Shown: positions 1-47,147 of the stretch, piece after piece
How positions within the stretch are numbered: the stretch's first letter is position 1
Layout of the letters: the number at the start of each line of letters is the position of its first letter
Sequence record: PZ787336.1
Source of the DNA: a phage
Strand: one strand, 5' to 3'
Length of the DNA: 47,147 bases
Translations under genes and position numbers: made by a program
The notes under the pieces: generated by a model
Database searches by the model: none
What the model was told of the DNA's origin: nothing
What the model saw: only the letters and a program-made list of their open reading frames with translations

Positions 1-584
<584 letters not shown>

Positions 585-585
<1 letters not shown>

Positions 586-2960
586 TATTCGGTTGCTCTC
601 CTGTTGGTGTTGTAGTTTCTTGAGATGGCTTGCCCTATTGGGCCATTTTCCGAAATATCACTCACAATCGTCTCAATTGTTACGCTGCCGTCACCATTAT
701 CTCTGGCGCTGCTGCTAACCTGCGCTGAGCTGTTATTGATAATGCTATTATAAACTACAACGCCACTGCTGCCGCCTGTCAGGTCTTTGTTGCTGATAAC
801 TGAGCCATCGTTACCGGGAATCATATACTGGCGACCGTTGGACGCCTGGAATATTTCAGGCAAGCCATTTTCGCCCACTTCGTACATACTTCCGGCACTA
901 ACAGGGCCACCATTTTTACGCTTGCCAGCAATGCCCATCGCCAGAGCTCCGAGAACGGCACCTACCCCAATTGCAGCTGCCCCGCCGAATGAGCCGATTG
1001 ATGCTACGATTGCTGCAGGAGTCCATGCTGCCGTGGTAGTGGCTGCTGCCGCCGTGGATGCTGCTGTTGTGGTTGCCAGCCCTGCTGTTTGCGCCGCCGT
1101 TGTGGTTGCTGTTGCCGCAACCTGCGCAGTCTGTCCCATAACAGCAGATTTAACCCACTGCACACCCATTTCGACGAAACTATTTACCAGAGAGTTCAGC
1201 ACTGTAGATCCTAGACTGCGCATGGCATCCTGAACGCTCATTGTGCCTGTTAGCAATCCGGTGATGCTATTTGATGCCGTGCTCATTGCAGAATCAAGCG
1301 CCGTACCGAACAATTGCGCCCCGAGGCTTTGCTGCTGCCACTCTGCCCACATGGCGTCCATTCGCTGCTGGCGGTATTGTGCTTCAATTGCTGCGCGAGT
1401 CTGCTCAATCTCCTTGATTTTTTGTGGATATGCTGCGGCGTATGCGTCAAGGTCAGCCATACGTTGCTGGTATTCACTGTCAATGCCAGTCGTTGGCGAC
1501 GCAATAGCGCGCAACCCCTGATATGATTTTTCTATGCGCTGCTTTTCCTTCTCCGCTTCTGCCTGCTCCTTCAGTGCATTCTTCTGGTCCCAAATTTTCG
1601 CAGCGTACTCACCAGCCAGTTTTATTTGCTCCTGAGTGGCAGCTTTGCCAAGCGATTGCTGCGCGTTGAGAATAGCTTGTTCGCGGGAGAGTTCGCTGGT
1701 AGATGTGGCATTAAGCATGGTTTGCTGGCGTAATTTCTCCAGCTTTTCAGCAACTGACTCAGCTTGCCGTTCTTCGGCGCTTTTGCCCTTTCCTTTGCCT
1801 TTCTTGTCTTTGGTTGGTGCTTGTGCAATCTTCAGGTGTTTTGTTGCTTCAGCCTGTTTCTTTGTCTGCTCGTAACCTTCTTTTGAAGCCTTAACGAATC
1901 GCTCGACTTGATCGTTATATTGTTTTTGCTTCTCAATATCATCATCACCGAAAAGCGCATCAACCCCCATTTGTGCCCATGCGCCTGGGTTTAGCTTCGA
2001 GATAACCGTGGCGAGAGATAGAATCTTGTCGCTCGTGCTGGTTGATTTGTCGCCGAGGAAATCAATGTATTTTGCCAGCTGGTCGATAATCTCTACTGCT
2101 GTTTTTGATGCACCAGTGGCATCGTTAACGGCAACCACAAGTTTGGAGAATGAAACTTCAAGAGAACCAACAGCCTGATCCATTGTGCGAGGAAGTTTTT
2201 CAAACTCAGCATTAACGATGCTTGTCCTGTCCTGAATAGCGTTCAGTGCATCCTCTGCTGTCAGTTTGCCATCGAGCATTCTTGCGCGAAGTTCACCCAT
2301 TGAAATGCCAAGCCCAGCCGCTATCTGGCGTGCAAGCTCAGGCATCTGCTCAAGGATGGAGTTGAACTCTTCCGCACGTATTGTGCCGGATGCGATTGAC
2401 TGACCGAACTGGCGCAGGGCGTTAGCCATTTCCTCAGTTGATGACCCGCCGATTCGACCTATTTTTTGCAGGGTATCGGTAAGATTAAGAACCTGAGCAT
2501 TTGTTGCACCAGCCTCTTTCAGTGATGACGTCAATGTCTCCCACAACTTCGTAGTATCACTCAGGCTTGCACCAGTGGTTGAGGCGATATTTGCCAGTGT
2601 GCTGAATGTTTCGTTTGCTGTTTTCGCGTCAGTTGACAGGCGAGCAATCCTTGCCTGAAGTTGAGTCATGTTATCGGCAACCTCAAGGAATCGCTTGCCC
2701 CATTCGATAATCAGTGACACGGATATTGCGCCAGCAAGAGCTGTCATCTGAGTTTTTAAACCAGAAACAGAGCCAGACAGTCCGCCAAATGTTTTGCCAG
2801 TTTTTTTTGCTGCGTTATCAACACCATTAAGTGTATCGGTTGCTGACGCTCCTGATTTAACGAATCGTCCAAATTCATCTCTCGCGCGTTGCGTGCCTTT
2901 TTTTAGCCCCTCAACATCCATCCCGACTTCATAGACGATTCCGCCGACTTCTTCAGCCAT
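585..2960 (-). CDS. tail tape measure protein
   Basis: 791 aa, long alpha-helical/coiled-coil-like sequence, Ala/Thr/Gly-rich hydrophobic C-terminal region; sits between chaperone-like gene and minor tail genes. Confidence 0.9.
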
Positions 2961-3676
2961 TATGTATTCCTCGCTTTTTTCGCTTTGCGTTCAGCCAGTG
3001 CTTTCATGCGCTCGCGGTCTGCTTTGGCCTGATCGTACTCTGCCGCGCGCTCTTCTTTCGTTAACCCTTTCGGCTCTGGGTATTTATTCTTAATCATCAT
3101 CTGAAACTCTGTCATAGACAGGTTTTCTGCCTCATCGCGCGTCATGTCGAAATGCGTGCGTGCTGAGATGATATATTGCGACGCATGAAACTCGTTTGTG
3201 GTTTTTTTGCCCCGCTCCTCCAGACGCTCAGGAACTTTGAGTGGAGACTTGCCAATGATGCCGTGCTGCATCAGATTGCGCGCAATAATAATAATGTCGC
3301 TCACTGGCATGATGCCAGGCACGTATCGCACGCCGCGAGGTGTTGGTTTCCATCCACCAATCAGTACGGAAATATCATCTTCACAGCATGACTGCATAAC
3401 GATATAGGCAGCACTCAGTACGTGCCGACCATACACGGGCTTACTGATGGTCTTCATGACCTGCATCTGTGCGCCAAATGGCAGGTATTCGACGTGCTGC
3501 AACGGCGCAACATAATCAATGCCGTTGAGCTTAGCGTATACCTCGACGATTTCTTTTGGTGTGCCGATTTCATTCATGGCACGGAATGATGGCTTGAAGA
3601 AAAAACTCCTGTCAGAAAGCGAGATGCGCATCTCCCCGATTTCTGTTAGTGGCGTGCGATTGCTCATGTTTTGCAT
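2960..3676 (-). CDS. putative tail assembly chaperone
   Basis: 238 aa ORF directly upstream of the tape measure gene, Lys/Glu-rich C-terminus; position-based. Confidence 0.4.
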   Translation of the reverse strand: MQNMSNRTPLTEIGEMRISLSDRSFFFKPSFRAMNEIGTPKEIVEVYAKLNGIDYVAPLQHVEYLPFGAQMQVMKTISKPVYGRHVLSAAYIVMQSCCEDDISVLIGGWKPTPRGVRYVPGIMPVSDIIIIARNLMQHGIIGKSPLKVPERLEERGKKTTNEFHASQYIISARTHFDMTRDEAENLSMTEFQMMIKNKYPEPKGLTKEERAAEYDQAKADRERMKALAERKAKKARNT

Positions 3677-3693
3677 CCTGAATTTGACTGATG

Positions 3694-3707
3694 TTGATTA
3701 TATCATC
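3694..3707 (-). promoter_or_regulatory. extended -10 promoter (TGATATAAT on minus strand) upstream of the chaperone/tape-measure genes
   Basis: plus-strand ttgattatatcatc = minus TGATATAAT, about 20 nt upstream of the ATG at 3676. Confidence 0.45.
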
Positions 3708-3716
3708 TCAGTGGTG

Positions 3717-3745
3717 TTGACACCTGCGAGGTGGTGATGTAGATT
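3717..3745 (+). promoter_or_regulatory. sigma70-like promoter TTGACA-N17-TAGATT driving the plus-strand Imm island
   Basis: TTGACA at 3717-3722, 17-bp spacer, TAGATT at 3740-3745, 35 nt upstream of the ATG at 3781; member of a repeated promoter family. Confidence 0.5.
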
Positions 3746-3780
3746 CAAATCATCGAAACGATATATGAATGAGGTGAGTT

Positions 3781-3975
3781 ATGGACGTTGTTATTTTGTT
3801 ACTTTTCGCTGGATTGGTTATATTTGCTTATCTTCTCCCGTCATTTGTGGCATTGCAAAGAAAGCACACAAATACGACCGCAATCTGTGTATTGAATATT
3901 CTTGTCGGATGGAGCTTTATTGGATGGGTTGCGGCACTTGTTTGGGCGTTGGTTAACAGTGGCGACAAAAAATGA
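3781..3975 (+). CDS. superinfection immunity protein (Imm family), small membrane protein
   Basis: 64 aa, two predicted transmembrane helices, conserved GWSFIGWVAALVWAL motif typical of the Imm_superinfect family. Confidence 0.75.
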   Translation: MDVVILLLFAGLVIFAYLLPSFVALQRKHTNTTAICVLNILVGWSFIGWVAALVWALVNSGDKK

Positions 3976-4115
3976 ACGAACAAACAAAAGCTGACCTGAT
4001 TTTCTATACTGATTTGTATGTCGATGCTGGTTATGACTACGAAGAAGCTGAACGCATGGCGAAAGACTTGCTTCGTGTGATTGGTGTGATTTTTGATGAG
4101 GATAAGGTGATATGA
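3972..4115 (+). CDS. hypothetical small acidic protein (47 aa)
   Basis: ATG overlaps the stop of the Imm gene (ATGA), ends overlapping the next start; below the ORF-track length cutoff. Confidence 0.35.
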   Translation: MNEQTKADLIFYTDLYVDAGYDYEEAERMAKDLLRVIGVIFDEDKVI

Positions 4116-4471
4116 ACAATTATGAAGAGATTAGTGATTTTGAGATTAATAAGGCGGTGGCACTAATTGTTGGTGCGACATTTAATGATGATGGCGAGCC
4201 GGTTAGATTTGTCGAATGTGATACAGGTGCTTACGCCGACTTTAATGAGATTGAATTTGACCCATGCAATAAACCAGAGGATGCGTGGCCAATTATCACT
4301 GAAAACAAAATCAGCATAATGTTTGATAGCACCGATACGAGATATGAAGGTGAATATCACGAATGGTGTGACGCGATTTCACATTGCCAAAAGTTCGGAA
4401 TTCAGCATCAGTCTAACCCACTCCGCGCCGCCATGATCGTCTTCCTGAAAATGAATGAGGATAAGTTATGA
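4112..4471 (+). CDS. hypothetical phage protein
   Basis: 119 aa ORF translationally coupled to neighbours in the plus-strand island. Confidence 0.55.
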   Translation: MNNYEEISDFEINKAVALIVGATFNDDGEPVRFVECDTGAYADFNEIEFDPCNKPEDAWPIITENKISIMFDSTDTRYEGEYHEWCDAISHCQKFGIQHQSNPLRAAMIVFLKMNEDKL

Positions 4472-4662
4472 GCAAGTGGATTAAGTGTAGTGAGCGAATG
4501 CCAAACGAAGAAGATGTTTTGGTTTATTGCTCAGACACAAAAGAGCAGATGGTTGGATTCCATAAGGGGAAAGGACTATTTCAATTTTTCTATATGAATG
4601 GAGTTGAGGGAGTCTGTGAGCCAACACACTGGATGCCACTACCAGAGCCACCACAAGAATAA
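4468..4662 (+). CDS. DUF551-like phage protein
   Basis: 64 aa with C-terminal HWMPLPEPP motif characteristic of DUF551. Confidence 0.55.
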   Translation: MSKWIKCSERMPNEEDVLVYCSDTKEQMVGFHKGKGLFQFFYMNGVEGVCEPTHWMPLPEPPQE

Positions 4663-4665
4663 AAC

Positions 4666-4689
4666 AAAGCCCCTTTCGGGGCTTTTTCT
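4666..4689. terminator. bidirectional rho-independent terminator
   Basis: aaaGCCCCtttcGGGGCttttt hairpin with A-run before and T-run after, between convergent genes. Confidence 0.7.
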
Positions 4690-5409
4690 TTATCCGGTTA
4701 CAGTGCAAGCTGTACTGATGATGATTTCAGGGTCGGTAGACGAATCCGTGACAGTAACGGTGTACACACCAGCTGTAGGGCTTGCCAGTGATGCGCCTGA
4801 TTCGCCACCAACAACTACGCCATCTTTTCGCCACACATAGGTGTATGGTGATACGCCGCCTTCAACAGCAACAGTTAACGGGCTTCCAGTGCTGCCAGTT
4901 GGCGATAAGTCGGTAGTGAACGCCAGAGGTTCAAGGCTTTCGACGGTAACGCTGTCAGAATCGTAAACCTTAAACTCAAGGCTGCCAGTAACAATGTCGT
5001 TCGTGCCACCTTCGTAGCTGATGCTGGTGATGTTGCAGTACGCGGTAACGATAGTTGCACCAGTTACCTGACGCACCCACAAGGAAGGCTGGCGACGCGC
5101 TTTCAGTTCAGTGGCGTAAATCTCAACCAGACGATGGAAGCCAAATTCATCGCTCGGGTCATTCTTGCGGATTTCAACCTCTGCACTGATGGTCATGTCA
5201 GAGCTGGTAACGAGAGTGGAAACAAAGCCGCCAGCGGTATCCGCTTCCGACGTAGTGGTCTGTGGCGAGTAGTCAACGCCTTTACTGGTGGTTGAGCCTA
5301 AATACTTCCAGTCGCCTGCATCCGGAACTGCGTCGCCGCACCCTTCAGCAAGGAACAGTCGGGTCATGCGACCGACCAGAACGCCTTTATCATTTGCACA
5401 AATAGCCAT
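4690..5409 (-). CDS. major tail protein with C-terminal Ig-like domain
   Basis: 239 aa; Thr/Ser/Gly/Val-rich C-terminal region typical of Ig-like (Big_2) domains on siphovirus tail tube proteins; position in tail module. Confidence 0.8.
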   Translation of the reverse strand: MAICANDKGVLVGRMTRLFLAEGCGDAVPDAGDWKYLGSTTSKGVDYSPQTTTSEADTAGGFVSTLVTSSDMTISAEVEIRKNDPSDEFGFHRLVEIYATELKARRQPSLWVRQVTGATIVTAYCNITSISYEGGTNDIVTGSLEFKVYDSDSVTVESLEPLAFTTDLSPTGSTGSPLTVAVEGGVSPYTYVWRKDGVVVGGESGASLASPTAGVYTVTVTDSSTDPEIIISTACTVTG

Positions 5410-5442
5410 TTCGATCTCCGAATTGTGTTAGCTGCTAACGTG

Positions 5443-5457
5443 GTGATTATATCACAG
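5443..5457 (-). promoter_or_regulatory. extended -10 promoter (TGTGATATAAT on minus strand) for the major tail protein gene
   Basis: plus gtgattatatcac; same 13-mer recurs at 23028-23040. Confidence 0.5.
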
Positions 5458-5460
5458 GTG

Positions 5461-5489
5461 TTGACAGTGATTATTTTGTGGTGTAGATT
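5461..5489 (+). promoter_or_regulatory. sigma70-like promoter TTGACA-N17-TAGATT, divergent from the major tail protein promoter
   Basis: TTGACA 5461-5466, TAGATT 5484-5489; no ORF downstream before the terminator at 6009-6034. Confidence 0.5.
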
Positions 5490-6034
5490 GTATTTCAGAT
5501 AGTTTTCGTGAGCGACTTTGCGGACTTTTTAGAAACTGACCACAAAGATAAATGCAAACGATGATGTTGTTCTGATGGCGGCGTAATAGCCTGTAAGTCA
5601 GCAAGGTCTTCCGATTCCTTGTAAACAAATTCGGCGCACTGGCCCGGTGTGATTAATAATGGGCACGCAACAGGTAAGAGCATTGAGAGGTTCGATTCCT
5701 CTTGGTTATTGAGGCCGCGAGGCGCGCTGGAATTGATCAACCAGTGTGAAATCCAATAGGCATAGGTTCAGTGCTCTTTCCGTTGTGGTGAATGCGCAGG
5801 TCGATGCGCAAGTAAGCAACCGATGGCGAGGTAGTGTATAAGGCGGTCGCTGCAAGCCTTGAACTGAAAATCCCGTCACGCCGGAGTTCGACACCGGCCA
5901 CCATAACACTTAACATTCAGCGTTATCGCAATCATATGTAGGGGTATGTATGGGTTACGGGGCTGGATGTTAAGAAAGCATGCTGGCAATGCTTAAACCA
6001 GCAATAAGGCCGCTTCGTGCGGCTTTATTTATTT
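5490..6034 (+). other. promoter-to-terminator plus-strand locus without ORF; candidate non-coding RNA
   Basis: no plus-strand ORF longer than 17 codons; bounded by promoter and hairpin terminator; contains a tRNA-like T-arm GAGAGGTTCGATTCCTCT. Confidence 0.25.
6009..6034. terminator. rho-independent terminator
   Basis: GCCGCttcgtGCGGC followed by tttatttattt. Confidence 0.6.
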
Positions 6035-6403
6035 CACAACCCGCAAAAGTAACTCATGCACAGGTCTTTTCTCTTCCGTTAACATCGGCCTACCGAGCGG
6101 CGCTTGCAACTGGATGTAGTTAACGCATGAATCAATCGGGTGTGTTTTGATGTATTCGATAATCTCATTGGCCTTCGAATCAACATCAGCAACATTGTAT
6201 TGGCCTTGTTTGCCAACAACATACAGCGAAAAATAGAAGTCACCGCCGAGGCCATCCATAACCTGAGTGCCACCGTTGGATTGCAGAACAATAAATTGCT
6301 CACTTCCATCTCCGGTGTCATTCCAGAACTGCAGCTGCGAAGTCCAGCCATCGTACAATCCTGCATCCTGAAGATATGCATCAACCAGTTCAAGCATATT
6401 CAT
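6029..6403 (-). CDS. putative tail terminator / neck protein
   Basis: 124 aa ORF between head-tail joining genes and major tail protein; position-based. Confidence 0.45.
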   Translation of the reverse strand: MNMLELVDAYLQDAGLYDGWTSQLQFWNDTGDGSEQFIVLQSNGGTQVMDGLGGDFYFSLYVVGKQGQYNVADVDSKANEIIEYIKTHPIDSCVNYIQLQAPLGRPMLTEEKRPVHELLLRVVK

Positions 6404-6801
6404 TAGAGTGTCATCTCCTTCTTAATCACGCTATCAACAAGGTCTTTTGTGCGTTGCGCTGCTTTGGTCAGGAATTGTGGTTCACCACCCGGCGACCAAT
6501 ACGTGCCGTTGCCGTTGCTGCGCGGTTTCCCTGCAAGTTTACCGCTGGCATTGTGGACGTACAGTGCATATTTTGCAGAGTAGCCAACCTTGCCAGTGAT
6601 TCGCGTTCCGCTAACTTCCACGGTATCAAACTGACTGTTAATTAGCGTTGATGTATCAATTGGCGTTAGCGTGGCTGATTCGGTGCGGATGATGTATGTC
6701 GCTGACTTAATTGCACGCACAGCTTTCGTGGCGATTATCTCATCCACAATCTGCGATGTTCTCTCTACGGCCTGTCGGACGCCTCTTAATTTCGCTGGCA
6801 T
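6403..6801 (-). CDS. putative head-tail joining protein (HK97 gp10-like position)
   Basis: 132 aa, translationally coupled in the head-tail connector block. Confidence 0.5.
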   Translation of the reverse strand: MPAKLRGVRQAVERTSQIVDEIIATKAVRAIKSATYIIRTESATLTPIDTSTLINSQFDTVEVSGTRITGKVGYSAKYALYVHNASGKLAGKPRSNGNGTYWSPGGEPQFLTKAAQRTKDLVDSVIKKEMTL

Positions 6802-7148
6802 TATGTCACCAGTGCAAAGTCAGGTGGCTCTGACCTGTTGAAAGTTGAGCCATAGTTAATCACATTCAGAATCTGATTTGCGCCAGCCGCCAGCGGGTCA
6901 GCTTCTGTCACCGTGCCAATCATGATGTAATCACCAACATTAGCGTCAGTGTATTCTGTCCAGAATGTATTTTTCTGCACAATCTCATTGCCTTTCGCAT
7001 CGGTCGATACATCATCGTTAAAGCCATAATCGCACATGATGCTCACTGGCGCGTCAAAAGTTGGCTTGCCGTACTTGTCAGTGCCTCTTTTGTGCCAGAT
7101 GGTGCATGGTTGCGTGTAGCTCCAGTTAGCCAGTGAAGTCATTTGCAT
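6801..7148 (-). CDS. putative head closure / head-tail adaptor protein
   Basis: 115 aa, coupled to neighbours; position-based. Confidence 0.5.
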   Translation of the reverse strand: MQMTSLANWSYTQPCTIWHKRGTDKYGKPTFDAPVSIMCDYGFNDDVSTDAKGNEIVQKNTFWTEYTDANVGDYIMIGTVTEADPLAAGANQILNVINYGSTFNRSEPPDFALVT

Positions 7149-7567
7149 TTACTCCCACGCACAACCGCAAACCACGGCTTGCCGCCGCCGTCCGGGTCTT
7201 CCACTAAATCGCCAGTGCATCCTGCTGTATCCAGTAGTTTCATCTGATTGTATAGCGCCACCCACGGCTTGCTGCCATAAGCGAATGATTGCGATGCGCC
7301 AGATGGTGCGCTCTGACTGGTGACGTAGCGCCCTGCGGTATTTGCGCTAATCAGGATGGAAGCCCACAGCATGATCGCATTTTGCCGGCATTCATCATTG
7401 GGGTAGTTCAGCTCAAGGCATTCACTGATTGATGCCACAAGACACAGAATACCAGACGCATCCGTTGTGGTGATAGTCATTCCACGTGATGCCATCTGGC
7501 TTACTAATTCTTCAGGTGTTGGTGCTGCCATTTTTTTTTGACTCCCGTACCTTCCACCACATTTCAA
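7139..7567 (-). CDS. putative head-tail connector protein
   Basis: 142 aa; likely true start at internal Met (about 7531); position-based. Confidence 0.5.
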   Translation of the reverse strand: MKCGGRYGSQKKMAAPTPEELVSQMASRGMTITTTDASGILCLVASISECLELNYPNDECRQNAIMLWASILISANTAGRYVTSQSAPSGASQSFAYGSKPWVALYNQMKLLDTAGCTGDLVEDPDGGGKPWFAVVRGSKCK

Positions 7568-7796
7568 AGAGGTTCTTTATTACCAGAGACAGGGCGCCGA
7601 GGATTGACGCTACTGCCGCCCACTCTGTCAGACTGTGTGGAATCATAGCCTCAAAATAAGACTGCGTGACAGGCGTTTGCTCTGCAACTTTCAGTCCAAT
7701 ACCAGTACCAATGGAGGCATATCCAGCCTTGTCAATCACCTGCCCCGTCGTCCCGCTTATAACTTGCTCTGCGGCCTGTCTTAGTGTTTCGTTCAT
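7512..7796 (-). CDS. hypothetical protein with C-terminal transmembrane segment
   Basis: 94 aa ORF; hydrophobic stretch AAVASILGALSLVI. Confidence 0.35.
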   Translation of the reverse strand: MNETLRQAAEQVISGTTGQVIDKAGYASIGTGIGLKVAEQTPVTQSYFEAMIPHSLTEWAAVASILGALSLVIKNLFEMWWKVRESKKNGSTNT

Positions 7797-7828
7797 TGCG
7801 AGTCTCGCTGATAATATGTTTCCAGCAC

Positions 7829-8269
7829 TTATAGATTTGAATCAGCGAAAAAACGATGGCAACCACGCCAAGAATAATGTCCAATTTCGCCGCCCCATTT
7901 AAAAGTGATGGAAAGGATGAACAGATGGATGCCGATAATAATAAATGCGTACTGCGCATGAAGCGGCGTTTCTACAGGCGTGATAAATTCCCATACGAAT
8001 GACTCTATCGCAACCAGCCATTCGTAAAGGCTCATCGTCAGCACGCAGAGCGCCATCTTTGTACTTTTACGCAGCGCAATAGCCGGAAACAACCAGACCA
8101 TACACTGCGCAAGGTAATACAGATATTCGGCGGGAAATGAATCAACAAGCACCCATCCAAGATACACAGACATCACCATTGCCGGAATGAACACCAGAAA
8201 CGCAACCATGCCCGTGCAGGCAAATCCAAGCACATACATGATCATGATGGCAACATCTGCGCCGAACAT
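7829..8269 (-). CDS. hypothetical polytopic membrane protein
   Basis: 146 aa, several hydrophobic helices; first larger gene of the minus operon starting near 8388. Confidence 0.5.
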   Translation of the reverse strand: MFGADVAIMIMYVLGFACTGMVAFLVFIPAMVMSVYLGWVLVDSFPAEYLYYLAQCMVWLFPAIALRKSTKMALCVLTMSLYEWLVAIESFVWEFITPVETPLHAQYAFIIIGIHLFILSITFKWGGEIGHYSWRGCHRFFADSNL

Positions 8270-8388
8270 TATTTTTTACCGCGCGATGGTGAACGGGTAG
8301 AGCCGTTTGGCTTCACCACGCCAGTTTTGCCGCCAGTTTTTGTGTTGCCAGTAGCGCGCGAACGAGATGGTGAGTTGGTTGAACCCAT
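8269..8388 (-). CDS. hypothetical small basic Ser/Thr/Lys-rich protein (39 aa)
   Basis: GGAG RBS 8 nt upstream of the ATG; stop overlaps the ATG of the membrane protein (TAATG). Confidence 0.35.
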   Translation of the reverse strand: MGSTNSPSRSRATGNTKTGGKTGVVKPNGSTRSPSRGKK

Positions 8389-8435
8389 GTTTAAATCTCC
8401 TGTTGTTTGATTAGCATGATTTTAGCATATTCCTG

Positions 8436-8464
8436 TTGACGTAGATTGATGTGGCGTTTATAGT
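8436..8464 (+). promoter_or_regulatory. sigma70-like promoter TTGACG-N17-TATAGT for the ParB/methyltransferase island
   Basis: TTGACG 8436-8441 followed directly by tagattga; TATAGT 8459-8464. Confidence 0.5.
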
Positions 8465-8505
8465 TAGTGACGTAGAAACAACAATAAATGTTAGAGGTGA
8501 TGAAG

Positions 8506-9129
8506 ATGAGTAGTAACGCAAAACATTATGATTATTACATGGTTGAAGGTGATGATGTTAAGAAACTAATCGACGCATACGATGACATCAAGAATCGCCG
8601 CAATGAAATTCTCGGTGACGCAATGAAAAAGGTTGGAGCTGTCGCATTTACCACAACGCGCAGTTGGGGCGCTGTTGGCGGTGGCCTGCTTGAGAGTTTT
8701 GCGTGGAGCAATAAATTTGAATTTCCATGCCCTGTAACAATAAAACGTGAAGATTTTTGGGAAGGTCAGCGCGTGGTTATTGTTCGTGGGAAAGGAAACA
8801 CAAAGGATGGTCGTGAATACAACAAAAAGCTGGACGCAGTGATGCGCGAGGCAAACGAGAAATTAAAGTTATTGCCAGAATGGAAGGACTACATTGTTAA
8901 CCATTATGGCATCGCACGTACCGGCATTGGTGAGCAATCTGGTCGCGGATTTGGTTTTGCAATGCTTTCTACTTATGGAGGCAAACACCCGAAAAAGGAT
9001 GATTGTTTGATTTTTGCTGTGCCAAATACAAAAGATGAAGGTCACGGACGGGTAACGATACCTGATAACTTTAAGCAGATAACCTACGGTCAGTTTTACG
9101 ATATTGCTAATTCTGGTGATGAGGATTAA
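8506..9129 (+). CDS. hypothetical protein (207 aa), first gene of an accessory island
   Basis: ATG at 8506 preceded by AGAGGTGA RBS; ORF track gives 8488; no recognised domain. Confidence 0.6.
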   Translation: MSSNAKHYDYYMVEGDDVKKLIDAYDDIKNRRNEILGDAMKKVGAVAFTTTRSWGAVGGGLLESFAWSNKFEFPCPVTIKREDFWEGQRVVIVRGKGNTKDGREYNKKLDAVMREANEKLKLLPEWKDYIVNHYGIARTGIGEQSGRGFGFAMLSTYGGKHPKKDDCLIFAVPNTKDEGHGRVTIPDNFKQITYGQFYDIANSGDED

Positions 9130-9131
9130 TC

Positions 9132-9323
9132 ATGGCAAACATGTCCTACTGTCGATTTCGTAATACAGAGCAAGACTTCAATGATTGTGTTGATGCAATT
9201 GGCAACATTGAGTCTATTGGTGACTTAAGTAATGCAGAACGCAAGTCTGCTGAGCGCCTGTACCATCTTGCTAATGAGTACGTCGCATATTACGAGCAAT
9301 TATTGGAAGAAAGTGGTGAATGA
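9132..9323 (+). CDS. hypothetical small acidic protein
   Basis: 63 aa ORF tightly packed between neighbours. Confidence 0.5.
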   Translation: MANMSYCRFRNTEQDFNDCVDAIGNIESIGDLSNAERKSAERLYHLANEYVAYYEQLLEESGE

Positions 9324-9324
9324 T

Positions 9325-10134
9325 ATGAAAACACTTAGCAAAATCTATTCAGACAAAGAAACGCGCAACGGAATCGCTGTTAACAAAACCTATCTCGTGC
9401 CAGTGGAGCAAATCTATCTGGAGCCGGGATACAACATCCGCGAAGCAGACGAGCAGCATGTGGAGTATTTCGCGCAGTGCTGGGAATCAGGTCAGCCATT
9501 ACCAGCATTAACAGTTATTCCTGATGAGAAGGGAATCCGCATTCTTGATGGTCAGCATCGCTATCTAGGCGCATTGCGTGCCATTGAGCGTGGCGCACCA
9601 ATTGTTCGTATTGAGTGCAAGGATTTCACAGGAGGCGAAGCAGATAAAATCGCCTTCATGGTGTCGTCCAGTCAGGGTAAGCAGCTTGACCCGTTTGAAC
9701 GCGCAAAGGCTTACACGCGACTGAAGGGTTTTGGCTGGACCAACGAGGAAATCGCCAAGAAGGTAGGGCGCTCAGTTTCTGACGTGCAGATGCACCTGTC
9801 ACTGGGTGATGTGCCAGCCGAAGTAAAAGCGCGAATCAGTGCAGGGCAAATCAGCTATGCAAATGCCGTAGCAGTAACTCGCGAACATGGCGATGATGCG
9901 GTTAAAGTTATCGACGAGGCAGTCGAAGAAGCGAAGGCGCAAGGCAAGGATAAGGTAACGGCGAAGGTGCTTAAGTCGAAAAAGATTAAGCCAGTAGACC
10001 GACTGATTGAGTTACTGAAGCCAGCTGACCACGTTATTCTTCCTGCTGGTCATGTAGTGGCAGAGAATGAGGAGTTTATCCAGATTCCTGTTGCTGATAT
10101 TCACGAGGTGATGGCAATTCTGGAGAAGATGTGA
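9325..10134 (+). CDS. ParB-like nuclease domain protein
   Basis: N-terminal ParB/Srx-like region with the GIRILDGQHRYLGA-type motif; start at ATG 9325 directly after the upstream stop. Confidence 0.7.
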   Translation: MKTLSKIYSDKETRNGIAVNKTYLVPVEQIYLEPGYNIREADEQHVEYFAQCWESGQPLPALTVIPDEKGIRILDGQHRYLGALRAIERGAPIVRIECKDFTGGEADKIAFMVSSSQGKQLDPFERAKAYTRLKGFGWTNEEIAKKVGRSVSDVQMHLSLGDVPAEVKARISAGQISYANAVAVTREHGDDAVKVIDEAVEEAKAQGKDKVTAKVLKSKKIKPVDRLIELLKPADHVILPAGHVVAENEEFIQIPVADIHEVMAILEKM

Positions 10135-10931
10135 TGATGGTCCACTATTACAATGAGTGGGACAAGGGCGCAGCGGCATGGCTGCGTGAATTAATTAACA
10201 ATAAACTAATTCCTTACGGATATGTCGATGAACGATCAATCACCGAAGTCACCCCTTCAGACCTGGAAGGATTTACACAGTGTCACTTCTTTGCCGGAAT
10301 CGGAGGGTGGCCCCTTGCACTCCAGCTGGCAGGAATACCAGAAAGCACTCGACTCTGGACAGGATCACCACCTTGCCAGCCGTTTAGCGTTGCCGGTAAG
10401 TCTCTCGGATTTGACGACGATCGACACCTTGCCCCAGCATTTCTCAGGCTCATCAGAGAGTGCAAGCCTGAATTGCTGTTTGGAGAGCAGGTTGCAGCAG
10501 CAATTGGGAAGCACTGGCTCGATTTTGTATTCCTTAACCTGGAAGACAAAGGCTACGCCTGCGGGGCGTCAGTATTGCCAGCTTGCAGCGTCGGCTCTCC
10601 ACAGGAAAGGAAAAGAATCATCTTTGGCGCGAGGATGGGCGACACCAACGGCGCGAGGATGGAAGGATTACGGGAATCTCAGCAAGTCATTTTACAGAAA
10701 GGACGGGAAATTCAGGAACGATACTCTTTATCGCCAGATGTGGCTTCATGTTTATGGGATTCATGGAAACCCAACCATGGAGCAGATAAGGAAACTAGAG
10801 TCATACCAGGCGGATTTTGCGAGGCAACTCATGGGGTATCCGCAAGAGTGGGACGATTGCGCGGTTATGGTAATGCCATAGTTCCACAAGTCGCAGCAGA
10901 ATTCATTAAAGCATTCATGAGGTCCGTTTAA
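10131..10931 (+). CDS. DNA cytosine-5 methyltransferase (orphan); reading frame in the middle part uncertain
   Basis: motifs FAGIGG (I), PPCQPFS (IV), SPQERKRIIF (VIII), GNAIVP (X) in this frame; RQLMGYPQEW (motif IX-like) lies in the overlapping frame 10222..10881. Confidence 0.75.
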   Translation: MMMVHYYNEWDKGAAAWLRELINNKLIPYGYVDERSITEVTPSDLEGFTQCHFFAGIGGWPLALQLAGIPESTRLWTGSPPCQPFSVAGKSLGFDDDRHLAPAFLRLIRECKPELLFGEQVAAAIGKHWLDFVFLNLEDKGYACGASVLPACSVGSPQERKRIIFGARMGDTNGARMEGLRESQQVILQKGREIQERYSLSPDVASCLWDSWKPNHGADKETRVIPGGFCEATHGVSARVGRLRGYGNAIVPQVAAEFIKAFMRSV

Positions 10932-11104
10932 TGACACCAGAACAATTCATTGAAAAACAACTTCGCACCAAGCTGCCTGACATTGACCAGATGGCAATTG
11001 ATGCGGCGATTCAGTATTACAAGCGCAATCAGAGCGCAAAGAAGGGTGGCATTTTTGAAGAATGCCTGAAGGTTGCAAAACAACACATGATTAAGGTGAA
11101 GTGA
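10931..11104 (+). CDS. hypothetical small protein (57 aa)
   Basis: ATG overlaps the methyltransferase stop (TAATGA); coupled to the next ORF. Confidence 0.3.
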   Translation: MTPEQFIEKQLRTKLPDIDQMAIDAAIQYYKRNQSAKKGGIFEECLKVAKQHMIKVK

Positions 11105-11244
11105 TGAAACTAAAAATTAGCAAATTATTACTTGAATCAGCATTAATATTTCAGGGTCGCAATGATGTGCGATATTACCTGAATGGAATCTGCTTCATGC
11201 CTGATGGTCGCATTGCATCAACTGACGGTCATCGCGCGTGGTGA
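11104..11244 (+). CDS. 46-aa ORF resembling a fragment of the DnaN beta sliding clamp
   Basis: NDVRYYLNGICFMPDGRIASTDGHR matches the conserved DnaN stretch QDVRYYLNGMLF...ATDGHRLA; stops after 46 codons, terminator follows. Confidence 0.4.
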   Translation: MKLKISKLLLESALIFQGRNDVRYYLNGICFMPDGRIASTDGHRAW

Positions 11245-11279
11245 ATATGTCGTATCTTACAGCCATAGAAACCCCCAAT

Positions 11280-11306
11280 AAAAAACCCGCATTATGCGGG
11301 TTCAGT
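11280..11306. terminator. rho-independent terminator (strong on minus strand)
   Basis: CCCGCATtATGCGGG hairpin flanked by A6 on plus, which is T6 on minus. Confidence 0.65.
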
Positions 11307-11504
11307 TTACTCTGCTTTCTTTTTCTTTGTCGTCTTTTCCTGCGGGGTTGCGACTTCGAAAGACTTTTCCAGTTCTGGCATGATGCGCAGCTTTGGTAGC
11401 AGATGCTCGGCTGGTTCGGTAATCACCTCGCCAAGCTGCAATTCACGAATCTTGCCTTTCTCTTTAACAAAGATTCCGCGTGCGATGACTTCGTATTTAG
11501 CCAT
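11307..11504 (-). CDS. hypothetical protein downstream of major capsid gene
   Basis: 65 aa ORF, Lys-rich C-terminus, followed by terminator. Confidence 0.4.
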   Translation of the reverse strand: MAKYEVIARGIFVKEKGKIRELQLGEVITEPAEHLLPKLRIMPELEKSFEVATPQEKTTKKKKAE

Positions 11505-11547
11505 TATTCACCTCAAATTCACAAAGGGGCTATTCGCCCCTTTTCGA

Positions 11548-12618
11548 TTACTTCGGAGTTTGCGTACCGTAGCCGTTGAACACTTTTGACTTGCCGGTGA
11601 AATCCTTACGAATTTGCAAACCGAAAGCTGACCACACCATAAAGTTAAAGTTATCGTGCGGATTGTCACGGGCTGCCGCATAGGTGGAAACAGGCTGAGC
11701 AACACGCGGACGGATGTACATGTCGTTGCGAACGTAGCCAACGAAGTGGTTGCCAGTCAGCAGGAAGTTGGTGCCAATCTTGCCGATGCGACCATTGCCG
11801 AACTGCGTGATGTACTGCTCAACTGTGCCGCCTTTGAAGCCAGCCGCATCAGAATACGGACGCATGAAGCTACGACGCACTGCCGGGGAAACCCACAGAG
11901 TCACCTGCTCAAATACGTTCTGCGCATCCAGAATAGCCTGAAAATTCTGATTGAAGAAGGTCACGATTTCGTCTGGCGTTGCGGTTTGCAGGTCGATATT
12001 CAGACCGCCGGAAGCATTCAGGTTAACCTGAACAGTGTTCGGGTGGTTGGTGATACCGTAGCCAGTGTAAACGCCGTTCACGTTCAGAGTCTGGTCGCCA
12101 GTCAGCAGGTATTGCGCCATATCTGAACGCAGGTTGAAGGTGACGTTAGCCTGATCATCCAGCAGCGGGTCGAAACCTTCAGACTGCATACCCAGAAGTT
12201 CTCGCCATTCGCGGCTGTAGCCAGTCTTGAAAATTGGAATTACATCGCCAGTGTAATCGTAGCGAGTTTTATCCAAATCTTCCGGCTCCTGACCAGACAG
12301 AGTGCGAACAACCTTACCAGCATCGGAAGCAATGCGGCTGATTGCCACAGTCTTACCGATATTGATGTTTGCCGCGATACCCATCAGGTCAGCCATCATA
12401 TCCTGACCAGCTTCGTTGCGGAAAACGCGGGTGGTGACGTTATCAACATCGCGCCAGTAATCCTTCGTTACCAGTGCGGTGGCGTTAACACCATAGGTTT
12501 TCGCCAGTTCAGCCTCTGCATTGCAGAATACCTTGCGGTCGATAGTGAGATGTTTCCACTGGTCAGCCACCACTGCGGAGTTGGCTACCAGGTCTTTGGT
12601 AAAAATAATCTTTTCCAT
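11548..12618 (-). CDS. major capsid protein
   Basis: 356 aa ORF following protease-scaffold and decoration-like genes; size and position typical. Confidence 0.7.
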   Translation of the reverse strand: MEKIIFTKDLVANSAVVADQWKHLTIDRKVFCNAEAELAKTYGVNATALVTKDYWRDVDNVTTRVFRNEAGQDMMADLMGIAANINIGKTVAISRIASDAGKVVRTLSGQEPEDLDKTRYDYTGDVIPIFKTGYSREWRELLGMQSEGFDPLLDDQANVTFNLRSDMAQYLLTGDQTLNVNGVYTGYGITNHPNTVQVNLNASGGLNIDLQTATPDEIVTFFNQNFQAILDAQNVFEQVTLWVSPAVRRSFMRPYSDAAGFKGGTVEQYITQFGNGRIGKIGTNFLLTGNHFVGYVRNDMYIRPRVAQPVSTYAAARDNPHDNFNFMVWSAFGLQIRKDFTGKSKVFNGYGTQTPK

Positions 12619-12629
12619 TATTAGATTCC

Positions 12630-13097
12630 TTACGCAGCAGGTCTGGAAGCATTGCCCGCGCGACGAACTGCAACCAGCTCAGCGCCATCAGAGGCAACGG
12701 TATAAGTTTCGTTGGAATAGAACAGGATGTTCTCACCAGTTGCGGCAACTTTCAGCGCACCAGTACCATCACTTGCCAACGGGGTGCCTTTCTTCAGTTC
12801 GGAAGATGCAGCAACCAGTGCGTGATAGGTGACGCCAAATTCACACTGCACAGCCATGCCAGTAGCATTAGCCGGAACAGCTTCAGACACATCACCACCG
12901 CCAATGTAGTTGTGCTGAAGCACGTAAGGGAAACCCTGACCGCCAGCGGTAGCGTGTGCGATGATTTTGTCATCAGCAGTATCGAAGTCAACCAGTGCTC
13001 CCGGCTTCAGCGCTACCTTCATGATGCCTTCGCGAATCTGCGGGTCGTTCTTGCGAGCTGGGCCACCAATGATGGTGCCATAACGGATAGTAGCCAT
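12630..13097 (-). CDS. putative head decoration protein
   Basis: 155 aa Gly/Ala-rich ORF between protease-scaffold and capsid genes. Confidence 0.45.
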
Positions 13098-14509
13098 TAT
13101 TCCGGTGCCTCCATATCAAAATCGTCATCAGCGTGGTTCGGCTGGAAGCCACCCTTCAGCGCGGCAGGCTTGCTGGTCAGCGCATAGGTTTCACGCAGTG
13201 CTTCGCCTTTCAGCGCATTCACGGCGGATTCCGGCAGTTTCAGTTCAGCGATGATAGCAGCACGCATCGCAGTTTCTTCCTGCTCGGTATTCGCCTGCAA
13301 TTGCTCTTTCAGCTTAACATTTTCAGCTTCGATGTCGGTCAGCTTCTGGTTGACAGCTGTCAACGATTCCTGAACCGGCTTGAGGGCATCAGCGAGTGCC
13401 GCCTGTAATTCCTCGTTCGTCATTGAGATTTCCCCTTCAGTTGATTTTACCGGCTCAAGTTCAGTCTTATAAACAGCCTTGACCCGCTCACCGACCAATT
13501 TTACCACATCATCTTCAACGATGTAGAACTGCTGAAAAATCTGGCCTTTGATTTCAAACCCGACACGGTCGTCGTAAACAGCCACAATGTAAGGCCATAC
13601 ATCTTCACCGACTTCAGCTTTCAGAATCTGGCGAATCTGCTCACTGATGTTCTCAAACGACAGGTCTGATTTGTTGGTGATGTAGTTGATGGCTTTGTGT
13701 AGCCACGATTTATAATTAATTTTGTTGGCGCTTTCGTCTGGCACGGTTGAATCCTCAAGATTTACAGTGATGCGTTCGATTTGCTCGCCGTTGGTGGCGA
13801 AGATTCCCACGCCATCTTCTGGAGTTCCGGCCCCCGGCACTCCCGGTGGCAGGATGGCGAGATGATCCCACTCCATGTTGCGTGCAATCCATGTGTATTT
13901 CTTGCCTTTACTTGTGCCTTCCGCAGCTTCGCGGTTGAGCAGCAAGCCAGTGGATACGTGGATTGGCTCAGCGCCTTCTGCGGAGTTCATTAGCGCCTCA
14001 ATGCGACCGAGCAACTCCCGTCCTTTCTCTGAGCGTTCGGCAATGACCTTGTTAACCTTCAGGTCTACCAGCGCCTTGCTACCATCATGGGATGAGTTTT
14101 CAATCCATGCCCCAACACTGAATTGGTTAGCAGCGCGCGTCATGCTTGCGGAGACATATTTACCATCAATCATCGGGTGATTGTATGGCGCAGGCTTACC
14201 ATCAAGGCCGTGATAGCTCTTGCGAATTTCCTCGCCAGGATACAAGCCGTTATTCATCACAACATCGTCAACAACTGGCACGACGTTTTTAATCACGTAG
14301 TGCGGGTCGCCATCAATGATTTGCTCACTGATATTTCTGGCTGAATTGATGGTCGTCAGTACGTTAACCTGCAATTTATTATTCATGTGCTTGAACGCTT
14401 CCACTTCTGTGAGGCGTTTTTTGGCGGCTTCTTCTGTATCGTATTCGCCAAATTGCTGTGAGCCATCTGTCGACTTGACCACCCACTTATCGCCAATCTT
14501 GACAATCAT
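13097..14509 (-). CDS. putative prohead protease / scaffolding fusion protein
   Basis: about 470 aa; C-terminal third is a charged coiled-coil-like scaffold region; ATG at 14509 preceded by GGAGAG; the track ORF extends to 14587 from a TTG. Confidence 0.55.
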
Positions 14510-14511
14510 GG

Positions 14512-14637
14512 TTAACTCTCCACGGTTAGTTTGTGGTCGAATTATAACACAGGGAGATATAGCACCATGAGGCGGTAGCCAGTGCAAACAATGGCGAATT
14601 GGTGAGTGCGTATAGCGTGAGAAAGTAAGTGATAGGG
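14512..14637 (-). CDS. hypothetical small hydrophobic protein (41 aa)
   Basis: AGGAGG RBS 5 nt upstream of the ATG; stop 2 nt before the protease-scaffold ATG. Confidence 0.3.
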
Positions 14638-14703
14638 ATTATATTCATGGGCTACCTCCTGATTAAATGATAGCAGCCCATGATGAACAAAAGATATACG
14701 GAG

Positions 14704-14850
14704 TTAGTCTGAAATCACATCATCCATAAATGCAAGGGCAGCACCTGACAGGCAGAACAGAGCGCCATAGCAAATCATCTGGTATAGAGTGTCAGCATCA
14801 AATACTCTCGCGAATGCGTAGGATGATAATATCCACAGTAATGGAATCAT
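14704..14850 (-). CDS. hypothetical small membrane protein (48 aa)
   Basis: GGAGGGG RBS; hydrophobic sequence; start overlaps upstream stop (ATGA). Confidence 0.3.
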   Translation of the reverse strand: MIPLLWILSSYAFARVFDADTLYQMICYGALFCLSGAALAFMDDVISD

Positions 14851-14960
14851 GCTCTACCCCTCCATGCTCTAATCAATTCTTCTAGGCCAGCAAATAATAA
14901 ATAGCAGAAGAATAAAGTTAAAATCCAGTGGTCAGCGAACCAGTTCAGGAAGTCCATCAT
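14847..14960 (-). CDS. hypothetical small membrane protein (37 aa)
   Basis: start overlaps the stop of the 14957..15283 gene; hydrophobic. Confidence 0.3.
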   Translation of the reverse strand: MMDFLNWFADHWILTLFFCYLLFAGLEELIRAWRGRA

Positions 14961-15283
14961 AACCCAGCCTCCTGTTTTGCGCGGTGAACGTACGACATGA
15001 ACTTGCCAATCGGCATTTCCTTGCGGATTTGCGCCAGTATCGCGCCATGCAAATATCTTTCCTCGCCGTAATACAGCTTATCGAGACGCGTTTTAATAAG
15101 CGCTCGCGTGCGCTTCATATGGTCGCGCGCCTTAAGTGCTTTCTCGTGCCAGACGCGGTCATTCTTCTTATCTGCATATTGCAGTTGACGCTCAACGGTT
15201 TCTATTTCAAACGCCAGTTGCACGTCATAATCTTCAAGTTGAATAATGTCTGCTTTCATGATGTCGTTTAACTGGATAATCAT
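14957..15283 (-). CDS. hypothetical protein
   Basis: 108 aa ORF in a tightly coupled minus-strand operon. Confidence 0.45.
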   Translation of the reverse strand: MIIQLNDIMKADIIQLEDYDVQLAFEIETVERQLQYADKKNDRVWHEKALKARDHMKRTRALIKTRLDKLYYGEERYLHGAILAQIRKEMPIGKFMSYVHRAKQEAGL

Positions 15284-15558
15284 TTTTTTATATTCTCCTC
15301 TAATGCATTGATTATGGATCTGGTCATGATGCCTTCGCCATTTACTGCGACGTGAGCACGAATCTCACTTAATGCCGCTTTAAGGACTCCAACATTCACA
15401 GAGACAATTCTCTGATTTTCTTTATTATTGATTTTCATTCTTTCGTATGCAGTTAACTCTTCCACTATCCAACCCATCTCTTTACGGTTATTGGCAATAA
15501 ACTCATCCGATGTTACAAACAGAGTTCTGCCTGATTTATGCTTAATAGCCCATCTCAT
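15280..15558 (-). CDS. hypothetical protein
   Basis: 92 aa ORF, overlapping start/stop with neighbours. Confidence 0.45.
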   Translation of the reverse strand: MRWAIKHKSGRTLFVTSDEFIANNRKEMGWIVEELTAYERMKINNKENQRIVSVNVGVLKAALSEIRAHVAVNGEGIMTRSIINALEENIKK

Positions 15559-15817
15559 TTAGTACGTCCTCAGCAAGTTTGCGGAACATGATTTGCACTC
15601 TTGCCACTTTGCGCCACTCAGCTTCGGTGAGAATCACATCCTCCTGCTGCGGAATTCCCGACATTTCGCATGGCGGTAATGGCTCATACTCTTGCTTCTT
15701 GCGTTTGGCTTTTCCCATGCTGACCTCTTGCGCTGCGAAGAAGTAAATTAAACAGGTTGCTGACATTAACCTCCTGCTCATGCCATGAGTAACGCCACAG
15801 CTTCTTGTGGTGGTCAT
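15542..15817 (-). CDS. hypothetical protein (start uncertain; may begin at internal Met)
   Basis: ORF begins inside a 19-bp tandem duplication. Confidence 0.4.
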   Translation of the reverse strand: MTTTRSCGVTHGMSRRLMSATCLIYFFAAQEVSMGKAKRKKQEYEPLPPCEMSGIPQQEDVILTEAEWRKVARVQIMFRKLAEDVLNEMGY

Positions 15818-15842
15818 AGCTTCTTGTGGTGGTCATAGCTTC
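15799..15842. repeat. perfect 19-bp tandem direct repeat (agcttcttgtggtggtcat x2 plus partial third copy)
   Basis: two identical adjacent copies at 15799-15817 and 15818-15836 straddling a gene boundary. Confidence 0.6.
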
Positions 15843-16245
15843 GCGTCACATCACCGTTATGAAACATAATGCGGATGCGGCTTTTCACGATGCGATAATC
15901 AATGCCAGTGGTGGTACTGATTTCTTTCACTTCCGCGCCAGCGTTATCAAGCAAATGGCACTTAATAGCATCATCAATACCGGCTGCATCATCAGAGATG
16001 AAATATTTATACTGCCACTTGCCGCCGCGAATCACTGACTTCTCGCGACGAATGAATCCAAGAGCAAGCATCTCATGTAAGCGATGCGTTGTGGTGCTTG
16101 AATGCTTACCTCCGCAATGCTTCTCAATGTATGCGCGCGTTGCTCCGGGGTGATTCATAATCACGCGCATGATTTGTGATTTATAGTCCATAATCACGCT
16201 CCTCTGCTGCCTGATTGAAGTCGTCGGAAGTGTAGAGGTGTCCAC
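15814..16245 (-). CDS. hypothetical protein, possibly truncated by the tandem duplication
   Basis: 143 aa; stop codon lies in the second repeat copy. Confidence 0.45.
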   Translation of the reverse strand: MDTSTLPTTSIRQQRSVIMDYKSQIMRVIMNHPGATRAYIEKHCGGKHSSTTTHRLHEMLALGFIRREKSVIRGGKWQYKYFISDDAAGIDDAIKCHLLDNAGAEVKEISTTTGIDYRIVKSRIRIMFHNGDVTRSYDHHKKL

Positions 16246-16426
16246 CTCTTGTGTTCCATTTCTTCATTGCCGTGGATGCGCAGCAATACGAGTCAGTGCG
16301 GCAAAAACAATCTCCGCACTCAACGTGCAACCATTCGCCGTCATCAATAACACTTACGTCATCACAACCACAAAACGGGCATTCAAGTAATTTCTCATCG
16401 TTCATTAGTAGTGTCATATTGCTCAC
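16181..16426 (-). CDS. Lar-like restriction alleviation protein (zinc-ribbon)
   Basis: 81 aa with CPFCG...C..C pattern and C-terminal KKWNTR, as in Lar-family proteins. Confidence 0.5.
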   Translation of the reverse strand: MSNMTLLMNDEKLLECPFCGCDDVSVIDDGEWLHVECGDCFCRTDSYCCASTAMKKWNTRGGHLYTSDDFNQAAEERDYGL

Positions 16427-16933
16427 CTTTTGTATTCAAAAATTTCCCGTGAACCATCTTTATGAGCCTGTTCCTCTCCTCTTTTGCTTGTGTTATTGAC
16501 GAGAATCTACCTCCATAATAATGCTTGCCATTGGCTGTAATTTGAACCCTCCACCTTTCTCGCGAAGAGTCCCAAACAACATCCTTAACTCCGCTTGTAT
16601 TATTGTTTTTCACGCCTACATTCATAACATTTTGACCTCTTGTGACCAATCTTAGGTTGCTGATGCGATTATCTTTCTTGTTCCCATTTATGTAATCAAT
16701 CTCATATCCGTTTGGTATATCTCCATTGCAAACAATCCACGCCATTCTGTGTGCGTAAAACCTCCCGATGGGGAGTTGAATTCTCCAATACCCATGCGAT
16801 GTAATACCTCCAGCCACCTTCCCTTTCTTTGATTTTCTTGAGAAATATCAATCCATAGAAAGTTTCCTGTATTTTCATCATACTGGAGGAACTTTAAAAT
16901 GCTTTCCTGACTAATGTTGCTCATTTCAACCAT
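16395..16933 (-). CDS. HNH-AP2 homing endonuclease, apparent frameshift
   Basis: N-terminal part (LQYDENTGNFLW...) in ORF 16688..16933, HNH (GYEIDYINGNKKDNRISNLR) and AP2 parts in ORF 16395..16817; frames differ by one base at a short A-run near 16819. Confidence 0.65.
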
Positions 16934-17115
16934 TCTCCCAGATTGTTAAATTTAGGTGTACCCCCAGACCAGTCGATGACATCTCTTTGCTGACTGCGCT
17001 TGCGTTGCAGGCGGTTGCGCACTTCTCGTAACTCGCACTCCAGCCATTCGCGAGTGCGCTCAACTTCATTCAACCTCTGGATTAACGATTCTTCGTACAG
17101 TTCGTCATGCGCCAT
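16921..17115 (-). CDS. hypothetical protein
   Basis: 64 aa ORF in operon. Confidence 0.4.
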   Translation of the reverse strand: MAHDELYEESLIQRLNEVERTREWLECELREVRNRLQRKRSQQRDVIDWSGGTPKFNNLGEWLK

Positions 17116-17175
17116 TTATAATTTCTCCCGTAGAATTTGATAACAACGTGCTCAACGCACAGATAACCTTCATCT

Positions 17176-17373
17176 TCAACCGTTACTGGTTGAACTATAA
17201 ACCACCGCAGATATAAGTTCGTCAGCCTTTTCACGACCCGCAACCTCCGCTTCAAGCGCCAGTGAACACATGGCGGTTTCCACAAACTTAATGGTATCCT
17301 CGCGAACGTTAAGGATTTCCATAACCTCGCGAACTTCCTTCTGGTATCTCGCTGCTATTTCTTTGTATCGCAT
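17176..17373 (-). CDS. hypothetical protein (start at ATG 17373)
   Basis: track ORF starts at a TTG at 17403 inside the promoter region; first ATG is at 17373. Confidence 0.4.
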   Translation of the reverse strand: MRYKEIAARYQKEVREVMEILNVREDTIKFVETAMCSLALEAEVAGREKADELISAVVYSSTSNG

Positions 17374-17384
17374 TTCCACATCAC

Positions 17385-17448
17385 CTTTTCCGTTGTGGTA
17401 CAATCTACGTCAACAAGTATTGACTAAATGATGTAGAAACGTCAAGAT
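17385..17448. promoter_or_regulatory. divergent promoter region (plus TTGACT at 17420-17425; minus-strand TTGACG-TAGATT element at 17401-17413)
   Basis: contains caatctacgtcaa and gatgtagaaacgtcaa, both members of the repeated motif family. Confidence 0.4.
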
Positions 17449-17472
17449 GTTTTTCGAGAAGGAGTAGTAAAT

Positions 17473-17679
17473 ATGCCAAGACCACGACGCGAGCCGATGG
17501 ACATTATCACCAGCATTGTGGAGAAGCGACAACCGCTGACACTCCGTGATGTTCGCTACTTCGCCCGTTGCTATGTGGCGCTGGCTGATATGCCTAAGGA
17601 AGATATGTATGATTTGATTCGGGCCAACTTCAGTGTTGACGAGAATAATAGAGTGACAATGAAAGAGGATGAGAAATGA
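17473..17679 (+). CDS. hypothetical protein
   Basis: 68 aa ORF with GAAGGAG RBS. Confidence 0.45.
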   Translation: MPRPRREPMDIITSIVEKRQPLTLRDVRYFARCYVALADMPKEDMYDLIRANFSVDENNRVTMKEDEK

Positions 17680-18186
17680 GGCATAGGAGAGATGAGCCGA
17701 GTAGGGAGTTTATATTGAGTTACCTTTACTACAATCCACTAACTGGGGAATTTAAATGGCTAAAGACAAGGAATAGGATTGCAGAAAAGGGAGTGTGGCT
17801 GGCTACTTAAAGCCAGATGGATATGTGCAAATAATTCTTTGCGGTAGGGCTTTTCTTGCTCACAGATTGGCATGGATATGCATTCATGGCGCGCCAGCAA
17901 GTGAAATGATTGACCACATAATGGCATTCGCAATGACAACAGGGCGTGCAATTTAAGGGAGGCCAGCAAATTTGAGAATAGCCACAACAAAGCAATGAAC
18001 AAAAACAACACTAGCGGTATCAAGGGGGTTAACTGGAGTTCATCGCACAACAAGTGGCATGCAAGAGTTGGAGTAAATGGCAAAAGATTCACAGTTGGTT
18101 ACTTTTCCGACATAAGAGAAGCAGAAGCAAAAATAAAAGAATTCAGGAGAATGCATCACAATGAGTTCACAAATCACGGGCGATAA
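17676..18186 (+). CDS. HNH-AP2 homing endonuclease, two apparent frameshifts
   Basis: N-terminal YYNPLTGEFKW in frame 1, GYLKPDGYVQI...AHRLAW...IDHI in a second frame, AP2 domain (GIKGVNWSSSHNKWHARVGVNGKRFTVGYF) in ORF 17995..18186; shifts at aaaaggg (17785-17791) and ataatgg (17918-17924). Confidence 0.65.
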
Positions 18187-18463
18187 GCGCCATACTGACG
18201 CAACAGAGCGACTCATCACCGAACGCGGTAGTCGATACGGTAAATTCAAAGACGGCGCTGAAATTATGCAGGAGTTGAAAGATGTGATGCGCGAGGTAGA
18301 TGGCTGGCGCAATCTCACACCAAGTCAACGCGAGGCGCTCGACATGATTCAGCACAAGATTGGGCGCATTCTGAATGGCGACCCGACTTATGATGACAGC
18401 TGGAAAGATATTGCTGGCTATGCAACGTTAATTGTTAATGAACTGAACGGAGAGATTAAATAA
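18161..18463 (+). CDS. hypothetical protein
   Basis: 100 aa ORF. Confidence 0.45.
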   Translation: MSSQITGDKRHTDATERLITERGSRYGKFKDGAEIMQELKDVMREVDGWRNLTPSQREALDMIQHKIGRILNGDPTYDDSWKDIAGYATLIVNELNGEIK

Positions 18464-18738
18464 TGTCTTTTTGCGACATCACAATCGCGCAGCGAAACGC
18501 GAACTTCACCAACATTACTGACACTTCCGCACAACTTGTATCACTGAACAGCGACGGCAGCGCAGTGCTGAAAATCGGCACAGAAACAGCGCAATTCATC
18601 GTGCAGAATCTGTCGCAGGCAAACGCGAAGCAGGTGCTTATTAGCACTGGTAGCGTGCTGTTTCTGGCTGGTAATTACAATGCACCGAATCTTGAGTGCT
18701 CACTGGTGCGGATTGTGGAGGATCATAATGGCGAGTAA
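18463..18738 (+). CDS. hypothetical protein
   Basis: 91 aa ORF coupled to upstream stop. Confidence 0.4.
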   Translation: MSFCDITIAQRNANFTNITDTSAQLVSLNSDGSAVLKIGTETAQFIVQNLSQANAKQVLISTGSVLFLAGNYNAPNLECSLVRIVEDHNGE

Positions 18739-19105
18739 GCCGATTCTTACGGAGGGTAGGCGCGGTAAGTCATGGCTATCCTACCCAAGTCAGTATATGT
18801 ACGATGGCTGGAGAATCGCATTCCCTGCAAAGCATTCCAATGGCAACCCAAGATTGGCTATCCTGTTCAATGAACGTAGCAATGAATGCAGCGGAACGGA
18901 AATTCAAACATTCGATTTGTATCTGCCAGCGAGTGGGAGGATGTATGAAGGGAGTGATGACGAAGCCAGATTTAGGAAGGAAAACTCACCAGCTGCCTAC
19001 ATCGTTACGGATAATCGAGGTAAACGCTATCTGGTGTTTTCTGGTAGCACTGAGCATCAGAATGCAATTATGTTTGGGTACAAGATGGAGGCGCTTTATG
19101 CGTGA
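18728..19105 (+). CDS. hypothetical protein
   Basis: 126 aa from ATG 18728 with GGAGG RBS; the track ORF starts earlier at 18680. Confidence 0.45.
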   Translation: MASKPILTEGRRGKSWLSYPSQYMYDGWRIAFPAKHSNGNPRLAILFNERSNECSGTEIQTFDLYLPASGRMYEGSDDEARFRKENSPAAYIVTDNRGKRYLVFSGSTEHQNAIMFGYKMEALYA

Positions 19106-19130
19106 CATTGGCTACGGAGAAGGTTAAAAC

Positions 19131-19156
19131 AAAGCCCCATCACGGGGCTTTTTTAT
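19131..19156. terminator. bidirectional rho-independent terminator
   Basis: GCCCCatcacGGGGC followed by tttttt, preceded by A-run. Confidence 0.65.
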
Positions 19157-19631
19157 TACGCAGAGAATTATACTGTGCCTCACACGTCAATCCTGCCTCT
19201 CTCGCCCTGTCAGCGTAATCTGCCAGCTGTTGATTTCTTTCGACAGATTTGCGGAGCACGTCTGCAAGCAAAACTCCGGTTTCTGCGGCTGGGTTGCCAA
19301 TGGACTCAGCGGTGGAATATCCGACGAGCTGCTTGCGGATACTGGTGAGTTGTTGCTGCAACCTGCCAGACTTAGCGACAGCATTAACAGCATCATTGCG
19401 CGCAGCATCAATCCTTTGCTGTGCGTCGGCCTGAATCTTTTGCAGTTCTGCATTGCGTCGTTGCTCCTCTTGTTCGTCTGCGGCCTTCTGTTCTGCGACT
19501 GCCTTCGCGTATCCGGCGGCATATTGTTGCTCGCCATAACCGGACACTTTATTTGCCACCCACAACGCGCCAGCGGCAACAATTATAATAATTGCCAGCG
19601 GTCGCCAGTATTTAACGAGAATCGACATCAT
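19140..19631 (-). CDS. Rz: i-spanin (Rz-like)
   Basis: 163 aa, N-terminal transmembrane helix, Ala/Gln/Arg-rich coiled-coil-like periplasmic region; follows endolysin and holin candidate. Confidence 0.65.
   Translation of the reverse strand: MMSILVKYWRPLAIIIIVAAGALWVANKVSGYGEQQYAAGYAKAVAEQKAADEQEEQRRNAELQKIQADAQQRIDAARNDAVNAVAKSGRLQQQLTSIRKQLVGYSTAESIGNPAAETGVLLADVLRKSVERNQQLADYADRAREAGLTCEAQYNSLRNKKAP
19187..19408 (-). CDS. Rz1: o-spanin (Rz1-like lipoprotein) embedded in the Rz gene in another frame
   Basis: MLRAMMLLMLSLSLAGC signal with LAGC lipobox, Pro-rich mature part, fully nested in 19140..19631. Confidence 0.5.
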   Translation of the reverse strand: MLRAMMLLMLSLSLAGCSNNSPVSASSSSDIPPLSPLATQPQKPEFCLQTCSANLSKEINSWQITLTGRERQD

Positions 19632-19851
19632 TGCGCAGCCTCCGGTTTTCCTTCCTCATGCCGTGCATTTTGCCGAGGATGCCGACAAGCATAATTGAGT
19701 AACTCACACCTTTGACCACGATTGGCGGTAGCGCTGCTTTCAGGTCATCCGGCATCATTACCCACACATGCATCATTGCATCAGGCCATAGTTGTAACAG
19801 CGAGCAGAATGAAATCCACGCGGCGAGCAGCCAGTTGCTTAGCTTTTTCAT
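19612..19851 (-). CDS. putative holin (two transmembrane segments, charged C-terminus)
   Basis: 79 aa membrane protein between endolysin and Rz; ATG overlaps the endolysin stop (ATGA). Confidence 0.4.
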   Translation of the reverse strand: MKKLSNWLLAAWISFCSLLQLWPDAMMHVWVMMPDDLKAALPPIVVKGVSYSIMLVGILGKMHGMRKENRRLRNDVDSR

Positions 19852-20311
19852 GCCACAGCTCCGCCAGCCTCTTTGTATACCTGAATCAGCTTATCCAGCT
19901 TCTGCTCATGCTGACCATACCCAGCGCCCGGCAATGAGGCCCAGCGGGAGCGGCATTTATGGATGGCATCAGCAATGCGACCAGCCTCAATATCAGCGGT
20001 GGCCTTGCATTCACGGATTAGCTGCATTGCAATGGCGTCCTGCGATGCGGGGAGAAGTCCGGTAAACGCAATTGCTTTTTGTACGCATCATAAAACTTAG
20101 CCAGTACCTGATAGCGACCGGCGGCGGTGGATTTAATGCCCAGCCTTGGCAGGCTAATCAGCTTGCGCGGGTGGTCGGAATAGTCGGTAAACAGTGAGCC
20201 GCCAACAATCACATCATAACCATGATTATTGGTTTTCTGCCGCCCGTTATCAGTGCCCTCGCTGTACGCCAGCATATCCAGAAACGCCTTCATGTTTTTA
20301 CTAATAGCCAT
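19848..20311 (-). CDS. endolysin, lambda R-like lytic transglycosylase, apparent -1 frameshift
   Basis: N-terminal KAFLDMLAYSEGTDNGRQKTNNHGYDVIVGG...DFSP closely matches lambda R; the C-terminal SQDAIAMQ...WASLPGAGYGQHE continues in another frame after a C4 run (plus 20049-20052). Confidence 0.8.
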
Positions 20312-20579
20312 ACCAGTAAACCTCTTTTTCAGCTTTGCGTTTTGCTTTGTCGCCAGTCTTCTCGCCCCACGCGATGAAATGCGCAACAGCACATGAGAAG
20401 CAGCGGAGGTTGTGCTTCTTCAGAAGCGTTGATTTACGGAACGCGTAAATGCCAATGTCGGTGGCAAGACTTGCCAGCGCGTCGAACTGATTCTGCGTTG
20501 TCTCGGTAGTGATGTAAGGCGATACATCCACGGCATCGGTAATTCCAAACGTCTCCACGCCTCGTTGCGATAGTTTCAT
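20301..20579 (-). CDS. hypothetical protein upstream of endolysin
   Basis: 92 aa with GGAGG RBS; stop overlaps the endolysin ATG; no clear transmembrane helix, so not called holin. Confidence 0.4.
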   Translation of the reverse strand: MKLSQRGVETFGITDAVDVSPYITTETTQNQFDALASLATDIGIYAFRKSTLLKKHNLRCFSCAVAHFIAWGEKTGDKAKRKAEKEVYWYGY

Positions 20580-20605
20580 TCTGCCTCCAGTTCAAATAAT
20601 GATTA

Positions 20606-20616
20606 ATTCTATCACA
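20606..20616 (-). promoter_or_regulatory. extended -10-like promoter (TGTGATAGAAT on minus) for the lysis operon
   Basis: about 20 nt upstream of the ATG at 20579. Confidence 0.4.
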
Positions 20617-20623
20617 ATGACTA

Positions 20624-20654
20624 TTGACGTAGATTGAGTGGTGGTGCATAGTAT
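20624..20654 (+). promoter_or_regulatory. sigma70-like promoter TTGACG...TAGTAT
   Basis: TTGACG 20624-20629 followed by tagattga; TAGTAT 20649-20654; 30 nt upstream of the ATG at 20685. Confidence 0.5.
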
Positions 20655-20684
20655 CTACATCAAATGATGAGTGAGGGAGAAATC

Positions 20685-20828
20685 ATGGCAATAGTCAAAT
20701 TCAAAGAAAGCGGTTGTCGCAGAATGTTCAGCCTTGAGCAAATCAAAATCCGTCCGTGCGGCAAGGTGGTTGCGCCATTTAGTCTGGTGCAGATGCGCGA
20801 AGTTGAGATTGTTGAATATATTAAGTGA
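20685..20828 (+). CDS. hypothetical small protein (47 aa)
   Basis: GAGGGAG RBS; below the track length cutoff. Confidence 0.35.
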   Translation: MAIVKFKESGCRRMFSLEQIKIRPCGKVVAPFSLVQMREVEIVEYIK

Positions 20829-20836
20829 GGTTGGTG

Positions 20837-21088
20837 ATGAAAGAATTTAAAGGAATCCCTGGGTCGTGGCATTACGATGATGAACTTGGTGGGGTCTATA
20901 GTAATGGCGACCAATTCGTGTGCGATGTTACCAATAAGGATGATGCCAACGTCATCGCTGCAGCACCTGAGCTTCTGGAGGCTTTGCAGAAAATGCTCAG
21001 TAAAGCGTATAAGCAAAACTGGAATGACGCATACCCAGAAGTGATTAAATCAGCACAGGATGCAATCAACAAAGCGCTAGGAGAATGA
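20837..21088 (+). CDS. hypothetical protein, paralog of 38762..39043
   Basis: shared EFKG..G(A/S)W, IAAAPELL.ALQ and AINKALG motifs with the second copy. Confidence 0.5.
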   Translation: MKEFKGIPGSWHYDDELGGVYSNGDQFVCDVTNKDDANVIAAAPELLEALQKMLSKAYKQNWNDAYPEVIKSAQDAINKALGE

Positions 21089-21089
21089 A

Positions 21090-21740
21090 ATGAAACTTAT
21101 CGAACTGTTAGTTCAAGAATTACCTAAGCGTGGTGGGTGGAACGAAAACTGGGTGGTGGTTACGCAAGATGCCGACGGCTATTTCTGTTGCTGGCGTTAT
21201 GATGACCCAAGATACAATGGATTTGGCTGGAGACACAGAACAGGAAAGGGTTTAGTTGGATACTGGCGAGTTGATAATGATGTTGTTTTATCATGCGACA
21301 GTACGAAGGCAATGGTAACTAGAAGCCAATACGAATCCGCACTCGCAGCATCACAAAAGCCAACATGGAGCGGCGAAGGCCTACCTCCAGTTGGTGCAAA
21401 AGTAGAATTCTTCATCAATCCAAAGTTAGGATACCGCAATGCCTGGATTCCTGATGCCGGCACTGAAATGGAAGTTGTGGCGCACAAGACAACAACGGAC
21501 GGAAACGATGTTGCTGTTTGCTATTGGGATGAAGGTGGTGCTGGTCGGTCATGCTGCTTCGTACCGGAAAGCCTAAAACCACTACGCACAGAAGCAGAAA
21601 GGAAACATGAGGCCGTACTTGAATCTATCTGTGCGGTATTAGAAATGGTGGCGCAAGATTACAAGCGCGAGGATGGGGCCAAGCTAATTTATGAAGCCAT
21701 CGCAGCAGGCAAAATTCCCGGCGTGAAACTTGATGATTAA
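21090..21740 (+). CDS. hypothetical protein (216 aa)
   Basis: ORF followed by a terminator; no recognised domain. Confidence 0.5.
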   Translation: MKLIELLVQELPKRGGWNENWVVVTQDADGYFCCWRYDDPRYNGFGWRHRTGKGLVGYWRVDNDVVLSCDSTKAMVTRSQYESALAASQKPTWSGEGLPPVGAKVEFFINPKLGYRNAWIPDAGTEMEVVAHKTTTDGNDVAVCYWDEGGAGRSCCFVPESLKPLRTEAERKHEAVLESICAVLEMVAQDYKREDGAKLIYEAIAAGKIPGVKLDD

Positions 21741-21814
21741 AACAATATTCAGCGTCGTAGAGATATTGTGCTATGCGATAATAGTATTTGTTCTGTGCAT
21801 GCTGATAAGATAAA

Positions 21815-21845
21815 ACCAAGCCCTCACTTAGAGGGCTTTTTGTTT
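21815..21845. terminator. bidirectional rho-independent terminator
   Basis: AAGCCCTCacttaGAGGGCTT followed by tttttgttt. Confidence 0.65.
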
Positions 21846-21858
21846 ACCGATTGCCATG

Positions 21859-22946
21859 CTAATTATTCATTATTTCATTCATTAATTCCGGTGAATACTT
21901 TAGCCACTCGGTGCATCCATTGAACCCACTAAGTCCAGCGGACTCATATCTATTATGATAATCGCTCTCCATTGATATTGCATCAACGCCTGAAAGTTTT
22001 ACGTACTTAATCACCTCAAACTCAAATGGCGTACTGCTTCTTAGTTGCATAATGCGTTGCTTTATTTTATTGGTTATCCCCACCTTTATTCCTTTCTCGC
22101 TCATTAGGAAGTAAACATACGATTTCTTATTCTTATCAAATCCTGTTACAGCGCATGATGGACATCCAGAACCTTGTATATGATGTGATGCTCGCTGTAC
22201 GAATACTCCATGGATGGGGCATGTTATTGACACGTTGGAGAGGGAGTTCTTGTAGCCGCACTTATCATAAATGTATTTATCTCCATGGACCGCCATTGAT
22301 TTTCTAGCAAAATCAGCTTCACTATCAGTTTGTGATTTTACTTGCTTGCTCTTACCGCAGGACGGACATCCACATCCAATCAGATGCACTGATGGTTTTT
22401 GCAATAAAACCCCATGAATTTCGCAAAGTATCATTACTTCTTTATTGTTTGCCTCATACTTAACGAGTGAGTAATCATATCTGTCACCATGAATGCCCTT
22501 TGATTTCTCAATAAACAGATCATTGCCAAGAGAATAAGACTTTGCTCTCTTTATGAGTCCGCAGCTAGGGCATCCCTGGCCATGTAAGTGATCTGATGGT
22601 CTTTGTTCAAATTCACCATGTCTTCGACAAACTATTACAACTTTTGATTCGCAATCTTTGTATTTAACTTTCGAGTATTCGTATGTATTAGAATGGATTT
22701 TTTTGCTTTTAATATAAACGATTCTGCATCGCTTCTTTTTGCGTTGCCTCTTCTGATGCACGCACACGCCGGACATCCATTACCAGCTAAATGATTTGAT
22801 GGTGATTGCATAAAATCACCATGCTCGCGACAGGTAATGATGACTTTAGTTTTTGAATTTTTGTAATTAGTCTTTGAATAATCATAACGATCGCCATATC
22901 GACAGATTACTTCAGAGATAAAGCGTGATGTCTTTTCTTTTGACAT
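21859..22946 (-). CDS. homing-endonuclease-like protein with tandem CPxCG zinc-ribbon repeats and C-terminal T5orf172 (GIY-YIG-like) domain, apparent frameshift
   Basis: first repeat unit in ORF 22635..22946, further units and the YVYFLMSEKGIKVGIT...TEW domain in ORF 21859..22776; frames meet at an A7 run (plus T7 at 22698-22704). Confidence 0.6.
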
Positions 22947-23027
22947 GATAACCTCGTGTAGGTTCGTGATGAAGATTGCAGCAGGGCGTCACGTTCACCT
23001 TTTCGACTGGCCGGTCTAGCTGCACTT

Positions 23028-23042
23028 GTGATTATATCACTT
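23028..23042 (-). promoter_or_regulatory. extended -10 promoter (GTGATATAAT on minus strand)
   Basis: identical 13-mer gtgattatatcac to the one at 5443-5455; upstream of the endonuclease-like gene. Confidence 0.45.
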
Positions 23043-23990
23043 CTCGTGCTGTGATTCCCATTTTTCTCTTGCCATCACCATCTTATTAAGAGATGACTCA
23101 AGCATGATTACATTGCCATTTTCATCTAACATGCATGGTGTTTGCGCACAGTGGCAGCGATAGCGATTTCCGTCCTTTGAGTAAAATTCCTCTACATCCT
23201 CCGGGCTAAAAGCGCGTGCGTGTCTGGCTGAGTGCGTGGCGCGGGTGGTTTTTAATAATGCCGACACCCAAAAAAGCGCGCTATTTAGCCCCAAAATAAT
23301 CTTTGATTCCTGAACTTCGTCAGACTGCGACTTACGTAAAATGCCTGTAAGCTCGGTTTGGGCAATATTTTTTGCTCGTGATTCACTTACACCGACGCGC
23401 TTAATGATGTCTGATTCAATATCTCTCGGATTAGAACCAACGGCGATAGCATTCATGATCACTTGAGATAAATCATTTCTCGCCGCGTCACCAATGCCAA
23501 CCCAATCACTGTAAGTGGTGGCATTGGCAATAGATAGACGCTGCAAATATGGCTCCGAGTAAATAATGTCTGCAATTGAACGGCGCTCAGCATAGAGTGG
23601 AGACATAGCTGCCAGTTGTTGTTGCGCCTCGACCGTTCCAGCCGAATAGGCGTCAGCGACATAAATTGACATCCAGAACTGACCTGCATTCATTGGCTGT
23701 GTGTCGTCAAGCAGGATTTCATCAATTAGCTGTTGCAACGCCTCATTGAATTGAGCCGCCCGAGCAGCTGAAAAATCATACCTGTAACCATAGGCATCAA
23801 TGGAGTTAATTGCGGCAACTGGGATTGACCTGAATAAGTCTATGACTGAAGATTTAAGGCGCTTGTATCGCGCCTCAATCTGTTTATTTGCCTTGCTTAG
23901 TCTCCTGTTGGCTCCAACAGGGTCTGTTTTGCTGGTTGGTATTTTCGGACCAACCAGTCTGGCACTAACCTTAAAGATTTTGATTTTCAT
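23037..23990 (-). CDS. head morphogenesis protein (minor head protein, SPP1 gp7 / Mu F-like position)
   Basis: about 318 aa immediately downstream of the portal gene; the track ORF extends to 24065. Confidence 0.6.
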
Positions 23991-25374
23991 CGTCAGGATT
24001 ACCCTCAGTGACGACCTGGATTTCTTCAATCGGCTCCATACCAACCATACCGCGAGCCTCATCAACGGTCAGCAGCGCAGATTGACCAGCATCAAAGAAC
24101 GACTTATTAGCAGTGGCGAGCTTGGACAGCAATTCCGCTTTATCCAGCTCTGAAGGTGCAAGCAGGTCATCCCACTTAACCTTGTAGCCATTTGTCGGTG
24201 CTTTATCGACAATGCCAAACTGAATCATGCGCTCAACGAACATTGAGATAACATAGTCAACCCACGTTTCGCGTCGCTGCTTGGCGGTCATCGCCTCCTG
24301 CATCTTGTCTTCATCGCTCGCAAGGCGTCCGGTTTGCTGACCAAAAATGACGGTGAACGGAAGCGCCATTGATGCAGCGAACTGGTTGGCAGCCACTTCC
24401 CACGTAGGTTTTGGGTCGGCGGGCGTCACAGCGAGCACCTTTGCATCCGCGCCCATTGTGAACATGGCTGCGTCAATCCCGGAGTTCAGCGCCTCAATAT
24501 TCTCATTCATGATATCGGTGAGTTCTTCAATATCGACACCCATAGACTGCGCAAGGCTTGCTGGCGTTACGTTGTCCTTCGTGTAGTTAACAGCCAGTTG
24601 ACGGCTGGCATTCTTCAGGAATCCTTCCGCAGAGCTGCCGGAAACTTTAGCCATGTCGATAAGGCTATTGTAACCAGCACGCAGCATCGGGATGCCGCTG
24701 AACATGCTGCCATCAAAACTACCCTCAGCAAGAATAATGATGCGGTCAGGATGAATCTGCACGGAACGCTCAGGTTTGCCGTCGCTGTCGAAATCTTCCA
24801 CGGCGCTTTCCTGATACTCGTACATCTCAGGCATTCCGTAGTCTTCGCTGGTTTCGTCGTTATTCCATGCGCTAACGCGTAGCTGCTCTTCCCATACCGG
24901 AATAAAGCGAACGATGGATTTATCTTTAATGCGGCGGGTTTTGGTGATGTCTACCGGCTCACTCCATTGCTTGCCATCACGGATTTGCAGGATAACGGCG
25001 GAATAGCGGTTGATGGCATTGCGCTTGTCGGCCTCCTTGATGAATGGATAAGCACGCTTCATCATTTCGTTGATGGACAGCTCCCACGTCGTGGAGTTCT
25101 TGTCATCCTCGCCATCTTCTACCACTTCAGGGTATTTCTGCCAGCATTTATTAATAATGCGGTTAATACCAGCGGCGGCTGCTGGATGTCGCTCGTAGGC
25201 ATAGCGGAACATCTCAGCAGTGATTTCTTGCGGGTATCCCAGCTCCTTCCACATGAACTCACGTTTCTGGTCTAGATTCTTCCCGCCAGCACAAAGCCGC
25301 TGCTGCTGAATAGCCCGGTTATTGTTCGCTACGCGGTCGCGAATATAGGCGTTTAGTGCATCAATTTTGGACAT
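23971..25374 (-). CDS. portal protein
   Basis: 467 aa acidic protein between terminase region and head morphogenesis gene; size and position typical. Confidence 0.7.
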
Positions 25375-25420
25375 ATGTCACCAATAAAAAATCCCTCACG
25401 ATGGAGGGATTATAGCATGG

Positions 25421-25672
25421 TCACTTGTTGCGATTTCGATTTCTGTAGGCCGGATAGAATTTTGACAGAGGCCACACCCAGAATTTCCACAGCATCTCAT
25501 CGTAGCCCGGTAGCGCCTCATGGAATCTCTTGCCTGCTGCGTATCCATTAGGGTCTTCTTCATAGAAGAACTTTATAAACCCAATTCTCGCATCAGCAAC
25601 TGCGTTGTTCCTAACAAGCATATAAGCAATGAACACCATAACGATAAGACCAAAAATCATAACTGCCATCAT
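25421..25672 (-). CDS. hypothetical membrane protein
   Basis: N-terminal transmembrane helix MMAVMIFGLIVMVFIAYML; the track ORF starts at 25717. Confidence 0.4.
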   Translation of the reverse strand: MMAVMIFGLIVMVFIAYMLVRNNAVADARIGFIKFFYEEDPNGYAAGKRFHEALPGYDEMLWKFWVWPLSKFYPAYRNRNRNK

Positions 25673-25679
25673 CACACCT

Positions 25680-25841
25680 CTATTTGAAATATTGATACAG
25701 CAAGCATGGCACAACACCAGTTACCACAGCGAAAAATGAACCAACTATAAAGTGAATCCATCTCGGTTCATTCACTCCGGCAGCCATAGCCCACCAGAAC
25801 ATAAAGTTAAGTGGAATCCAGAACGACCAGAATATAGCCAT
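25680..25841 (-). CDS. hypothetical small membrane protein (53 aa)
   Basis: AAGGTGGAG RBS; Trp/Phe-rich hydrophobic sequence; start overlaps upstream stop. Confidence 0.35.
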   Translation of the reverse strand: MAIFWSFWIPLNFMFWWAMAAGVNEPRWIHFIVGSFFAVVTGVVPCLLYQYFK

Positions 25842-26050
25842 CACTCCACCTTTTCGAATTTATCAAAAATAACAGAAAGATTAAAAGCACCTCTTTCAGT
25901 GATTGACTGAATTTCTTTCACCTGCGCTCTCATGGCATCTTCATATGCACTAACTGCATCAGGTCCAATTGATAATCCGCAGAAACCACCAACGCTCGCC
26001 ACGATTCCTTGTCGCTCAATGTGACCGCAATAAAAATAAACGCTCATCAC
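25841..26050 (-). CDS. hypothetical protein
   Basis: 69 aa ORF coupled to neighbours. Confidence 0.4.
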   Translation of the reverse strand: MMSVYFYCGHIERQGIVASVGGFCGLSIGPDAVSAYEDAMRAQVKEIQSITERGAFNLSVIFDKFEKVE

Positions 26051-26214
26051 TCAATCTCCTCACCGTTAACCCAGCGTTGCAGGACTTCTATTAACTGAGC
26101 GGCTTGGTGTTTGTCAATCCTGACATAATCGCCAGTGAAATCCTGCACGCAAATGGTATCGTAATCCGTGAACGCATTAATCGCCATGCAGTTAACCGTT
26201 TCCTCAATTTTCAT
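26047..26214 (-). CDS. hypothetical small protein (55 aa)
   Basis: GAGGTGA RBS; stop overlaps next ATG (ATGA). Confidence 0.35.
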   Translation of the reverse strand: MKIEETVNCMAINAFTDYDTICVQDFTGDYVRIDKHQAAQLIEVLQRWVNGEEIE

Positions 26215-26222
26215 CGCTCACC

Positions 26223-26630
26223 TCAACAAAGCTCACCATCAGTTATCATCAACAACTTCTGCCATTTAGCCACCGGCCTGCACAGTTCGGCCTTCAGTCT
26301 GCTTAACGAGCCTGTGATATCAGGCCACTCGGTAAAAGGAATAAATCGCACAAACCGGTAATCAGCACCAGACCAGTGCCAGCCTAGCGTGTAATCAACA
26401 TAAGAGCCGTCTGACTGCATATTAATGTAATGTGCTGTTGCGCTATCATCATTAATCATAACTACCTCAACCACTGCGCACGAACTACCATCGCGAGCCT
26501 TGTTCACTGCATTCAGATGACAGGCGTGATTGTACAGGCCAGCGCCATCAATGAATGAGATATCAATCTTTTTGGTGTATTTCTTATCCGCAGCGTCGCG
26601 GATTATTTTCTTTAATTTCGATTTAATCAT
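26223..26630 (-). CDS. hypothetical protein
   Basis: 135 aa ORF. Confidence 0.45.
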   Translation of the reverse strand: MIKSKLKKIIRDAADKKYTKKIDISFIDGAGLYNHACHLNAVNKARDGSSCAVVEVVMINDDSATAHYINMQSDGSYVDYTLGWHWSGADYRFVRFIPFTEWPDITGSLSRLKAELCRPVAKWQKLLMITDGELC

Positions 26631-26859
26631 TGTTGTTAAACCTGTAGTCCCTACGCGCCGCTAAACTGTTTGTTTTATACTCATGGCCGCAATTTCGGCA
26701 TCTGCAAAAGTAATAATTTCCAACCCTCTTTACAGCATCGACGTTTTCCCAAACAATGCCGCCAAGCCCTAAAATGTAGTTACTGATGTTTTCGTTATAG
26801 CACCTGCTACACCTTAAAGACCTCTTCCTTCTACAGCTTCCTCGACCACCCATAATCAC
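26623..26859 (-). CDS. hypothetical Cys-rich (zinc-ribbon-like) protein
   Basis: CxxC ... CxxC pattern (CSRC...CRCRNCG). Confidence 0.4.
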   Translation of the reverse strand: MIMGGRGSCRRKRSLRCSRCYNENISNYILGLGGIVWENVDAVKRVGNYYFCRCRNCGHEYKTNSLAARRDYRFNNND

Positions 26860-26870
26860 CCTCTAAAAAA

Positions 26871-27068
26871 TCAGTTAACCATATAGTAAATATCATCACG
26901 AGCAAACTCATCAGCATCCTCCTGGCATTCAATTGCAACATCTTCATCATAATATGATGCTAACTGCCGCGCCGTAGCTCTGCGCTTTTTCTTGCTATTA
27001 CGCATATCTCTGAATACGCACAGTTCTTTATCATATGCCCGGACCATTCTTTTCATTATGCTTTTCAT
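26871..27068 (-). CDS. hypothetical protein
   Basis: 65 aa ORF. Confidence 0.4.
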   Translation of the reverse strand: MKSIMKRMVRAYDKELCVFRDMRNSKKKRRATARQLASYYDEDVAIECQEDADEFARDDIYYMVN

Positions 27069-27072
27069 GTTT

Positions 27073-27279
27073 TCACCATCTCAAAAAATCATTCTTGCAG
27101 CAGATACCCTTATATCCGCGCTTCTCTTGCAGGTTAACGAAAACATCATCCAGAACGCGCAGCAGAAAATCCTCGTCGATATCATACCGACGGCAAATAA
27201 CCTCATCAGGCACACCAGCTCGCGCCAGTGAATAAACCTGTTCTTTTTCCTCCTGTGTGAATCCTGCATAGCTGCGCAT
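27073..27279 (-). CDS. hypothetical protein
   Basis: 68 aa ORF, first gene after promoter at 27310-27338. Confidence 0.4.
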   Translation of the reverse strand: MRSYAGFTQEEKEQVYSLARAGVPDEVICRRYDIDEDFLLRVLDDVFVNLQEKRGYKGICCKNDFLRW

Positions 27280-27309
27280 AGTGATATCTCCGATAAGCCT
27301 GATGTAGAT

Positions 27310-27338
27310 ATACTATGCGCTCGGTGTAGATTTGTCAA
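27310..27338 (-). promoter_or_regulatory. sigma70-like promoter TTGACA-N17-TAGTAT on minus strand
   Basis: plus tgtcaa 27333-27338 and atacta 27310-27315; immediately downstream of the terminase large subunit stop. Confidence 0.5.
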
Positions 27339-27354
27339 GTGTGGTGATGCAGAT

Positions 27355-28779
27355 TTATCGCCTGCGCCGGATTAGCATTCCGCTACCGCGTTGAACGATA
27401 TGGTCATTGAGCGCGTAACGAACCGCATCCCAGAAGTGGTTGAATGCATCAACAATATCGGTCAGCACATTCCCTGTCAGCTTATCAACTTTGTAACTGT
27501 ACATTGCAGCTTCATTCTGTATTTCCTTGCATCGTTCGTGAATGACAATGCTGTCACAGCCGCGTAACCATGTCACGCCATCCTCAACGCTTCCCGGCCA
27601 TTTTGTGCATGGATGAATGTCAAACCCGGAACGCTTGATGTGACTGATGGTTTCTGGTCGAGCGCAGTCTGCATACCATCGTGCGCGCTTAGCCATCGGG
27701 AATGATTGCTCCATCGCCGCTGGCGTATCGGTAATCTCAAGGCCAACCTTGCCATACTCGCGATTAATATAAATGTTGCGCCGTCCGCCTGGTAACTCTT
27801 TGATGTACACTTCAACCATTGCGGTAGGATCGGTGGAAAACCCGAAGTCCATTCCGAAATATGGACCGTGCCATTCAGGTTTGACTTCGAAGTTATCAAT
27901 GCGCCATTTGCCGCCGAAGACCTGCTCATCACTGCGTTTGTTAAATTTGCCTTCCCATATCCACATGTAGCGGTCGAAATCGACGCGCTTCATTTGCTCC
28001 ATAGCGGATGGCAACGGCGTATCCCAGAACCACGGGTTGTCTGAATAGTTACATTCGATAACCAGAATTTCATCGTTTTCGAATATGCCATCAACCATTT
28101 GTGAGTGGTAGGGAGCAATCCAGTTTTTCCATGTCGGGTCTGTATCTTTGTTGGGGTTAAATGAGCACCACAACTCGGAATTAGCAGTACGGATGGTAGG
28201 CACAAGAATATCCCAGCTTGTCTGGCTGACGTTCTCTGCTTCCTCTACCCAGCCAACGGTAATGCCAGCAAAACCCTTGACTGTAGTCTGGTTGCGATAC
28301 AGCCCCTTGAAGCGAAATTTAGCCTTAGTCTTTTTGTGAGTTATCTCGTTGTTGATAACGCGAAACTCTGCCGATTCTCCCTTGCGGGCTATTTCGTCAA
28401 CAAGCTCCTGATAGCTTGAATCCTCAATGGATTGCTGAATCTCGCGAAAGCAGGCGAAGCGGTCAGGACGAAACCTTGCTCGCTCGGTAAGGATAGTGAT
28501 AATCGTTCTTGTCTTACCTGACCCACGACCACCGTAGACAAACTTGAAACGCTTCGGATAAAGCAGTCGCTCCAGTTTTGCCGGAATAAGGTGGTCGGCA
28601 TGAGTGGTTGCATTGGTTACGTCATCAACGCCAGTAGCGGTCATCCTTAACCGCTTAATGACGTTCTTCTGCATGTCGCAGATTCCAAAGATGGCGGACT
28701 CGGCTACTTCGGTCATTGCATCATCAATCTGCGCTTCCAGCTTTTCGATTGCCAGTGCGGATAGGCGTTTACGAGCCAT
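27355..28779 (-). CDS. terminase large subunit
   Basis: Walker A VYGGRGSGKT, conserved size; ATG at 28779; the track ORF starts at a TTG at 28818. Confidence 0.85.
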   Translation of the reverse strand: MARKRLSALAIEKLEAQIDDAMTEVAESAIFGICDMQKNVIKRLRMTATGVDDVTNATTHADHLIPAKLERLLYPKRFKFVYGGRGSGKTRTIITILTERARFRPDRFACFREIQQSIEDSSYQELVDEIARKGESAEFRVINNEITHKKTKAKFRFKGLYRNQTTVKGFAGITVGWVEEAENVSQTSWDILVPTIRTANSELWCSFNPNKDTDPTWKNWIAPYHSQMVDGIFENDEILVIECNYSDNPWFWDTPLPSAMEQMKRVDFDRYMWIWEGKFNKRSDEQVFGGKWRIDNFEVKPEWHGPYFGMDFGFSTDPTAMVEVYIKELPGGRRNIYINREYGKVGLEITDTPAAMEQSFPMAKRARWYADCARPETISHIKRSGFDIHPCTKWPGSVEDGVTWLRGCDSIVIHERCKEIQNEAAMYSYKVDKLTGNVLTDIVDAFNHFWDAVRYALNDHIVQRGSGMLIRRRR

Positions 28780-28919
28780 ATCGAACACGCCCCCAAGCGA
28801 TAACAAATCCTGATACAAGGAACATAGATGCGAATATGCTACCAGCGAAATCCCCTGATGGCATAATGGCGCTAACCATGCTCATAGCGATAGATGCCAC
28901 AAAACACCACGTAACAACA

Positions 28920-29363
28920 TCACGCATTCTGCTGCTCCAGTAATTTCTCCAGTCGCTCAAGTCGCGCTGCGAGTTCGGTGATTTCCTGAATATCAAGGCC
29001 AGACTTGATAATGTCAGCCATCATCTTGCCGATGTCAGCAGGCACGACGCCAGTGGAGACACCCTTGATGATTGCATCCATTTTCTGAACCGGAGTTCCG
29101 TCAGCAGGGAAGTCAAACTCCACAGGAGGAGCTACAGGCTTAGGAATTGGGTTGAGCCGCAGGAATATCTCTCGAAGCATACCAGTTGCCTGAGCGTCTT
29201 CGCATGTCATGGCCCTATTGATGTAATACGTGACGAATTCAATCTCATTCATCGGTGTATTTGCAGCACGAAGCGCCTCAAGCAGCACTGTGCGATAACT
29301 CTTACCGCGCGGAGGCGGTTGATTTGTAGAGGAAAACTTGTGTTTTGGATTTGGATTCGCCAT
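28920..29363 (-). CDS. terminase small subunit
   Basis: 147 aa ORF immediately upstream of the large subunit, C-terminal coiled-coil-like LERLEKLLEQQ; position-based. Confidence 0.6.
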   Translation of the reverse strand: MANPNPKHKFSSTNQPPPRGKSYRTVLLEALRAANTPMNEIEFVTYYINRAMTCEDAQATGMLREIFLRLNPIPKPVAPPVEFDFPADGTPVQKMDAIIKGVSTGVVPADIGKMMADIIKSGLDIQEITELAARLERLEKLLEQQNA

Positions 29364-29421
29364 GTCTTTTTGTGTTCTTTGAGTAACTCACATACGCTAA
29401 TTTTAACACATAGACGTAGAC

Positions 29422-29447
29422 AAAAAAGAACCCGCACAAGGCGGGTT
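29422..29447 (-). terminator. rho-independent terminator after the HNH gene
   Basis: minus strand AACCCGCCttgtGCGGGTT followed by cttttttg. Confidence 0.5.
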
Positions 29448-29543
29448 AAAGGTTGGGTGATGATATAAGTGAAAGCAATGGTGGTTATGCGTTTATTGTA
29501 CACCATCATTATCGCGCTTGCCAACAGAGCATCATAAACACAT

Positions 29544-30011
29544 TTATTTTTTTTCGTTCTCTTCCTGGTATTTCTCAAACCAGAAAACAACTGGTCTCTC
29601 CACCACGGCGATAAGACCGAAACGCTCTGCAGTGCGGAAATTCATGCTGCTTTTGCGCCCACGAGCAACCTGAAGAGATACCTGCTTCCTGAACATTTCC
29701 AGGGAATAGGAAGTTTTCATCAGATTGCAGGGGGCGCACGCAGGGTAAAGGTTTTCCAGTCGCTCGGCTTCTGGTCGATATAGCTCACCGGTTGCCTTCA
29801 GCTTGAAAATCCCTTTCGCCGCTGCCTTCATGCACTGCTCAGATTTACGTAGCACTGGTTCAACATGGTCTGCATGCCAACCTTTCTCGGGTAGCTCACA
29901 CCCACAATAAGCACAGCGACCACCGAACTTCATGCGTAGCTCTTCGCGTTGTTTTTTTGTTAGCTTCATTTCATCTACCATTTGTATGATTTTTTGTGTA
30001 GCACCATGCAT
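29544..30011 (-). CDS. HNH endonuclease (terminase-associated)
   Basis: CAYCGCEL...WHADHVEPV...CAPCN HNH motif; located directly upstream of the terminase small subunit; the track ORF extends to 30068. Confidence 0.75.
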   Translation of the reverse strand: MHGATQKIIQMVDEMKLTKKQREELRMKFGGRCAYCGCELPEKGWHADHVEPVLRKSEQCMKAAAKGIFKLKATGELYRPEAERLENLYPACAPCNLMKTSYSLEMFRKQVSLQVARGRKSSMNFRTAERFGLIAVVERPVVFWFEKYQEENEKK

Positions 30012-30124
30012 TTTCATTTCGCGTCTGCACATGAACGACTTCAAGCGCGTCAGGGAATGTCTTTGCAACCTTCTCGATGAAATCGTCTAATTCGTGCTGC
30101 TTTGCGAGTTGCCAGACTTTCTGT

Positions 30125-30304
30125 TTAGTGGTTTGCATTAGCATAATCCCTCGTTGAGCACATGTACTTAATGTCGTGCACACCATTGTCAGGAGCAACC
30201 TCAATGTAACTACCTATCTGTACCATCATGTAGTGACATGTCTTCATGCTGTTCCAGTAGCGTTCCCACATGTTCTGCATTGCGTCGCTGATATCGTTAA
30301 ACAT
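30125..30304 (-). CDS. hypothetical protein
   Basis: ATG 30304 overlaps the stop of the upstream small ORF; the track ORF extends to 30355. Confidence 0.35.
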   Translation of the reverse strand: MFNDISDAMQNMWERYWNSMKTCHYMMVQIGSYIEVAPDNGVHDIKYMCSTRDYANANH

Positions 30305-30404
30305 AATGCACAACTCCTGCAATGGCTGCTGCCAGTGCCAGCACATAAACAGCAAGGAAAATTTTAGCGCCAGTGGTGTATCGGCGTCGTTGCTGCCTGG
30401 TCAT
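30297..30404 (-). CDS. hypothetical small membrane protein (35 aa)
   Basis: GGAG RBS; Arg-rich N-terminus then hydrophobic helix. Confidence 0.3.
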   Translation of the reverse strand: MTRQQRRRYTTGAKIFLAVYVLALAAAIAGVVHYV

Positions 30405-30416
30405 AAAAATCTCCTG

Positions 30417-30641
30417 TTAGCTATGTTTAAGAGGCCATAATGCAAACTTCTGCCTAATGGAATTCTCTTTTCTCTTGTGAAGATGAGACTCCTCCATTAC
30501 AACCTCTGATGCTTCATCAAGAAGGTTTGCAAGTTCCATTGGAGTTTTTCTGCTAAGTGCCTCCATGTCCATAATGACTGAGGACAACTCAGCTAGCTTA
30601 TAAGAAATATCACGAAGATATTCGCTTCTTGTTATCATCAA
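30417..30641 (-). CDS. hypothetical protein
   Basis: 74 aa ORF. Confidence 0.4.
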   Translation of the reverse strand: MMITRSEYLRDISYKLAELSSVIMDMEALSRKTPMELANLLDEASEVVMEESHLHKRKENSIRQKFALWPLKHS

Positions 30642-30701
30642 TACATCTCCACTAAAGCGTGCGCCGCATAGAGCGCACTGGTAATTAATATGAACGTGTA
30701 G

Positions 30702-30917
30702 CTATTCACTTTTAGACAGGCTTTCGAATTGATGGTTGGTGGTGTCATTCTCCACCTCAGCAAGCATATCATCAAGAATCTTCCTTGACTCATCAACGAG
30801 TCTGTTAAATCCAGCATCATTAATGACAGGAACTGGCACAAATCCGATGCCTTCTGATGCAAGCGAATTAGCCATTTCAAGAGACTGCCTCAACTCAACT
30901 GGCGATGCTTTGTTCAT
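30702..30917 (-). CDS. hypothetical protein
   Basis: 71 aa; start overlaps the stop of 30914..31309. Confidence 0.4.
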   Translation of the reverse strand: MNKASPVELRQSLEMANSLASEGIGFVPVPVINDAGFNRLVDESRKILDDMLAEVENDTTNHQFESLSKSE

Positions 30918-31309
30918 TGTTTTGCTCCTTGTTCTTCCAGAAAAATACGCATAGCCTCAAGCATCTCTTCTGTGTCATACGGTGACAACTTGTCACGCAG
31001 GATGTGTTCAATGCTGTTAATGAACTTGCGGATTGCTTTGCGTTCAATTTCAGCCAGGAAAGCGTCGGTGGCTGGGGTTTCAGTGAAGTTGTCCTCCCAA
31101 CCGTAGTACTCCTGACGACAGAAGTTATTAAATTCCTTCTCCGACTGTTTAAGCGCCGCATTCTCCGCTGCCAGCTCCGCGCATTTAGTTTCGAGTGCTG
31201 CATAGTCCTTGTATTTAACGAACTGCCCGAGCCTCAGCTCTTCTCCATGCTTAAAATTAAGAATCTCTTTTTCGCCCATAACCAATGTGTATATCTTCAC
31301 TTCACTCAT
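30914..31309 (-). CDS. hypothetical protein
   Basis: 131 aa ORF, coupled to neighbours. Confidence 0.45.
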   Translation of the reverse strand: MSEVKIYTLVMGEKEILNFKHGEELRLGQFVKYKDYAALETKCAELAAENAALKQSEKEFNNFCRQEYYGWEDNFTETPATDAFLAEIERKAIRKFINSIEHILRDKLSPYDTEEMLEAMRIFLEEQGAKQ

Positions 31310-31539
31310 ACCATAACCCCCATTATTTCTTCGTAATAGCCATCTTCTTCAAACTCAATCTTTGCGATTGTGAGTGCATCCTCATCTGTGATGTCAATCG
31401 CTTTGAATTTGCACTTTGCCAGCACGATGCAGCCAGACATGATTAACCACTTATTCCACCAGCGCACTCGCTTGATTGTTTTGATTGCATACATTTTGTT
31501 CTGAACAAACCAGAACTCGTATGTTTTCACTTTTGCCAT
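31306..31539 (-). CDS. hypothetical protein
   Basis: 77 aa ORF. Confidence 0.4.
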   Translation of the reverse strand: MAKVKTYEFWFVQNKMYAIKTIKRVRWWNKWLIMSGCIVLAKCKFKAIDITDEDALTIAKIEFEEDGYYEEIMGVMV

Positions 31540-31575
31540 ATCATCACCATTAAAAATAAAAGCGCTGAATCGATG

Positions 31576-31758
31576 TCAGAACACGACAATCAGCTCATCC
31601 ATTACTCTTCGCTTTCCTTCACCATTAAACACGCGCACAACGCGATTTACGCGGATAGATTCCATTGCATTGCGTGCCTGCTTGCTCATGAAGTTCTGCG
31701 CGCCAACGTGACCGAGTTCCTGCTCCAGTTTCTCGCGACGATAGATAGTCTTTGCCAT
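31576..31758 (-). CDS. hypothetical protein
   Basis: 60 aa ORF. Confidence 0.4.
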   Translation of the reverse strand: MAKTIYRREKLEQELGHVGAQNFMSKQARNAMESIRVNRVVRVFNGEGKRRVMDELIVVF

Positions 31759-31938
31759 TTATTGCACCTCGCAAGAGTTAATGATTGACTTAATGCGACG
31801 GCGATACAGCTGCATGATGTGTTCGTTATGCCAGTTGCTCATCTTATTACTCCTTATACCCTGATTTGGAAACTGCCACTGCGATAATGATGAATGCCAC
31901 GGTAACAAGACTGGCAATAAGTTCGAATGCTGCGCCTG

Positions 31939-32085
31939 TCATTTGCTTAACCCATACGCTGAGATTAAAGCCTGCATTGCTGCGTTCCAGAATGCTTCTG
32001 CAGGAATGCTTTTGTTTGTGCGCTCAACTGCAATGCGTGCCATTGCCTGTGCATCTTCAAATTCTTCACGGTCTTTGATTTTCAT
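31939..32085 (-). CDS. hypothetical small protein, first gene of the leftward early operon
   Basis: about 48 aa, starts about 30 nt downstream of the minus promoter at 32116-32144. Confidence 0.3.
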   Translation of the reverse strand: MKIKDREEFEDAQAMARIAVERTNKSIPAEAFWNAAMQALISAYGLSK

Positions 32086-32115
32086 CTCTTCACTCTCGTT
32101 TGTTCCGATGAGTTC

Positions 32116-32144
32116 AATCTACATCAATGATGATTCTACGTCAA
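32116..32144 (-). promoter_or_regulatory. sigma70-like promoter TTGACG-N17-TAGATT on minus strand
   Basis: plus cgtcaa 32139-32144 and aatcta 32116-32121; adjacent to the iteron region. Confidence 0.5.
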
Positions 32145-32159
32145 CATAAATGCGTTAAA

Positions 32160-32475
32160 AACGTGCTCGTGGGGTAAATTTTTGCCCGTGGGGCAGGTCG
32201 TGGGGAAGGTGGTATGCCCCACGGGAAACCCTTGCGCCATGCGGCTTTTAACATGTTTGGGTAAGTGGGGCAGATTTCATACCCATCCCCTTATAAATAT
32301 ATTCAAATAATCCATTTGTTAATATTATGTTAATTACTATCTATAATATGAATAATAATATTACCCATTACCCCAAATAATAATAATTTTATTATATTAC
32401 ATATACTTAGAGTAAAAGTTCGTGGGGAAGGTGATGTTCCCCACGGCTGCCCCACGTTACCCACGCGAGTCGTAT
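32160..32475. other. putative origin of replication: CGTGGGG/CCCCACG iterons flanking an AT-rich stretch
   Basis: at least 8 copies of the 7-mer in both orientations on either side of a roughly 130-bp AT-rich segment, immediately upstream of the replication protein gene. Confidence 0.55.
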
Positions 32476-32520
32476 TTGATGTTGCATGAATCAATACTTA
32501 TGATATGATTCAATCATAAT

Positions 32521-32760
32521 TTGTTGCTGTTGGAGGCTTTTGTGAAACTTGATAAGTACGGCAAAAAGAATGCAGCTCTTTCTGGGTTGTCGGCGGTTTC
32601 AATAGGTGAGACTGTGATGATTAATTCGAAGAGGTTTGGAGGAATTGCAAACCTGAGGAACGCATTAAACTACTTCATGCGCAGGAATGAAGGCATGAAA
32701 TTCTCAACAAAGGTTGGGTATCCTGACAAAGACATGGTTTACGTAAAAAGGATTTCATGA
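32521..32760 (+). CDS. hypothetical protein preceding the replication protein
   Basis: track ORF; probably starts at an internal GTG after a GGAGG RBS. Confidence 0.4.
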   Translation: MLLLEAFVKLDKYGKKNAALSGLSAVSIGETVMINSKRFGGIANLRNALNYFMRRNEGMKFSTKVGYPDKDMVYVKRIS

Positions 32761-34313
32761 TGATCACAGCGCAAGACATCTTCAACGAAGCAAGGGAGTT
32801 AAAAGTATCTCCGGCTCGCGTTGCCTTCCATCATGGCATGACACCAAGTTCTAACATGTGGCTTGACATCAAGGAAGGAAAGGAGCGCGATGTAACGTAC
32901 TCAGAAACAGAACTGACCAGTGAGCACCGGACTGATTTGCTGTCTCGTTATGCAATCGCTGCAGCTCGCGCAGTTCAGTTCCCAATAAATACATCGTTCA
33001 TGCATTTACTTGGGTGCGTTGCCAGCGCAATGACGAGAAACTTTAGCGTTGAGTATTACCATTCAGAACTTCCAGTCTCTCTTTACGTGGTGACTTCTCA
33101 GCCTCCATCAGCAGGGAAAACAGCCATCAACTCAATGCACATGAATCCGGTGAAGATTGAATATGACAACCTTTCTAAAAAGATGGAAAAGCAAATCATA
33201 AAAATAAATCTTCGCATCGAAGAACTGATGAAGGCATACAAAGAGGCCAGTAATCAGAATGCAAAGGCACTAATCGGAGATGATATTGCTCGCGAAAAGG
33301 AGAAGCTGGAGGAGCTTTATACGATCACATATCCACTGACGGACGCAACTCCGGAGGCTGTTCAGCATCAGGCCATTCATGAAGGTGGTTTTTTTAATCT
33401 GATAAGTGACGAGGCAAGCGTTCTTAACACATGCCTTGGCCTTTCTTACGGAAAAGAAGGTGGAAAGGCAAACGCCGAAGTAATCCTGAAGGGATGGGAT
33501 GGCGGATTCATTGGCTCTGCTCGTGTTGGTCGTGGCGTTTCATCTGGTTACGTGCTTGGAAACATAAGTGTGATTGCGCAGGATGAAAGTATTGATGCCA
33601 TTCTTGCCGCTGGCGACAGGGGGAACGGTCTTTCTGAACGTTTCCTGATGTTGCGAGAGCAATCAATGCTTGGCTATCGCGAACACTGGGACATGGTTAA
33701 TGATTGCCCTGTAAGCAAGCCAATGCCAGACAGCTTGAGGTCGGAATATGCAAGATTTATACATAATGTTGTGTCAGCAGAAAAAACAAAACTGACGCTT
33801 CACAATGACTCAGCAAGAATGATCGGCCTGTTACGAAATCAGTGGGAGAAAAACTTCCTTCCCGGCGGTAAGTGGGACCACGTTCTTCTTCGTGGCGCGA
33901 TGGGTAAAGCTGATAAGCAAATAATACGTCTGGCAGCAATATTTCACGCTGCTGAAAACTGGTGCGATGGAGGAAAGCGTTCAAAGATTATCGGTGAAAA
34001 TGAAATTAGTCGCGCCATCAGTGTTTATGACGCACTGACAAAAACGTTCACTGATGCTGTTGAATCAAATGGGTATGCTGGTGAACGATCTGAGTTTGAT
34101 GTTGTTGCCGAAAAACTACGCTCCGCCGCTCAGAAAGGGAAAAATAGCGTAACGGTGAAGTGGCTTTATGATTCACTTAAAAACGTGCGACCATTCAAAG
34201 GGATACCTAAAATTTATGACCGACTCAGATCAAGTGTATTGCCATCACTTGAAGAGGATGGTTACTGCGTATTTATCGGAAACACTGTTCACATAAATCC
34301 GAGGTTGAAATGA
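32757..34313 (+). CDS. putative replication protein with P-loop (DUF3987-like)
   Basis: 518 aa, P-loop-like SQPPSAGKT, directly downstream of the iteron origin. Confidence 0.55.
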   Translation: MMITAQDIFNEARELKVSPARVAFHHGMTPSSNMWLDIKEGKERDVTYSETELTSEHRTDLLSRYAIAAARAVQFPINTSFMHLLGCVASAMTRNFSVEYYHSELPVSLYVVTSQPPSAGKTAINSMHMNPVKIEYDNLSKKMEKQIIKINLRIEELMKAYKEASNQNAKALIGDDIAREKEKLEELYTITYPLTDATPEAVQHQAIHEGGFFNLISDEASVLNTCLGLSYGKEGGKANAEVILKGWDGGFIGSARVGRGVSSGYVLGNISVIAQDESIDAILAAGDRGNGLSERFLMLREQSMLGYREHWDMVNDCPVSKPMPDSLRSEYARFIHNVVSAEKTKLTLHNDSARMIGLLRNQWEKNFLPGGKWDHVLLRGAMGKADKQIIRLAAIFHAAENWCDGGKRSKIIGENEISRAISVYDALTKTFTDAVESNGYAGERSEFDVVAEKLRSAAQKGKNSVTVKWLYDSLKNVRPFKGIPKIYDRLRSSVLPSLEEDGYCVFIGNTVHINPRLK

Positions 34314-34501
34314 TAACAATATCAGGCGAACTTTGCCGCTCAGAAGGCTCATGGAATTTCAGACCGTATGGTTATTCGACGTGGTTTTTCTGGTCTGGGA
34401 TTAACAAAGTATGGATTCGATCTAATTACCACGTACTTGATGATTACTGGCACAGATTTTCTGTTGGTTATGTTGACATTTCAAAATTGATGATTAAGTG
34501 A
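34310..34501 (+). CDS. hypothetical Trp/Tyr-rich small protein
   Basis: 63 aa ORF. Confidence 0.35.
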   Translation: MITISGELCRSEGSWNFRPYGYSTWFFWSGINKVWIRSNYHVLDDYWHRFSVGYVDISKLMIK

Positions 34502-34511
34502 GGGTAAGGAA

Positions 34512-34769
34512 ATGGATGTAAAAGAGAAGGTTTTGCAGGTGATGCGTTCCCGGGCTGCCCTGCAAGAGAAAGCTCTCGGCGGGGAATATCCATTCAGGAT
34601 AGCAACATGGAATTTGCGGTTGGCAATGGAGAAGGAATTTCCTGATGAAGAATGGCGTTCGGCAGATTTGCGAAAAATTCTTATGGAGCTGGCTAAAGAC
34701 GGAGCGGTATCCAAAGACACCTATGCCAGCCGGATTGGTCAGGCGGTATGGAGACTGGAGGCGCGGTAA
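34512..34769 (+). CDS. hypothetical protein
   Basis: 85 aa ORF. Confidence 0.4.
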   Translation: MDVKEKVLQVMRSRAALQEKALGGEYPFRIATWNLRLAMEKEFPDEEWRSADLRKILMELAKDGAVSKDTYASRIGQAVWRLEAR

Positions 34770-35074
34770 TGGCTAACCTGCAACTTGCTGTCAAAGGTGA
34801 ATACTTCGATGCCATGATTCGCGGAGAGAAAACGGAAGAGTATCGCCTTTTTAATGACTACTGGAAGAAGCGCCTTATTAACTTTAAAGACAGCGGACAG
34901 ATTGGAAGGAAGTACGAAAGGTTAATTATCACAAAAGGATATCCAAAGAAGGACGATAAATCCAGGCGTATTGATATCCCATACGATGGATGGACGGTTA
35001 AGACCATCACCCACCCACACTTCGGTCCTGACCCGGTGGAAGTGTTCGCAATAAAAGTTAACATCAAAGCATAA
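34769..35074 (+). CDS. ASCH-domain-like protein
   Basis: about 100 aa, pattern LAVKGEYFDAMIRGEKTEEYR resembles ASCH/PUA-like domain proteins; the track ORF starts at 34748. Confidence 0.45.
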   Translation: MANLQLAVKGEYFDAMIRGEKTEEYRLFNDYWKKRLINFKDSGQIGRKYERLIITKGYPKKDDKSRRIDIPYDGWTVKTITHPHFGPDPVEVFAIKVNIKA

Positions 35075-35075
35075 C

Positions 35076-35105
35076 AAAAACCCTCCAGTCGGAGGGTTTA
35101 TTTTA
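35076..35105. terminator. bidirectional rho-independent terminator
   Basis: aaaaaCCCTCCagtcGGAGGGtttatttt. Confidence 0.7.
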
Positions 35106-36056
35106 TCTGCTTACTGGCATTTTCTCTATCAGCTCGCCAGCGTCATAAATCTTTCTCCTGATTCTCTTTGCCATCCTTATTGTTTCAGCATCATCAGGAA
35201 GCATCACCGGAAGCCCTGCATTTTCCGCAGCGCAAAGTTCGTCGAATTTATAATTAACTATGCAGCGCAATCTCGCCTTCGTTTCATCGCTAACCGAGCG
35301 CACAACCTCCCACATGTTTTCCGGCGACCAGCAGCACCAGGCATGAGCGCCAGTGAAGTAGTGGCATTTCCACGCATCGGCATAATCAGATACCAGGTAA
35401 ATGAACTTCCCGTTGTCTTCTCCGATTGGGCTTATCGCGCCGCGCGTGAGTTTGCCGTTGATGGCTGAGTCCTTGTTGTATCCTGCGCGGAAAAACGTTC
35501 TGATTGAATCACCATCCATGCCAATGAATGCCACGTTGCACAGTTTCATTGTGTCAGCTCGCATCATCTCAACCGCAATAAGTTCTCCAGATTTGCCTCT
35601 GGTGACGTTAACGTCGCAACCAATACCATTTATCAAAGTCCACTCATTCATCGCGACACGAGTCGTTTTAGCCATGATTGCTGCGACTTCCTGCTCGGTG
35701 ATGAAGTCATCGCTGTGATTTATCTTCGGTAGCTCTTTCCTGATTGCCTCCAGCTTTTCACGCGGGTGCATATTCAGGAATCCACCAAGTGCCTCCAGCG
35801 CTTCAGGAAAGCTCATTCCGGAGAGTTTCATCAGCCAATTCATGCCGCTGCCGGAACCGCACTGATTGCAGATTGCGCCGCCATCGCCTTTTGTTTCGAA
35901 GTTGTCATCAAAGCGATACCTGTCTTTTCCTGAGCATGACGGGCATGGCTGGTGCTTGCCATTGAAAACTCTGCTATCCACATTGACGATAGACATGATG
36001 GCAGCTTGCCAATTTCCGATCATTTTTGGCTCAATGTCTTTCCAGTCGTATCTCAT
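35103..36056 (-). CDS. DNA primase (zinc-finger plus Toprim-like)
   Basis: CPSCSGKDRYRFDD...CNQCG zinc-binding motif typical of phage/plasmid primases; ATG at 36056 with AAGGG RBS; the track ORF extends to 36167. Confidence 0.7.
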   Translation of the reverse strand: MRYDWKDIEPKMIGNWQAAIMSIVNVDSRVFNGKHQPCPSCSGKDRYRFDDNFETKGDGGAICNQCGSGSGMNWLMKLSGMSFPEALEALGGFLNMHPREKLEAIRKELPKINHSDDFITEQEVAAIMAKTTRVAMNEWTLINGIGCDVNVTRGKSGELIAVEMMRADTMKLCNVAFIGMDGDSIRTFFRAGYNKDSAINGKLTRGAISPIGEDNGKFIYLVSDYADAWKCHYFTGAHAWCCWSPENMWEVVRSVSDETKARLRCIVNYKFDELCAAENAGLPVMLPDDAETIRMAKRIRRKIYDAGELIEKMPVSR

Positions 36057-36066
36057 AAATTTACCC

Positions 36067-36094
36067 TTGATTGTTGGTGTAGATTGAGTATAAG
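36067..36094 (+). promoter_or_regulatory. sigma70-like promoter TTGATT-N16-TATAAG
   Basis: contains gtagattga; the divergent minus promoter for the primase uses the gacgtagaaacatcaa element at 36101-36116. Confidence 0.45.
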
Positions 36095-36131
36095 CTAACT
36101 GACGTAGAAACATCAATAAAAGGATATAGCA

Positions 36132-36395
36132 GTGTTCCTTGATAGCATTTTTAAGAGGATTTTTCATGGCAAGCCAATCCCTGTTGCCTTCGGATACCCG
36201 CCACGAAGCAATACATGGCTAACCATATACAGAAGACAGAGAACTGGAGAATGGATTTTTGAGTGGGATGATTTGTTTGCCGATGAGCGACCAGAAGATT
36301 ATCTATGGAATCTTAGTTATATGTATTTTTATAGCGGAATAGATGATGAAACAAAGAAACAAACAATTGAACGTCTTGGTGCGAGGATTTGGTAA
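36132..36395 (+). CDS. hypothetical protein (GTG start)
   Basis: 87 aa ORF; stop overlaps the helicase ATG (TAATG). Confidence 0.4.
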   Translation: MFLDSIFKRIFHGKPIPVAFGYPPRSNTWLTIYRRQRTGEWIFEWDDLFADERPEDYLWNLSYMYFYSGIDDETKKQTIERLGARIW

Positions 36396-38317
36396 TGCAT
36401 AAAATCGACAAAATGATTTCAGAGATTGATATTAATCTGCTGAAATCTTATCTGGATACTGGTGATATCGAGCCAAGACCCTATCAGTGGTTGATATATA
36501 AGTTAACTGGCGATGTGATTCGTCATTATGTTGGCCCAAGCTATGTAACAGCAAGTGTCGGTAGCGGAAAGTCACTGATGATTGCCATGATAGCAAAGCG
36601 TTTTCAGGAGATGGGCTATTCAGGGATGATTTTATCAAGACAGGGCGAAATAGTGGAGCAAGATGCGGAAGAGCTATGGTTGCTTGGTGTTAGAAACTCG
36701 CTATTCAGTGCTTCGTTGGGTAGGAAAAGTTCTACGTACCCAATAATCTGTGGTTCTGAGGGTACTGTTGTAAATGCTTTGTTTGATAAAAAAGATGAGC
36801 ATGGGAATGTTATTGCAAAAGGTGCGCTCTCTGACTTTTGCCCAAGATTCCTGCTGATCGATGAAAATCATATGGTTAATGACATTGATGTTGTTAATAA
36901 TGGTGATACGCAGTATGCAGTGATAATTAATGAGCTAATGAAAAGGTGTAAAGATAAGCATGGCCATGAGTTGAGAATAATAGGTTATACAGGCTCACCG
37001 TTTCGCGGAACTACATCAATAAAAGGCGCTTTCTGGAAGAAAGAGATTATCAACATAGACACCAAGTACATGGTTGAAAACGGTTTTCTTGTTCCAACAA
37101 TTTTTGGTCTTCGTGATGTTGATAGTCTGCATTATGACCTTTCGGATTTTCATGGTTCAGATGTTGATGGTACTCAGGACTTTACCGCCGAGCAGCTCAA
37201 GCAGATGCAGAAAGAAATTCTTGAGCAAGGTACGTTGACGCAGAAAATCATGCTCAAGGTTATGGAGTTGACTAAAAACAGAAACGGCGTACTGATTACA
37301 TGTGCTGGTAAAAAACATTGTCAGGAGGCGGCAAAATACCTACCCGAAGGAAGTTATTCAATAGTTACAGAAGATATGGGGTCAAAAGCCAGAAGGAAGG
37401 CTCTAAAAGATGCATACACCGGGCGTAAAAAATTCACATTCCAGATAGCCGCCCTTACCACTGGCGTAAATATACCGTTATGGGATACGAGCTGCATATT
37501 GCGAAAAATAATGTCGCTAACTCTCCTTGTCCAGCTTCTTGGTCGCGGAATGCGCCTACTGAAGAAAGAGCAAATTGATGCCGGGTATCATAAAGAAGAC
37601 CATCTGGTTCTTGATTTCTCTGGCACGATGTTTGAGCTTGGTCAGCTGTATGAAGACCCGATTCTGGAAGAGGCTGAAGCGCAACGTTCAAAACGCAGTG
37701 GCGAACAAGTTCCGTGTCATACATGTGGAACAATGAACAGCCCATATGCGCGTCGATGCATAGGGAAAGACCCGCTATCTCCAGATGGTCGCTGCGAAGA
37801 ATTTTTCAGTTACATCCGTTGCGGTTTTGATAAGCACGGAATCCGGATTTTTGATGATGGTTGCGGCACTAAAAACGACCCCACTGCGCGCTATTGCAGA
37901 CATTGCGATCACGTGTTGCGCGACCCTAATTCGGCACTGAATGAGCGTGCTTATACAGATAACGAGTGGGCTGATGTTATGGATTTCAAGGTTCAACTAA
38001 CGAAGGACGGAGAGGGGATTTTATATCGCTACTGGATTAACCGTTGTGATGGCAAAGAAGGCTGGGCTAATGAAGTTTTCTACCCTTATGGCGGCGCAAC
38101 TCACATGAAAAACATGTTCAAGGCAAAGGCGGTTTTTCCTCACCTTGATGATAAGTCAATGGCTTGGAAAATACTGAAATGCCAGAACGCCAAGCAATTC
38201 ATGATGTATGCGGGATTAATTAAAGCGCCAAAACGCATAACGCATCGAATTAATGATAAAGGCAGAGACATAATCCACCGCAAAGAATTTAAAGGAGAAC
38301 AAAGTGAAGCAGCTTGA
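36395..38317 (+). CDS. SF2 DEAD/DEAH-box-type helicase with Cys-rich C-terminal region
   Basis: Walker A ASVGSGKS, LLIDENH DExH box, LGRGMR motif VI; several CxxC pairs in the C-terminal third; the track ORF starts at 36389. Confidence 0.8.
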   Translation: MHKIDKMISEIDINLLKSYLDTGDIEPRPYQWLIYKLTGDVIRHYVGPSYVTASVGSGKSLMIAMIAKRFQEMGYSGMILSRQGEIVEQDAEELWLLGVRNSLFSASLGRKSSTYPIICGSEGTVVNALFDKKDEHGNVIAKGALSDFCPRFLLIDENHMVNDIDVVNNGDTQYAVIINELMKRCKDKHGHELRIIGYTGSPFRGTTSIKGAFWKKEIINIDTKYMVENGFLVPTIFGLRDVDSLHYDLSDFHGSDVDGTQDFTAEQLKQMQKEILEQGTLTQKIMLKVMELTKNRNGVLITCAGKKHCQEAAKYLPEGSYSIVTEDMGSKARRKALKDAYTGRKKFTFQIAALTTGVNIPLWDTSCILRKIMSLTLLVQLLGRGMRLLKKEQIDAGYHKEDHLVLDFSGTMFELGQLYEDPILEEAEAQRSKRSGEQVPCHTCGTMNSPYARRCIGKDPLSPDGRCEEFFSYIRCGFDKHGIRIFDDGCGTKNDPTARYCRHCDHVLRDPNSALNERAYTDNEWADVMDFKVQLTKDGEGILYRYWINRCDGKEGWANEVFYPYGGATHMKNMFKAKAVFPHLDDKSMAWKILKCQNAKQFMMYAGLIKAPKRITHRINDKGRDIIHRKEFKGEQSEAA

Positions 38318-38729
38318 TAGCGGCATATGGGTATTTGATAGCGGTTATCGTGGTGAGTGTCCTAAAGAGGAGACTGACCAGATGGGTTACGGAACATGGA
38401 TGCAACACCGCTTCCCTGATGTTCTGTGGTTTCATGTACCCAACGAAACTGGCACATCAAGCAGGGTGCAGTTTGTGCTGAAGCGCCAGAAGATGGGGGT
38501 TAAGGCTGGTATAGGCGACAATGTGATAATGACTCCGGGGGTAAATCACAGTTGTGGGATGATTGAAGCAAAGCGTCGCGATAAAAGCAAAAGCAGGGTG
38601 AGCAAGGAGCAATCGTCCGTGTTAACTGAGATGTGCAGGCTTGGTCATTATGCCGCCATCGCTTACGGTCTTGATGAACTAAAAAAAGCCACACTTTTCT
38701 ATTTTGGCTTGCCTTTCGATGTAGATTGA
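38304..38729 (+). CDS. VRR-NUC domain nuclease
   Basis: 141 aa with GIGDNVIMTPGV...GMIEAKRRD...SKEQ pattern consistent with the VRR-NUC fold; the 3' end runs into the promoter motif. Confidence 0.65.
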   Translation: MKQLDSGIWVFDSGYRGECPKEETDQMGYGTWMQHRFPDVLWFHVPNETGTSSRVQFVLKRQKMGVKAGIGDNVIMTPGVNHSCGMIEAKRRDKSKSRVSKEQSSVLTEMCRLGHYAAIAYGLDELKKATLFYFGLPFDVD

Positions 38730-38737
38730 TGTAGATT
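38709..38737 (+). promoter_or_regulatory. sigma70-like promoter with tandem GTAGATTGA / GTAGATTCA elements
   Basis: TTGCCT 38709-38714, N17, TAGATT 38732-38737; 24 nt upstream of the ATG at 38762. Confidence 0.45.
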
Positions 38738-38761
38738 CAACTGACAATAACAAGTGAGGTA

Positions 38762-39043
38762 ATGAAGATGAGTAACGAATTCAAAGGTACTAAAGGTGCG
38801 TGGAGAGTAGTGGTTGGTGATGACAATTCGCCTGATATTGTAGCTGATGGTGGAGTTGATATTGCCAGCACGCCAACATATAACGGGGATAAAGATGAGC
38901 AGTGGCACAATGCATACCTCATAGCCGCCGCCCCAGAACTCTTGAGTGCTTTGCAAGCATGTCTAGGATGGGTAAATAATGGTATTTCTCGTGACGCACA
39001 TAATCAAGCGATTACAGCAATCAACAAAGCGTTAGGCAAATAA
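38762..39043 (+). CDS. hypothetical protein, paralog of 20837..21088
   Basis: shared motifs EFKGTKGAW, IAAAPELLSALQ, AINKALG. Confidence 0.5.
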   Translation: MKMSNEFKGTKGAWRVVVGDDNSPDIVADGGVDIASTPTYNGDKDEQWHNAYLIAAAPELLSALQACLGWVNNGISRDAHNQAITAINKALGK

Positions 39044-39045
39044 CT

Positions 39046-39984
39046 ATGAAAGTCTACTTCAACAATGAACTCACAAACGAACAGTACCATGCCGACACAG
39101 AGCACATTAATGGTTCTGGATTATGGAATATACTTGACAGATGCCCAGCAGCATGGCGCTACAAAGACGAAGAAGATGAGCAATCAAAAGCTCTTATCTT
39201 CGGAACTGGAAGCCATACTGCACTACTTGAACCTGAGCGTTTCGATGCAGAATATGCGCGAATGCCAACAAAAGAAGATTTTGGTGATGACCTGCTTGTT
39301 ACAGTTAGTGACATGAACTCATGGGCGAAAGAGCGTGGCATTAAAGGACTATCAGGGAAGTCGAAAGCTGAGGTAATCAAAATTATTCAGGCGACTGGCG
39401 AACCAGTGAAAATTTACGATGTCATCCGTGAAGATGCTGAAAAAGCTGCTGCAGGAAAGCAGATGCTGGAAGGTAGTGATTATGACGCAATTCAGCAAAT
39501 GCGTGCTGTAATACACGCAAACAGCTACTACAGCAGCCTTCTTGCTGGCGCTTATGCTGAAGTGTCAATTCTCGGTGAACTTAACGGAGAAAAAGCAAAA
39601 GTTCGTTTTGACTGCCTGACAAAAGGTGGTGACATTATTGACTACAAAACGGCAGTGAGCGCCAAGCCTGAAGAGTTTTTCCGTCATGCTGCGCGACTTG
39701 GCTACTTTATGAAAATGGCTATGCAACACGATATGTTTGTTGCTGCATACGGTTATGCGCCACGCTCTGTTAATCTTCTCGTTCAGGAAAAGAAAGCACC
39801 ATTTATTCCTGCGTTAATTCGCTTGACTGAAGAGCAATTACGCATCGGTCGAATTCAGTTGCATGGCGCTATGGAAATTTACAAGGCGTGCAAAAAAGCC
39901 AATTCGTGGCCCGGTTATTCAATGGGTAATCCTGTCATAGAAATGGAAACGCCTGAATGGTTCAAAAAACAGTTTAATTTATAA
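39046..39984 (+). CDS. PD-(D/E)xK family exonuclease (RecE/YqaJ-like recombination nuclease)
   Basis: 312 aa with D...DIIDYKT-type nuclease motif; lies in a recombination module upstream of the ATPase and SSB genes. Confidence 0.6.
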   Translation: MKVYFNNELTNEQYHADTEHINGSGLWNILDRCPAAWRYKDEEDEQSKALIFGTGSHTALLEPERFDAEYARMPTKEDFGDDLLVTVSDMNSWAKERGIKGLSGKSKAEVIKIIQATGEPVKIYDVIREDAEKAAAGKQMLEGSDYDAIQQMRAVIHANSYYSSLLAGAYAEVSILGELNGEKAKVRFDCLTKGGDIIDYKTAVSAKPEEFFRHAARLGYFMKMAMQHDMFVAAYGYAPRSVNLLVQEKKAPFIPALIRLTEEQLRIGRIQLHGAMEIYKACKKANSWPGYSMGNPVIEMETPEWFKKQFNL

Positions 39985-39992
39985 TTAGTGAG

Positions 39993-41042
39993 GTGATGAA
40001 AATGGGTATTCTCAATATTAAACCAGCAGAGCGTTCAGGTTCTCGTGTAGTCATCGGTATTTCAGGCCAGTCTGGTAGCGGAAAAACATACAGCGCACTT
40101 AAGCTGGCTCGCGGGATGGTTGACTCACCAGAAGAAATCGGATTCCTTGATACTGAAAATGGTCGCGGTCGCCTGTACTCAAACATCCTTGATGGCAAAT
40201 TCCTGCACGCTGATATGTATGCTCCATTCAGCCCGGCCCGTTACCGTCAGGCCATTGAAGAGTTTCAGGCTGCCGGCGTTAAGGTTCTTGTTATTGATTC
40301 AGGTTCGCATGAATGGGAAGGTGAAGGCAGTTGCACGGAGATTGCTGAAAAGCCGCTGCTTAACGGTAAAAAGATGGCTGACTGGAAGCGCGCCAAAGCT
40401 GAACACAAGAAGTTCATGAATGCCATGCTACAAAGCAATATGCATATCATTGTCTGTCTTCGCGCTCGCCAGAAAACTGACTTCGCAAACCCGAAGGAAC
40501 CTGTATCACTTGGGTTACAGCCAGTGTGCGAGAAAGATTTCATGTTCGAGATGACCGTGAGCATGATGATGCACGATGGAGGAAAAATTCAGGAGTTCAC
40601 CAAATTACCAGAAGAGCTACGCCCCATCTTCTTTGAGTCTGGTCGTGAAAGCGTTCGTCATGGCTATATTGGAGAGGCTCATGGTCGAGGACTCATCAAA
40701 TGGGTGGACTCTGGTGTTAAAGTTGACGAAGAGTTTGAATCATGGCGCTCACGACTTCAGCTTTCAGCAGCAAAAGGAATGGAAGGACTGAAGGAAGAGG
40801 CGAAATCAATACCTGATAACCTGAAAGATAAGATTCGTGCAATATGGCCTTCTCTCGCTGCTTCTGCTGCTGAATATGATCGCATTGAGTCTTTTATCAA
40901 TGATGAGCAATTATCTCCTGTGGTAATAACTCCGCAGGATAATTTCGACCCTGCAAAACTGGCTAAACCGCAACCACAACAGCCAGAGCCACAGGAAGAA
41001 ACCAAAACCGAACATAAACCAACTCCAATTGAAGGATTTTAA
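39993..41042 (+). CDS. RecA-like / AAA ATPase (Sak4-like recombination ATPase candidate)
   Basis: Walker A GQSGSGKT and Walker B VLVIDSG; Pro/Gln-rich C-terminal tail. Confidence 0.6.
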   Translation: MMKMGILNIKPAERSGSRVVIGISGQSGSGKTYSALKLARGMVDSPEEIGFLDTENGRGRLYSNILDGKFLHADMYAPFSPARYRQAIEEFQAAGVKVLVIDSGSHEWEGEGSCTEIAEKPLLNGKKMADWKRAKAEHKKFMNAMLQSNMHIIVCLRARQKTDFANPKEPVSLGLQPVCEKDFMFEMTVSMMMHDGGKIQEFTKLPEELRPIFFESGRESVRHGYIGEAHGRGLIKWVDSGVKVDEEFESWRSRLQLSAAKGMEGLKEEAKSIPDNLKDKIRAIWPSLAASAAEYDRIESFINDEQLSPVVITPQDNFDPAKLAKPQPQQPEPQEETKTEHKPTPIEGF

Positions 41043-41045
41043 TAA

Positions 41046-41552
41046 ATGGCACGCGGCGTAAATAAAGTAATTATTGTCGGCACTCTCGGAAACGACCCTG
41101 AAGTTAAATATTCAGCATCAGGCTCTGCAATTGCCAACCTTTCTGTTGCAACATCTGAGCAGTGGAAAGATAAGCAGACAGGAGAAAAGAAAGAACAGAC
41201 CGAGTGGCATCGCGTGGTCATCTTCGGGAAACTTGCTGAGATTGCAGGCGAATACCTTCGCAAAGGTTCTCAGGTTTATATCGAAGGCCAGCTACGCACT
41301 CGTAAGTGGACTGACAGCAACGGCGTGGACAAATACACCACTGAGATTGTCATTCCGCAGATGGGTGGTGTTATGCAGATGCTTGGTGGTAGACGTGATG
41401 ATTCTGATCAGCAACAACCACGCCAGCAATCAGGACAGCAACCTCAAGGTGGATGGGGGACAAATCCGCAACAACAACAGCCACAAAAACAACAAAGCCC
41501 ACAAGGAGGCAATGAGCCGCCGATTGACTTCGACGACGACATTCCGTTCTGA
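41046..41552 (+). CDS. ssb: single-stranded DNA-binding protein
   Basis: OB-fold N-terminal region, Gln/Pro/Gly-rich linker and acidic C-terminal tail DFDDDIPF. Confidence 0.9.
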
Positions 41553-41561
41553 TGATAAAAC

Positions 41562-41586
41562 AAACCCCGCCTGGGCGGGGTTTTAT
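41562..41586. terminator. bidirectional rho-independent terminator
   Basis: aaaCCCCGCCtgGGCGGGGtttt between convergent ssb and tailspike genes. Confidence 0.7.
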
Positions 41587-41620
41587 ACCTTGACTACTGA
41601 TCTAACCGTACTAGTATTAC

Positions 41621-43888
41621 TCACTTAGACATAACAGCTAATGCTTCCTGCATACGCTTAATAGTACGCCGCATCAACGCAGCCTCTAATATCAGTACTT
41701 CCTCGTAACGAATACCGTAGCGGGAACCTGCTGGTGTAATCAGTTTACGAGAGCCATTGGCATCTTCCTCGTATACATCATCCCAACTGTCGAAGCACAG
41801 GAAGCCATAGCGATGTGCATCTATACCGTGACGTTCGAATGCCTCCTTAGCTCGCTGAGCGATGATGCCGAAGTGCCATCTAGCTGAGTCTGCACCCTTC
41901 TCCTCAATTCGGTACAAGTACTGAAATTGCACAAAGTCAACTTCAGACCAAGCATCCAGTAAAGCATCTGAGATAATAAGAGGCTCTGTTTTATCCCTAG
42001 CATCTGAGACAACAGTGAATGCTGATTGAGTAAAACCGCCAGACCATGCTCGACTTGCGGAACCTAATGCGTATGTATCAGTACTATCTGGGGTCATTGC
42101 ATTAGAACCTAACTGCAAATAACCTGTGCTACTGGTGGGAAGACGCACGTTACCGTTGGTGAGTGATACTGCCCGAGAAGTACCATCAGAAGTAAATAGG
42201 CGAACTTGAGAAGAAGTACCCCCACCTACAGCTAATGACACAGCACCATCCCCAAGCATTCTGTACTTATCAGCCGAGGTAAGAACGCCTGACGGAAGTG
42301 ACATGGACTTAATCCGCCATTCGAACCTACCGGACATACTGCCTATGTACTGTCCTAATGCAGGAGCGTGCACTACGTTGCTATTACTGGTGCCGTCAAT
42401 AGTAACTGCACCTTCAATAGTACCAGCAGCACCGAGAAGGTCGTTTCTCCTTCCCGGATGCTTTACCTCTACGAAGTTACGGGTAGAACCTGATTCGAAA
42501 GTAATAACACCTGTAGCACTGTAGCTAGGAAATACAGACGCATAGTTGTTATTAGCTGTATCTATAAAGCGCGCAATTGTAGCAGTTTGAGCTTGCCCTA
42601 AAGAGTTAGTACCATCACATCCTGACATAAGCACATTGCTTATTACGTTATCAGAGCCTTCTACTGTAACACCGTGAGCCTGACTAGCATCAGAGATTGA
42701 GAAATCTACAAGCACATCTGAGATTAAGTTGGCACTACCTTTGCCTGCAACAACCGCTGCATATTTAGGATTATTAGCCACTACCCCATTGATAAGGTTG
42801 TTAGAGGGAGCTATTGACCCTTCTGTACCGTTGTAAGTTACATGCTGGCAGTCTGCCCCTATAACATTGCTGACTATGTTATAACTGGCTGTACCTTTCA
42901 GTTCTACAGCCCCGAACTGAGGGTAGTCCTTAGCAATGACGTTATTTATGAGGGAGTTAACCGAGGAATCAGCAAGTATGCATCCAGCCGCCTTATTAGC
43001 AGCATAGCCGGAGTAGCTACCTCGAATGCCTTTAATCATAAGCCCATCAGAGGGTGCATCATTAGGGTATGTGATTAAACTGAAACCAATGCCCTTAACG
43101 TTTGAGAAATTAACATCACTTATAGTAACATCACTACCACCAGCAAGAGATACCTGCTGCCCTTGAGTGGTATCGGTCGCCTTATTACTTTCTACCGTAA
43201 TATTACTTAAGCGACCTGAGCGTAGATTGTTAAATACTAAGTAGTTACCTGTACTTGAACGGTGACTTAGTACACCACTGCCTCTACCGTCTAAGTTACA
43301 GTAATTACTATTAATACCAGAACTAGAGAATACACCGTCTGATGCTACGACAGCTTTTTGAGAATTTAGTGAAGCAGCTATATTCTCCGTACTATCCGTT
43401 ACACCATCCCCTTTAGCACCCCAGCCTCGAACATCACCCTCATCACGCCATCTTGCCATCTGCAATTCAGGGTAACTGGACGCACCATCCGGGTCTGAAA
43501 TCTGGCTGCGCAGGGCTGCATCACCAACACTCAACCATTTCCCAATTCCAACACCGCCAGCGGATGCAGGAGCTGAACCAGAAGCGACTGTTTTAGGGAA
43601 TTCACCATCCCAGCGGTAATATTCTCCAGTAGCTTCATAGCGCAAAACCTGATTCGGTAACGTCAGCGTCGCTCCATCTTCAAAACTGTCCATTGTGATG
43701 TAGCCATAATTACGGATTGCTTCTTCTGCGGTGTATTGGAATCCAGCAATTGTCCAGCGGCGTACACCGAAGCGATCGGTATAGTAATGTGCATCAGATG
43801 TCACTACCTCGTCGATCTTACCGGCATTAAATTTCAGGTCGCGCGGGTCTTCTGACGGAATTGGTTTATTGGTTGGTGTGGTAGCCAT
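41621..43888 (-). CDS. tailspike / tail fibre protein with C-terminal intramolecular chaperone (peptidase S74-like) domain
   Basis: 755 aa; Gly/Ser/Asn-rich repetitive beta-helix-like middle region; C-terminal ...DARDKTEPL...FDSWDDVYEE... resembles the autoproteolytic chaperone domain of endosialidase-type tailspikes. Confidence 0.8.
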   Translation of the reverse strand: MATTPTNKPIPSEDPRDLKFNAGKIDEVVTSDAHYYTDRFGVRRWTIAGFQYTAEEAIRNYGYITMDSFEDGATLTLPNQVLRYEATGEYYRWDGEFPKTVASGSAPASAGGVGIGKWLSVGDAALRSQISDPDGASSYPELQMARWRDEGDVRGWGAKGDGVTDSTENIAASLNSQKAVVASDGVFSSSGINSNYCNLDGRGSGVLSHRSSTGNYLVFNNLRSGRLSNITVESNKATDTTQGQQVSLAGGSDVTISDVNFSNVKGIGFSLITYPNDAPSDGLMIKGIRGSYSGYAANKAAGCILADSSVNSLINNVIAKDYPQFGAVELKGTASYNIVSNVIGADCQHVTYNGTEGSIAPSNNLINGVVANNPKYAAVVAGKGSANLISDVLVDFSISDASQAHGVTVEGSDNVISNVLMSGCDGTNSLGQAQTATIARFIDTANNNYASVFPSYSATGVITFESGSTRNFVEVKHPGRRNDLLGAAGTIEGAVTIDGTSNSNVVHAPALGQYIGSMSGRFEWRIKSMSLPSGVLTSADKYRMLGDGAVSLAVGGGTSSQVRLFTSDGTSRAVSLTNGNVRLPTSSTGYLQLGSNAMTPDSTDTYALGSASRAWSGGFTQSAFTVVSDARDKTEPLIISDALLDAWSEVDFVQFQYLYRIEEKGADSARWHFGIIAQRAKEAFERHGIDAHRYGFLCFDSWDDVYEEDANGSRKLITPAGSRYGIRYEEVLILEAALMRRTIKRMQEALAVMSK

Positions 43889-43927
43889 TATAATAAATGC
43901 TCCTTTGTGAATTTGATGTATATTGTA

Positions 43928-47147
<3,220 letters not shown>

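What the first reader, a model, noticed from the sequence alone, without database searches (positions are those of the whole stretch)
11104..11244. 46-codon ORF that looks like a fragment of the beta sliding clamp (DnaN)
The peptide ...NDVRYYLNGICFMPDGRIASTDGHRAW matches the conserved DnaN segment QDVRYYLNGMLF...ATDGHRLA, but the ORF stops after 46 codons and a terminator follows. The flanking residues are diverged, so it is not a recent capture from the host. It could be a remnant of a phage clamp gene or a clamp-mimicking peptide.
Basis: partly seen in the sequence, partly recalled or inferred. Interest (0 to 1): 0.5.

Follow-up and report, generated by a model that had tools for sequence, protein, structure and literature searches.

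The report
Deletion stub of phage mini-clamp gene
The 46-codon ORF is the leftover front quarter of a roughly 178-residue clamp-like gene that related phages carry intact; a deletion of about 1.2 kb removed the rest, so it is an ordinary gene remnant and not a new kind of peptide.

Summary
An ORF at 11104-11244 encodes 46 residues carrying the DnaN motifs DVRYYLNG and TDGHR, and a terminator hairpin follows at 11283-11303.

Skatevirus-type relatives (HC6, ZCEC08, Bas77, Skate, seszw and others) have a 178-179 aa gene at exactly this position. The window matches it (93% amino-acid identity to Bas77) up to base 11237. The next 29 bases (11238-11266) are the reverse complement of the first ten codons of a convergent ~272-aa gene. 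One deletion of about 1.2 kb therefore fused the two genes. The missing 132 codons are nowhere else in the window, and the junction occurs in no public collection searched.

The parent family is a real, diverged homologue of the bacterial beta clamp:
- Its profile matches E. coli beta at E = 4e-29.
- The AlphaFold model has pLDDT 97, and its best fold matches are beta clamps.
- It covers only domain II plus the last half of domain III.
- Its most conserved residues are those of the partner-binding cleft.

The stub encodes 7 of 20 cleft positions and cannot form the cleft. Engineered seszw mutants that lack the gene are viable. Verdict: a pseudogene of an annotated, dispensable, uncharacterised family. 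Interest is low.

The parts
10931..11104 (+). Upstream 57-aa gene (PHROG 4439, function unknown). Its stop codon TGA (11102-11104) overlaps the stub's ATG by one base, so the stub is probably still transcribed and translationally coupled.
   Evidence: The same gene and the same overlap are present in HC6, Bas77 and ZCEC08.
11093..11098 (+). Shine-Dalgarno-like AAGGTG, five bases upstream of the ATG at 11104.
   Evidence: Read directly from the sequence. Its function is inferred.
11104..11244 (+). The 46-codon ORF: a truncated allele (pseudogene stub) of the phage short beta-clamp-like gene.
11104..11237 (+). Segment homologous to codons 1-45 of the 178-aa clamp-like gene of relatives. It encodes the equivalents of E. 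coli beta residues R152, L155, T172, G174, H175, R176 and L177.
   Evidence: DNA alignments; BLASTP mapping to E. coli DnaN.
11238..11266 (-). Remnant of the first ten codons (MAVRYDIFTT) of a convergent ~272-aa gene (PHROG 5335, function unknown). The gene is intact in HC6, ST1UNAM, CF-SP1 and many Klebsiella phages. Read on the plus strand, this remnant supplies the stub's last codon (W46) and its stop codon.
11237..11238 (.). Deletion junction. About 1225 bp are missing relative to ST1UNAM and about 1254 bp relative to HC6. The lost sequence comprises codons 46-178 of the clamp-like gene, its own terminator, and all but the first ~10 codons of the 272-aa gene.
   Evidence: A 23-base sequence spanning the junction has no match in the viral, metagenome or genome collections or in 50,697 phage records.
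11283..11303 (.). GC-rich hairpin (AACCCGCATTATGCGGGTT) shared by all relatives. It is the terminator at the end of the convergent capsid-side operon and probably works in both directions.
   Evidence: It is annotated as a terminator in phage Skate.
11307..11504 (-). Conserved 65-aa gene (PHROG 2138), the last gene of the convergent capsid-side operon. It is intact and marks the right-hand limit of the rearranged region.

Best explanation
The ORF is a non-functional remnant. An ancestor of this Skatevirus-type siphophage had an HC6- or ST1UNAM-like arrangement: ParB-like gene, C5-methylase, 57-aa gene, 178-aa clamp-like gene, terminator, then a convergent ~272-aa gene, a second terminator and a 65-aa gene.

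A single illegitimate deletion of about 1.2 kb joined base 134 of the clamp-like gene to the complement of base 29 of the 272-aa gene. The reading frame then runs into a TGA after one new codon. This leaves a 46-residue product containing the first beta-alpha-beta-beta stretch of clamp domain II. The stub is probably still transcribed and translated, because its ribosome-binding site and its overlap with the upstream gene are intact. It cannot form the fold or the partner-binding cleft and is most likely degraded.

The intact parent protein is a diverged, roughly 1.5-domain homologue of the bacterial beta clamp, made of domain II plus the last beta-alpha-beta-beta-beta unit of domain III. It keeps the residues of the clamp's hydrophobic cleft. 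I infer that it binds clamp-binding-motif peptides of a host or phage partner and does not encircle DNA.

Shown: the homology, the deletion, and the dispensability of the parent gene in a relative. Inferred: that the stub is inactive, and what the parent protein does.
For: 1. Full-length gene at the same position in relatives:
- Bas77 (L002:3405-3941), HC6 (L001:3578-4117), ZCEC08, KpV2811, Bas78, KFSST1, LPST10 and seszw all have it.
- In tblastn, 287 of 299 matching phage records cover at least 80% of the protein.
- 769 clusters in the 5.8-billion-protein set match; nearly all of the 120 listed are 178-193 aa.

2. Where the match stops:
- The DNA alignment follows the relatives up to 11237. 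The next 29 bases match the start of the convergent 272-aa gene.
- Residues 47-178 have no match anywhere else in the window (best E about 1).

3. The locus is prone to loss:
- KpV2811, Bas78 and KFSST1 retain only 4 codons of the 272-aa gene.
- ZCEC08 has an internal deletion of that gene, and LPST10 and Bas77 have none of it.
- CF-SP1 has an unrelated membrane-protein gene in place of the clamp-like gene.

4. The parent gene is dispensable. About 25 of 72 records of phage seszw, nearly all of them CRISPR genome-reduced mutants, lack it. One example is MZ375324, where genes 16 and 17 are absent. These were plaque-isolated mutants (PMC9825161).

5. The parent is clamp-like:
- The family profile matches PDB beta clamps at E = 4e-29.
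- The AlphaFold2 model has pLDDT 96.9 and pTM 0.91.
- All top Foldseek matches in the PDB are beta clamps at probability 1.0.

6. The cleft:
- 9 of the 12 most conserved family positions map to cleft residues (p = 8e-8).
- Cleft residues L177, P242, V247, M362, P363, M364 and L366 are documented in PMC2685083 and PMC7261172.
- The stub encodes only 7 of 20 cleft positions.

7. The stub differs from 115 close homologues at only two residues. One is W46, made by the junction. The other is G18, where all 115 have alanine, which fits relaxed constraint.
Against: - There are no reads or expression data, so neither the reality of the deletion in the phage population nor the fate of the peptide was observed.
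- The true parental sequence is unknown. Only imperfect microhomology (GTCA within 8 of 12 matching bases) is seen at the junction when compared with ST1UNAM and HC6, so the deletion mechanism is not defined.
- A single substitution at an invariant site (A18G) is weak evidence for decay.
- The stub keeps an intact start context, so a residual activity cannot be excluded by sequence alone.
Confidence: 0.88

Rival explanations
1. Assembly or sequencing artefact: the phage really carries the full 178-aa gene, perhaps with the 272-aa gene as well, and about 1.2 kb was lost during assembly or in a minority deletion variant.
For: The junction is found in no other record: not in 50,697 phage genomes, not in IMG/VR, JGI metagenomes or GTDB genomes, and not in the gene-position index.
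Against: - No repeat long enough to collapse an assembly exists at the two ends; there is only a 4-base exact match.
- Both flanks are collinear and in the correct orientation.
- Independent natural deletions at the same locus occur in ZCEC08, KpV2811, Bas78 and KFSST1.
- The gene is experimentally dispensable, so a real deletion is unremarkable.
Confidence: 0.05
2. A functional micro-protein: the 46-residue peptide is retained because it acts on its own, for example as a clamp-mimicking or dominant-negative fragment that binds host replisome proteins or the mini-clamps of co-infecting phages.
For: - The start codon, the Shine-Dalgarno-like site and the coupling to the upstream gene are intact.
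- The peptide holds the most conserved motif of the family, DVRYYLNG...TDGH.
- At least one other truncated homologue ends at nearly the same point (P0222, 57 aa).
Against: - The stub is unique to this genome.
- Its C-terminus is an accident of the junction.
- It lacks the P242/V247 and M362-L366 equivalents, without which the E. coli cleft fails (PMC2685083).
- It covers about 40% of one domain and is unlikely to fold alone.
- It carries a change at a residue that is invariant in 115 homologues.
Confidence: 0.04
3. A fragment of the host dnaN gene picked up by the phage.
For: The motif resembles E. coli DnaN residues 149-178.
Against: - The parent protein is only 29% identical to E. coli DnaN.
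- The stub is 93% identical to phage homologues in a syntenic position.
- The family has 1,663 representatives at 50% clustering; of the 150 listed, almost all full-length matches are 170-215 aa.
Confidence: 0.01
4. A split or interrupted gene (intron, homing-endonuclease insertion or programmed frameshift) whose remainder is encoded elsewhere in the genome.
For: Homing endonucleases are common in these phages: HNH genes occur in Bas77, and a gene is inserted next to the capsid gene in ZCEC08.
Against: tblastn with residues 47-178 finds nothing in any frame of the 47-kb window (best E about 1). The sequence after the break belongs to a different, convergent gene.
Confidence: 0.01

Closest known systems
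Short beta-clamp-like proteins of Skatevirus-type and other siphophages. These form PHROG 3007 and are annotated 'DNA polymerase III beta subunit', 'beta clamp domain protein' or, wrongly, 'RusA-like Holliday junction resolvase'. Examples: Skate, seszw gene 16, LPST10_00037, Bas77_0042.
   Same: The first 45 residues are 93% identical. The genomic position is the same, downstream of the ParB-like gene, the C5-methylase and the 57-aa gene. The start context is also the same.
   Different: The window copy has lost residues 46-178 and ends at a junction-derived stop codon. No other deposited genome has this allele.
Bacterial beta sliding clamp DnaN (E. coli, PDB 1MMI/2POL)
   Same: The parent family is homologous to residues 136-366: profile E = 4e-29, and the top Foldseek matches have TM-score about 0.65. 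It conserves the equivalents of cleft residues R152, L155, T172, G174, H175, P242, N320, Y323, M362, P363 and R365.
   Different: - The parent lacks domain I and the first half of domain III, which in E. coli beta contains the dimer-interface residues (I272, L273; recalled from memory, not checked here).
- It also lacks the second helix of domain II.
- It falls below the curated DnaN thresholds: 31.5 bits against 137.65 for TIGR00663.
- The stub itself holds only about 49 residues' worth of domain II.
Burkholderia phage Bcep781 gp15, annotated 'DNA Pol III b subunit fragment'
   Same: It belongs to the same short family (tblastn 31% identity over 94% of the query). It also sits next to, and is transcribed away from, the head-gene cluster.
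   Different: It is a distant member and is full length (193 aa). It shows that short clamp-like phage proteins have been annotated as such for a long time, although I found no functional study.
Small phage proteins that target the host clamp, such as Staphylococcus phage Twort gp168. This is recalled from memory and was not checked here; it is a lead only.
   Different: As I recall, those proteins bind the clamp and are not clamp homologues. Nothing here shows that the stub binds anything.

Membership tests
Bacterial beta sliding clamp (DnaN; Pfam PF00712/PF02767/PF02768; TIGR00663) | Score above the curated family thresholds | tested here: not met
   Stub: PF02767 gives 16.2 bits against a cut-off of 27, E = 0.013. 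Full-length parent: PF02768 gives 17.2 bits, PF02767 15.2 bits and TIGR00663 31.5 bits against 137.65.
Bacterial beta sliding clamp (DnaN; Pfam PF00712/PF02767/PF02768; TIGR00663) | Three-domain protomer of about 366 aa | tested here: not met
   The stub is 46 aa. The parent is 178 aa and aligns only to E. coli residues 136-251 and 311-366. There is no domain I.
Bacterial beta sliding clamp (DnaN; Pfam PF00712/PF02767/PF02768; TIGR00663) | Detectable common ancestry with DnaN in sequence and fold | tested here: met
   The family profile matches PDB clamps at E = 4e-29. In Foldseek, beta clamps rank first at probability 1.0. This is shown for the parent family; the stub inherits it through 93% identity.
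Bacterial beta sliding clamp (DnaN; Pfam PF00712/PF02767/PF02768; TIGR00663) | Complete hydrophobic partner-binding cleft (L155, T172-L177, P242, V247, N320, Y323, V360-L366) | tested here: not met
   The stub encodes 7 of 20 cleft positions and lacks everything from P242 onward. The parent family conserves most of them.
Bacterial beta sliding clamp (DnaN; Pfam PF00712/PF02767/PF02768; TIGR00663) | Head-to-tail ring that encircles DNA and is loaded by a clamp loader | not testable with these tools
   No multimer prediction or biochemistry was available. The missing domain I and missing half of domain III argue against a canonical dimeric ring (inference).
Phage short beta-clamp-like family (PHROG 3007) | Significant match to the family profile | tested here: met
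   E = 1.7e-18 and 68 bits, but only over profile positions 1-45 of 190.
Phage short beta-clamp-like family (PHROG 3007) | Full length of about 170-215 aa, ending in the conserved M-P-x-R motif | tested here: not met
   The ORF stops at codon 46. P106, Y128, M174 and P175 are absent. The missing part is nowhere else in the window.
Phage short beta-clamp-like family (PHROG 3007) | Syntenic position in Skatevirus-type genomes | tested here: met
   The upstream genes and the downstream terminator and 65-aa gene are the same as in HC6, Bas77, ZCEC08, KpV2811, LPST10 and seszw.
RusA Holliday junction resolvase (the label that PHROGs and RefSeq give this family) | Sequence or fold similarity to RusA | tested here: not met
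   The full-length proteins give no RusA Pfam hit at E <= 1; the only hits with any support are the DnaN domains. Profile searches of the PDB return only beta clamps, and all 50 top Foldseek matches listed are clamps.

The most novel reading that the evidence does not exclude
The stub is a natural null allele of a gene family whose biology is unexplored. That family would be a stand-alone 'clamp cleft module': domain II plus half of domain III, with no ring-forming parts. It would capture clamp-binding-motif proteins, such as host Pol III alpha or delta, Hda, translesion polymerases, or a phage partner, either to recruit the host replicase to phage DNA or to divert it from the host. On this reading the window phage shows that the module can be lost in nature, as in the seszw deletion mutants. 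A more radical reading, that the 46-aa peptide itself is active, is not excluded, but I put it at no more than about 4%.
Probability: 0.3. Interest if true: 0.5.

Novelty: new member of a known kind. Interest (0 to 1): 0.17.

Why it matters
For this window it matters little. The ORF should be annotated as a truncated pseudogene of the phage beta-clamp-like gene, not as a new peptide. Its loss agrees with experimental evidence that the gene is non-essential in the laboratory.

Three by-products are more useful:
- The widespread label 'RusA-like Holliday junction resolvase' for this family is wrong.
- The family is large: 1,663 representatives at 50% clustering. It is a compact clamp homologue of about 1.5 domains whose strongest conservation falls on the partner-binding cleft. 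That gives a testable hypothesis for an uncharacterised phage protein.
- The interval between this gene and the capsid-side operon is a recurrent site of deletion and insertion in these phages.

Tried and rejected
- **Exact-sequence look-ups.** Neither the 46-aa nor the 47-aa product is on record. P0252 is also not on record.
- **Junction scans.** A 23-base sequence spanning the junction had no match in IMG/VR, JGI metagenomes or GTDB genomes.
- **First structure prediction.** With 19 close homologues it was unusable (pLDDT 40). It was replaced by a run with 111 diverse representatives (pLDDT 97).
- **Literature.** Searches on short phage clamps, 'DnaN-like', 'half-size' and Jerseyvirus found nothing on this family. 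One search failed on term length. The supplementary gene table of the seszw genome-reduction paper is not held, so I inferred dispensability from the deposited mutant genomes instead.
- **Early misclassification.** I first placed the phage among Jersey/K1G-like phages (Guernseyvirinae). The taxonomy lines of LPST10 and seszw and the BASEL paper place its relatives in Skatevirus.
- **Clean microhomology at the junction.** Not found; there is only GTCA within 8 of 12 matching bases, and the true parent sequence is unknown.
- **Chimeric third motif.** I considered that the third motif of the parent protein mixes the two halves of domain III, because HMMER aligns it to either half. I rejected this in favour of the last half for three reasons: the identical EIGFNxxY and VVMPMR motifs, the conserved N and Y cleft residues, and better superposition (TM-score 0.65 against 0.42) when Foldseek skips about 80 clamp residues.
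- **Split gene.** Rejected by tblastn.

Full report
**What is in the sequence**

An ORF runs from the ATG at 11104 to the TGA at 11242-11244 and has 46 codons. The mechanical ORF list extends it by one codon to a GTG at 11101. Its ATG overlaps the stop codon of an upstream 57-aa gene by one base (TGATG), and an AAGGTG lies five bases upstream. A GC-rich hairpin at 11283-11303 follows. It scores as an intrinsic terminator on the minus strand and is stable on the plus strand as well (-12.8 kcal/mol, z = -2.8).

**Is the DnaN resemblance real?**

On its own the peptide is only borderline against Pfam: DNA_pol3_beta_2 gives E = 0.013 and 16.2 bits against a cut-off of 27. The evidence becomes decisive through the relatives:

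- The peptide matches PHROG 3007 at E = 1.7e-18.
- It is 93.5% identical to the first 46 residues of a 178-aa protein of Escherichia phage Bas77.
- A profile of 19 close family members matches E. coli-type beta clamps in the PDB at E = 3e-15.
- A profile of 111 representatives, each at most about 50% identical to the query protein (P0006), matches at E = 4e-29. It covers clamp residues 136-303, with a second stretch on 313-366.
- BLASTP of a family member against E. coli DnaN gives 29% identity (E = 4e-13) and places the window peptide on about residues 130-178.

**What the ORF is**

The surrounding 3.5 kb is about 96% identical to Escherichia phages HC6, 6947, HC8A and ZCEC08, and to Bas77-80. 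These are small siphoviruses of the Skatevirus group (taxonomy lines; BASEL paper).

All of them carry a 537-540-base gene (178-179 aa) directly after the 57-aa gene. It is annotated 'DNA polymerase III beta subunit', 'beta sliding clamp' or 'RusA-like Holliday junction resolvase'.

The window follows this gene base for base up to 11237 (…GGTCATCGCGC) and then departs. The next 29 bases, 11238-11266, are the reverse complement of ATGGCTGTAAGATACGACATATTCACCAC. This is the start (MAVRYDIFTT) of a convergent ~272-aa gene of unknown function (PHROG 5335). That gene is intact in HC6, ST1UNAM, CF-SP1 and many Klebsiella phages.

After the remnant comes the terminator that all relatives share. One deletion therefore removed four things:
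- codons 46-178 of the clamp-like gene;
- that gene's own terminator;
- the intergenic spacer;
- all but ten codons of the convergent gene.

The deletion measures about 1225 bp against ST1UNAM and about 1254 bp against HC6. The stub's last codon (W46) and its stop codon come from the other gene read backwards.

Only imperfect microhomology (GTCA within 8 of 12 matching bases) is visible at the ends, and the true parental sequence is unknown. The missing 132 codons are not elsewhere in the window. This rules out a split or relocated gene.

**How unusual is the deletion?**

The exact junction is in none of 50,697 phage records. It is also absent from IMG/VR, JGI metagenomes and GTDB genomes, and the peptide is absent from the gene-position index. 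The locus itself, however, is unstable:

- LPST10 and Bas77 have nothing between the clamp-like gene and the shared terminator.
- KpV2811, Bas78 and KFSST1 keep a first terminator plus only four codons of the 272-aa gene.
- ZCEC08 has an internal deletion of that gene.
- HC6 has it intact.
- CF-SP1 has an unrelated 119-aa membrane protein where the clamp-like gene should be.

Other truncated family members exist in metagenomic data. One 57-aa product breaks right after the same DGHR motif, on a short contig.

**Is the parent gene needed?**

A CRISPR-based genome-reduction study of the Skatevirus seszw deposited dozens of plaque-isolated mutants (PMC9825161). An 800-base query spanning the gene and its flanks matches 72 records at 99% identity or better. 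The gene alone matches only 47. The remainder, for example MZ375324 and nine others listed, retain only about 130 bases of flank. In MZ375324 the annotation jumps from gene 18 to gene 15. The gene is therefore dispensable for plaque formation, and a natural loss is not surprising.

**What the parent protein is**

The family is large and consistently short:
- 769 clusters in the 5.8-billion-protein set match; nearly all of the 120 listed are 178-193 aa.
- 1,663 representatives at 50% clustering match at E <= 0.001; of the 150 listed, almost all full-length matches are 170-215 aa.
- 299 phage genomes across enterobacterial, Vibrio, Burkholderia, Acinetobacter and other hosts carry it.

With a diverse alignment, AlphaFold2 gives a confident model (pLDDT 96.9, pTM 0.91). 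All top Foldseek matches in the PDB are bacterial beta clamps at probability 1.0. The best superpositions (TM-score about 0.65) skip about 80 clamp residues. BFVD contains many viral proteins of 178-250 aa with the same fold (TM-score 0.8-0.9).

The protein corresponds to clamp domain II, without that domain's second helix, followed by the last beta-alpha-beta-beta-beta unit of domain III. It ends in the same VVMPMR(L/I) motif as E. coli DnaN. Domain I and the first half of domain III are absent.

The twelve positions conserved in at least 90% of 111 diverse members, excluding Met1, are D21, R23, Y25, L26, G28, T40, G42, H43, P106, Y128, M174 and P175. Nine of these map to residues of the clamp's hydrophobic partner-binding cleft: R152, L155, T172, G174, H175, P242, Y323, M362 and P363 (hypergeometric p = 8e-8).

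Part of my cleft list comes from memory of the structural literature. L177, P242, V247, M362, P363, M364 and L366 are documented in PMC2685083 and PMC7261172.

From this I infer that the family binds clamp-binding-motif peptides and does not form a canonical ring. This is a hypothesis, not a result. The relatives encode a primase, an SSB and an exonuclease, but no annotated DNA polymerase. That would fit a role in dealing with the host replicase.

**Consequences for the stub**

- It encodes 7 of the 20 cleft positions and none of the P242/V247 or M362-L366 equivalents. Deleting M362-L366 alone disables the E. coli cleft (PMC2685083).
- It covers less than half of one domain.
- Compared with 115 close homologues it differs at only two residues. 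One is the junction-derived W46. The other is G18, where all 115 have alanine. This is compatible with relaxed constraint but is a single event.

The most likely state is a transcribed, perhaps translated, but inactive remnant.

**Comparison with what is known, and verdict**

The short clamp-like phage proteins have long been annotated; for example, Bcep781 gp15 is labelled 'DNA Pol III b subunit fragment'. I found no functional study of them. The 'RusA-like Holliday junction resolvase' label from PHROG 3007 has no support in any search.

The finding is a new, truncated allele of a known gene family. Interest is low. The parent family is a reasonable target for follow-up in its own right.

Noticed in passing
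Relatives: L002:3405-3941 (Bas77), L004-L007, and RefSeq records NC_0546xx: The family is widely labelled 'RusA-like Holliday junction resolvase', taken from PHROG 3007. Every sequence and fold search here returns only beta-clamp homology, so the label appears to be a propagated annotation error.
   Followed up: yes
Window 11238-11282; L001:4118-5009 (HC6); L003:2052-2205 (ZCEC08); L004-L006:852-936: The interval between the clamp-like gene and the shared terminator is a recurrent site of insertion and deletion. A ~272-aa gene of unknown function (PHROG 5335) is intact in some phages, reduced to 4 codons in others, internally deleted in ZCEC08 and absent in LPST10 and Bas77. The HC6 annotation starts this gene 9 codons too early, inside the terminator.
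   Followed up: partly
L012:1668-2027 (Salmonella phage CF-SP1, Swiduovirus): At the position of the clamp-like gene this relative has an unrelated 119-aa protein with hydrophobic, membrane-like segments. This looks like gene replacement at the same slot.
   Followed up: no
L001:3405-3581 (HC6): HC6 has an extra 58-aa ORF inserted between the 57-aa gene and the clamp-like gene. It is absent from the window, Bas77 and ZCEC08 and has no Pfam hit.
   Followed up: no
L014:1297-1470 (Logan contig SRR10682540_1024390): A 57-aa truncated homologue (P0222, 67% identical) breaks just after the same DGHR motif and continues into unrelated sequence. This is either a coincidence or a hint of a fragile site. 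The contig is only 1.6 kb and could be chimeric.
   Followed up: partly
L003:2520-3326 (ZCEC08): ZCEC08 carries an 807-base gene inserted between the 65-aa gene and the major capsid gene. The window and Bas77 lack it. It is cysteine-rich at the N-terminus and may be a homing endonuclease; this was not tested.
   Followed up: no
Window 10222-10881 (+), inside the C5-methylase gene at 10131-10931: A 219-codon ORF lies in an alternative frame and is fully nested in the methylase gene. It is most likely a chance open frame. The methylase frame has the Pfam hit (E = 1e-21).
   Followed up: partly
L015 (Shigella phage EP23), L016 (Bcep781), window 9232-12618: In three unrelated genera (Skatevirus, Dhillonvirus, Naesvirus) the short clamp-like gene sits beside the head-gene cluster and on the opposite strand. 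In Pantoea phage LIET2 (L017) it lies among helicase, nuclease and RecA-like genes instead. The recurrent capsid-side placement is unexplained.
   Followed up: no
Phage records MZ375324, MZ375329, MZ375335, MZ375338 and others (seszw mutants): About 25 deposited genome-reduced seszw mutants lack both the clamp-like gene (gene 16) and the small upstream gene 17. They form a ready-made set of viable knock-outs for phenotyping.
   Followed up: partly

What the first reader, a model, noticed from the sequence alone, without database searches (positions are those of the whole stretch)
14512..14960. Three very small hydrophobic ORFs with strong ribosome-binding sites just upstream of the protease-scaffold gene
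ORFs of 37, 48 and 41 codons are chained by overlapping stop/start codons. The last has an AGGAGG site and ends 2 nt before the protease-scaffold ATG. All are below the usual ORF-calling cutoff and would be missed by automated annotation.
Basis: seen in the sequence. Interest (0 to 1): 0.35.

Follow-up and report, generated by a model that had tools for sequence, protein, structure and literature searches.

The report
Three small hydrophobic phage genes
Three tiny hydrophobic genes in a Skatevirus-like Salmonella/E. coli phage appear to be real rather than chance ORFs; the one most annotations skip (40 aa) is the most conserved, has its ribosome-binding site and start codon inside a conserved RNA hairpin, and probably carries the head-gene promoter in its last codons, but its function is unknown and the finding is modest.

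Summary
The ORFs exist, on the minus strand: ORF1 14847-14960 (37 aa), ORF2 14704-14850 (48 aa), ORF3 14526-14648 (40 aa). All are hydrophobic and have good Shine-Dalgarno sites. Two details are wrong. ORF2 and ORF3 are separated by 55 nt, not chained. ORF3 ends 16 nt, not 2 nt, before the putative protease-scaffold ATG (14509).

All three show coding-type evolution (synonymous changes far exceed non-synonymous, only in their own frame). Their histories differ:
- ORF1 is a sporadic cassette, also found in Jedunavirus phages.
- ORF2 (phrog_18423) occurs in two clades and is disrupted in a viable lab mutant.
- ORF3 occurs in all three related clades at exactly 40 codons, yet is unannotated in most GenBank records sampled.

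Two new features sit on ORF3. A conserved 12-15 bp hairpin pairs its SD and AUG, and has compensatory changes between clades. One record labels it a terminator, but it has no U-tract. ORF3 codons 33-36 form a perfect extended -10 box (TGTGTTATAAT) 31 nt upstream of the protease ATG, probably the head-operon promoter.

The ORFs most likely end an accessory small-gene operon rather than belong to head assembly. Function is unknown. This is a new member of a known kind, of modest interest.

The parts
14847..14960 (-). ORF1: a 37-aa gene for a hydrophobic peptide with an acidic N-terminus, one hydrophobic helix (WILTLFFCYLLFAGL) and a basic C-terminus. It is a variable cassette.
   Evidence: ORF and SD seen. 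It is present in 5 of 76 loci here and in 18 phage records at 89% identity or more. Another 13 Jedunavirus records carry homologues at 52-60% aa identity. Against the Jedunavirus homologue, pS is 0.95 and pN 0.29 in frame, versus 0.51/0.41 and 0.33/0.46 in the other frames.
14704..14850 (-). ORF2: a 48-aa gene with two predicted helices and an acidic tail (DDVISD). It belongs to phrog_18423.
   Evidence: phrog_18423 match, E 3e-35. Present in clade A (38 loci) and clade C (49 aa, about 40% identity), absent in clade B. Clade A versus C gives pS 0.80 and pN 0.36 in frame. AF2 predicts helices 2-18 and 22-47, pLDDT 79. A 43-bp deletion disrupts it in the viable lab mutant seszw_200L.
14649..14703 (-). 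Non-coding gap between ORF2 and ORF3. Its 3' part forms the 5' arm of the hairpin.
   Evidence: The sequence 5' of the hairpin is not conserved between clades, and the gap length varies (53-68 nt).
14645..14683 (-). Conserved RNA hairpin (12 + 2 bp in the window) that pairs 4 of the 6 SD bases (14655-14660) and the whole AUG (14646-14648) of ORF3.
   Evidence: dG -20.4 kcal/mol, z -3.2, 0 of 200 shuffles as stable. All 33 unique variants in three clades fold the same way, with dG -16.9 to -25.8. Stem pairs differ on both sides between clades (for example C-G versus U-A and G-C versus C-G), and clade B has a matched 2-nt insertion in each arm. ORF3's initiation region is the third most structured of 90 in the window. 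The ASO78B record annotates the hairpin as a 'rho-independent terminator'. No Rfam match.
14526..14648 (-). ORF3: a 40-aa uncharged hydrophobic gene, predicted helix-kink-helix around a conserved S-P. It is the most conserved of the three.
   Evidence: An intact 40-codon ORF with AGGAGG and ATG in nearly all of 75 loci, in 206 phage records and in three clades at 45-53% aa identity and 58-62% nt identity with no indels. NG86 pS/pN is 0.73/0.33 (A-B), 0.61/0.36 (A-C) and 0.63/0.31 (B-C). The other frames show no such excess and contain stops. AF2 predicts H3-16 and H19-39, pLDDT 74.5. No Pfam, PHROG or NCBIfam match.
14541..14551 (-). Perfect extended -10 promoter box TGTGTTATAAT inside ORF3 codons 33-36 (..G TGT TAT AAT), 31 nt upstream of the protease ATG. 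Putative head-operon promoter.
   Evidence: Identical in clades A, B and C although synonymous sites elsewhere are near saturation. All 5 perfect TGNTATAAT sites in the window are on the minus strand, 20-85 nt upstream of a gene start: portal, endonuclease, protease, major tail protein and the gene before the tape measure. In loci with a 1.4-kb insertion, a fresh TGATATAAT sits about 30 nt before the protease ATG.
14507..14525 (-). 16-nt spacer carrying the protease gene's own SD (GGAG, 14518-14521), followed by its ATG (14507-14509).
   Evidence: The motif cG(c/t)GGAG directly after the ORF3 stop is conserved in all three clades.
14957..15283 (-). Upstream 108-aa gene (phrog_14549), syntenic with ORF2 and ORF3 in all clades. 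Its 3' end carries the AGGAGG used by whichever ORF follows it.
   Evidence: It is deleted in the viable mutant seszw_140S.

Best explanation
Genes. The three ORFs are genuine but evolutionarily independent genes for small hydrophobic, probably inner-membrane, peptides. They lie at the 3' end of a minus-strand operon of small accessory genes that also includes a Lar-like anti-restriction gene. That operon starts near 17.4 kb. They are not part of the head-assembly operon.
- ORF1 is a mobile cassette in a variable slot.
- ORF2 is an older accessory gene that is dispensable in the laboratory.
- ORF3 is the conserved member.

ORF3 regulation. On read-through transcripts, ORF3's SD and AUG are locked in a conserved hairpin. 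Translation of this very hydrophobic peptide is therefore kept low or conditional. Known parallels are the structured initiation regions of T4 genes e and 49, lambda S, and type I toxins.

Promoter. The last codons of ORF3 double as an extended -10 promoter. It launches the protease-scaffold, decoration and major-capsid transcript about 25 nt upstream of the protease ATG.

What is shown and what is inferred.
- Shown: the ORFs, their conservation and selection pattern, the hairpin and its covariation, the conserved -10 box and its positional pattern, and the dispensability of ORF2 and the 108-aa gene.
- Inferred: membrane location, translational gating, promoter activity, and an accessory role such as host takeover or exclusion.
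For: Coding:
- Synonymous changes exceed non-synonymous ones only in the proposed frames.
- Within-clade polymorphism is biased to third codon positions: 7/7/19 segregating sites in clade A.
- ORF3 keeps a fixed 40-codon length across 58-62% nt identity.
- SD and ATG are conserved.

Hairpin. A lab-evolved U.G to C-G change keeps the pairing.

Not a canonical terminator: there is no U-tract in clades A and B, and the terminator scan does not call it.

Promoter.

Operon context.

Distant relatives with a contiguous MuF-protease junction lack these ORFs.

Dispensability: PMC9825161.

Hydrophobic helices.
Against: - There is no direct evidence of translation, membrane insertion, transcript ends or promoter activity.
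- Hydrophobic segments are short (15-17 residues) with marginal predicted insertion energy.
- Two metagenomic clade-B contigs carry a frameshift (L052) or a stop loss (L037) in ORF3. ORF3 may therefore be dispensable, or these may be assembly errors.
- Part of ORF3's amino-acid conservation (C-Y-N) is explained by the embedded promoter. It is lost in L063, where another -10 box replaces it.
- If the hairpin terminated most transcription, ORF3 would rarely be transcribed at all.
- Five TGNTATAAT sites against 2.0 expected is by itself only marginal: 5 of 100 shuffles reach that count.
Confidence: 0.6

Rival explanations
1. ORF3 is not translated. The 194 nt between ORF2 and the protease gene are purely regulatory: a terminator or insulator hairpin ending the accessory operon, a spacer, and the head promoter. 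The open frame would be incidental.
For: The ASO78B authors annotated the hairpin as a rho-independent terminator and called no gene there. Most records do not annotate ORF3. The SD and AUG are sequestered. The C-Y-N conservation is attributable to the -10 box. ORF3 is broken in L037 and L052.
Against: In-frame pS is 0.61-0.73 against pN 0.31-0.36, and the pattern is absent or reversed in the other frames. Third-position bias is seen both within and between clades. There are no indels in 120 nt at about 60% identity, while the flanking gap varies in length. Only this frame is open in all clades. The canonical AGGAGG-N6-ATG geometry and hydrophobic character are conserved in three clades. No U-tract follows the stem in clades A and B.
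Confidence: 0.13
2. ORF3, with or without ORF2, is a head-assembly factor co-expressed with the protease-scaffold gene. Possible roles are a membrane anchor or nucleation site for proheads, or a regulator of the protease.
For: ORF3 sits invariably just upstream of the protease gene in three clades. It was retained in all sequenced genome-reduced seszw mutants examined. One contig has an in-frame ORF3-protease fusion.
Against: The probable head promoter lies downstream of most of ORF3, so ORF3 would not be on the head transcript. More distant phages with the same protease, decoration and capsid module have no such ORF. A 1.4-kb insertion separates ORF3 from the protease in L024 and L063 without loss of either. 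ORF2 is disrupted in a viable mutant. Retention of ORF3 in the mutants is equally explained by the embedded promoter, or by ORF3 never being targeted because it was unannotated.
Confidence: 0.07
3. ORF3 is a toxic membrane peptide held in check by its mRNA structure. It would resemble a type I toxin, or a lysis-timing or exclusion factor, and be released only at a defined time or by RNA processing or an alternative transcript start.
For: It is a small, uncharged, very hydrophobic peptide whose SD and AUG are sequestered in a conserved hairpin. Clade A has an extended -10-like TGCTATCAT in the 5' arm. That box would start a transcript at the SD and free it, as in T4 gene e (the T4 parallel is from my own knowledge).
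Against: No conserved antisense promoter was found. The only plus-strand candidate (14617-14645) matches 9 of 12 positions, at chance level, and is not conserved. The internal -10-like box is weak in clades B and C. A viable lab mutant changes its key first T. The lysis cassette is complete elsewhere in relatives. There are no toxicity data.
Confidence: 0.12
4. ORF3 is a leader or upstream ORF whose translation controls the protease-scaffold gene. Ribosomes ending at the ORF3 stop would re-initiate at, or unmask, the protease start 16 nt downstream.
For: The protease SD follows the ORF3 stop directly, and the 15-16 nt spacing is conserved.
Against: The protease-scaffold protein is needed in large amounts, whereas ORF3's initiation region is among the least accessible in the genome. 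The protease has its own SD and probably its own promoter inside ORF3. No conserved structure masks the protease start in the folds of the three clades. The insertion variants uncouple the two genes.
Confidence: 0.05

Closest known systems
T4 gene e (lysozyme), gene 49 and soc: initiation regions masked by a hairpin on early read-through transcripts (own knowledge: McPheeters 1986; Barth 1988)
   Same: A stable hairpin pairs the SD and AUG of a phage gene that sits downstream of an earlier transcription unit. Read-through mRNA would therefore be translationally silent.
   Different: In T4, a late promoter inside the hairpin gives an open mRNA. Here an internal promoter is only weakly suggested in clade A and is mutated in a viable lab mutant. 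How the hairpin opens is unknown.
Lambda S holin sdi stem-loop and type I toxin mRNAs such as hok, tisB and ibs (own knowledge)
   Same: A small hydrophobic membrane peptide whose translation start is controlled by local mRNA structure.
   Different: ORF3 has no dual-start motif, no basic C-terminus and no lysis-cassette context. No conserved antisense RNA promoter was found. Toxicity is untested.
phrog_18423 (PHROGs v4, unknown function)
   Same: ORF2 matches full length at E 3e-35, and the clade C homologue at E 1.9e-8.
   Different: The family has no assigned function. This work adds its selection pattern, two-helix prediction, loss in the Klebsiella clade and dispensability in seszw.
Small membrane accessory or exclusion proteins of phages, such as T4 Imm and HK97 gp15 (own knowledge)
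   Same: Short hydrophobic, non-essential proteins that are variably present and embedded next to structural genes.
   Different: There is no sequence similarity and no functional test. ORF1-3 are smaller (37-48 aa).
Extended -10 (TGnTATAAT) sigma-70 promoters (own knowledge)
   Same: A perfect consensus match at an appropriate distance from the protease start. Similar boxes precede the other structural modules.
   Different: It lies inside a coding sequence, has no recognisable -35 box and has no experimental start-site mapping.

Membership tests
phrog_18423 (ORF2) | Significant full-length match to the family HMM | tested here: met
   E 3e-35, residues 1-48 of 48. The clade C homologue matches at E 1.9e-8.
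Protein-coding gene (ORF1, ORF2, ORF3) | Frame kept open in diverged relatives, with an excess of synonymous over non-synonymous change specific to that frame | tested here: met
   In-frame pS/pN: ORF3 0.73/0.33, 0.61/0.36 and 0.63/0.31; ORF2 0.80/0.36; ORF1 0.95/0.29. Other frames lack the excess and contain stops.
Protein-coding gene (ORF1, ORF2, ORF3) | Direct evidence of translation (ribosome footprints or peptide) | not testable with these tools
   No ribosome profiling or proteomics data for this phage group were found in the searches made.
Intrinsic (rho-independent) terminator (the hairpin, as annotated in ASO78B) | GC-rich stem-loop | tested here: met
   Stem of 12-15 bp, dG -17 to -26 kcal/mol.
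Intrinsic (rho-independent) terminator (the hairpin, as annotated in ASO78B) | U-rich tract immediately 3' of the stem | tested here: not met
   Clade A has AAUAUAAU and clade B has CCAAUCAU after the stem. Only clade C is U-rich (UUUAUUAU). The terminator scan does not call it.
Holin or pinholin | Located in the lysis cassette next to the endolysin or spanin genes | tested here: not met
   In the annotated relative Bas77, the endolysin, holin and spanin genes lie about 4 kb away as a complete cassette.
Holin or pinholin | Charged, basic cytoplasmic C-terminal tail, and a match to a holin family | tested here: not met
   The ORF2 tail is acidic and ORF3 has no charged residue. No Pfam, PHROG or NCBIfam holin match was found.
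Type I toxin-antitoxin | Hydrophobic peptide under 60 aa with a structurally sequestered SD | tested here: met
   ORF3 only.
Type I toxin-antitoxin | Conserved antisense RNA gene overlapping the toxin mRNA | tested here: inconclusive
   There is one 9-of-12 promoter-like site on the plus strand at 14617-14645. The number of such sites is at chance level, and my reading of the sequence finds it not conserved in clades B and C.
Type I toxin-antitoxin | Toxicity on overexpression | not testable with these tools
   This requires an experiment.
T4 e/49-type temporal translational control | Hairpin masking the initiation region on upstream-initiated transcripts | tested here: met
T4 e/49-type temporal translational control | Second promoter that initiates inside the hairpin | tested here: inconclusive
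   Clade A has TGCTATCAT, while clades B and C have only TGTTACCTT and TGTTAACCT. The viable mutant seszw_300S changes the first T of the hexamer.
Extended -10 sigma-70 promoter (14541-14551) | TGnTATAAT consensus at a suitable distance upstream of a gene start | tested here: met
   Perfect match 31 nt before the protease ATG and conserved in three clades. A replacement box is present in the insertion variants.
Extended -10 sigma-70 promoter (14541-14551) | Mapped transcription start | not testable with these tools
   No transcript data are available.

The most novel reading that the evidence does not exclude
ORF3 with its hairpin may be a compact regulatory module at the boundary between accessory and head genes. 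A hydrophobic 40-aa peptide would be silenced on read-through mRNA by an anti-SD/anti-AUG hairpin. It would be released only by RNA processing or a timed alternative transcript. It would then act on the membrane, for example as a lysis-timing, exclusion or prohead-nucleation factor. Its own coding sequence would meanwhile supply the promoter for the capsid operon. That would make it a previously uncharacterised, conserved and functionally important micro-protein of the Skatevirus/Roufvirus group, missing from PHROGs and Pfam and unannotated in most genome records.
Probability: 0.12. Interest if true: 0.6.

Novelty: new member of a known kind. Interest (0 to 1): 0.33.

Why it matters
- It corrects annotation for a widely isolated group of Salmonella, E. 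coli and Klebsiella therapy-candidate phages. A conserved 40-aa gene is missing from most records, and its RBS hairpin has been labelled a terminator.
- It gives a concrete, testable map of the boundary between the accessory genes and the head operon: hairpin, micro-gene, embedded extended -10 promoter. This is useful for genome engineering and reduction. It may explain why this stretch survived genome minimisation of phage seszw.
- It adds a clean example of three neighbouring micro-genes with different evolutionary dynamics: a mobile cassette, a clade-specific gene and a conserved gene.
- It does not reveal a new kind of system, and the peptides' functions remain unknown.

Tried and rejected
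Family and homology searches:
- Pfam, NCBIfam and PHROGs (also at E up to 10) gave nothing for ORF1 or ORF3.
- Rfam gave nothing for the hairpin.
- PDB sequence search gave nothing for the 470-aa protein.
- The 5.8-billion-protein search and the exhaustive HMMER search found ORF3 only in the two known clades plus one new clade. ORF2 was found only in close relatives.
- ORF1 was too short for that tool.

Technical failures:
- A covariance model built on clade B recovered clades B and C but not clade A at E of 0.01 or below. Pair counts were therefore made from per-sequence folds instead.
- MAFFT misaligned the 5' arm between clades by 2 nt.
- The supplementary tables of the seszw genome-reduction paper are not held. 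Dispensability was read from the deposited mutant genomes instead.
- One literature query failed on term length, and a general small-protein search gave nothing specific.

Ideas rejected:
- Canonical terminator: no U-tract.
- Holin: wrong context and wrong tail charge.
- N-terminal extension of the protease from TTG 14587: that frame is closed in the other clades.
- Sigma-70 promoter in the 55-nt gap: nothing was found by the scan.
- Head-assembly homologues in distant relatives: there the MuF gene abuts the protease directly.

Full report
**Observation**

The region is transcribed on the minus strand. The ORF listing and the sequence show the following:
- ORF1, 14847..14960, 37 aa.
- ORF2, 14704..14850, 48 aa.
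- ORF3, 14526..14648, 40 aa.
- The 470-aa putative protease-scaffold gene, 13097..14509.

PHROGs assigns the 470-aa protein to phrog_760 (unknown function), with weak head-maturation-protease hits. It has no Pfam hit and no relative of solved structure. I therefore treat 'protease-scaffold' as plausible but unproven.

The SD sites are real:
- AGGAGG 7 nt before ORF1.
- GGAGG about 8 nt before ORF2.
- AGGAGG 6 nt before ORF3.

The 108-aa upstream gene overlaps ORF1, and ORF1 overlaps ORF2, each by ATGA.

ORF2 and ORF3 are separated by a 55-nt gap. ORF3 stops 16 nt, not 2 nt, before the protease ATG. All three products are hydrophobic, with GRAVY 0.63-1.06.

**What phage this is**

The window is about 93% identical to Salmonella, E. 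coli and Shigella siphophages of the Skatevirus cluster, such as Segz_1, swi2, Sf11, Skate, seszw and BASEL Bas77-81. The BASEL preprint (10.1101/2024.09.12.612763) treats the cluster as Skatevirus, rooted against Roufvirus.

In the annotated relative Bas77 the gene order is as follows:
- terminase;
- portal and MuF-like head morphogenesis gene;
- reverse-strand genes;
- a complete lysis cassette;
- a forward block of small genes, including a Lar-like anti-restriction gene;
- three small ORFs, then the protease, decoration protein and capsid protein.

In the window, that small-gene block begins near 17.4 kb behind sigma-70-like boxes.

**Are they genes?**

I fetched 74 IMG/VR loci around relatives of the protease, and later a third lineage through an exhaustive HMMER search.

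ORF3:
- It is found in 75 of 76 loci and in 206 phage records.
- In nearly all loci it is an intact 40-codon ORF with AGGAGG and ATG.
- It occurs in three clades: A (Skatevirus-like), B (Klebsiella phages, Roufvirus-like) and C (two metagenomic contigs).
- The clades share 45-53% aa identity and 58-62% nt identity, with no indel.
- Nei-Gojobori counts give pS/pN of 0.73/0.33 (A-B), 0.61/0.36 (A-C) and 0.63/0.31 (B-C) in frame.
- The other two frames show no synonymous excess and contain stops.
- Within-clade polymorphism is biased to third codon positions.

ORF2:
- It is phrog_18423.
- It is present in clades A and C and absent in B.
- Clade A versus C gives pS/pN of 0.80/0.36.

ORF1:
- It occupies a variable slot between the 108-aa gene and ORF2.
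- In different strains the slot is empty, or holds ORF1, or holds unrelated 61-, 62- or 83-aa ORFs.
- ORF1 occurs in 18 close relatives.
- At 52-60% identity it also occurs in 13 Jedunavirus phages, inside another small-gene cluster.
- Against the Jedunavirus homologue, pS/pN is 0.95/0.29.

All three are therefore real coding sequences by evolutionary criteria, with three different histories.

Distant phages sharing the protease, decoration and capsid module have the MuF gene abutting the protease and lack these ORFs. Examples are Providencia PSTNGR2lys, Erwinia Eho59 and several prophage-like contigs.

**Annotation status**

ORF1 and ORF2 homologues are annotated in RefSeq. Bas77 annotates all three positions. 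ORF3 is unannotated in 50 of 59 annotated records in a spread sample. Twenty of those 50 are seszw clones sharing one annotation. ORF3 and ORF1 are absent from PHROGs, Pfam and NCBIfam.

**New feature 1: a hairpin over the ORF3 start**

The 3' part of the 55-nt gap pairs with the SD and AUG of ORF3 (window 14645-14683).
- dG is -20.4 kcal/mol, z is -3.2, and none of 200 shuffles is as stable.
- All 33 unique variants from the three clades fold the same way, with 12-15 bp and dG -16.9 to -25.8.
- Every within-clade substitution keeps pairing (G.U to A-U or G-C, U-A to U.G, C-G to U.G).
- Between clades, several pairs change on both sides, and clade B has a matched 2-nt insertion in each arm.
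- ORF3's initiation region is the third most structured of 90 putative genes in the window.

The ASO78B GenBank record labels exactly this hairpin a rho-independent terminator and calls no gene there. However, clades A and B have no U-tract after the stem, and the terminator scan does not call it. Rfam has no match.

**New feature 2: a promoter inside ORF3**

ORF3 codons 33-36 read ..G TGT TAT AAT, which is TGTGTTATAAT, a perfect extended -10 box 31 nt upstream of the protease ATG.
- It is identical in all three clades although synonymous sites elsewhere are near saturation.
- The window holds five perfect TGNTATAAT sites, against 2.0 expected. All are on the minus strand.
- Each lies 20-85 nt upstream of a gene start: portal, an endonuclease, the protease, the major tail protein and the gene preceding the tape measure.
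- In two loci (L024 and L063) a 1.4-kb insertion with a reverse-oriented endonuclease-like gene separates ORF3 from the protease. In both, a fresh TGATATAAT lies about 30 nt before the protease ATG.
- In L063, ORF3 has lost its C-Y-N end.

The head genes therefore very probably have their own promoter. ORF1-3 then belong to the upstream accessory transcript. Part of ORF3's amino-acid conservation is a nucleotide constraint from the promoter.

**Experimental hints**

The CiPGr genome-reduction study of phage seszw (PMC9825161) deposited its mutant genomes, which give three hints:
- seszw_200L carries a 43-bp deletion inside ORF2.
- seszw_140S lacks the 108-aa gene.
- The ORF3 stretch is intact in every mutant examined, including two mutants of about 37-38 kb examined in detail, and the stretch is also matched in full in the 36.0-36.7 kb records.

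That retention could reflect the embedded promoter, a need for ORF3, or simply that the unannotated ORF was not targeted. One evolved mutant has a U.G to C-G change in the hairpin, which preserves pairing. Another has I31T in ORF3. Two metagenomic clade-B contigs carry a frameshift or a stop loss in ORF3.

**Structure predictions**

AlphaFold2 gives a helix-kink-helix for ORF3 (H3-16 and H19-39, broken at the conserved S-P, pLDDT 74.5). It gives two helices for ORF2 (pLDDT 79.4). Hydrophobic stretches are only 15-17 residues long, so membrane insertion is plausible but not certain.

**Interpretation**

- Best reading (confidence about 0.6): three genuine small hydrophobic accessory genes close an early or accessory operon. 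ORF3's translation is restrained by a conserved anti-SD/anti-AUG hairpin, and its 3' end houses the head-operon promoter.
- The mechanism resembles the masked initiation regions of T4 e/49, lambda S and type I toxin mRNAs (my own knowledge). Membership of any of those systems is not established.
- Rival: a purely regulatory, untranslated ORF3 (about 0.13). The selection pattern argues against it.
- Rival: a toxin or timing peptide (about 0.12). This is a functional refinement that cannot be tested here.
- Rival: a head-assembly role (about 0.07).
- Rival: a leader ORF for the protease (about 0.05).

**Verdict**

The three ORFs are a new member of a known kind (small conserved phage membrane-type micro-genes), with a neat but unproven regulatory arrangement. 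Interest is modest.

Noticed in passing
window 25374-25417 (-): The extended -10 box TGCTATAAT before the portal gene is followed at once by a terminator-like hairpin (ccctccatcgtgaggg plus a T-run) before the portal ATG at 25374. A promoter and a terminator appear to overlap at this module boundary too.
   Followed up: no
window 21859-23039 (-): An endonuclease gene (phrog_681 / phrog_559) is split into two overlapping ORFs of 103 and 305 aa, which suggests a frameshift or decay. It is preceded by a perfect TGATATAAT at 23031-23039, just after the head-morphogenesis gene.
   Followed up: partly
L024:1540-2960 and L063:1540-2970: A 1.4-kb insertion carries a reverse-oriented 465-469 aa endonuclease-like gene between ORF3 and the protease. 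A bidirectional terminator follows ORF3, and a new TGATATAAT overlaps the endonuclease start codon.
   Followed up: partly
L037:2863-3010; L052:2861-2980: In L037 the ORF3 stop is TAA to CAA, which fuses ORF3 in frame to the protease (512 aa). In L052 a 2-nt deletion frameshifts ORF3. Both are metagenomic contigs, so these may be real variants or assembly errors.
   Followed up: no
window 14380-14509 (-), compared with L021-L027 and L084: The first 43 or so residues of the protease-scaffold protein are a swappable module. The window has [11 protein letters not shown]..., while other strains of the same clade and clade C start MNRLQ... or MKKLQ... and lack it.
   Followed up: no
L167:3508-3693 (seszw wild type); also L042: An unannotated 61-aa ORF with two CxxC pairs (zinc-ribbon-like) fills the variable slot between the 108-aa gene and ORF2 in seszw. 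Other strains carry unrelated 62-aa or 83-aa ORFs at the same junction.
   Followed up: partly
L165:2501-2611 (Klebsiella phage 1611E-K2-1 gp33): RefSeq names the 36-aa ORF1 homologue 'NADH-ubiquinone oxidoreductase chain 3'. Neighbouring tiny genes are named 'glycosyltransferase' and 'outer membrane adhesin like protein'. These names are almost certainly spurious.
   Followed up: no
L168:2309-2340 (seszw_300S); L172:176-298 (seszw_230L): Lab-evolved genome-reduced seszw mutants carry point changes here. One is T to C in the hairpin 5' arm (U.G becomes C-G). The other is I31T in ORF3, about 15 nt upstream of the -10 hexamer.
   Followed up: partly
window 17380-17450 (-): Two TTGACG boxes with a -10-like AATACT lie in the divergent intergenic region. 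They are the likely early promoter(s) of the small-gene operon that ends with ORF1-3.
   Followed up: no

What the first reader, a model, noticed from the sequence alone, without database searches (positions are those of the whole stretch)
15799..15842. Perfect 19-bp tandem duplication at a gene boundary that creates a stop and a new start
agcttcttgtggtggtcat occurs twice in tandem (15799-15817 and 15818-15836) followed by a partial third copy. On the minus strand the duplication puts a TGA into the upstream gene (15814..16245) and supplies the ATG of the next ORF (15542..15817). Without the second copy the upstream frame would read on for about 27 more codons. This looks like a recent slippage event or an assembly artefact.
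Basis: seen in the sequence. Interest (0 to 1): 0.4.

Follow-up and report, generated by a model that had tools for sequence, protein, structure and literature searches.

The report
Frameshifting 19-bp duplication truncating a phage gene
A perfect 19-base tandem duplication inside (not between) a conserved phage regulator-like gene shifts the frame and cuts off its last 37 amino acids; it is an ordinary kind of mutation, made mildly notable because three other related lineages lose exactly the same tail by other mutations.

Summary
The repeat is real: 15799-15842, period 19, 2.3 perfect copies, far beyond chance. The window is a Skatevirus-like lytic siphophage. At least 88 sampled relatives carry one copy, inside a conserved 162-codon gene for a tandem winged-helix protein (PHROG 1687). 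The one-copy allele already has GAAGCT repeated 19 nt apart, the classic substrate for a misalignment duplication. The extra 19 nt stop the protein after Leu125, removing the second strand of the second wing and a C-terminal helix, a tail conserved even in homologues of 36-41% identity. What is new is an orphan 50-codon tail ORF (15684-15836) with no ribosome-binding site. The same duplication occurs in INT55/INT59/CECAV048, and two other lineages carry TGG->TAG or TGG->TGA at codon 126. So four alleles end at Leu125. The duplication also lies in the 90-nt interval where near-identity to the closest relative collapses, about 580 nt from an HNH homing-endonuclease gene. An artefact is unlikely but not excluded, since the window has five homopolymer deletions. 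This is a known kind of mutation and of modest interest.

The parts
15818..15836 (-). Upstream copy (in coding sense) of the 19-nt unit ATGACCACCACAAGAAGCT. Its ATG (15836-15834) opens the orphan tail ORF.
15799..15817 (-). Downstream copy of the unit. Its ATG (15817-15815) overlaps the new TGA stop (15816-15814) as ATGA.
15837..15842 (-). Partial third copy, GAAGCT. This is the 6-nt microhomology already present 19 nt apart in one-copy relatives (9 nt, GAAGCTATG, in genomes with the A allele).
15814..16191 (-). Truncated tandem winged-helix gene (125 codons plus TGA). It matches PHROG 1687 profile positions 1-119 of 162. The full-length form in relatives is 162 aa.
15684..15836 (-). Orphan tail ORF created by the duplication (50 aa: MTTTRS + YDHHKKLWRYSW...). 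It matches PHROG 1687 positions 111-161. It has no usable Shine-Dalgarno sequence (-3.0 kcal/mol, badly spaced).
   Evidence: annotated as a CDS in CECAV048
15542..15718 (-). Conserved 58-aa downstream gene (MGKAKRKK..., PHROG 17117) with its own Shine-Dalgarno sequence AAGAGG. This is the real next gene.
15542..15817 (-). The same frame is closed in about 37 of 42 relatives.
15796..15886 (.). Interval that must contain the recombination breakpoint between the window and its closest relative L038. There are 0 mismatches from 16571 to 15843, then 13 mismatches within 15726-15796.
16181..16426 (-). Lar-like restriction-alleviation gene directly upstream. It overlaps the wHTH start.
   Evidence: PF14354, E 6.7e-10
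16395..16933 (-). HNH_3 homing-endonuclease gene, split in this window by a 1-nt homopolymer deletion at about 16846. Among 42 related loci it is present only in ZCEC08 and L038-L042.

Best explanation
This is a genuine, evolutionarily recent 19-bp tandem duplication inside a conserved 162-codon early gene of a Skatevirus-like lytic siphophage. The gene encodes a protein made of two winged-helix domains plus a C-terminal tail. The one-copy allele carries GAAGCT(R)TG twice, 19 nt apart. Misaligned pairing of these microhomologies duplicated the intervening unit, either by replication slippage or, as I think slightly more likely here, by out-of-register annealing at the end of a recombination or gene-conversion tract. 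Because 19 = 18 + 1, the frame shifts and a TGA follows Leu125 at once. The protein therefore loses the second beta-strand of its second wing and its C-terminal helix (37 aa). The tail survives only as a 50-codon ORF opened by the first copy's ATG. That ORF has no ribosome-binding site, so it is probably little translated or not at all. The phage tolerates this because the gene is accessory. Shown: the repeat, the one-copy ancestry, the microhomology, the frameshift and its endpoint, conservation of the tail, recurrence in another lineage, and the coincident mosaic breakpoint. Inferred: the mechanism of formation, the lack of tail translation, and dispensability in this particular phage.
For: The repeat is perfect and unique in the genome. 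One copy is found in ZCEC08, C1, 31 of 31 IMG/VR loci and all 57 other listed GenBank phage records. The microhomology GAAGCT / GAAGCTATG flanks the unit in one-copy genomes. Relatives encode a 162-aa protein. Codon-position changes in the tail are 14/13/29, enriched at the third position, against 39/24/139 in the body. The tail motif is kept in homologues of 36-41% identity, and the PHROG 1687 profile is 162 positions long. The AF2 model (mean pLDDT 80; 90 or more over residues 71-130) puts the wing hairpin at strand 115-120, turn 121-124 and strand 125-130, with a low-confidence helix at 140-149 (pLDDT about 55-62). A weak AspA alignment agrees. The same unit is duplicated in the same register in INT55, INT59 and CECAV048. 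There is no tree support for common descent with the window (bootstrap 0/200), and the window's genome-wide nearest relatives have one copy. Shine-Dalgarno energies are -9.5 and -6.5 kcal/mol for the real starts, against -3.0 and -0.8 for the repeat ATGs. The window/L038 divergence jumps from 0.46% to about 8-18% exactly at the repeat. An HNH gene lies about 580 nt upstream, and near-identity tracts of different lengths are shared with the other HNH+ genomes. A PDDEXK nuclease, AAA_24 (Sak4-type) protein and SSB module is present. Sak4 is a single-strand-annealing protein stimulated by its SSB, and such recombinases generate phage mosaicism (PMC5928155, PMC5499656, abstracts). Nuclease genes mark boundaries of genetic exchange between phages (PMC10448857, title). 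Dispensability: loss of the block 'genes 3-10' gave viable mutants of the one-copy relative seszw (PMC9825161), where this gene is Seszw_7. Frameshifted alleles also exist elsewhere.
Against: No reads are available, so the two-copy state in this particular genome is unverified. The window shows at least five 1-nt homopolymer deletions relative to otherwise identical relatives, so its sequence quality is imperfect. The downstream parent of the putative recombination event was not found (best match 93-95%). Slippage and misaligned recombination therefore cannot be separated, and the coincidence of breakpoint and repeat is a post-hoc observation (roughly p = 0.03-0.07). The seszw gene numbering in the paper is assumed to match the GenBank locus tags. 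Translation of the tail ORF by termination-reinitiation cannot be ruled out.
Confidence: 0.72

Rival explanations
1. Selected truncation. Removing the C-terminal tail (second wing strand plus helix) is advantageous in some hosts, for example because the tail is sensed by a defence system or is an inhibitory or regulatory module. Lineages then shed it by whatever mutation is available, and the duplication is one such route. This elaborates the best explanation rather than excluding it.
For: Four independent alleles end at exactly Leu125. They are the window's duplication, the INT55-group duplication, TGG->TGA in L037 and TGG->TAG in L038-L042. The chance that two independent nonsense transitions both hit codon 126 is (2/13)^2 = 0.024 gene-wide, or 0.06 within the tail. 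The window and L038 share a 99.5%-identical upstream region yet are truncated by different mutations. The gene sits among early, host-interaction-type genes next to a Lar-like restriction-alleviation gene, and there is a weak Ren-like exclusion PHROG hit (E 2.7e-5).
Against: The gene is also broken at several other positions in other genomes (L032, L034, P0004, P0009, P0013, P0015, P0035, P0039). That fits simple dispensability. The duplication's endpoint is dictated by where the microhomology lies, not by selection. TGG is one of few codons that give stops by transition. Most genomes (at least 88 sampled) keep the full 162 aa, with purifying selection on the tail. No phenotype data exist.
Confidence: 0.25
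2. Assembly or sequencing artefact. The genome really has one copy, and the second copy was introduced during assembly or polishing.
For: The window carries five 1-nt deletions, all in homopolymer runs and all in the same direction, relative to relatives that are otherwise locally identical (16846, 17788, 17919, 20052, 27309). This is typical of error-prone reads. No other sampled genome carries this exact two-copy allele: the junction pattern has 0 hits in IMG/VR, and the window's tail ORF and 91-aa ORF are absent from the 15-billion-protein collection.
Against: Homopolymer undercalls are base-level errors, not structural duplications. The duplicated unit is bounded by the natural microhomology. 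It is identical in unit and register to the duplication in three separately sequenced phages from another lineage, plus an NCBI and a Logan record. A random artefact, such as an untrimmed k-mer overlap, would hit that exact site with probability of order 1 in 47,000.
Confidence: 0.1
3. Functional gene fission. The duplication converts one gene into two translated pieces, wHTH 1-125 and a 50-aa tail peptide made by termination-reinitiation at the first-copy ATG 19 nt upstream of the stop. The two pieces reassemble across the wing beta-turn.
For: The tail ORF is intact in the window and in the INT55 group. The two differences between the INT55 copies (CAC CAC -> CAT CAT) are synonymous only in the tail frame. 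The split falls in a surface beta-turn. CECAV048's annotators called the tail ORF as a gene.
Against: There is no Shine-Dalgarno sequence for the tail ORF. The CAT CAT allele also exists in one-copy genomes (L007, L011, L014, L032), so the 'synonymous' differences may simply come from recombination between alleles. INT55 and CECAV048 are identical around the repeat, so there has been no time to observe decay or conservation. The nonsense alleles (L037, L038) have no way of making the tail, yet persist.
Confidence: 0.08
4. Reversible contingency switch. The unit expands and contracts at high frequency, so populations toggle between the full-length and truncated protein.
For: Perfect tandem duplications are inherently unstable and can revert by precise deletion (general knowledge). 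The same site has duplicated at least twice.
Against: Only one- and two-copy states were seen. Just 4 of roughly 90-140 genomes have two copies. No three-copy alleles were found. The one-copy state is not a repeat tract, so forward rates should be low. Population data are unavailable.
Confidence: 0.05

Closest known systems
Microhomology-flanked frameshifting tandem duplications (slipped or misaligned pairing, as classically described for phage T4 rII and lysozyme frameshift mutants; from general knowledge)
   Same: Perfect head-to-tail copy of a short unit. The unit is bounded in the ancestral allele by a short direct repeat (GAAGCT, or GAAGCTATG). Its length is not a multiple of three, so the frame shifts and a nearby stop truncates the protein.
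   Different: Here the duplication coincides with a mosaic recombination breakpoint near a homing-endonuclease gene. The identical duplication also exists in a second lineage whose copies carry two different natural alleles.
PHROG 1687 'MarR family transcription regulator' / winged-helix DNA-binding proteins (MarR, AspA, tandem-WH proteins)
   Same: Strong PHROG profile match (E 2.7e-55). The model shows helix-turn-helix plus beta-hairpin wing twice. Fold hits are to MarR-family and tandem winged-helix proteins.
   Different: Pfam MarR_2 and MarR scores are below the gathering thresholds. The architecture is two wHTH domains in one short chain plus a tail, not the MarR single wHTH with N- and C-terminal dimerisation helices. 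There is no close structural relative (best Foldseek E 1.3e-3, TM below 0.4). The family is tiny: 8 representatives among 1.84 billion. Function is untested.
Homing-endonuclease-associated co-conversion tracts; nuclease genes at boundaries of genetic exchange between phages (PMC10448857, PMC2790892, PMC2330249; abstracts)
   Same: A free-standing HNH gene present in only some relatives. HNH+ genomes share near-identical DNA around it, with tracts ending at different points. One of these tract ends falls at the repeat.
   Different: The cleavage site and activity of this HNH are unknown. In the window the gene is itself split by a 1-nt deletion. A tandem duplication as a tract-end scar is my inference, not a described feature.
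Programmed ribosomal frameshifting or overlapping-gene coupling
   Same: Two overlapping frames and an ATGA stop/start overlap.
   Different: No slippery heptamer, no stimulatory structure (z = -0.21), and relatives encode a single uninterrupted ORF. A -1 shift would be required, with no suitable site for it.

Membership tests
Microhomology-mediated tandem duplication (mutation class) | Perfect or near-perfect head-to-tail copies of one unit | tested here: met
   TRF reports 100% matches over 2.3 copies. There are two exact 19-mers.
Microhomology-mediated tandem duplication (mutation class) | The unduplicated allele exists in close relatives and carries a short direct repeat at both ends of the unit | tested here: met
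   One copy is found in ZCEC08, C1, L005-L042 and at least 57 GenBank records. GAAGCT(R)TG occurs 19 nt apart in them.
Microhomology-mediated tandem duplication (mutation class) | The two-copy state is physically present in the DNA (reads or PCR) | not testable with these tools
   No reads are available. The only indirect support is the same duplication in INT55, INT59 and CECAV048.
MarR family (Pfam PF01047 / PF12802) | Score at or above the Pfam gathering threshold | tested here: not met
   MarR_2 scores 20.1 bits against a cutoff of 27, and MarR 15.7 against 24.6.
MarR family (Pfam PF01047 / PF12802) | A single wHTH flanked by N- and C-terminal helices that form the dimer interface | tested here: not met
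   The AF2 model shows two tandem wHTH domains (H3-13, H19-25, H31-44, E47-54, E58-65; H69-82, H88-95, H99-111, E115-120, E125-130) and a short C-terminal helix.
PHROG 1687 (phage 'MarR family transcription regulator') | Full-length match to the 162-position profile | tested here: met
   The one-copy homologue P0005 matches positions 1-161 (E 2.7e-55). The window's protein covers only profile positions 1-119, and its tail ORF covers 111-161.
PHROG 1687 (phage 'MarR family transcription regulator') | Sequence-specific DNA binding or transcriptional regulation | not testable with these tools
   No experimental data were found. The name is an annotation only.
Programmed ribosomal frameshift site | Slippery sequence plus downstream stimulatory structure, with the two-frame arrangement conserved in relatives | tested here: not met
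   There is no X XXY YYZ motif in the sequence. The RNA fold z-score is -0.21. Relatives have one continuous ORF.
Phase-variable contingency repeat | A range of copy numbers among closely related genomes or populations | tested here: inconclusive
   Only one or two copies were seen, and two copies occur in two lineages. Within-population variation is not testable.
Iteron / operator repeat | Further copies of the unit elsewhere, or located in non-coding control DNA | tested here: not met
   There is no other match with up to 3 mismatches in 47 kb. The unit lies inside a coding region under codon-level constraint. No promoter or terminator is adjacent.

The most novel reading that the evidence does not exclude
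The 37-residue tail (second wing strand plus C-terminal helix) of this narrow-family tandem winged-helix protein is a recurrent target of selection in Skatevirus-like phages, for example as the part sensed by a host defence or as an auto-inhibitory module. Lineages then repeatedly shed it at exactly Leu125 by duplication or nonsense mutation. In this reading the microhomology-flanked 19-nt unit acts as a ready-made, reversible off-switch that is triggered when homing-endonuclease-driven recombination tracts end there.
Probability: 0.15. Interest if true: 0.55.

Novelty: new member of a known kind. Interest (0 to 1): 0.3.

Why it matters
On its own this is a routine frameshift mutation in an accessory phage gene. 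Its main practical value is for annotation. The locus should be read as one disrupted 162-codon gene plus the conserved 58-aa gene, not as a 143-aa and a 91-aa gene. Two aspects go a little further. First, four independent alleles truncate the protein at the same residue. That makes the tail of an uncharacterised, very narrowly distributed tandem winged-helix early protein a cheap, testable candidate for a host-interaction determinant, because natural full-length and truncated pairs already exist. Second, the duplication sits at a sharp mosaic breakpoint next to a homing-endonuclease gene in a phage with a Sak4-type annealing module. That gives a concrete example of how misaligned annealing at the end of a conversion tract might leave a scar, and co-infection experiments could test it.

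Tried and rejected
(1) The metagenome scan with a 16-nt junction pattern returned 120 hits. None lies in the real gene context. (2) IMG/VR scans for the duplication junction and for the TAG allele gave 0 hits. (3) The first AF2 run, on nine near-identical sequences, gave pLDDT below 50 beyond residue 68 and was discarded. Adding three distant homologues fixed this. (4) I searched for one-copy parents of the INT55 duplication to test unequal crossover between the CAC CAC and CAT CAT alleles. The nearest other records are only 88-92% identical, so the test was impossible. (5) The 13 synonymous / 3 non-synonymous differences between INT55 and CECAV048 in the truncated body looked at first like purifying selection after the duplication. 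I rejected that reading because the differences lie in a recombined patch that ends about 100 nt upstream of the repeat. (6) The initial NJ tree grouped the window with INT55, but bootstrap support was 0/200. (7) An iteron or operator role, an RNA structure, a nearby promoter or terminator, tRNA and Rfam families all gave nothing. (8) E. coli chromosomes have no match, so this is not a prophage. (9) No supplementary tables are held for the seszw gene-essentiality paper. (10) Programmed frameshifting or readthrough to restore the full-length protein was rejected. It would need a -1 shift with no slippery site, and UGA readthrough would continue in the wrong frame.

Full report
OBSERVATION. The sequence at 15799-15842 is as described. 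On the + strand, agcttcttgtggtggtcat occurs twice in tandem, followed by agcttc. Tandem Repeats Finder gives period 19, 2.3 copies, 100% matches and score 88, the strongest array in the window; the next scores 54. A search for the 19-mer with up to 3 mismatches finds only these two copies in 47 kb. None of 100 dinucleotide-preserving shuffles gives two hits. Twenty-five consecutive matches at a fixed lag have an expectation of about 47147 x 4^-25, roughly 4e-11, so this is not chance.

CONTEXT. The window is a complete-genome-sized sequence of a lytic small siphophage of the Skatevirus/Deseoctovirus cluster. Its genome-wide nearest relative is Escherichia phage vB_Eco_ZCEC08 (95.6% identity over 85% of the first 25 kb), followed by ST1UNAM, 6947 and HC6. 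It has no match in E. coli chromosomes. BASEL phages Bas77-81 belong to the same cluster, described as O-antigen-dependent small siphoviruses (10.1101/2024.09.12.612763). All genes at the locus are on the minus strand. In coding order they are:
- an HNH_3 homing endonuclease (16933/16817-16395);
- a Lar-like restriction-alleviation gene (16426-16181; PF14354, E 6.7e-10);
- the gene containing the repeat (ATG 16191, strong Shine-Dalgarno sequence GAGGAG, -9.5 kcal/mol);
- a conserved 58-aa gene (ATG 15718, Shine-Dalgarno sequence AAGAGG, -6.5 kcal/mol; PHROG 17117).

WHAT THE RELATIVES SHOW. Aligning across the site shows that ZCEC08 and C1 have one copy. So do all 31 IMG/VR loci, the six Logan contigs and every other listed GenBank record, where 121 query bases align to 102. 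In these genomes the unit lies inside a 162-codon ORF whose last 35 nt overlap the start of the 58-aa gene. The region downstream of the repeat is coding in that frame. Minimum substitutions by codon position are 14/13/29 in the tail, against 39/24/139 in the body. In the 35-nt overlap the pattern switches to the frame of the 58-aa gene. A profile search of 1.84 billion representative proteins finds only eight hits. The three distant ones (36-41% identity) keep the tail motif W-[KR]-Y-x-W...F-x-x-L-L-x-x-A-R. The PHROG 1687 profile is 162 positions long. The window's 125-aa product covers positions 1-119 and its leftover tail ORF covers 111-161. So the tail is an old, integral part of the protein, and the window's state is derived.

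WHAT THE DUPLICATION DOES. On the coding strand the one-copy allele reads ...CGC GAA GCT ATG ACC ACC ACA AGA AGC TGT GG... In the gene's own frame this is ...R S Y D H H K K L W... The hexamer GAAGCT occurs twice, 19 nt apart. In genomes with A instead of G at the next position the repeat is 9 nt, GAAGCTATG. Duplicating the 19 nt between these microhomologies adds 6 codons plus 1 nt. The gene's frame now reads AAG AAG CTA TGA and ends after Leu125.

An AlphaFold2 model built with the distant homologues has mean pLDDT 80, and 90 or more over residues 71-130. It shows two tandem winged-helix domains. The wing of the second consists of strand 115-120, turn 121-124 and strand 125-130. A low-confidence linker and helix 140-149 follow. 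A weak PDB profile match to the wHTH protein AspA (E about 0.05) aligns the same elements. The 19-nt unit therefore encodes the end of wing strand 1 plus the beta-turn. The truncation removes wing strand 2 and everything after it. Foldseek finds only generic winged-helix and tandem-WH proteins (best E 1.3e-3, TM below 0.4). Pfam MarR models score below threshold. I therefore call the protein a tandem winged-helix protein of PHROG 1687, not a MarR.

THE 'NEW START'. The ATG in the unit is present in all 42 related loci, including the one-copy ones. The frame from it into the 58-aa gene is closed by stop codons in about 37 of the 42. ORF 15542-15817 (91 aa) is therefore an accidental in-frame extension of the real 58-aa gene. 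The duplication does bring that old ATG into an ATGA overlap with a stop codon. It also creates one genuinely new ORF, 15684-15836. The first copy's ATG was out of frame in the ancestor. It is now followed, 19 nt later, by the original frame, giving MTTTRS + YDHHKKLWRYSW... (50 aa). Neither repeat ATG has a usable Shine-Dalgarno sequence (-3.0 kcal/mol with bad spacing, and -0.8 kcal/mol). Any translation would therefore have to come from termination-reinitiation. I consider the tail most likely lost.

RECURRENCE. Salmonella phages INT55, INT59 and vB_CECAV_048 carry the same unit duplicated in the same register. They are identical to each other from about 100 nt upstream of the repeat to far downstream, so I count them as one event. 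The same 125-aa product also occurs in an NCBI record and on a 45-kb Logan contig. Their second copy reads CAT CAT where the first reads CAC CAC. Both alleles occur among one-copy genomes. The difference may therefore date from formation by crossover between alleles rather than from later mutation. No close parents exist in the database to test this. A local NJ tree is star-like, and bootstrap support for window + INT55 is 0/200. Two independent duplications is thus the simpler reading, though a shared origin moved by recombination is not excluded.

Looking up 125-aa proteins led to two further alleles. L037 (Logan SRR9897400) has one copy and TGG->TGA at codon 126. L038-L042 come from five runs of one ENA project and encode a 125-aa protein identical to the window's. 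They have one copy and TGG->TAG at codon 126. So four alleles end at Leu125. With 13 possible nonsense transitions in the gene, two of them in codon 126, two independent hits there have probability 0.024. That is suggestive, not decisive. The gene is also broken elsewhere in other genomes (L032, L034, P0004, P0009, P0013, P0015, P0035, P0039). In the one-copy relative seszw this gene is Seszw_7. A genome-reduction study of seszw reports viable loss of a block called 'genes 3-10' (PMC9825161), assuming the numbering matches the GenBank tags. The gene is therefore probably accessory under laboratory conditions.

HOW IT AROSE. L038 is the window's closest relative at this locus. From 18688 to 15843 the two differ at 13 positions (0.46%), with none between 16571 and 15843. 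Then comes the 19-nt indel. Then come 13 mismatches in the next 71 nt, the first at 15796, with about 8% divergence onward. Because the stretch 15783-15885 is nearly invariant in all relatives, the crossover must lie between 15886 and 15796. That 90-nt interval is half occupied by the repeat. ZCEC08 shows a similar near-identical tract that ends earlier, at about 16196. Among the 42 loci, only the window, ZCEC08 and L038-L042 carry the HNH gene at 16395-16933, and they are at least 99.4% identical over it. The window also encodes a PDDEXK-like nuclease, an AAA_24 (Sak4-type) protein and an SSB in a row. Sak4 is a single-strand-annealing recombinase stimulated by its cognate SSB, and such proteins recombine diverged DNA and generate mosaicism (PMC5928155, PMC5499656). 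Homing endonucleases drive conversion of flanking DNA, and nuclease genes mark exchange boundaries in phages (PMC2790892, PMC10448857). My preferred reading is that a conversion tract spreading from the HNH region ended in the conserved stretch and annealed one microhomology out of register, leaving the duplication. Plain replication slippage on the same microhomology explains the duplication equally well, but not the coincident breakpoint. The coincidence is post hoc, at roughly p = 0.03-0.07.

ARTEFACT? Against both ZCEC08 and ST1UNAM, the window has five 1-nt deletions. All are in homopolymer runs, all are in the same direction, and all lie in otherwise identical sequence (16846, 17788, 17919, 20052, 27309). 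At the three sites that L038 covers (16846, 17788, 17919), L038 agrees with the relatives against the window. This looks like read-level error and lowers trust in the assembly. A perfect 19-nt structural duplication is a different kind of event. It is bounded by the natural microhomology and matches the INT55-type allele in unit and register, which a random assembly error would hit with probability of order 1 in 47,000. I put the artefact at about 0.1. Only reads or PCR can settle it.

OTHER ROLES EXCLUDED. There are no further copies of the unit, no RNA structure above background (z = -0.21), no adjacent promoter or terminator, no tRNA and no Rfam family. There is also no slippery site that could restore the frame.

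VERDICT. It is partly wrong: the site is not a gene boundary, the ATG is not new, and the tail ORF was missed. The feature is a microhomology-mediated frameshifting tandem duplication that truncates an accessory tandem winged-helix protein, which is a known kind of mutation. The convergent truncations at Leu125 and the coincidence with a mosaic breakpoint next to a homing-endonuclease gene are the only unusual aspects. They justify a modest score.

Noticed in passing
window 16846, 17788, 17919, 20052, 27309: Five single-base deletions, all in short homopolymer runs and all in the window rather than the relatives, within sequence otherwise locally identical to ZCEC08, ST1UNAM and L038. They split at least two HNH endonuclease genes. 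The pattern suggests homopolymer sequencing errors in this assembly, or else pseudogenisation of the HNH genes.
   Followed up: partly
L037 1876-1878; L038 2876-2878 (also L039-L042): Independent nonsense mutations at the same codon (W126) of the same gene: TGG->TGA in L037 and TGG->TAG in five Logan contigs from one ENA project. They give the same 125-aa product as the window's duplication.
   Followed up: yes
window 16395-16933 (-) and about 17680-18190 (-): Free-standing HNH_3 homing-endonuclease genes flank the small early-gene cluster. The one next to the Lar-like gene is present in only 7 of the 43 genomes compared (the window plus 6 of 42 related loci). All 7 are at least 99.4% identical around it, and their near-identity tracts end at different points (about 16196 against ZCEC08; 15796-15886 against L038).
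   Followed up: partly
window 39046-41552 (+): Recombination module: a PDDEXK-like nuclease (DUF3799, E 6e-25), an AAA_24 (Sak4-type) protein (E 4e-12) and an SSB (E 9e-39). In ZCEC08 a further HNH gene is inserted between the SSB and recombinase genes.
   Followed up: partly
window 15280-15558 (-): The 92-aa ORF downstream of the 58-aa gene shares only its first 34 or so residues with the 134-140-aa PF26207/PHROG 343 proteins found at this position in relatives. The alignment to L038 and others breaks at about 15458. This is another mosaic junction inside a gene.
   Followed up: no
L032, L034 (IMG/VR); proteins P0004, P0009, P0013, P0015, P0017, P0035, P0039: The same winged-helix gene is disrupted in several other ways in public assemblies: 1-nt frameshifts near codons 15-45, later frameshifts, and one in-frame internal deletion joining HRLHE to KLWRYSW (P0017).
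   Followed up: partly
L003 (vB_CECAV_048), 58-aa gene: CECAV048 has a 1-nt deletion in the conserved 58-aa gene relative to the otherwise identical INT55, giving a frameshifted 52-aa product.
   Followed up: no
one-copy homologue P0005, residues 63-135 (window protein residues 63-121): Weak PHROG 142 'Ren-like exclusion protein' match (E 2.7e-5, no stretch passing on its own) over the second winged-helix domain. This is a possible hint of a host-takeover or exclusion-related role.
   Followed up: no
protein cluster of P0001 (494 members): The 90%-identity cluster holding the winged-helix protein also contains many copies of the unrelated 58-aa downstream protein. This implies that some member is a fusion of the two genes, or that the overlap produced a clustering artefact.
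   Followed up: no
whole window: No tRNA gene was found, whereas the ZCEC08 record annotates a tRNA-Ile at 22621-22694. No Rfam family reaches its gathering score.
   Followed up: no

What the first reader, a model, noticed from the sequence alone, without database searches (positions are those of the whole stretch)
16181..16426. Lar-like restriction-alleviation protein in the late-region small-gene operon
The 81-aa ORF has the CPFCG zinc-ribbon signature and a C-terminal KKWNTR, as in Lar-family restriction alleviation proteins. Together with the orphan methyltransferase this suggests the phage carries more than one anti-restriction function.
Basis: partly seen in the sequence, partly recalled or inferred. 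Interest (0 to 1): 0.45.

Follow-up and report, generated by a model that had tools for sequence, protein, structure and literature searches.

The report
Lar-family zinc-ribbon gene, hypervariable core
The ORF is a real, conserved 78-aa phage gene of the known Lar (restriction-alleviation) zinc-ribbon family, an ordinary and already-annotated kind of gene whose anti-restriction role here is only inferred; its one unusual trait is that its middle third differs almost completely between otherwise ~90%-identical phages.

Summary
Window 16181..16417 (-) encodes a 78-aa protein. The protein has CPFCGC...CGDC and KKWNTR.

It passes Pfam PF14354 Lar_restr_allev (39.5 bits; cutoff 28.6) and PHROG 599. 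It aligns without gaps to the prototype E. coli Rac Lar/RalR (32% over 53 aa, E 1e-10). It falls just below NCBIfam's Lar subfamily cutoff (34.2 vs 39.6) and is not a RalR equivalog.

The window is a Skatevirus/Swiduovirus-like siphovirus. Orthologues at this locus are already annotated "Lar-like" in several relatives. The anti-restriction function is inferred only. Relative Bas78, which carries a Lar-like gene, is still restricted by EcoKI (EOP ~0.02-0.03) and EcoCFT_I (~3e-4).

"Late-region operon" is true of position only: a conserved sigma70-like promoter heads the cluster. The orphan C5-methyltransferase is real (10131..10931).

New here: the segment between CPFCG and WNTR exists in at least 12-14 unrelated-looking classes (about 34% aa identity), inside conserved termini and ~90%-identical flanks. 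Some cores are mosaics of two classes. Selection is purifying within a class. HNH homing endonucleases flank the gene.

Verdict: new member of a known kind, low to moderate interest.

The parts
16181..16417 (-). Lar-family protein CDS, 78 aa (ATG 16417, TAA 16181-16183)
   Evidence: ORF list and sequence. Identical 78-aa CDS annotated in ZCEC08. Pfam PF14354 39.5 bits. PHROG 599. BLASTP to Rac Lar/RalR E 1e-10.
16424..16429 (-).
   Evidence: Read directly from the sequence.
16247..16396 (-). Lar_restr_allev zinc-ribbon domain (residues 8-57 of the 78-aa protein). Zn ligands C13, C16, C34, C37; W54-N-T-R57.
   Evidence: Pfam alignment span. C13, C16 and C37 are invariant in both alignments; C34 is invariant in A1 and present in every sequence listed, although MAFFT splits its column in A2. 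AF2 model: hairpin 21-25/30-34 and helix 47-53, pLDDT 77-85.
16259..16369 (-). Hypervariable core (residues 17-53, between CPFC and WNTR)
   Evidence: Mean pairwise nt identity 0.37-0.5 here versus 0.85-0.95 downstream. 12-14 core classes, mean aa identity 0.33-0.34. blastn homology to swi2 stops at 16270.
16184..16246 (-). Conserved C-terminal tail GGHLYTSDDFNQAAEERDYGL (predicted helix 64-75, low confidence)
   Evidence: Tail identity 0.76-0.86 among relatives. The structure model gives a helix there. The prototype RalR lacks this tail.
15814..16191 (-). Downstream MarR-like winged-helix gene, start overlapping the Lar stop by 11 nt. Its 3' end is frameshifted in the window by a 19-bp tandem duplication.
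   Evidence: PHROG 1687 E 1.8e-44 and weak Pfam MarR_2. The gene is 489 nt in ZCEC08 and swi2. Duplication shown.
16395..16933 (-). Upstream HNH homing endonuclease, overlapping the Lar start by 23 nt. A 1-nt deletion near 16846 splits it into two ORFs in the window.
   Evidence: Pfam HNH_3 E 6.3e-19 and PHROG 99. Intact 531-nt gene in ZCEC08. Indel shown.
17416..17445 (-). Sigma70-like promoter TTGACG-18 nt-AATACT at the head of the small-gene cluster (65-aa gene, 64-aa gene, HNH, Lar, wHTH, ...)
   Evidence: Consensus scan. The -35 and -10 hexamers are invariant in 6 phages while the spacer differs in ASO78B and STGO-35-1. The scan as a whole is not enriched over shuffles, so the conservation pattern is the evidence.
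10131..10931 (+). Orphan C5-cytosine DNA methyltransferase (context named in the finding; not part of the Lar gene cluster)
   Evidence: Pfam PF00145 E 1e-21. PHROG 363 E 3e-75. Motifs I, IV, VI, VIII and X read in the translation.

Best explanation
The gene encodes a 78-aa, single-domain, Elf1-like zinc-ribbon protein of the Lar family. It is carried at a fixed position, just upstream of a winged-helix gene, by every sampled member of a Skatevirus/Swiduovirus-like group of enterobacterial siphoviruses.

Most likely mechanism (inferred by homology, not shown here):
- Like the prototype Lar of the Rac prophage, it binds the methyltransferase core of host type I (EcoKI-like, family IA) restriction-modification enzymes.
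- This shifts them toward de novo methylation of unmodified phage DNA.
- A larger fraction of infecting and replicating genomes then escapes cleavage, and progeny become modified. This is a partial alleviation, not a block.
- It would be made by host RNA polymerase from the conserved sigma70-like promoter at about 17416-17445.

The surface between the two zinc knuckles and the following helix (residues 17-53) is swapped among at least 12-14 allele classes by recombination within conserved termini. I read this as tracking of polymorphic host targets.
For: Shown:
- Family membership by Pfam, PHROG and direct alignment to Rac Lar, with the four Cys and W-N-x-R conserved.
- 100% retention of the gene in 32 loci anchored on the neighbouring gene.
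- Purifying selection within allele classes.
- Conserved promoter hexamers with a variable spacer.
- No depletion of type I sites in the genome: EcoKI 5 versus 7.1 expected, AACN6GTRC 6 versus 10, GAGN6RTAYG 4 versus 4. The phage is therefore exposed to such systems.
- Core hypervariability within a conserved frame.

From the literature:
- Ral sensitivity maps to the HsdM N-terminal domain and is limited to type IA (PMC12707154).
Against: - No experiment exists on this protein or any close relative.
- Identity to the only characterised Lar is 32% over 53 aa, in a fold where little beyond the metal ligands is conserved.
- The score is below NCBIfam's Lar subfamily cutoff.
- Bas78, which carries a Lar-like gene, still plates at 0.02-0.03 on EcoKI with one site and at about 3e-4 on EcoCFT_I with three sites. 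The BASEL authors call the group 'markedly sensitive to RM systems'.
- The gene lies between the lysis and head modules, not in the replication/early module.
- The prototype has also been reported as a non-specific DNase toxin (PMC4041452).
- A Lar homologue in Bas63 showed host-dependent fitness that did not fit type I systems (PMC11482910).
Confidence: 0.45

Rival explanations
1. It is a Lar-fold zinc-ribbon that counters a different host defence (type IV restriction, another nuclease-based system, or an abortive-infection or exclusion system) or serves another host-takeover role. 'Restriction alleviation' would then be only a family label.
For: - The PhageMaP preprint found the Bas63 Lar homologue less needed in DH10B than in strains lacking intact type I systems, and suggested type IV systems.
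- Relatives with the gene remain sensitive to type I RM.
- At least 12-14 core classes suggest targets more diverse than the conserved HsdM N-terminal domain.
- The downstream partner has a weak Ren-like exclusion-protein hit (PHROG 142, E 1.5e-5).
Against: - No positive evidence for any specific alternative target.
- No PADLOC hit.
- The only experimentally defined activity in the family concerns type I systems.
Confidence: 0.25
2. It is a DNA- or protein-binding accessory factor working with the translationally coupled MarR-like winged-helix protein, or with the phage's own C5-methyltransferase. Its role would be gene regulation or control of self-methylation, not action on host enzymes.
For: - An 11-nt start/stop overlap with the wHTH gene is conserved in more than 30 phages, and the pair also occurs in Klebsiella phages.
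- The closest solved fold is Elf1, a nucleic-acid/polymerase-associated zinc ribbon.
- An orphan methyltransferase is present in the genome.
Against: - In Bas78 and 64795_sal3 an HNH gene, not the wHTH gene, follows Lar, so the pairing is not obligatory.
- A regulator's interaction surface would not be expected to be replaced by unrelated cassettes while its partner stays about 93-98% identical.
- In the window itself the wHTH gene is frameshifted while Lar is intact.
Confidence: 0.12
3. It is a small DNase like RalR, the Rac homologue reported as a non-specific endonuclease toxin, used to damage host DNA.
For: RalR, the same protein as Lar, was reported to cleave methylated and unmethylated DNA (PMC4041452). 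Homology to RalR is significant.
Against: - The score against the RalR equivalog model is 27.5 versus a cutoff of 113.
- No antitoxin-like RNA or any Rfam match was found.
- An enzyme's active surface would not tolerate the observed cassette replacement.
Confidence: 0.06
4. The core hypervariability has nothing to do with host targets. It is a by-product of homing-endonuclease activity, which repeatedly breaks and repairs this spot and drags in foreign flanking sequence.
For: - HNH genes abut Lar upstream (window, ZCEC08) or downstream (Bas78, 64795_sal3).
- The Lar N-terminus changes where HNH is upstream (MSAPHMPMMND... becomes MTLLMND...), and the C-tail changes where HNH is downstream.
- The small-gene cluster has other variable patches.
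Against: - Most loci with differing cores have no adjacent HNH gene.
- Every core class keeps the zinc ligands and an open frame and is under purifying selection. Function is therefore maintained in all classes, which points to selection on the variants rather than repair scars.
- This rival concerns only the origin of the diversity and is compatible with any of the functional readings.
Confidence: 0.2

Closest known systems
Lar / RalR of the E. coli K-12 Rac prophage (b1348; Pfam PF14354, TIGR03655)
   Same: - Same family by profile and by direct alignment: 32% identity over 53 aa without gaps, CPFCGC, second CxxC, W-N-x-R.
- Similar size and the same single zinc-ribbon architecture.
- Phage-borne.
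   Different: - Below the TIGR03655 cutoff and far below the RalR equivalog cutoff.
- Carries an extra conserved 21-aa C-terminal tail that RalR lacks.
- Sits in a virulent siphovirus between the lysis and head modules, next to a wHTH gene. Rac Lar sits next to recET in a lambdoid early-left operon with an antisense RalA sRNA.
- Function here is untested.
Annotated 'Lar-like restriction alleviation proteins' (PHROG 599) at the same locus in relatives (swi2 gp62, DS8, Sa179lw gp83, STGO-35-1, Bas78, Bas81, ASO78B)
   Same: Positional orthologues: same flanking genes, same conserved N-terminus and C-tail, same overlap with the downstream gene.
   Different: Only 41-65% identical overall, because the core belongs to other classes.
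Ral of phage lambda (Pfam PF11058)
   Same: The functional analogue usually cited together with Lar: a small early protein that alleviates type IA restriction by enhancing modification.
   Different: No detectable sequence similarity (BLASTP E 0.29) and a different Pfam family.
Elf1 transcription elongation factor zinc ribbon (PDB 6ir9 chain M)
   Different: A eukaryotic/archaeal RNA polymerase II-associated factor. The similarity is of fold only and implies no shared function.

Membership tests
Pfam PF14354 Lar_restr_allev | Whole-protein score at or above the curated gathering score (28.6 bits) | tested here: met
   39.5 bits, E 6.7e-10, profile positions 1-57 of 58. Four other allele classes also pass at 36.5-37.6 bits.
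Pfam PF14354 Lar_restr_allev | Four-cysteine zinc ribbon (CxxC ... CxxC) followed by a helix and a W-N-x-R motif, in a small (~55-85 aa) single-domain protein | tested here: met
   C13/C16 and C34/C37 plus W54-N-T-R57 are present. They align with Rac Lar and are conserved in relatives. The first knuckle may read CPFC, CPCC, CPLC or CDNC in relatives. The model gives a hairpin plus helix.
NCBIfam TIGR03655 anti_R_Lar (Lar family restriction alleviation protein, subfamily) | Score at or above the curated cutoff (39.6 bits) | tested here: not met
   34.2 bits, E 2.4e-08: significant, but below the cutoff.
NCBIfam NF007260 RalR (type I toxin-antitoxin endodeoxyribonuclease toxin, equivalog) | Score at or above 113 bits, and a cognate antisense RalA sRNA | tested here: not met
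   27.5 bits. No Rfam family matched anywhere in the window.
Functional Lar/Ral-type restriction alleviation | Alleviates type IA (EcoKI) restriction of unmodified DNA and enhances its modification | not testable with these tools
   Only indirect evidence: Bas78, which carries a Lar-like gene of another core class, plates at 0.02-0.03 on EcoKI (1 site) and about 3e-4 on EcoCFT_I (3 sites). This neither shows nor excludes a partial alleviation.
Functional Lar/Ral-type restriction alleviation | Expressed early, before or during exposure of unmodified DNA | tested here: inconclusive
   A conserved sigma70-like promoter heads the cluster, but the cluster lies between the lysis and head genes and no expression data are available.
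Pfam PF11058 Ral (lambda antirestriction protein) | Sequence similarity to lambda Ral | tested here: not met
   BLASTP E 0.29. Lambda Ral hits PF11058 only and the window protein hits PF14354 only.

The most novel reading that the evidence does not exclude
The Lar-like gene of this phage group is a specificity cassette. A constant frame (N-terminus, zinc ligands, WNTR, C-tail) carries an exchangeable ~37-residue surface that exists in a dozen or more unrelated-looking classes, and in half-core mosaics of them. These are shuffled by recombination, possibly helped by the flanking homing endonucleases. Each class would be matched to a different variant of a polymorphic host defence, such as type I methyltransferases or something not yet identified. 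That would make it a small, tractable model of an anti-defence 'allele library' in virulent phages.
Probability: 0.25. Interest if true: 0.6.

Novelty: new member of a known kind. Interest (0 to 1): 0.3.

Why it matters
As a gene call it matters little. It confirms a routine annotation, and it fills one in for the closest relative, ZCEC08, where the identical protein is labelled hypothetical.

If the protein does alleviate restriction, this phage combines an orphan C5-methyltransferase (protection against some type II enzymes) with a modulator of type I systems. That is relevant to host range and to the choice of phages for therapy or biocontrol.

The more useful lead is the allele-class structure of the core. 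The Lar family has had one characterised member since 1995 and has no solved structure. A set of natural variants in an otherwise near-identical genetic background would allow a direct test of what the family binds and what determines its specificity.

Tried and rejected
- Sequence search of the PDB: no relative with a solved structure; best E 0.5, generic zinc ribbons.
- Similarity to lambda Ral: none.
- PADLOC defence models: no hit for Lar.
- Rfam and tRNA scans of the whole window, looking for a RalA-like antitoxin RNA or anything else: nothing.
- Literature search for PF14354 / 'Lar family': swamped by the LAR phosphatase family, with no functional study beyond King & Murray 1995 and the RalR paper. 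The King & Murray paper is not held, so its content is cited through reviews.
- Classic intrinsic terminator between the small-gene cluster and the head genes: none found. There is only a conserved hairpin without a T-run, plus an extended -10, so I could not decide whether Lar is co-transcribed with the head genes.
- Fusion of Lar to HNH in 64795_sal3, as its annotation suggests: rejected. The Lar frame ends at a stop and the annotated HNH start is in another frame.
- Type I site avoidance as indirect evidence: none seen.
- The word-indexed homologue search returned only 25 close relatives. The exhaustive search gave 267 representatives at E <= 1e-3, many with two tandem Lar domains, but these carry no names or genomic context.

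Full report
**1. The observation**

The ORF finder lists an 81-aa ORF at 16181..16426 on the minus strand, starting with GTG. The sequence contains LECPFCGC, ECGDC and AMKKWNTR.
- Read on the minus strand, the bases before the first ATG are AAGGTGAGCAAT-ATG. The GTG is therefore part of a Shine-Dalgarno sequence (16424-16429) placed 6 nt before ATG 16417.
- The product is most likely 78 aa (MTLLMNDEK...GL). The identical protein is annotated with this start in the closest relative.
- KKWNTR ends the zinc-ribbon domain. A further 21 residues follow it.
- The stop overlaps the start of the next gene by 11 nt (ATGGACTATAA). The start overlaps the end of the upstream HNH gene by 23 nt.

**2. Is it a gene?**

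Yes.
- tblastn finds a relative in 202 phage records.
- I fetched 32 loci from IMG/VR through the neighbouring winged-helix gene, that is, independently of Lar. Every one has a Lar-like ORF ending at the same junction. The two that my first motif filter missed simply read CDNC instead of CPFC.
- Against ZCEC08 the gene has 2 synonymous and 0 non-synonymous differences.
- Between STGO-35-1 and Sa179lw, which share a core class, dN is 0.09 and dS 0.81.

**3. What the window is**

The window is essentially a complete ~47-kb siphovirus genome.
- The closest record is Escherichia phage vB_Eco_ZCEC08 (about 96% nt identity). Other matches are Salmonella, Escherichia and Shigella phages scattered over Skatevirus, Swiduovirus, Buchananvirus, Caminolopintovirus, Macdonaldcampvirus and Saltrevirus. 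The BASEL authors treat this cluster collectively as Skatevirus-like (PMC11990801).
- Lar lies in a run of small minus-strand genes: a 65-aa gene, a 64-aa gene, HNH, Lar, a MarR-like wHTH, then several small ORFs.
- That run lies between the lysis cassette and the head genes: a gp7-like protein from about 14509, then decoration protein and major capsid.

**4. Family assignment**

- Pfam PF14354 Lar_restr_allev: 39.5 bits against a gathering score of 28.6, covering the whole profile.
- PHROG 599 'Lar-like restriction alleviation protein': E 6.8e-16.
- I fetched the prototype from E. coli K-12 (ralR/lar, b1348, in the Rac prophage next to recT). The alignment is gapless over 53 residues at 32% identity, E 1e-10, with CPFCGC, the second CxxC and WN(T/K)R in register.
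- NCBIfam is stricter. The Lar subfamily model TIGR03655 gives 34.2 bits, below its cutoff of 39.6. The RalR equivalog model gives 27.5 against 113.
- Lambda Ral, the functional analogue, is unrelated in sequence.
- No relative has a solved structure.
- An AlphaFold model from 26 sequences is of moderate confidence: mean pLDDT 68, and 77-85 across residues 11-50. It shows a zinc-ribbon hairpin (21-25, 30-34), a helix (47-53) and a low-confidence C-terminal helix (64-75).
- The best viral predicted-structure matches are proteins named Lar-family.
- An exhaustive HMMER search finds 267 cluster representatives at E <= 1e-3, many with two tandem domains.
- Conclusion: the protein is a member of the broad Lar zinc-ribbon family. 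It is not an equivalog of the characterised protein.

**5. Function: what is shown and what is inferred**

- The only experimentally defined activity in the family is that of Rac Lar. [quoted passage not shown] - The same Rac protein was later reported as a non-specific DNase toxin (PMC4041452).
- A Lar homologue in phage Bas63 showed host-dependent fitness that its authors could not ascribe to type I systems (PMC11482910).
- For the present phage group there is indirect phenotypic information. Bas78 carries an annotated Lar-like gene at this locus. It plates at 0.019-0.029 on EcoKI with a single site and at 2-6e-4 on EcoCFT_I with three sites. The group is described as markedly sensitive to RM systems.
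- This rules out strong, general immunity to type I restriction. It does not rule out a Ral-like partial alleviation, and no deletion mutant exists for comparison.
- The window genome is not depleted in type I sites: EcoKI 5 versus 7.1 expected, AACN6GTRC 6 versus 10, GAGN6RTAYG 4 versus 4.
- I therefore give the restriction-alleviation mechanism about 0.45 and list three functional rivals.

**6. 'Late-region operon'**

The label describes position only.
- The cluster begins at a divergent intergenic region. It contains TTGACG-18 nt-AATACT on the Lar strand (17416-17445).
- The two hexamers are invariant in six phages, whereas the spacer differs in ASO78B and STGO-35-1. That is the pattern expected of a real sigma70 promoter.
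- A TTGAC box on the other strand overlaps it, giving a face-to-face arrangement.
- Between the last small gene and the head genes there is no classic terminator. There is a conserved hairpin and an invariant extended -10, TGTTATAAT at 14541-14549.
- Timing is therefore open. Host-RNAP transcription from the start of infection is plausible.

**7. The methyltransferase**

- ORF 10131..10931 (+) is a C5-cytosine methyltransferase with motifs I (FFAGIGGW), IV (SPPCQPFS), VI, VIII (QERKR) and X (GNAIVP).
- It directly follows a ParB-like gene and has no nuclease partner.
- This part of the finding is correct.

**8.

Among relatives, the N-terminus (M-x-x-P-H-M-P-M-M-N-D-E-G-L-L-E-CPFCG) and the tail (WNTR-GGHLYTADDFNQAAEERDYGL) are conserved. 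The 37 residues in between are not.

| Sample | Sequences | Core classes (>=60% identity, single linkage) | N-terminus identity | Core identity | Tail identity |
|---|---|---|---|---|---|
| Database proteins plus phage records | 36 | 14 | 0.74 | 0.33 | 0.76 |
| Loci anchored on the neighbouring wHTH, plus the window | 31 | 12 | 0.77 | 0.34 | 0.86 |

- In the anchored sample, each locus's neighbouring wHTH gene is 92-98% identical to the window's, except one partial match.
- At the nucleotide level, mean pairwise identity falls to 0.37-0.5 across about 16270-16375 and is 0.85-0.95 from there through the next gene.
- blastn homology between the window and swi2 stops at 16270 and resumes at 16919, beyond the HNH insertion.
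- The same core occurs with different termini (P0004, P0005, Bas78).
- The same terminus occurs with different cores (window versus P0004).
- Half-core mosaics exist. P0016 combines the class-1 first half with the class-3 second half. P0022, and the pair L022/P0023, behave likewise.
- Flanks that are ~90% identical cannot have accumulated such divergence by drift in the same time. The cores must have been exchanged from an old, maintained pool of alleles, each of which is under purifying selection.
- The window's class has eight cysteines. It is rare: ZCEC08, locus L030, and three metagenomic proteins.
- HNH homing endonucleases abut the gene upstream in the window and ZCEC08, where the Lar N-terminus is remodelled. 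They abut it downstream in Bas78 and 64795_sal3, where the tail is remodelled. Homing-associated gene conversion is therefore a plausible vehicle for the exchange.
- Other patches of the small-gene cluster are also variable, so the region as a whole is mosaic. What is special is an intact reading frame with constant ends and a replaced middle.

**9. Verdict**

- The family assignment is right and is already made in databases for positional orthologues.
- The function is a reasonable but untested inference.
- The 'late' label is unsupported.
- It is a new member of a known kind.
- The allele-class structure of the core is the only part that goes beyond routine annotation. It is the basis of the novel reading, given probability about 0.25.

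Noticed in passing
window 16395-16933 (-), and 17676-18186 (+): Both HNH/AP2 homing-endonuclease genes flanking the divergent promoter region are broken in the window relative to ZCEC08. Single-base deletions at about 16846, about 17788 (in a T run) and about 17919 split them into 2 and 3 ORFs. This is either real decay of the homing genes or assembly error.
   Followed up: partly
window 15805-15842 (-): An exact 19-bp tandem duplication (GAAGCTATGACCACCACAA x2) is absent from ZCEC08. It frameshifts the 3' end of the MarR-like wHTH gene, giving 125 aa instead of 162, and creates the overlapping ORFs that begin MTTTRS.... None is expected by chance.
   Followed up: partly
window 14526-14648 (-): A 40-aa hydrophobic ORF (MNIIPITYFLTLYALTNSPLFALATASWCYISLCYNSTTN) with a strong AGGAGG Shine-Dalgarno sequence lies in the 'intergenic' gap before the head genes and is not annotated in the relatives examined. 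Seven of 10 variable alignment columns among 5 phages fall on third codon positions. The SD and start codon sit inside a conserved hairpin (ATGGGCT...AGCCCAT).
   Followed up: partly
window 14541-14549 (-): An invariant extended -10 element, TGTTATAAT, lies about 30 nt upstream of the gp7-like head gene. It is conserved in all five phages aligned and may be a separate promoter for the head module.
   Followed up: no
window 36370-46547: All five EcoKI sites (AACN6GTGC) lie in the last 10.2 kb of the window and none in the first 36 kb. The total count (5) is close to expectation (7.1). This is a post hoc observation and its significance is unclear.
   Followed up: no
window 17375-17445: The divergent control region has TTGAC boxes on both strands, arranged so that each promoter's -35 overlaps the other's -10 (face-to-face promoters). 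The region is highly conserved across relatives, and the ASO78B record annotates the opposite-strand promoter.
   Followed up: partly
window 15814-16191 (-): The wHTH protein downstream of Lar has, besides its MarR-like N-terminal half, a weak hit of its C-terminal half to PHROG 142 'Ren-like exclusion protein' (E 1.5e-5). The Lar-wHTH pair also recurs in Klebsiella phages.
   Followed up: no
window 9232-10931 (+): A ParB-like gene (PHROG 1033) and the C5-methyltransferase form a plus-strand pair, overlapping by 4 nt, inserted between the minus-strand tail and head modules.
   Followed up: partly
proteins P0032, P0035, P0036, P0040 and others: Many distant Lar-family representatives contain two to five tandem Lar zinc-ribbon repeats, or a Lar domain fused to much longer proteins (up to 1236 aa). 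The domain is therefore used as a module well beyond the small stand-alone proteins.
   Followed up: no

What the first reader, a model, noticed from the sequence alone, without database searches (positions are those of the whole stretch)
16395..22946. At least five genes are interrupted by single-base deletions in homopolymer runs: probable systematic sequencing error
Endolysin (C4 run at 20049-20052), zinc-ribbon/T5orf172 endonuclease (A7 at 22698-22704), HNH-AP2 endonuclease on plus strand (aaaaggg at 17785-17791 and ataatgg at 17918-17924) and HNH-AP2 endonuclease on minus strand (A-run near 16819) all continue in a neighbouring frame with the expected conserved motifs after a short homopolymer. 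All are consistent with one missing base. An essential lysis gene being hit argues for homopolymer under-calling rather than real pseudogenes. Other overlapping-frame regions, such as the methyltransferase and the K/J overlap, may have the same cause.
Basis: partly seen in the sequence, partly recalled or inferred. Interest (0 to 1): 0.7.

Follow-up and report, generated by a model that had tools for sequence, protein, structure and literature searches.

The report
Private single-base deletions, probably assembly errors
Five missing bases break the lysis enzyme and all three selfish endonuclease genes of this phage genome; they are most likely consensus errors in one poorly supported stretch of the assembly, not a genome-wide homopolymer problem and not old pseudogenes.

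Summary
The window is a complete, circularly permuted 47 kb siphophage genome. Compared with every close relative it lacks one base at five places: 16846, 17788, 17919, 20052 and 22699. These break four genes: two HNH-AP2 endonucleases, a T5orf172 endonuclease and a lambda-R-type endolysin. Putting one base back restores a full-length ORF each time.

Only two sites are clean homopolymer contractions (A5 to A4, G5 to G4). Two are ATTA to ATA. The fifth is loss of the C or G that interrupts an A-run in relatives.

Long runs elsewhere (T9, T8, 7-mers) agree with relatives, and no other gene is frameshifted. The methylase and the tail-gene overlap are normal. So "systematic homopolymer under-calling" is only partly right.

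Error still fits best:
- All five changes are deletions, and they come with almost no private substitutions.
- The plus-strand HNH gene is identical to ZCEC08 apart from its two gaps.
- T5orf172 shows 17 of 22 private changes synonymous in the restored frame.
- An essential gene is hit.

The clustering in 6 kb and the 4-of-5 hits on endonuclease genes remain unexplained, so recent real mutations stay a live rival. Two further private lesions are not base-call errors: a 19-bp tandem duplication and a deletion of at least 400 bp.

The parts
16395..16933 (-). HNH-AP2 homing endonuclease, split by a one-base deletion at 16846 (ORFs 16688-16933 and 16395-16817)
   Evidence: Intact in ZCEC08 (99.4% identity, 1 gap) and in IMG/VR L069 (88%, 1 gap). 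The restored 179-aa protein hits Pfam HNH_3 at 67 bits; AP2 is weak.
17676..18186 (+). HNH-AP2 homing endonuclease, split in three by one-base deletions at 17788 (A5 to A4) and 17919 (ATTA to ATA, inside the HNH motif)
   Evidence: The gene is 513 bp and intact in ST1UNAM and ZCEC08. The window differs from ZCEC08 by 0 substitutions and 2 gaps. The restored 170-aa protein hits HNH_3 at 42 bits; AP2 reaches 23 bits, below cutoff.
19848..20311 (-). Lambda-R-type endolysin, split by a one-base deletion in the C-run at 20049-20052 (C4 here, C5 in relatives)
   Evidence: C5 is found in 22 of 22 IMG/VR and metagenome contigs and in the isolates. The restored 154-aa protein matches lambda lysozyme 1AM7/3D3D at E = 7e-62.
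21859..22946 (-). Zinc-ribbon/T5orf172 (GIY-YIG-like) endonuclease, split at the A7 run 22698-22704
   Evidence: The gene is 1089 bp and intact in six relatives, which read AAAAACAA, AAAAGAAA or CCAAAACAA there. The restored 362-aa protein hits T5orf172, MUG113, DUF723 and DUF4379. Of 22 private substitutions, 17 are synonymous in the restored frame.
15803..15840 (-). Perfect 19-bp tandem duplication that truncates the wHTH (MarR-like) 'transcription factor' gene from 162 to 125 aa.
   Evidence: All 12 relatives carry one copy. The duplication lies between CAYAGCTTC near-repeats. Removing one copy restores the 162-aa protein. The junction is absent from IMG/VR.
11101..11244 (+). 47-codon remnant of a 178-aa 'DNA pol III beta / RusA-like' gene, truncated by a deletion of at least 400 bp (junction 11237/11238)
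   Evidence: Only residues 1-46 align to the four relatives. Every top-ranked phage record matches in two pieces that span 880-1020 bp against 521 bp in the window. Breakpoints are shown.

Best explanation
The five single-base deletions are most likely errors in the deposited consensus: base-calling, assembly or polishing mistakes confined to one poorly supported stretch of about 7 kb. The real phage would then carry an intact lambda-R-type endolysin, two intact HNH-AP2 endonucleases and an intact T5orf172 endonuclease.

Shown here:
- The deletions are private to this record.
- Each is repaired by a single base.
- They come without the substitutions that real decay would bring.

Inferred:
- The cause is technical and local, for example a stretch covered only by indel-prone reads, or left unpolished because it differs structurally from the material or reference used for polishing.

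The 19-bp tandem duplication and the deletion of at least 400 bp nearby are a different kind of event. They are probably real mutations in accessory genes.
For: 1. Each site is a one-base deletion relative to every relative that carries the gene, and none is an insertion.
2. One inserted base restores ORFs of exactly the relatives' length, with the expected domains.
3. There is essentially no accompanying divergence. The plus-strand HNH gene has 0 substitutions against ZCEC08 but 2 gaps. The endolysin has 0 substitutions against ST1UNAM but 1 gap. Private substitutions run at 0 to 1.5 per kb (4 in all) across 16-22 kb, and 3 of the 4 lie in T5orf172. Three gaps against 15 substitutions in this block compare with 0 against 97 in two other high-identity blocks (P = 0.003).
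4. In T5orf172, 17 of 22 private substitutions are synonymous in the restored frame, on both sides of the shift (P = 2e-6 against neutrality). The full frame was therefore under selection until essentially now.
5. The endolysin, needed for lysis, is in frame (C5) in 22 of 22 IMG/VR and metagenome contigs and in the isolates.
6. None of the window's alleles was found in IMG/VR, in the phage collection or in the exact-protein index.
Against: - The pattern is not what a platform-wide error model predicts. T9, T8 and all 7-mers agree with relatives, and three of the five sites are not homopolymer contractions.
- The five sites cluster within 5.9 kb (P about 0.002).
- Four of the five hit the genome's only three homing-endonuclease genes (P about 2e-5 genome-wide, about 0.03 within the stretch).
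- Real frameshifted alleles exist in nature. The same T5orf172 gene has a 78-aa frameshift allele on 4 Logan/ENA contigs.
- The same endolysin C-run is C6 in a JGI contig. A Logan contig that is 100% identical over its 913 bp also has C6, so the two may be the same phage or sample and count as one observation. An ENA contig has an amber stop in the same gene.
- Two neighbouring private lesions, the 19-bp duplication with flanking microhomology and the large deletion, look like real mutations.
- No reads or platform information were available.
Confidence: 0.62

Rival explanations
1. The deletions are real and very recent mutations. The dispensable homing-endonuclease genes were knocked out by slippage during natural spread or laboratory passage. 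The endolysin frameshift is either tolerated or belongs to a non-viable or helper-dependent genome. One way it could be tolerated: the N-terminal 97 aa and C-terminal 59 aa are made separately, because an in-frame ATG sits 8 nt before the new stop.
For: - Four of the five hits are in the only three homing-endonuclease genes, and none is in about 30 kb of structural and replication genes.
- Two adjacent private lesions that cannot be base-call errors also inactivate accessory genes.
- A frameshifted allele of the same T5orf172 gene occurs on 4 independent contigs.
- The endolysin C-run is C6, a +1 shift giving the same 59-aa downstream ORF, in a JGI contig. A Logan contig 100% identical to it over 913 bp also has C6, so these may be one phage or sample. 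An ENA contig carries an amber codon.
- The hardest homopolymers are correct, so the assembly is otherwise accurate.
Against: - Five indels with almost no private substitutions is far from any natural indel-to-substitution ratio.
- One gene is hit twice, without compensation.
- A broken endolysin should prevent plaque formation.
- No independent record shares any of the alleles.
- Function of a split lysozyme is pure speculation.
Confidence: 0.27
2. One reading: genome-wide systematic under-calling of homopolymers by a flow-based or nanopore platform.
For: All five changes are deletions. Two are A5 to A4 and G5 to G4, and one site now reads A7.
Against: - 134 of 154 runs of 5 or more bases match all relatives, including T9 at 7531, T8 at 29547 and four of the five other 7-mers. 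Another 11 are natural polymorphisms.
- Two sites are dinucleotides, and the A7 is best explained by loss of an interrupting C or G.
- No frameshift occurs anywhere else in 40 kb.
- The methylase and the tail-gene overlap are normal.
Confidence: 0.06
3. Programmed recoding or contingency loci. The runs would be slippery sites where ribosomes or polymerases restore the frame, or hypermutable tracts used for on/off switching.
For: - The A7 lies in the phase A_AAA_AAA, so a -1 ribosomal slip would give exactly the full-length T5orf172 protein (read directly from the sequence).
- The endolysin C-run is seen as C4, C5 and C6 in different assemblies.
- A 2025 preprint reports homopolymers of 6 or more bases acting as contingency loci in phages (10.1101/2025.10.21.683753).
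Against: - Relatives are in frame and not slippery at every site.
- Four of the five sites have runs of 5 or fewer bases.
- No downstream RNA structure exceeds shuffled controls (z = +0.77 and +0.46).
- One deletion sits inside the HNH catalytic motif.
Confidence: 0.03
4. Old, decaying pseudogenes: the late stage of the homing-endonuclease invasion, fixation and degeneration cycle.
For: Homing-endonuclease genes are known to degenerate after fixation (general knowledge). All three such genes are hit.
Against: - The genes are 99.4-100% identical to intact homologues apart from the gaps.
- T5orf172 private changes are 77% synonymous in the restored frame.
- There are no extra stops or further indels.
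Confidence: 0.02

Closest known systems
Indel errors in phage genome assemblies from indel-prone reads (454, Ion Torrent, nanopore, PacBio CLR)
   Same: Single-base deletions only. Each splits a conserved gene into adjacent frames and is repaired by one base. No accompanying substitutions. An essential gene is affected.
   Different: The longest homopolymers are correct, three of the five sites are not homopolymers, and the errors are confined to about 6 kb with a bias towards endonuclease genes. This points to a local support problem rather than a platform-wide signature.
Degenerating homing-endonuclease genes (HNH-AP2 and T5orf172/GIY-YIG free-standing endonucleases in phages)
   Same: All three endonuclease genes are presence/absence polymorphic among relatives and are interrupted here. 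A naturally frameshifted allele of the same T5orf172 gene exists (P0139).
   Different: There is no sequence decay apart from the single missing bases. Codon-level selection was intact until the present. An essential non-endonuclease gene is hit in the same way.
Phage contingency loci (homopolymers of 6 or more bases giving reversible frameshifts; Gomez, Barrick and Waters, bioRxiv 2025)
   Same: Frameshifts at mononucleotide runs inside phage ORFs. The endolysin C-run length varies (4, 5, 6) between assemblies.
   Different: Only the A7 site reaches the 6-base criterion, and relatives do not even have a pure run there. No population-level read data are available.
Programmed -1 ribosomal frameshifting on A_AAA_AAA or A_AAA_AAG (dnaX, IS elements, tail chaperone G/GT)
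   Same: The A7 in T5orf172 is in the canonical phase, and a -1 slip would restore the protein.
   Different: There is no conserved slippery site in relatives and no stimulatory structure. The other four sites have no slippery heptamer.

Membership tests
Platform-wide homopolymer under-calling artefact | Errors concentrate in the longest mononucleotide runs | tested here: not met
   T9, T8 and four other 7-mers have the same length as relatives. 134 of 154 runs of 5 or more bases are concordant.
Platform-wide homopolymer under-calling artefact | Errors are spread over the whole assembly | tested here: not met
   All five lie within 16846-22699, with no other frameshift in 40 kb. Clustering P is about 0.002.
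Consensus indel error (any cause) | Private to the record; one base restores a full-length conserved ORF; no accompanying divergence | tested here: met
   The alleles are absent from IMG/VR and from the exact-protein index.
Consensus indel error (any cause) | Raw reads disagree with the consensus, or depth and quality drop at the sites | not testable with these tools
   No reads, quality values or platform information were available. The record itself was not found in any collection.
HNH-AP2 homing endonuclease | An HNH_3 nuclease motif followed by an AP2 DNA-binding domain | tested here: inconclusive
   On the restored proteins, HNH_3 scores 67 and 42 bits (cutoff 24.8). AP2 scores 17 and 23 bits, below its 33.3 cutoff.
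T5orf172 / GIY-YIG-like endonuclease | A T5orf172/MUG113 C-terminal domain with N-terminal zinc-ribbon repeats | tested here: met
   T5orf172 29.3 bits (cutoff 20), MUG113 38.8 bits, DUF723 29.7 bits, DUF4379 25.1 bits on the restored 362-aa protein. The cluster is named a GIY-YIG nuclease by NCBI.
Lambda R-type lysozyme (lytic transglycosylase) | Full-length similarity to lambda lysozyme, including the catalytic Glu in the SEGTD motif | tested here: met
   E = 7e-62 to 1AM7 and 3D3D over residues 3-153; the SEGTD motif is conserved. In the window as given, the frame breaks after residue 88.
Programmed -1 ribosomal frameshift site | A slippery heptamer in phase | tested here: inconclusive
   Met only at the A7 (GC A_AAA_AAA TCC). 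Not met at the other four sites.
Programmed -1 ribosomal frameshift site | A downstream stimulatory structure, and conservation of the shift among relatives | tested here: not met
   Fold z-scores are +0.77 and +0.46. All relatives are in frame.
Phage contingency locus | A mononucleotide run of 6 or more bases with length heterogeneity within populations | tested here: not met
   Four of the five sites have runs of 5 or fewer bases. Heterogeneity within a population cannot be tested without reads. Between assemblies the C-run is seen as 4, 5 and 6.
Decaying homing-endonuclease pseudogene | Relaxed selection: excess non-synonymous changes, extra stops or indels | tested here: not met
   17 of 22 private substitutions are synonymous. 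The HNH genes differ from intact homologues by 0-2 substitutions.

The most novel reading that the evidence does not exclude
The deletions are real. In this lineage all three free-standing homing endonucleases were switched off by recent one-base slippage events. The endolysin carries a frameshift at a naturally length-variable C-run (C4, C5 and C6 are seen in different assemblies). It is still made as two complementing fragments, or restored by reversion in part of the population, which would be contingency-like behaviour in an essential lysis gene.
Probability: 0.1. Interest if true: 0.55.

Novelty: not a real feature. Interest (0 to 1): 0.15.

Why it matters
If these are errors, the record should be corrected. 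As it stands, four genes would be annotated as eight or nine fragments or pseudogenes, and the phage would wrongly appear to lack a working endolysin. That matters for anyone judging it for therapy or mining its lysins.

The case also shows that "frameshift in a short run" should not be read automatically as a platform-wide homopolymer problem. A census of long runs and of private substitutions separates the alternatives.

If the deletions are real, it would be an unusually clean example of simultaneous homing-endonuclease inactivation. It would also show a length-variable run in an essential lysis gene.

Tried and rejected
1. An apparent sixth deletion at 27308 (ATTA to ATA, intergenic). Rejected as a lesion because 16 of 31 IMG/VR contigs carry the short allele.
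2. A6 at 26865, one base longer than in two relatives. It is intergenic and treated as natural variation.
3. A stop-codon scan using all stop-to-stop ORFs of relatives. Too noisy, so it was replaced by a scan with annotated CDS.
4. Finding the source record or independent copies of the alleles. Exact-protein look-ups, IMG/VR pattern scans, a metagenome scan, a genome scan and literature searches on the genome length found no copy of the window.
5. A shared sequence or methylation motif at the five sites (GATC, CCWGG and others). None was found by inspection.
6. Local GC content as a cause. No consistent pattern: 0.32-0.50 within 50 nt either side.
7. RNA structures that could stimulate frameshifting. 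None exceeded shuffled controls.
8. Looking up cluster members P0003 and P0139 on their contigs.


Full report
**What the window is.** The 47,147-base window is a complete siphophage genome of the Skatevirus/Saltrevirus-like group of enterobacterial phages. It is colinear with Salmonella phage vB_SenS_ST1UNAM, Escherichia phages vB_Eco_ZCEC08 and HC6, Salmonella phage PJN025 and others. It is circularly permuted: base 47147 continues into base 1 inside a minor tail gene. The record itself was not found in any collection I could search.

**Checking the observation.** Alignment to the closest relatives shows five one-base gaps, all of them deletions in the window.

| Position | Change (+ strand) | Gene | Intact in |
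|---|---|---|---|
| 16846 | AAATT to AAAT | minus-strand HNH-AP2, 16395-16933 | ZCEC08 and an IMG/VR contig |
| 17788 | A5 to A4 | plus-strand HNH-AP2, 17676-18186 | ST1UNAM and ZCEC08 (513 bp) |
| 17919 | ATTA to ATA | same gene, inside the HNH motif | ST1UNAM and ZCEC08 |
| 20052 | G5 to G4 | endolysin, 19848-20311 | 465 bp in relatives |
| 22699 | TTGTTTTT, TTTCTTTT or TTGTTTTG to T7 | T5orf172 endonuclease, 21859-22946 | six relatives (1089 bp) |

Adding one base at each site restores ORFs of 179, 170, 154 and 362 aa. The restored proteins carry HNH_3 (plus a weak AP2 match) and T5orf172/MUG113/DUF723 domains. The restored endolysin matches lambda lysozyme at E = 7e-62.

So the core observation is right, but several details are not:
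- Four genes are hit, not five.
- The minus-strand lesion is at 16846, not in an A-run near 16819.
- Only two sites are true homopolymer contractions.
- Two sites are TT to T.
- The A7 is most simply produced by deleting the single C or G that interrupts the A-run in every relative.

**Is it genome-wide?** No.
- I compared every annotated CDS of four relatives with the window. All other genes are full length. All large ORFs are intact.
- Of 154 mononucleotide runs of 5 or more bases, 134 have the same length as all close relatives. These include the T9 at 7531, the T8 at 29547 and four of the five other 7-mers. Another 11 are natural polymorphisms. The only run inside a gene that differs from all relatives is the T7 itself.
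- An apparent sixth deletion at 27308 is a common intergenic polymorphism, present in 16 of 31 IMG/VR contigs.
- The five deletions therefore cluster within 5.9 kb (P about 0.002).
- Four of them fall in the genome's only three homing-endonuclease genes, which make up 4.5% of the sequence (P about 2e-5 genome-wide, about 0.03 within the stretch).
- All five also lie in segments that the HC6-type genome lacks. HC6 is the best match for two large blocks elsewhere in the window.

**Other private lesions.** Two more gene-breaking differences are unique to the window, and neither is a base-call error.
- A perfect 19-bp tandem duplication at 15803-15840 lies between CAYAGCTTC near-repeats. It truncates a wHTH protein from 162 to 125 aa.
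- A deletion of at least 400 bp leaves only 46 codons of a 178-aa clamp-like/"RusA-like" gene at 11101-11244. Every top-ranked phage record matches across this junction in two pieces spanning 880-1020 bp, against 521 bp in the window.

These look like real slippage or recombination events in accessory genes.

**Real or error?** Several results argue that the one-base deletions are either artefacts or extremely recent.
- The plus-strand HNH gene is identical to ZCEC08 apart from its two gaps. The endolysin is identical to ST1UNAM apart from its gap.
- Private substitutions are nearly absent across 16-21.8 kb.
- The 16.9-21.7 kb block has 3 gaps against 15 substitutions relative to its nearest relative. 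Two other high-identity blocks have 0 gaps against 97 substitutions (P = 0.003).
- T5orf172 does have private substitutions. Of 22, 17 are synonymous and 18 are at third codon positions in the restored frame, on both sides of the shift (P = 2e-6 against neutrality).

Long-standing pseudogenes are therefore excluded. A broken endolysin should also be lethal for a plaque-forming phage, and this gene is in frame in 22 of 22 IMG/VR and metagenome contigs.

**What keeps the real-mutation reading alive.**
- The assembly is accurate at its hardest sites.
- The hits favour dispensable endonuclease genes.
- Neighbouring lesions look real.
- Nature does contain broken alleles. A 78-aa frameshift allele of this same T5orf172 gene sits on four Logan/ENA contigs.
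- A JGI contig has C6, a +1 shift, at the very same endolysin run. A Logan contig that is 100% identical to it over its 913 bp also has C6, so the two may be one phage or sample.
- An ENA contig has an amber codon in the same gene.

**Recoding.** Programmed recoding is unlikely. Relatives are in frame and not slippery at every site, only the A7 sits in a canonical A_AAA_AAA phase, and no downstream structure exceeds shuffled controls. A recent preprint on phage contingency loci concerns runs of 6 or more bases, a criterion that four of the five sites fail.

**Verdict.** The most likely explanation (about 0.62) is consensus error confined to a poorly supported or unpolished stretch. Recent real mutations come second (about 0.27). 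Reads or Sanger sequencing across six sites would settle it. As a biological finding the interest is low. The unexplained bias towards endonuclease genes is the only part worth a second look.

Noticed in passing
window 15803-15840: A perfect 19-bp tandem duplication (unit AGCTATGACCACCACAAGA on the minus strand) lies between CAYAGCTTC near-repeats. It frameshifts the wHTH/MarR-like gene from 162 to 125 aa. It is private to the window.
   Followed up: yes
window 11101-11244: Only the first 46 codons remain of a 178-aa 'DNA pol III beta / RusA-like' gene. At least 400 bp are missing relative to all the relatives examined, and a terminator-like hairpin follows directly.
   Followed up: partly
window 20301-20579 (minus strand): A 92-aa remnant of a GH24 phage lysozyme (Pfam PF00959, profile positions 55-114 only, with no N-terminal catalytic part) overlaps the start of the lambda-R-type endolysin. 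It is conserved in relatives, where both genes are annotated 'endolysin'.
   Followed up: partly
L011 4494-4959; L013; L012 907-1371: Metagenome contigs of related phages also carry a disrupted endolysin. A JGI contig and a Logan contig, identical to each other over 913 bp, have C6 instead of C5 at the same run. An ENA contig has an amber codon at Tyr44.
   Followed up: partly
window 27308: An intergenic one-base length polymorphism (GATTATAC against GATATAC) between the terminase gene and the next gene. The two alleles are about 50:50 among IMG/VR relatives.
   Followed up: yes
window 21859-28818 and 41621-43888: Mosaic ancestry. The portal, head-morphogenesis and terminase genes are 97-98% identical in protein to PJN025, but the terminase is only 61% identical to HC6, ST1UNAM and ZCEC08. 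Those three are 99% identical to the window elsewhere. The 755-aa tailspike has no close match among the fetched relatives, which carry an endosialidase.
   Followed up: no
window 47147/1 (46792-47147 plus 1-114): The record starts and ends inside a 156-aa minor tail gene. It is therefore an arbitrarily opened circular assembly, not a genome oriented at its physical ends.
   Followed up: partly
window about 6004-6008: No tRNA gene was detected, although ZCEC08 and HC6 annotate a tRNA-Ile here. About 85 bp are absent, as in ST1UNAM.
   Followed up: partly
proteins P0139 and P0142 (cluster of P0012): Natural variant alleles of the T5orf172 endonuclease. P0139 is a 78-aa frameshift allele in a different A5 run, found on four contigs. 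P0142 is a 294-aa in-frame allele that lacks one zinc-ribbon repeat.
   Followed up: no

What the first reader, a model, noticed from the sequence alone, without database searches (positions are those of the whole stretch)
16395..16933. Second HNH-AP2 homing endonuclease gene, minus strand, also frameshifted at a short A-run
ORF 16688..16933 carries the N-terminal LQYDENTGNFLWID segment and ORF 16395..16817 carries HNH (GYEIDYINGNKKDNRISNLR) and AP2 (GVKDVVWDSSRERWRVQITANGKHYYGGRF). The two meet at ggaagg where ggaaagg would give one continuous protein. Two related endonucleases in one genome suggests active intron-less homing.
Basis: partly seen in the sequence, partly recalled or inferred. 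Interest (0 to 1): 0.4.

Follow-up and report, generated by a model that had tools for sequence, protein, structure and literature searches.

The report
Broken HNH homing endonuclease gene
This is a dead copy of a common selfish phage gene, an HNH homing endonuclease, disabled by a one-base deletion and by loss of its catalytic histidine; intact copies sit at the same spot in related phages, so it is ordinary gene decay.

Summary
The two minus-strand ORFs exist as described, and together they are one disrupted gene of the HNH_3 plus AP2-like homing-endonuclease family. Pfam HNH_3 scores E 6e-19. AP2 is below threshold by sequence but is supported by a predicted fold and by relatives.

Escherichia phage ZCEC08 and at least 14 metagenome contigs carry the intact 176-aa gene at the same place, between a 64-aa gene and the Lar gene. 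Other relatives have that slot empty or filled differently.

The real lesion is a 1-nt deletion, GATAATTTC to GATATTTC, at 16846/16847. A second lesion was missed: CAC to TAC changes the HNH general-base histidine (I-HmuI His75 equivalent) to tyrosine; 157 of 159 homologues have His.

The other copy (17676..18186, plus strand) is only 41% identical and carries two 1-nt deletions. Both endonuclease genes are therefore dead here, so there is no active homing from this genome.

Small frame-breaking indels specific to this window avoid ordinary coding sequence, which favours real decay over sequencing error. Only the reads can settle that. This is a known phenomenon and of low interest.

The parts
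16395..16924 (-). Whole HNH#2 pseudogene, a free-standing HNH_3/AP2-like homing endonuclease gene. It is 530 nt; the intact orthologue is 531 nt and 176 aa.
   Evidence: 99.4-99.6% nucleotide identity to ZCEC08 CDS WVQ01306.1, annotated 'HNH homing endonuclease'. Inserting one A restores a 176-aa ORF.
16688..16924 (-). N-terminal fragment ORF of 78 aa from the orthologous ATG. The ORF listing extends it to an upstream ATG at 16933. Only the first 26 residues (MSNISQESILKFLQYDENTGNFLWID) are native; the rest is out of frame.
   Evidence: No Pfam match.
16846..16847 (-). Site of the 1-nt deletion: GATAATTTC in all intact copies, GATATTTC here. In the HNH frame this creates a TGA immediately upstream.
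16395..16817 (-). C-terminal ORF of 140 aa (GTG start) holding the HNH and AP2-like domains. The HNH frame is open from 16843.
16623..16757 (-). HNH_3 (beta-beta-alpha-metal) nuclease domain, residues 21-65 of the 140-aa ORF.
   Evidence: Pfam PF13392, E 6.3e-19. PDB 1U3E I-HmuI: E 2.4e-4 by sequence and top Foldseek hit.
16692..16694 (-). TAC (Tyr) codon where all orthologues have CAC (His). This is the HNH general base, aligned with His75 of I-HmuI.
   Evidence: 157 of 159 homologues have His.
16449..16580 (-). AP2-like DNA-binding domain (three beta-strands plus a helix), residues 80-123 of the 140-aa ORF.
   Evidence: Pfam AP2 E 0.003, below cut-off. Model strands 80-83, 88-95 and 98-105, helix 108-123. 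Foldseek hits to TEM1, WRI1 and AtERF1 AP2 domains, with AtERF1 (1gcc) at rmsd 1.4 A over 51 columns.
16181..16417 (-). Downstream Lar-family restriction-alleviation gene (78 aa). Its first 23 nt overlap the 3' end of the endonuclease gene. Genomes carrying the endonuclease gene have the Lar N-terminus MTLLMNDEKLL; those lacking it have MSxPHxPMMNxEKLL.
   Evidence: Pfam PF14354, E 6e-10..
16921..17115 (-). Upstream 64-aa gene. Its TGA overlaps the endonuclease gene's ATG (ATGA). This is the left edge of the variable slot.
17676..18186 (+). HNH#1, the other HNH_3/AP2-like endonuclease pseudogene, in the divergent operon. It has two 1-nt deletions, at 17788/9 (A5 to A4) and 17919/20 (TT to T). 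It is otherwise identical in protein to the intact 170-aa gene of ZCEC08.

Best explanation
The locus is a decayed copy of a free-standing homing endonuclease gene.

How the intact ancestor works (inferred from the family):
- It is the 176-aa protein seen in ZCEC08 and in metagenome contigs.
- It combines a short N-terminal motif, an HNH beta-beta-alpha-metal nuclease and an AP2-like DNA-binding domain.
- In family members such proteins cut a relative's genome that lacks the gene during co-infection. Recombinational repair then copies the gene and its flanks across.

What the sequence shows in this genome:
- Loss of one A after codon 26 shifts the frame. Translation from the native ATG yields a 78-aa product with only 26 native residues.
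- The catalytic histidine is Tyr.
- No nuclease can be made, so the gene is a fossil.
- The paralogue HNH#1 is also dead, with two frameshifts.

This fits the usual life cycle of homing endonuclease genes: invasion, fixation, then loss of selection and degeneration. Whether the lesions are in the phage DNA or only in the assembly is inferred, not shown.
For: Family assignment:
- HNH_3 E 6e-19, PHROG 99 E 3e-47, I-HmuI as the only PDB sequence hit and the top fold hit, and an AP2-like fold.

Intact orthologues:
- They are a single ORF in ZCEC08 and on at least 14 metagenome contigs, always between the 64-aa gene and Lar.
- All nine copies examined have GATAATTTC and CAC.

Lesions:
- They are specific to this window.
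- His is present in 157 of 159 homologues.

The slot is variable:
- It is empty in ST1UNAM and holds an unrelated small ORF in L012-L014.

Intact alleles elsewhere are under purifying selection: dN/dS about 0.22 for HNH#2 and 0.03 for HNH#1.

Evidence that the lesions are real rather than errors:
- Eight window-specific 1-nt deletions were found. Three lie in the two endonuclease genes (2.2% of the genome; binomial P about 6e-4). Four are intergenic, and two of those are a compensatory pair in a hairpin. One lies in the endolysin.
- None lies in the remaining coding sequence, although about 92% of the related ZCEC08 genome is coding.
- An independent Logan contig carries a different 1-nt deletion in HNH#1.

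Literature: frameshifted, variably present endonuclease genes and the HNH+AP2 architecture are documented in phages (PMC10448857).
Against: - All four coding lesions are contractions of short homopolymers (2, 5, 2 and 5 nt). That is also the signature of run-length sequencing error.
- They lie within 4.3 kb that is otherwise nearly identical to ZCEC08. The 3.18-kb core has 5 substitutions and 3 deletions, an unusually high indel-to-substitution ratio for neutral decay.
- One lesion breaks the only lambda-R-like endolysin, which should be essential.
- Each endonuclease gene carries two hits, which simple decay does not require.
- No other public sequence carries the same deletion.
- No reads are available.
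Confidence: 0.7

Rival explanations
1. Sequencing or assembly artefact. The phage really carries intact endonuclease genes (and an intact endolysin), and the single-base deletions are homopolymer under-calls in a poorly covered stretch.
For: - All coding lesions are 1-nt contractions of runs: TT, A5, TT and G5 on the plus strand.
- They cluster in 15.8-20.1 kb.
- An endolysin frameshift is hard to reconcile with a viable lytic phage.
- The region is otherwise 99.75% identical to ZCEC08.
Against: - Random errors should mostly fall in ordinary coding sequence, yet none of the eight window-specific 1-nt deletions does.
- The His-to-Tyr change is a substitution at the single most critical codon, not a run-length error.
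- The neighbouring wHTH gene is broken by a 19-bp tandem duplication, which is not a base-calling error type.
- Independent assemblies show a different HNH#1 frameshift, and length variants of the same endolysin C-run: C6 in two contigs.
Confidence: 0.2
2. Programmed -1 ribosomal frameshift. Ribosomes slip on A_AAG_GGA (16826..16820), which is in X_XXY_YYZ phase in the N-terminal frame, and produce a full-length protein, ...QRKG-KVAGG...
For: The heptamer is in the correct phase, and a -1 slip there would give exactly the fused product (sequence).
Against: - Nine intact orthologues read the same nucleotides in a single frame, so the motif was not selected for slippage.
- There is no downstream structure. 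The 97 nt from the heptamer (16826..16730) fold at -20.2 kcal/mol, z +0.62, and 146 of 200 shuffles fold as well.
- G-rich YYZ heptamers are not among the known efficient ones (my own knowledge).
- Any such product would still lack the catalytic His.
Confidence: 0.02
3. Two functional genes. The 140-aa ORF is translated from its own GTG (or from Met25) as a nuclease-dead HNH-AP2 DNA-binding protein that has been co-opted, for example as a regulator or as a protector of the homing site.
For: - The ORF keeps the whole HNH_3 and AP2-like region.
- A purine-rich stretch, AAAGGGAAG, precedes the GTG.
- AP2-domain proteins in phages can act as DNA-binding silencers (CasPR preprint).
- AP2 transcription factors are thought to derive from such endonucleases (cited in PMC10448857).
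Against: - The AAAGGG core ends only about 3 nt before the GTG, which is poor spacing.
- No other sequence shares this truncated, Tyr-bearing form, so there is no sign of conservation.
- The sister gene HNH#1 is broken into three pieces in the same genome, which points to general decay.
Confidence: 0.04

Closest known systems
HNH homing endonuclease WVQ01306.1 of Escherichia phage vB_Eco_ZCEC08 (PP213477.1, 10331..10861)
   Same: It is the orthologue: 99.4-99.6% nucleotide identity, same flanking genes (64-aa gene upstream, Lar downstream), same strand context.
   Different: ZCEC08 has the extra A (an intact 176-aa ORF) and His in EIDHING. It has Gly where the window and other alleles have Arg in RWRVQI.
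HNH+AP2 homing endonuclease family (Magnani et al. 2004, as cited in PMC10448857), including the IPA-HNH genes of Vibrio phage ICP1 with the frameshift-split gp115/gp116
   Same: N-terminal HNH nuclease plus a C-terminal AP2-type DNA-binding domain. The genes are free-standing, variably present among close relatives and often inactivated by frameshifts.
   Different: The ICP1 HNH domains are too divergent for Pfam HNH_3, whereas this one matches strongly. Here AP2 is the weaker call by sequence. No homing assay exists for this lineage.
I-HmuI, the intron-encoded HNH nicking endonuclease of Bacillus phage SPO1 (PDB 1U3E)
   Same: Same beta-beta-alpha-metal core. Asp74, His75 and Asn96 align with D, (H to Y) and N of EID[H/Y]ING...GQN. 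It is the top structural match.
   Different: I-HmuI is intron-encoded and its DNA-binding C-terminal part is not AP2-like. Sequence similarity is confined to about 70 residues (E 2.4e-4).
HNH#1 of the same window (17676..18186, plus strand; intact in ZCEC08, ST1UNAM and EcoIv28_Lewi)
   Same: Same family and architecture: HNH_3 E 7e-11, AP2 E 1e-4, PHROG 99. It is also inactivated by 1-nt deletions.
   Different: Only 41% protein identity. It sits at a different insertion site in the divergent operon and retains the catalytic His codon.

Membership tests
Pfam HNH_3 (PF13392) / His-Me finger nucleases | Sequence match to the HNH_3 profile above the gathering score | tested here: met
   67.8 bits against a cut-off of 24.8, E 6.3e-19, covering profile positions 2-46 of 46.
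Pfam HNH_3 (PF13392) / His-Me finger nucleases | Catalytic general-base histidine (first H of HNH; His75 of I-HmuI) | tested here: not met
   TAC (Tyr) at 16692-16694. All orthologues have CAC, and 157 of 159 homologues have His.
Pfam HNH_3 (PF13392) / His-Me finger nucleases | Metal-binding Asp and Asn (Asp74 and Asn96 of I-HmuI) | tested here: met
   The D of EIDY and the N of RGQN align with D74 and N96 of 1U3E.
AP2 DNA-binding domain (PF00847) | Sequence match above the gathering score | tested here: inconclusive
   18.2 bits against 33.3, E 0.003. HNH#1 scores 23 bits. Many relatives at 40-50% identity carry a precomputed PF00847 hit.
AP2 DNA-binding domain (PF00847) | Three-stranded antiparallel sheet packed on one helix | tested here: met
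   AlphaFold model, pLDDT 82-88 over the domain: strands 80-83, 88-95 and 98-105, helix 108-123. Foldseek hits 7et5, 7wq5 and 1gcc (rmsd 1.4 A over 51 columns) with probability 1.00 but E 0.015-0.12.
Free-standing homing endonuclease gene | Sporadic presence among close relatives, at a fixed insertion site | tested here: met
   Present in 1 of 50,697 phage records, and of 209 records matching the surrounding 8 kb only ZCEC08 has it. Always between the 64-aa gene and Lar on the eight metagenome loci examined, of at least 14 contigs that carry it. The slot is empty or otherwise filled in relatives.
Free-standing homing endonuclease gene | Intact reading frame encoding the nuclease | tested here: not met
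   A 1-nt deletion at 16846/7 splits the gene into a 78-aa and a 140-aa ORF.
Free-standing homing endonuclease gene | Site-specific cleavage of the allele lacking the gene, and super-Mendelian inheritance in crosses | not testable with these tools
   This needs nuclease assays and co-infection crosses. The target site is unknown.

The most novel reading that the evidence does not exclude
The lesions may not be neutral decay. All four window-specific changes in the two endonuclease genes are knock-outs: three frameshifts and the catalytic His-to-Tyr change. This could reflect selection against nuclease activity in this lineage. The surviving 140-aa ORF, with a Tyr-bearing HNH and an AP2-like domain, might then be retained as a nuclease-dead sequence-specific DNA-binding protein, such as a regulator or a protector of the homing site.
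Probability: 0.05. Interest if true: 0.45.

Novelty: already known. Interest (0 to 1): 0.12.

Why it matters
It matters little beyond annotation.
- The locus should be annotated as one pseudogene, an HNH homing endonuclease that is frameshifted and catalytically dead, not as two hypothetical proteins.
- It should not be counted as evidence of ongoing homing in this genome.
- It adds one more example to the documented pattern that phage homing endonuclease genes are gained at fixed slots and then decay (PMC10448857).
- It marks the 15.8-20.1 kb stretch of this assembly as needing read-level verification.

Tried and rejected
Searches that found nothing:
- I looked for other sequences with the same deletion, using a pattern that allows both alleles. 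There were 0 hits in IMG/VR and 0 in the JGI metagenomes.
- Exact-product look-ups of the 140-aa ORF, the 78-aa ORF and the 63-aa HNH#1 fragment found nothing.
- I looked for the window's own genome in public assemblies through its tailspike and terminase products. Neither is on record, so no independent assembly or read check was possible.

Ideas tested and set aside:
- Programmed -1 frameshift at A_AAG_GGA. There is no downstream structure (z +0.62) and the motif is read in a single frame in intact orthologues.
- Promoter and terminator scan of 16100-18400. It found 6 promoter-like sites against 4.0 +/- 2.1 expected, and 2 terminator-like sites against 2.4, so it is not informative.
- A remnant of this gene in the 214-nt gap of loci L012-L014. 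The segment is unrelated, a different small ORF.
- Recent duplication of the two endonuclease genes. Rejected because they are only 41% identical.
- tRNA scan of the window: none found.

Database oddity: the 90% cluster of P0001 mixes Lar proteins with the endonuclease. I treated this as a clustering artefact.

Full report
**What is in the sequence**

On the minus strand there are two overlapping ORFs. One runs 16688..16933 (81 aa) and the other 16395..16817 (140 aa, GTG start).

The 140-aa ORF matches Pfam HNH_3 at E 6.3e-19, which is 67.8 bits against a cut-off of 24.8. It matches Pfam AP2 only at E 0.003, which is 18.2 bits against 33.3. It matches PHROG 99, "HNH endonuclease", at E 3e-47. 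The 81-aa ORF matches no family.

**The window and its relatives**

The window is a complete, circularly permuted siphophage genome of about 47 kb; one gene runs across the window ends. Its relatives are Escherichia phage vB_Eco_ZCEC08, Salmonella phage ST1UNAM and a large group around the genus Cedarrivervirus.

ZCEC08 carries the same gene as a single intact 176-aa CDS annotated "HNH homing endonuclease". It is 99.4-99.6% identical at the nucleotide level.

Pairwise alignment shows three differences within the gene (coordinates):
- The window lacks one A of GATAATTTC, at 16846/16847.
- CAC has become TAC at 16692-16694.
- The window has AGG (Arg) at 16548-16550 where ZCEC08 has GGG (Gly).

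Outgroup alleles P0001, P0002, P0013 and P0015 show that the deletion and the Tyr are derived in the window. The Gly is derived in ZCEC08. Eight metagenome copies and ZCEC08 all have GATAATTTC and CAC.

The two ORFs are one gene split by a frameshift. That part is right.

The lesion is not at "ggaagg". An extra A there would fuse the ORFs but would give the non-native residues ISQENQRKG. The true lesion lies about 25 nt upstream, and the native sequence after LWID is NFSRKSKKGKVAGG.

In the HNH frame the deletion creates a TGA directly at the lesion.

The only solved relative by sequence is I-HmuI (1U3E, E 2.4e-4). Its Asp74, His75 and Asn96 align with D, Y and N of this protein. To my knowledge His75 is the general base of that enzyme. 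Among 159 homologues, 157 have His at this position.

**Is the C-terminal part AP2?**

Sequence evidence alone is below threshold. Three other lines support an AP2-like domain:
- An AlphaFold2 model from a shallow 9-sequence alignment has mean pLDDT 76.6. It places three strands (80-83, 88-95, 98-105) and a helix (108-123) after the HNH core.
- Foldseek against the PDB ranks I-HmuI first. Next come the plant AP2/ERF domains TEM1, WRINKLED1 and AtERF1, with AtERF1 (1gcc) at rmsd 1.4 A over 51 columns. Probabilities are 1.00 but E-values are weak, 0.015-0.12.
- Many relatives at 40-50% identity carry precomputed PF00847 plus PF13392 hits.

I therefore accept "AP2-like" with moderate confidence.

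The family is very large. It has 98,955 cluster representatives at E up to 1e-3 and 22,224 at E up to 1e-10.

**Behaviour as a mobile gene**

- HNH#2 is found in only one of 50,697 phage records. Of the 209 records that match the surrounding 8 kb, only ZCEC08 has it.
- It occurs intact on at least 14 metagenome contigs. On the eight loci examined it lies between the same 64-aa gene and a 78-aa Lar gene.
- In ST1UNAM the 64-aa gene abuts Lar directly.
- In contigs L012-L014 the slot holds an unrelated segment of about 214 nt.
- The 3' end of the endonuclease gene overlaps Lar and gives it a new N-terminus: MTLLMNDEKLL, against MSxPHxPMMNxEKLL in genomes that lack the gene.
- G+C is 39% against 46.5% for the genome.
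- Intact alleles differ by 8 synonymous and 7 non-synonymous changes, giving dN/dS of about 0.22. The gene is therefore maintained elsewhere.

The window and ZCEC08 share a 3.18-kb tract (16197..19376) with only eight differences, flanked by sequence about 90% identical. This fits recent recombinational transfer of the region that contains both endonuclease genes. Other near-identical mosaic tracts exist in these genomes, so it does not prove homing.

**The other copy**

HNH#1 (17676..18186, plus strand) lies in the divergently transcribed operon.
- It is 41% identical to HNH#2 in protein sequence. It is a family member, not a recent duplicate.
- It is intact in ZCEC08, ST1UNAM and EcoIv28_Lewi, where dN/dS is about 0.03.
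- In the window it carries two 1-nt deletions, A5 to A4 at 17788/9 and TT to T at 17919/20. It is otherwise identical in protein to the ZCEC08 copy.

Both endonuclease genes are therefore dead in this genome.

**Real mutation or sequencing error?**

I scanned the whole window against four relatives for small indels that are not multiples of three, and against all ZCEC08 proteins for frame breaks.

Window-specific frame-breaking lesions in coding sequence are:
- HNH#2, one lesion.
- HNH#1, two lesions.
- The lambda-R-like endolysin, a G5 to G4 change at 20049-52.
- A 19-bp tandem duplication in the wHTH gene at 15824-42.

The other window-specific 1-nt deletions (25395, 25405, 26217, 27308) are intergenic. 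Those at 25395 and 25405 remove one base from each arm of a hairpin, a compensatory pair.

No lesion falls in the remaining coding sequence, although about 92% of the related ZCEC08 genome is coding. Three of eight deletions landing in 2.2% of the genome has a binomial P of about 6e-4. This is the footprint of purifying selection, not of random error.

Independent support comes from other assemblies:
- A Logan contig (SRR23581745) has a different 1-nt deletion, T4 to T3, in HNH#1.
- The endolysin C-run is C6 in a JGI contig and a Logan contig, and C5 in five other sequences.

Several points argue the other way:
- All coding lesions are contractions of homopolymers.
- The indel-to-substitution ratio in this nearly identical tract is high.
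- The endolysin should be essential.
- No public sequence shares the window's alleles.
- I could not find the genome or its reads.

I put real decay at about 0.7 and artefact at about 0.2.

**Rivals considered**

A programmed -1 frameshift at the in-phase heptamer A_AAG_GGA (16826..16820) would give the fused protein. The downstream RNA is unstructured (z +0.62). Intact orthologues read these bases in a single frame. The product would still be catalytically dead.

Independent translation of the 140-aa ORF as a nuclease-dead DNA-binding protein cannot be excluded. Phage AP2 proteins can be silencers. However, nothing shows conservation of this truncated form.

**Comparison with what is known**

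The HNH plus AP2 architecture of phage homing endonucleases is described. So are their variable presence and their frequent inactivation by frameshifts, including a split HNH/AP2 pair, gp115/gp116, in phage ICP1 (PMC10448857).

The intact orthologue is already annotated in GenBank. The finding is therefore an ordinary, already known kind of feature.

Noticed in passing
window 19848..20311 (minus strand); G-run at 20049-20052: The lambda-R-like endolysin (154 aa in ZCEC08) is split into a roughly 97-aa and a 59-aa ORF by contraction of a C-run: C4 here, C5 (in frame) in ZCEC08, ST1UNAM, L022, L023 and L024, and C6 in JGI contig L019 and Logan contig L021. ENA contig L020 is disrupted elsewhere. 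As written the window has no intact endolysin. The possibilities are a run-length error, natural decay, or ribosomal slippage of tRNA-Pro on the C-run restoring the frame.
   Followed up: partly
window 20301..20579 (minus strand): The 92-aa 'lysozyme' gene upstream of the endolysin matches only positions 55-114 of Pfam Phage_lysozyme. It looks like a remnant of the 146-aa GH24 lysozyme that related phages (HC6, L004, L005) carry at this place.
   Followed up: partly
window 15824..15842 (minus-strand gene 15814..16245): A 19-bp tandem duplication (GAAGCTATGACCACCACAA), absent from all four relatives, frameshifts the winged-helix 'transcription factor' gene. The product is 143 aa with a new tail instead of 162 aa.
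   Followed up: partly
window 17676..18186 (plus strand): The other HNH_3/AP2-like endonuclease gene carries two separate 1-nt deletions (17788/9 and 17919/20), so it is read in three frames. An unrelated Logan contig (L025) has a third, different 1-nt deletion in the same gene.
   Followed up: yes
window 25395 and 25405: Two 1-nt deletions relative to ST1UNAM, HC6 and ZCEC08 remove one base from each arm of a hairpin (ATCCCTC...GAGGGAT) just upstream of the portal gene. This compensatory pair preserves the stem.
   Followed up: no
L004, L007, L009 (168-aa HNH_3 gene downstream); L006, L010 (180-aa HNH_3+AP2 gene upstream); ZCEC08 34910..35410 and 47414..47926: The same early-gene module in related contigs holds further HNH_3 genes at other slots. 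ZCEC08 has two more HNH genes that the window lacks, one of them next to the terminase. The window's terminase is only 60% identical to ZCEC08's and has no adjacent HNH gene.
   Followed up: no
protein cluster of P0001: The 90%-identity cluster represented by the intact HNH#2 protein also contains many 74-82-aa Lar proteins. This is probably an artefact of the overlapping gene pair or of a fused gene call in the database.
   Followed up: no
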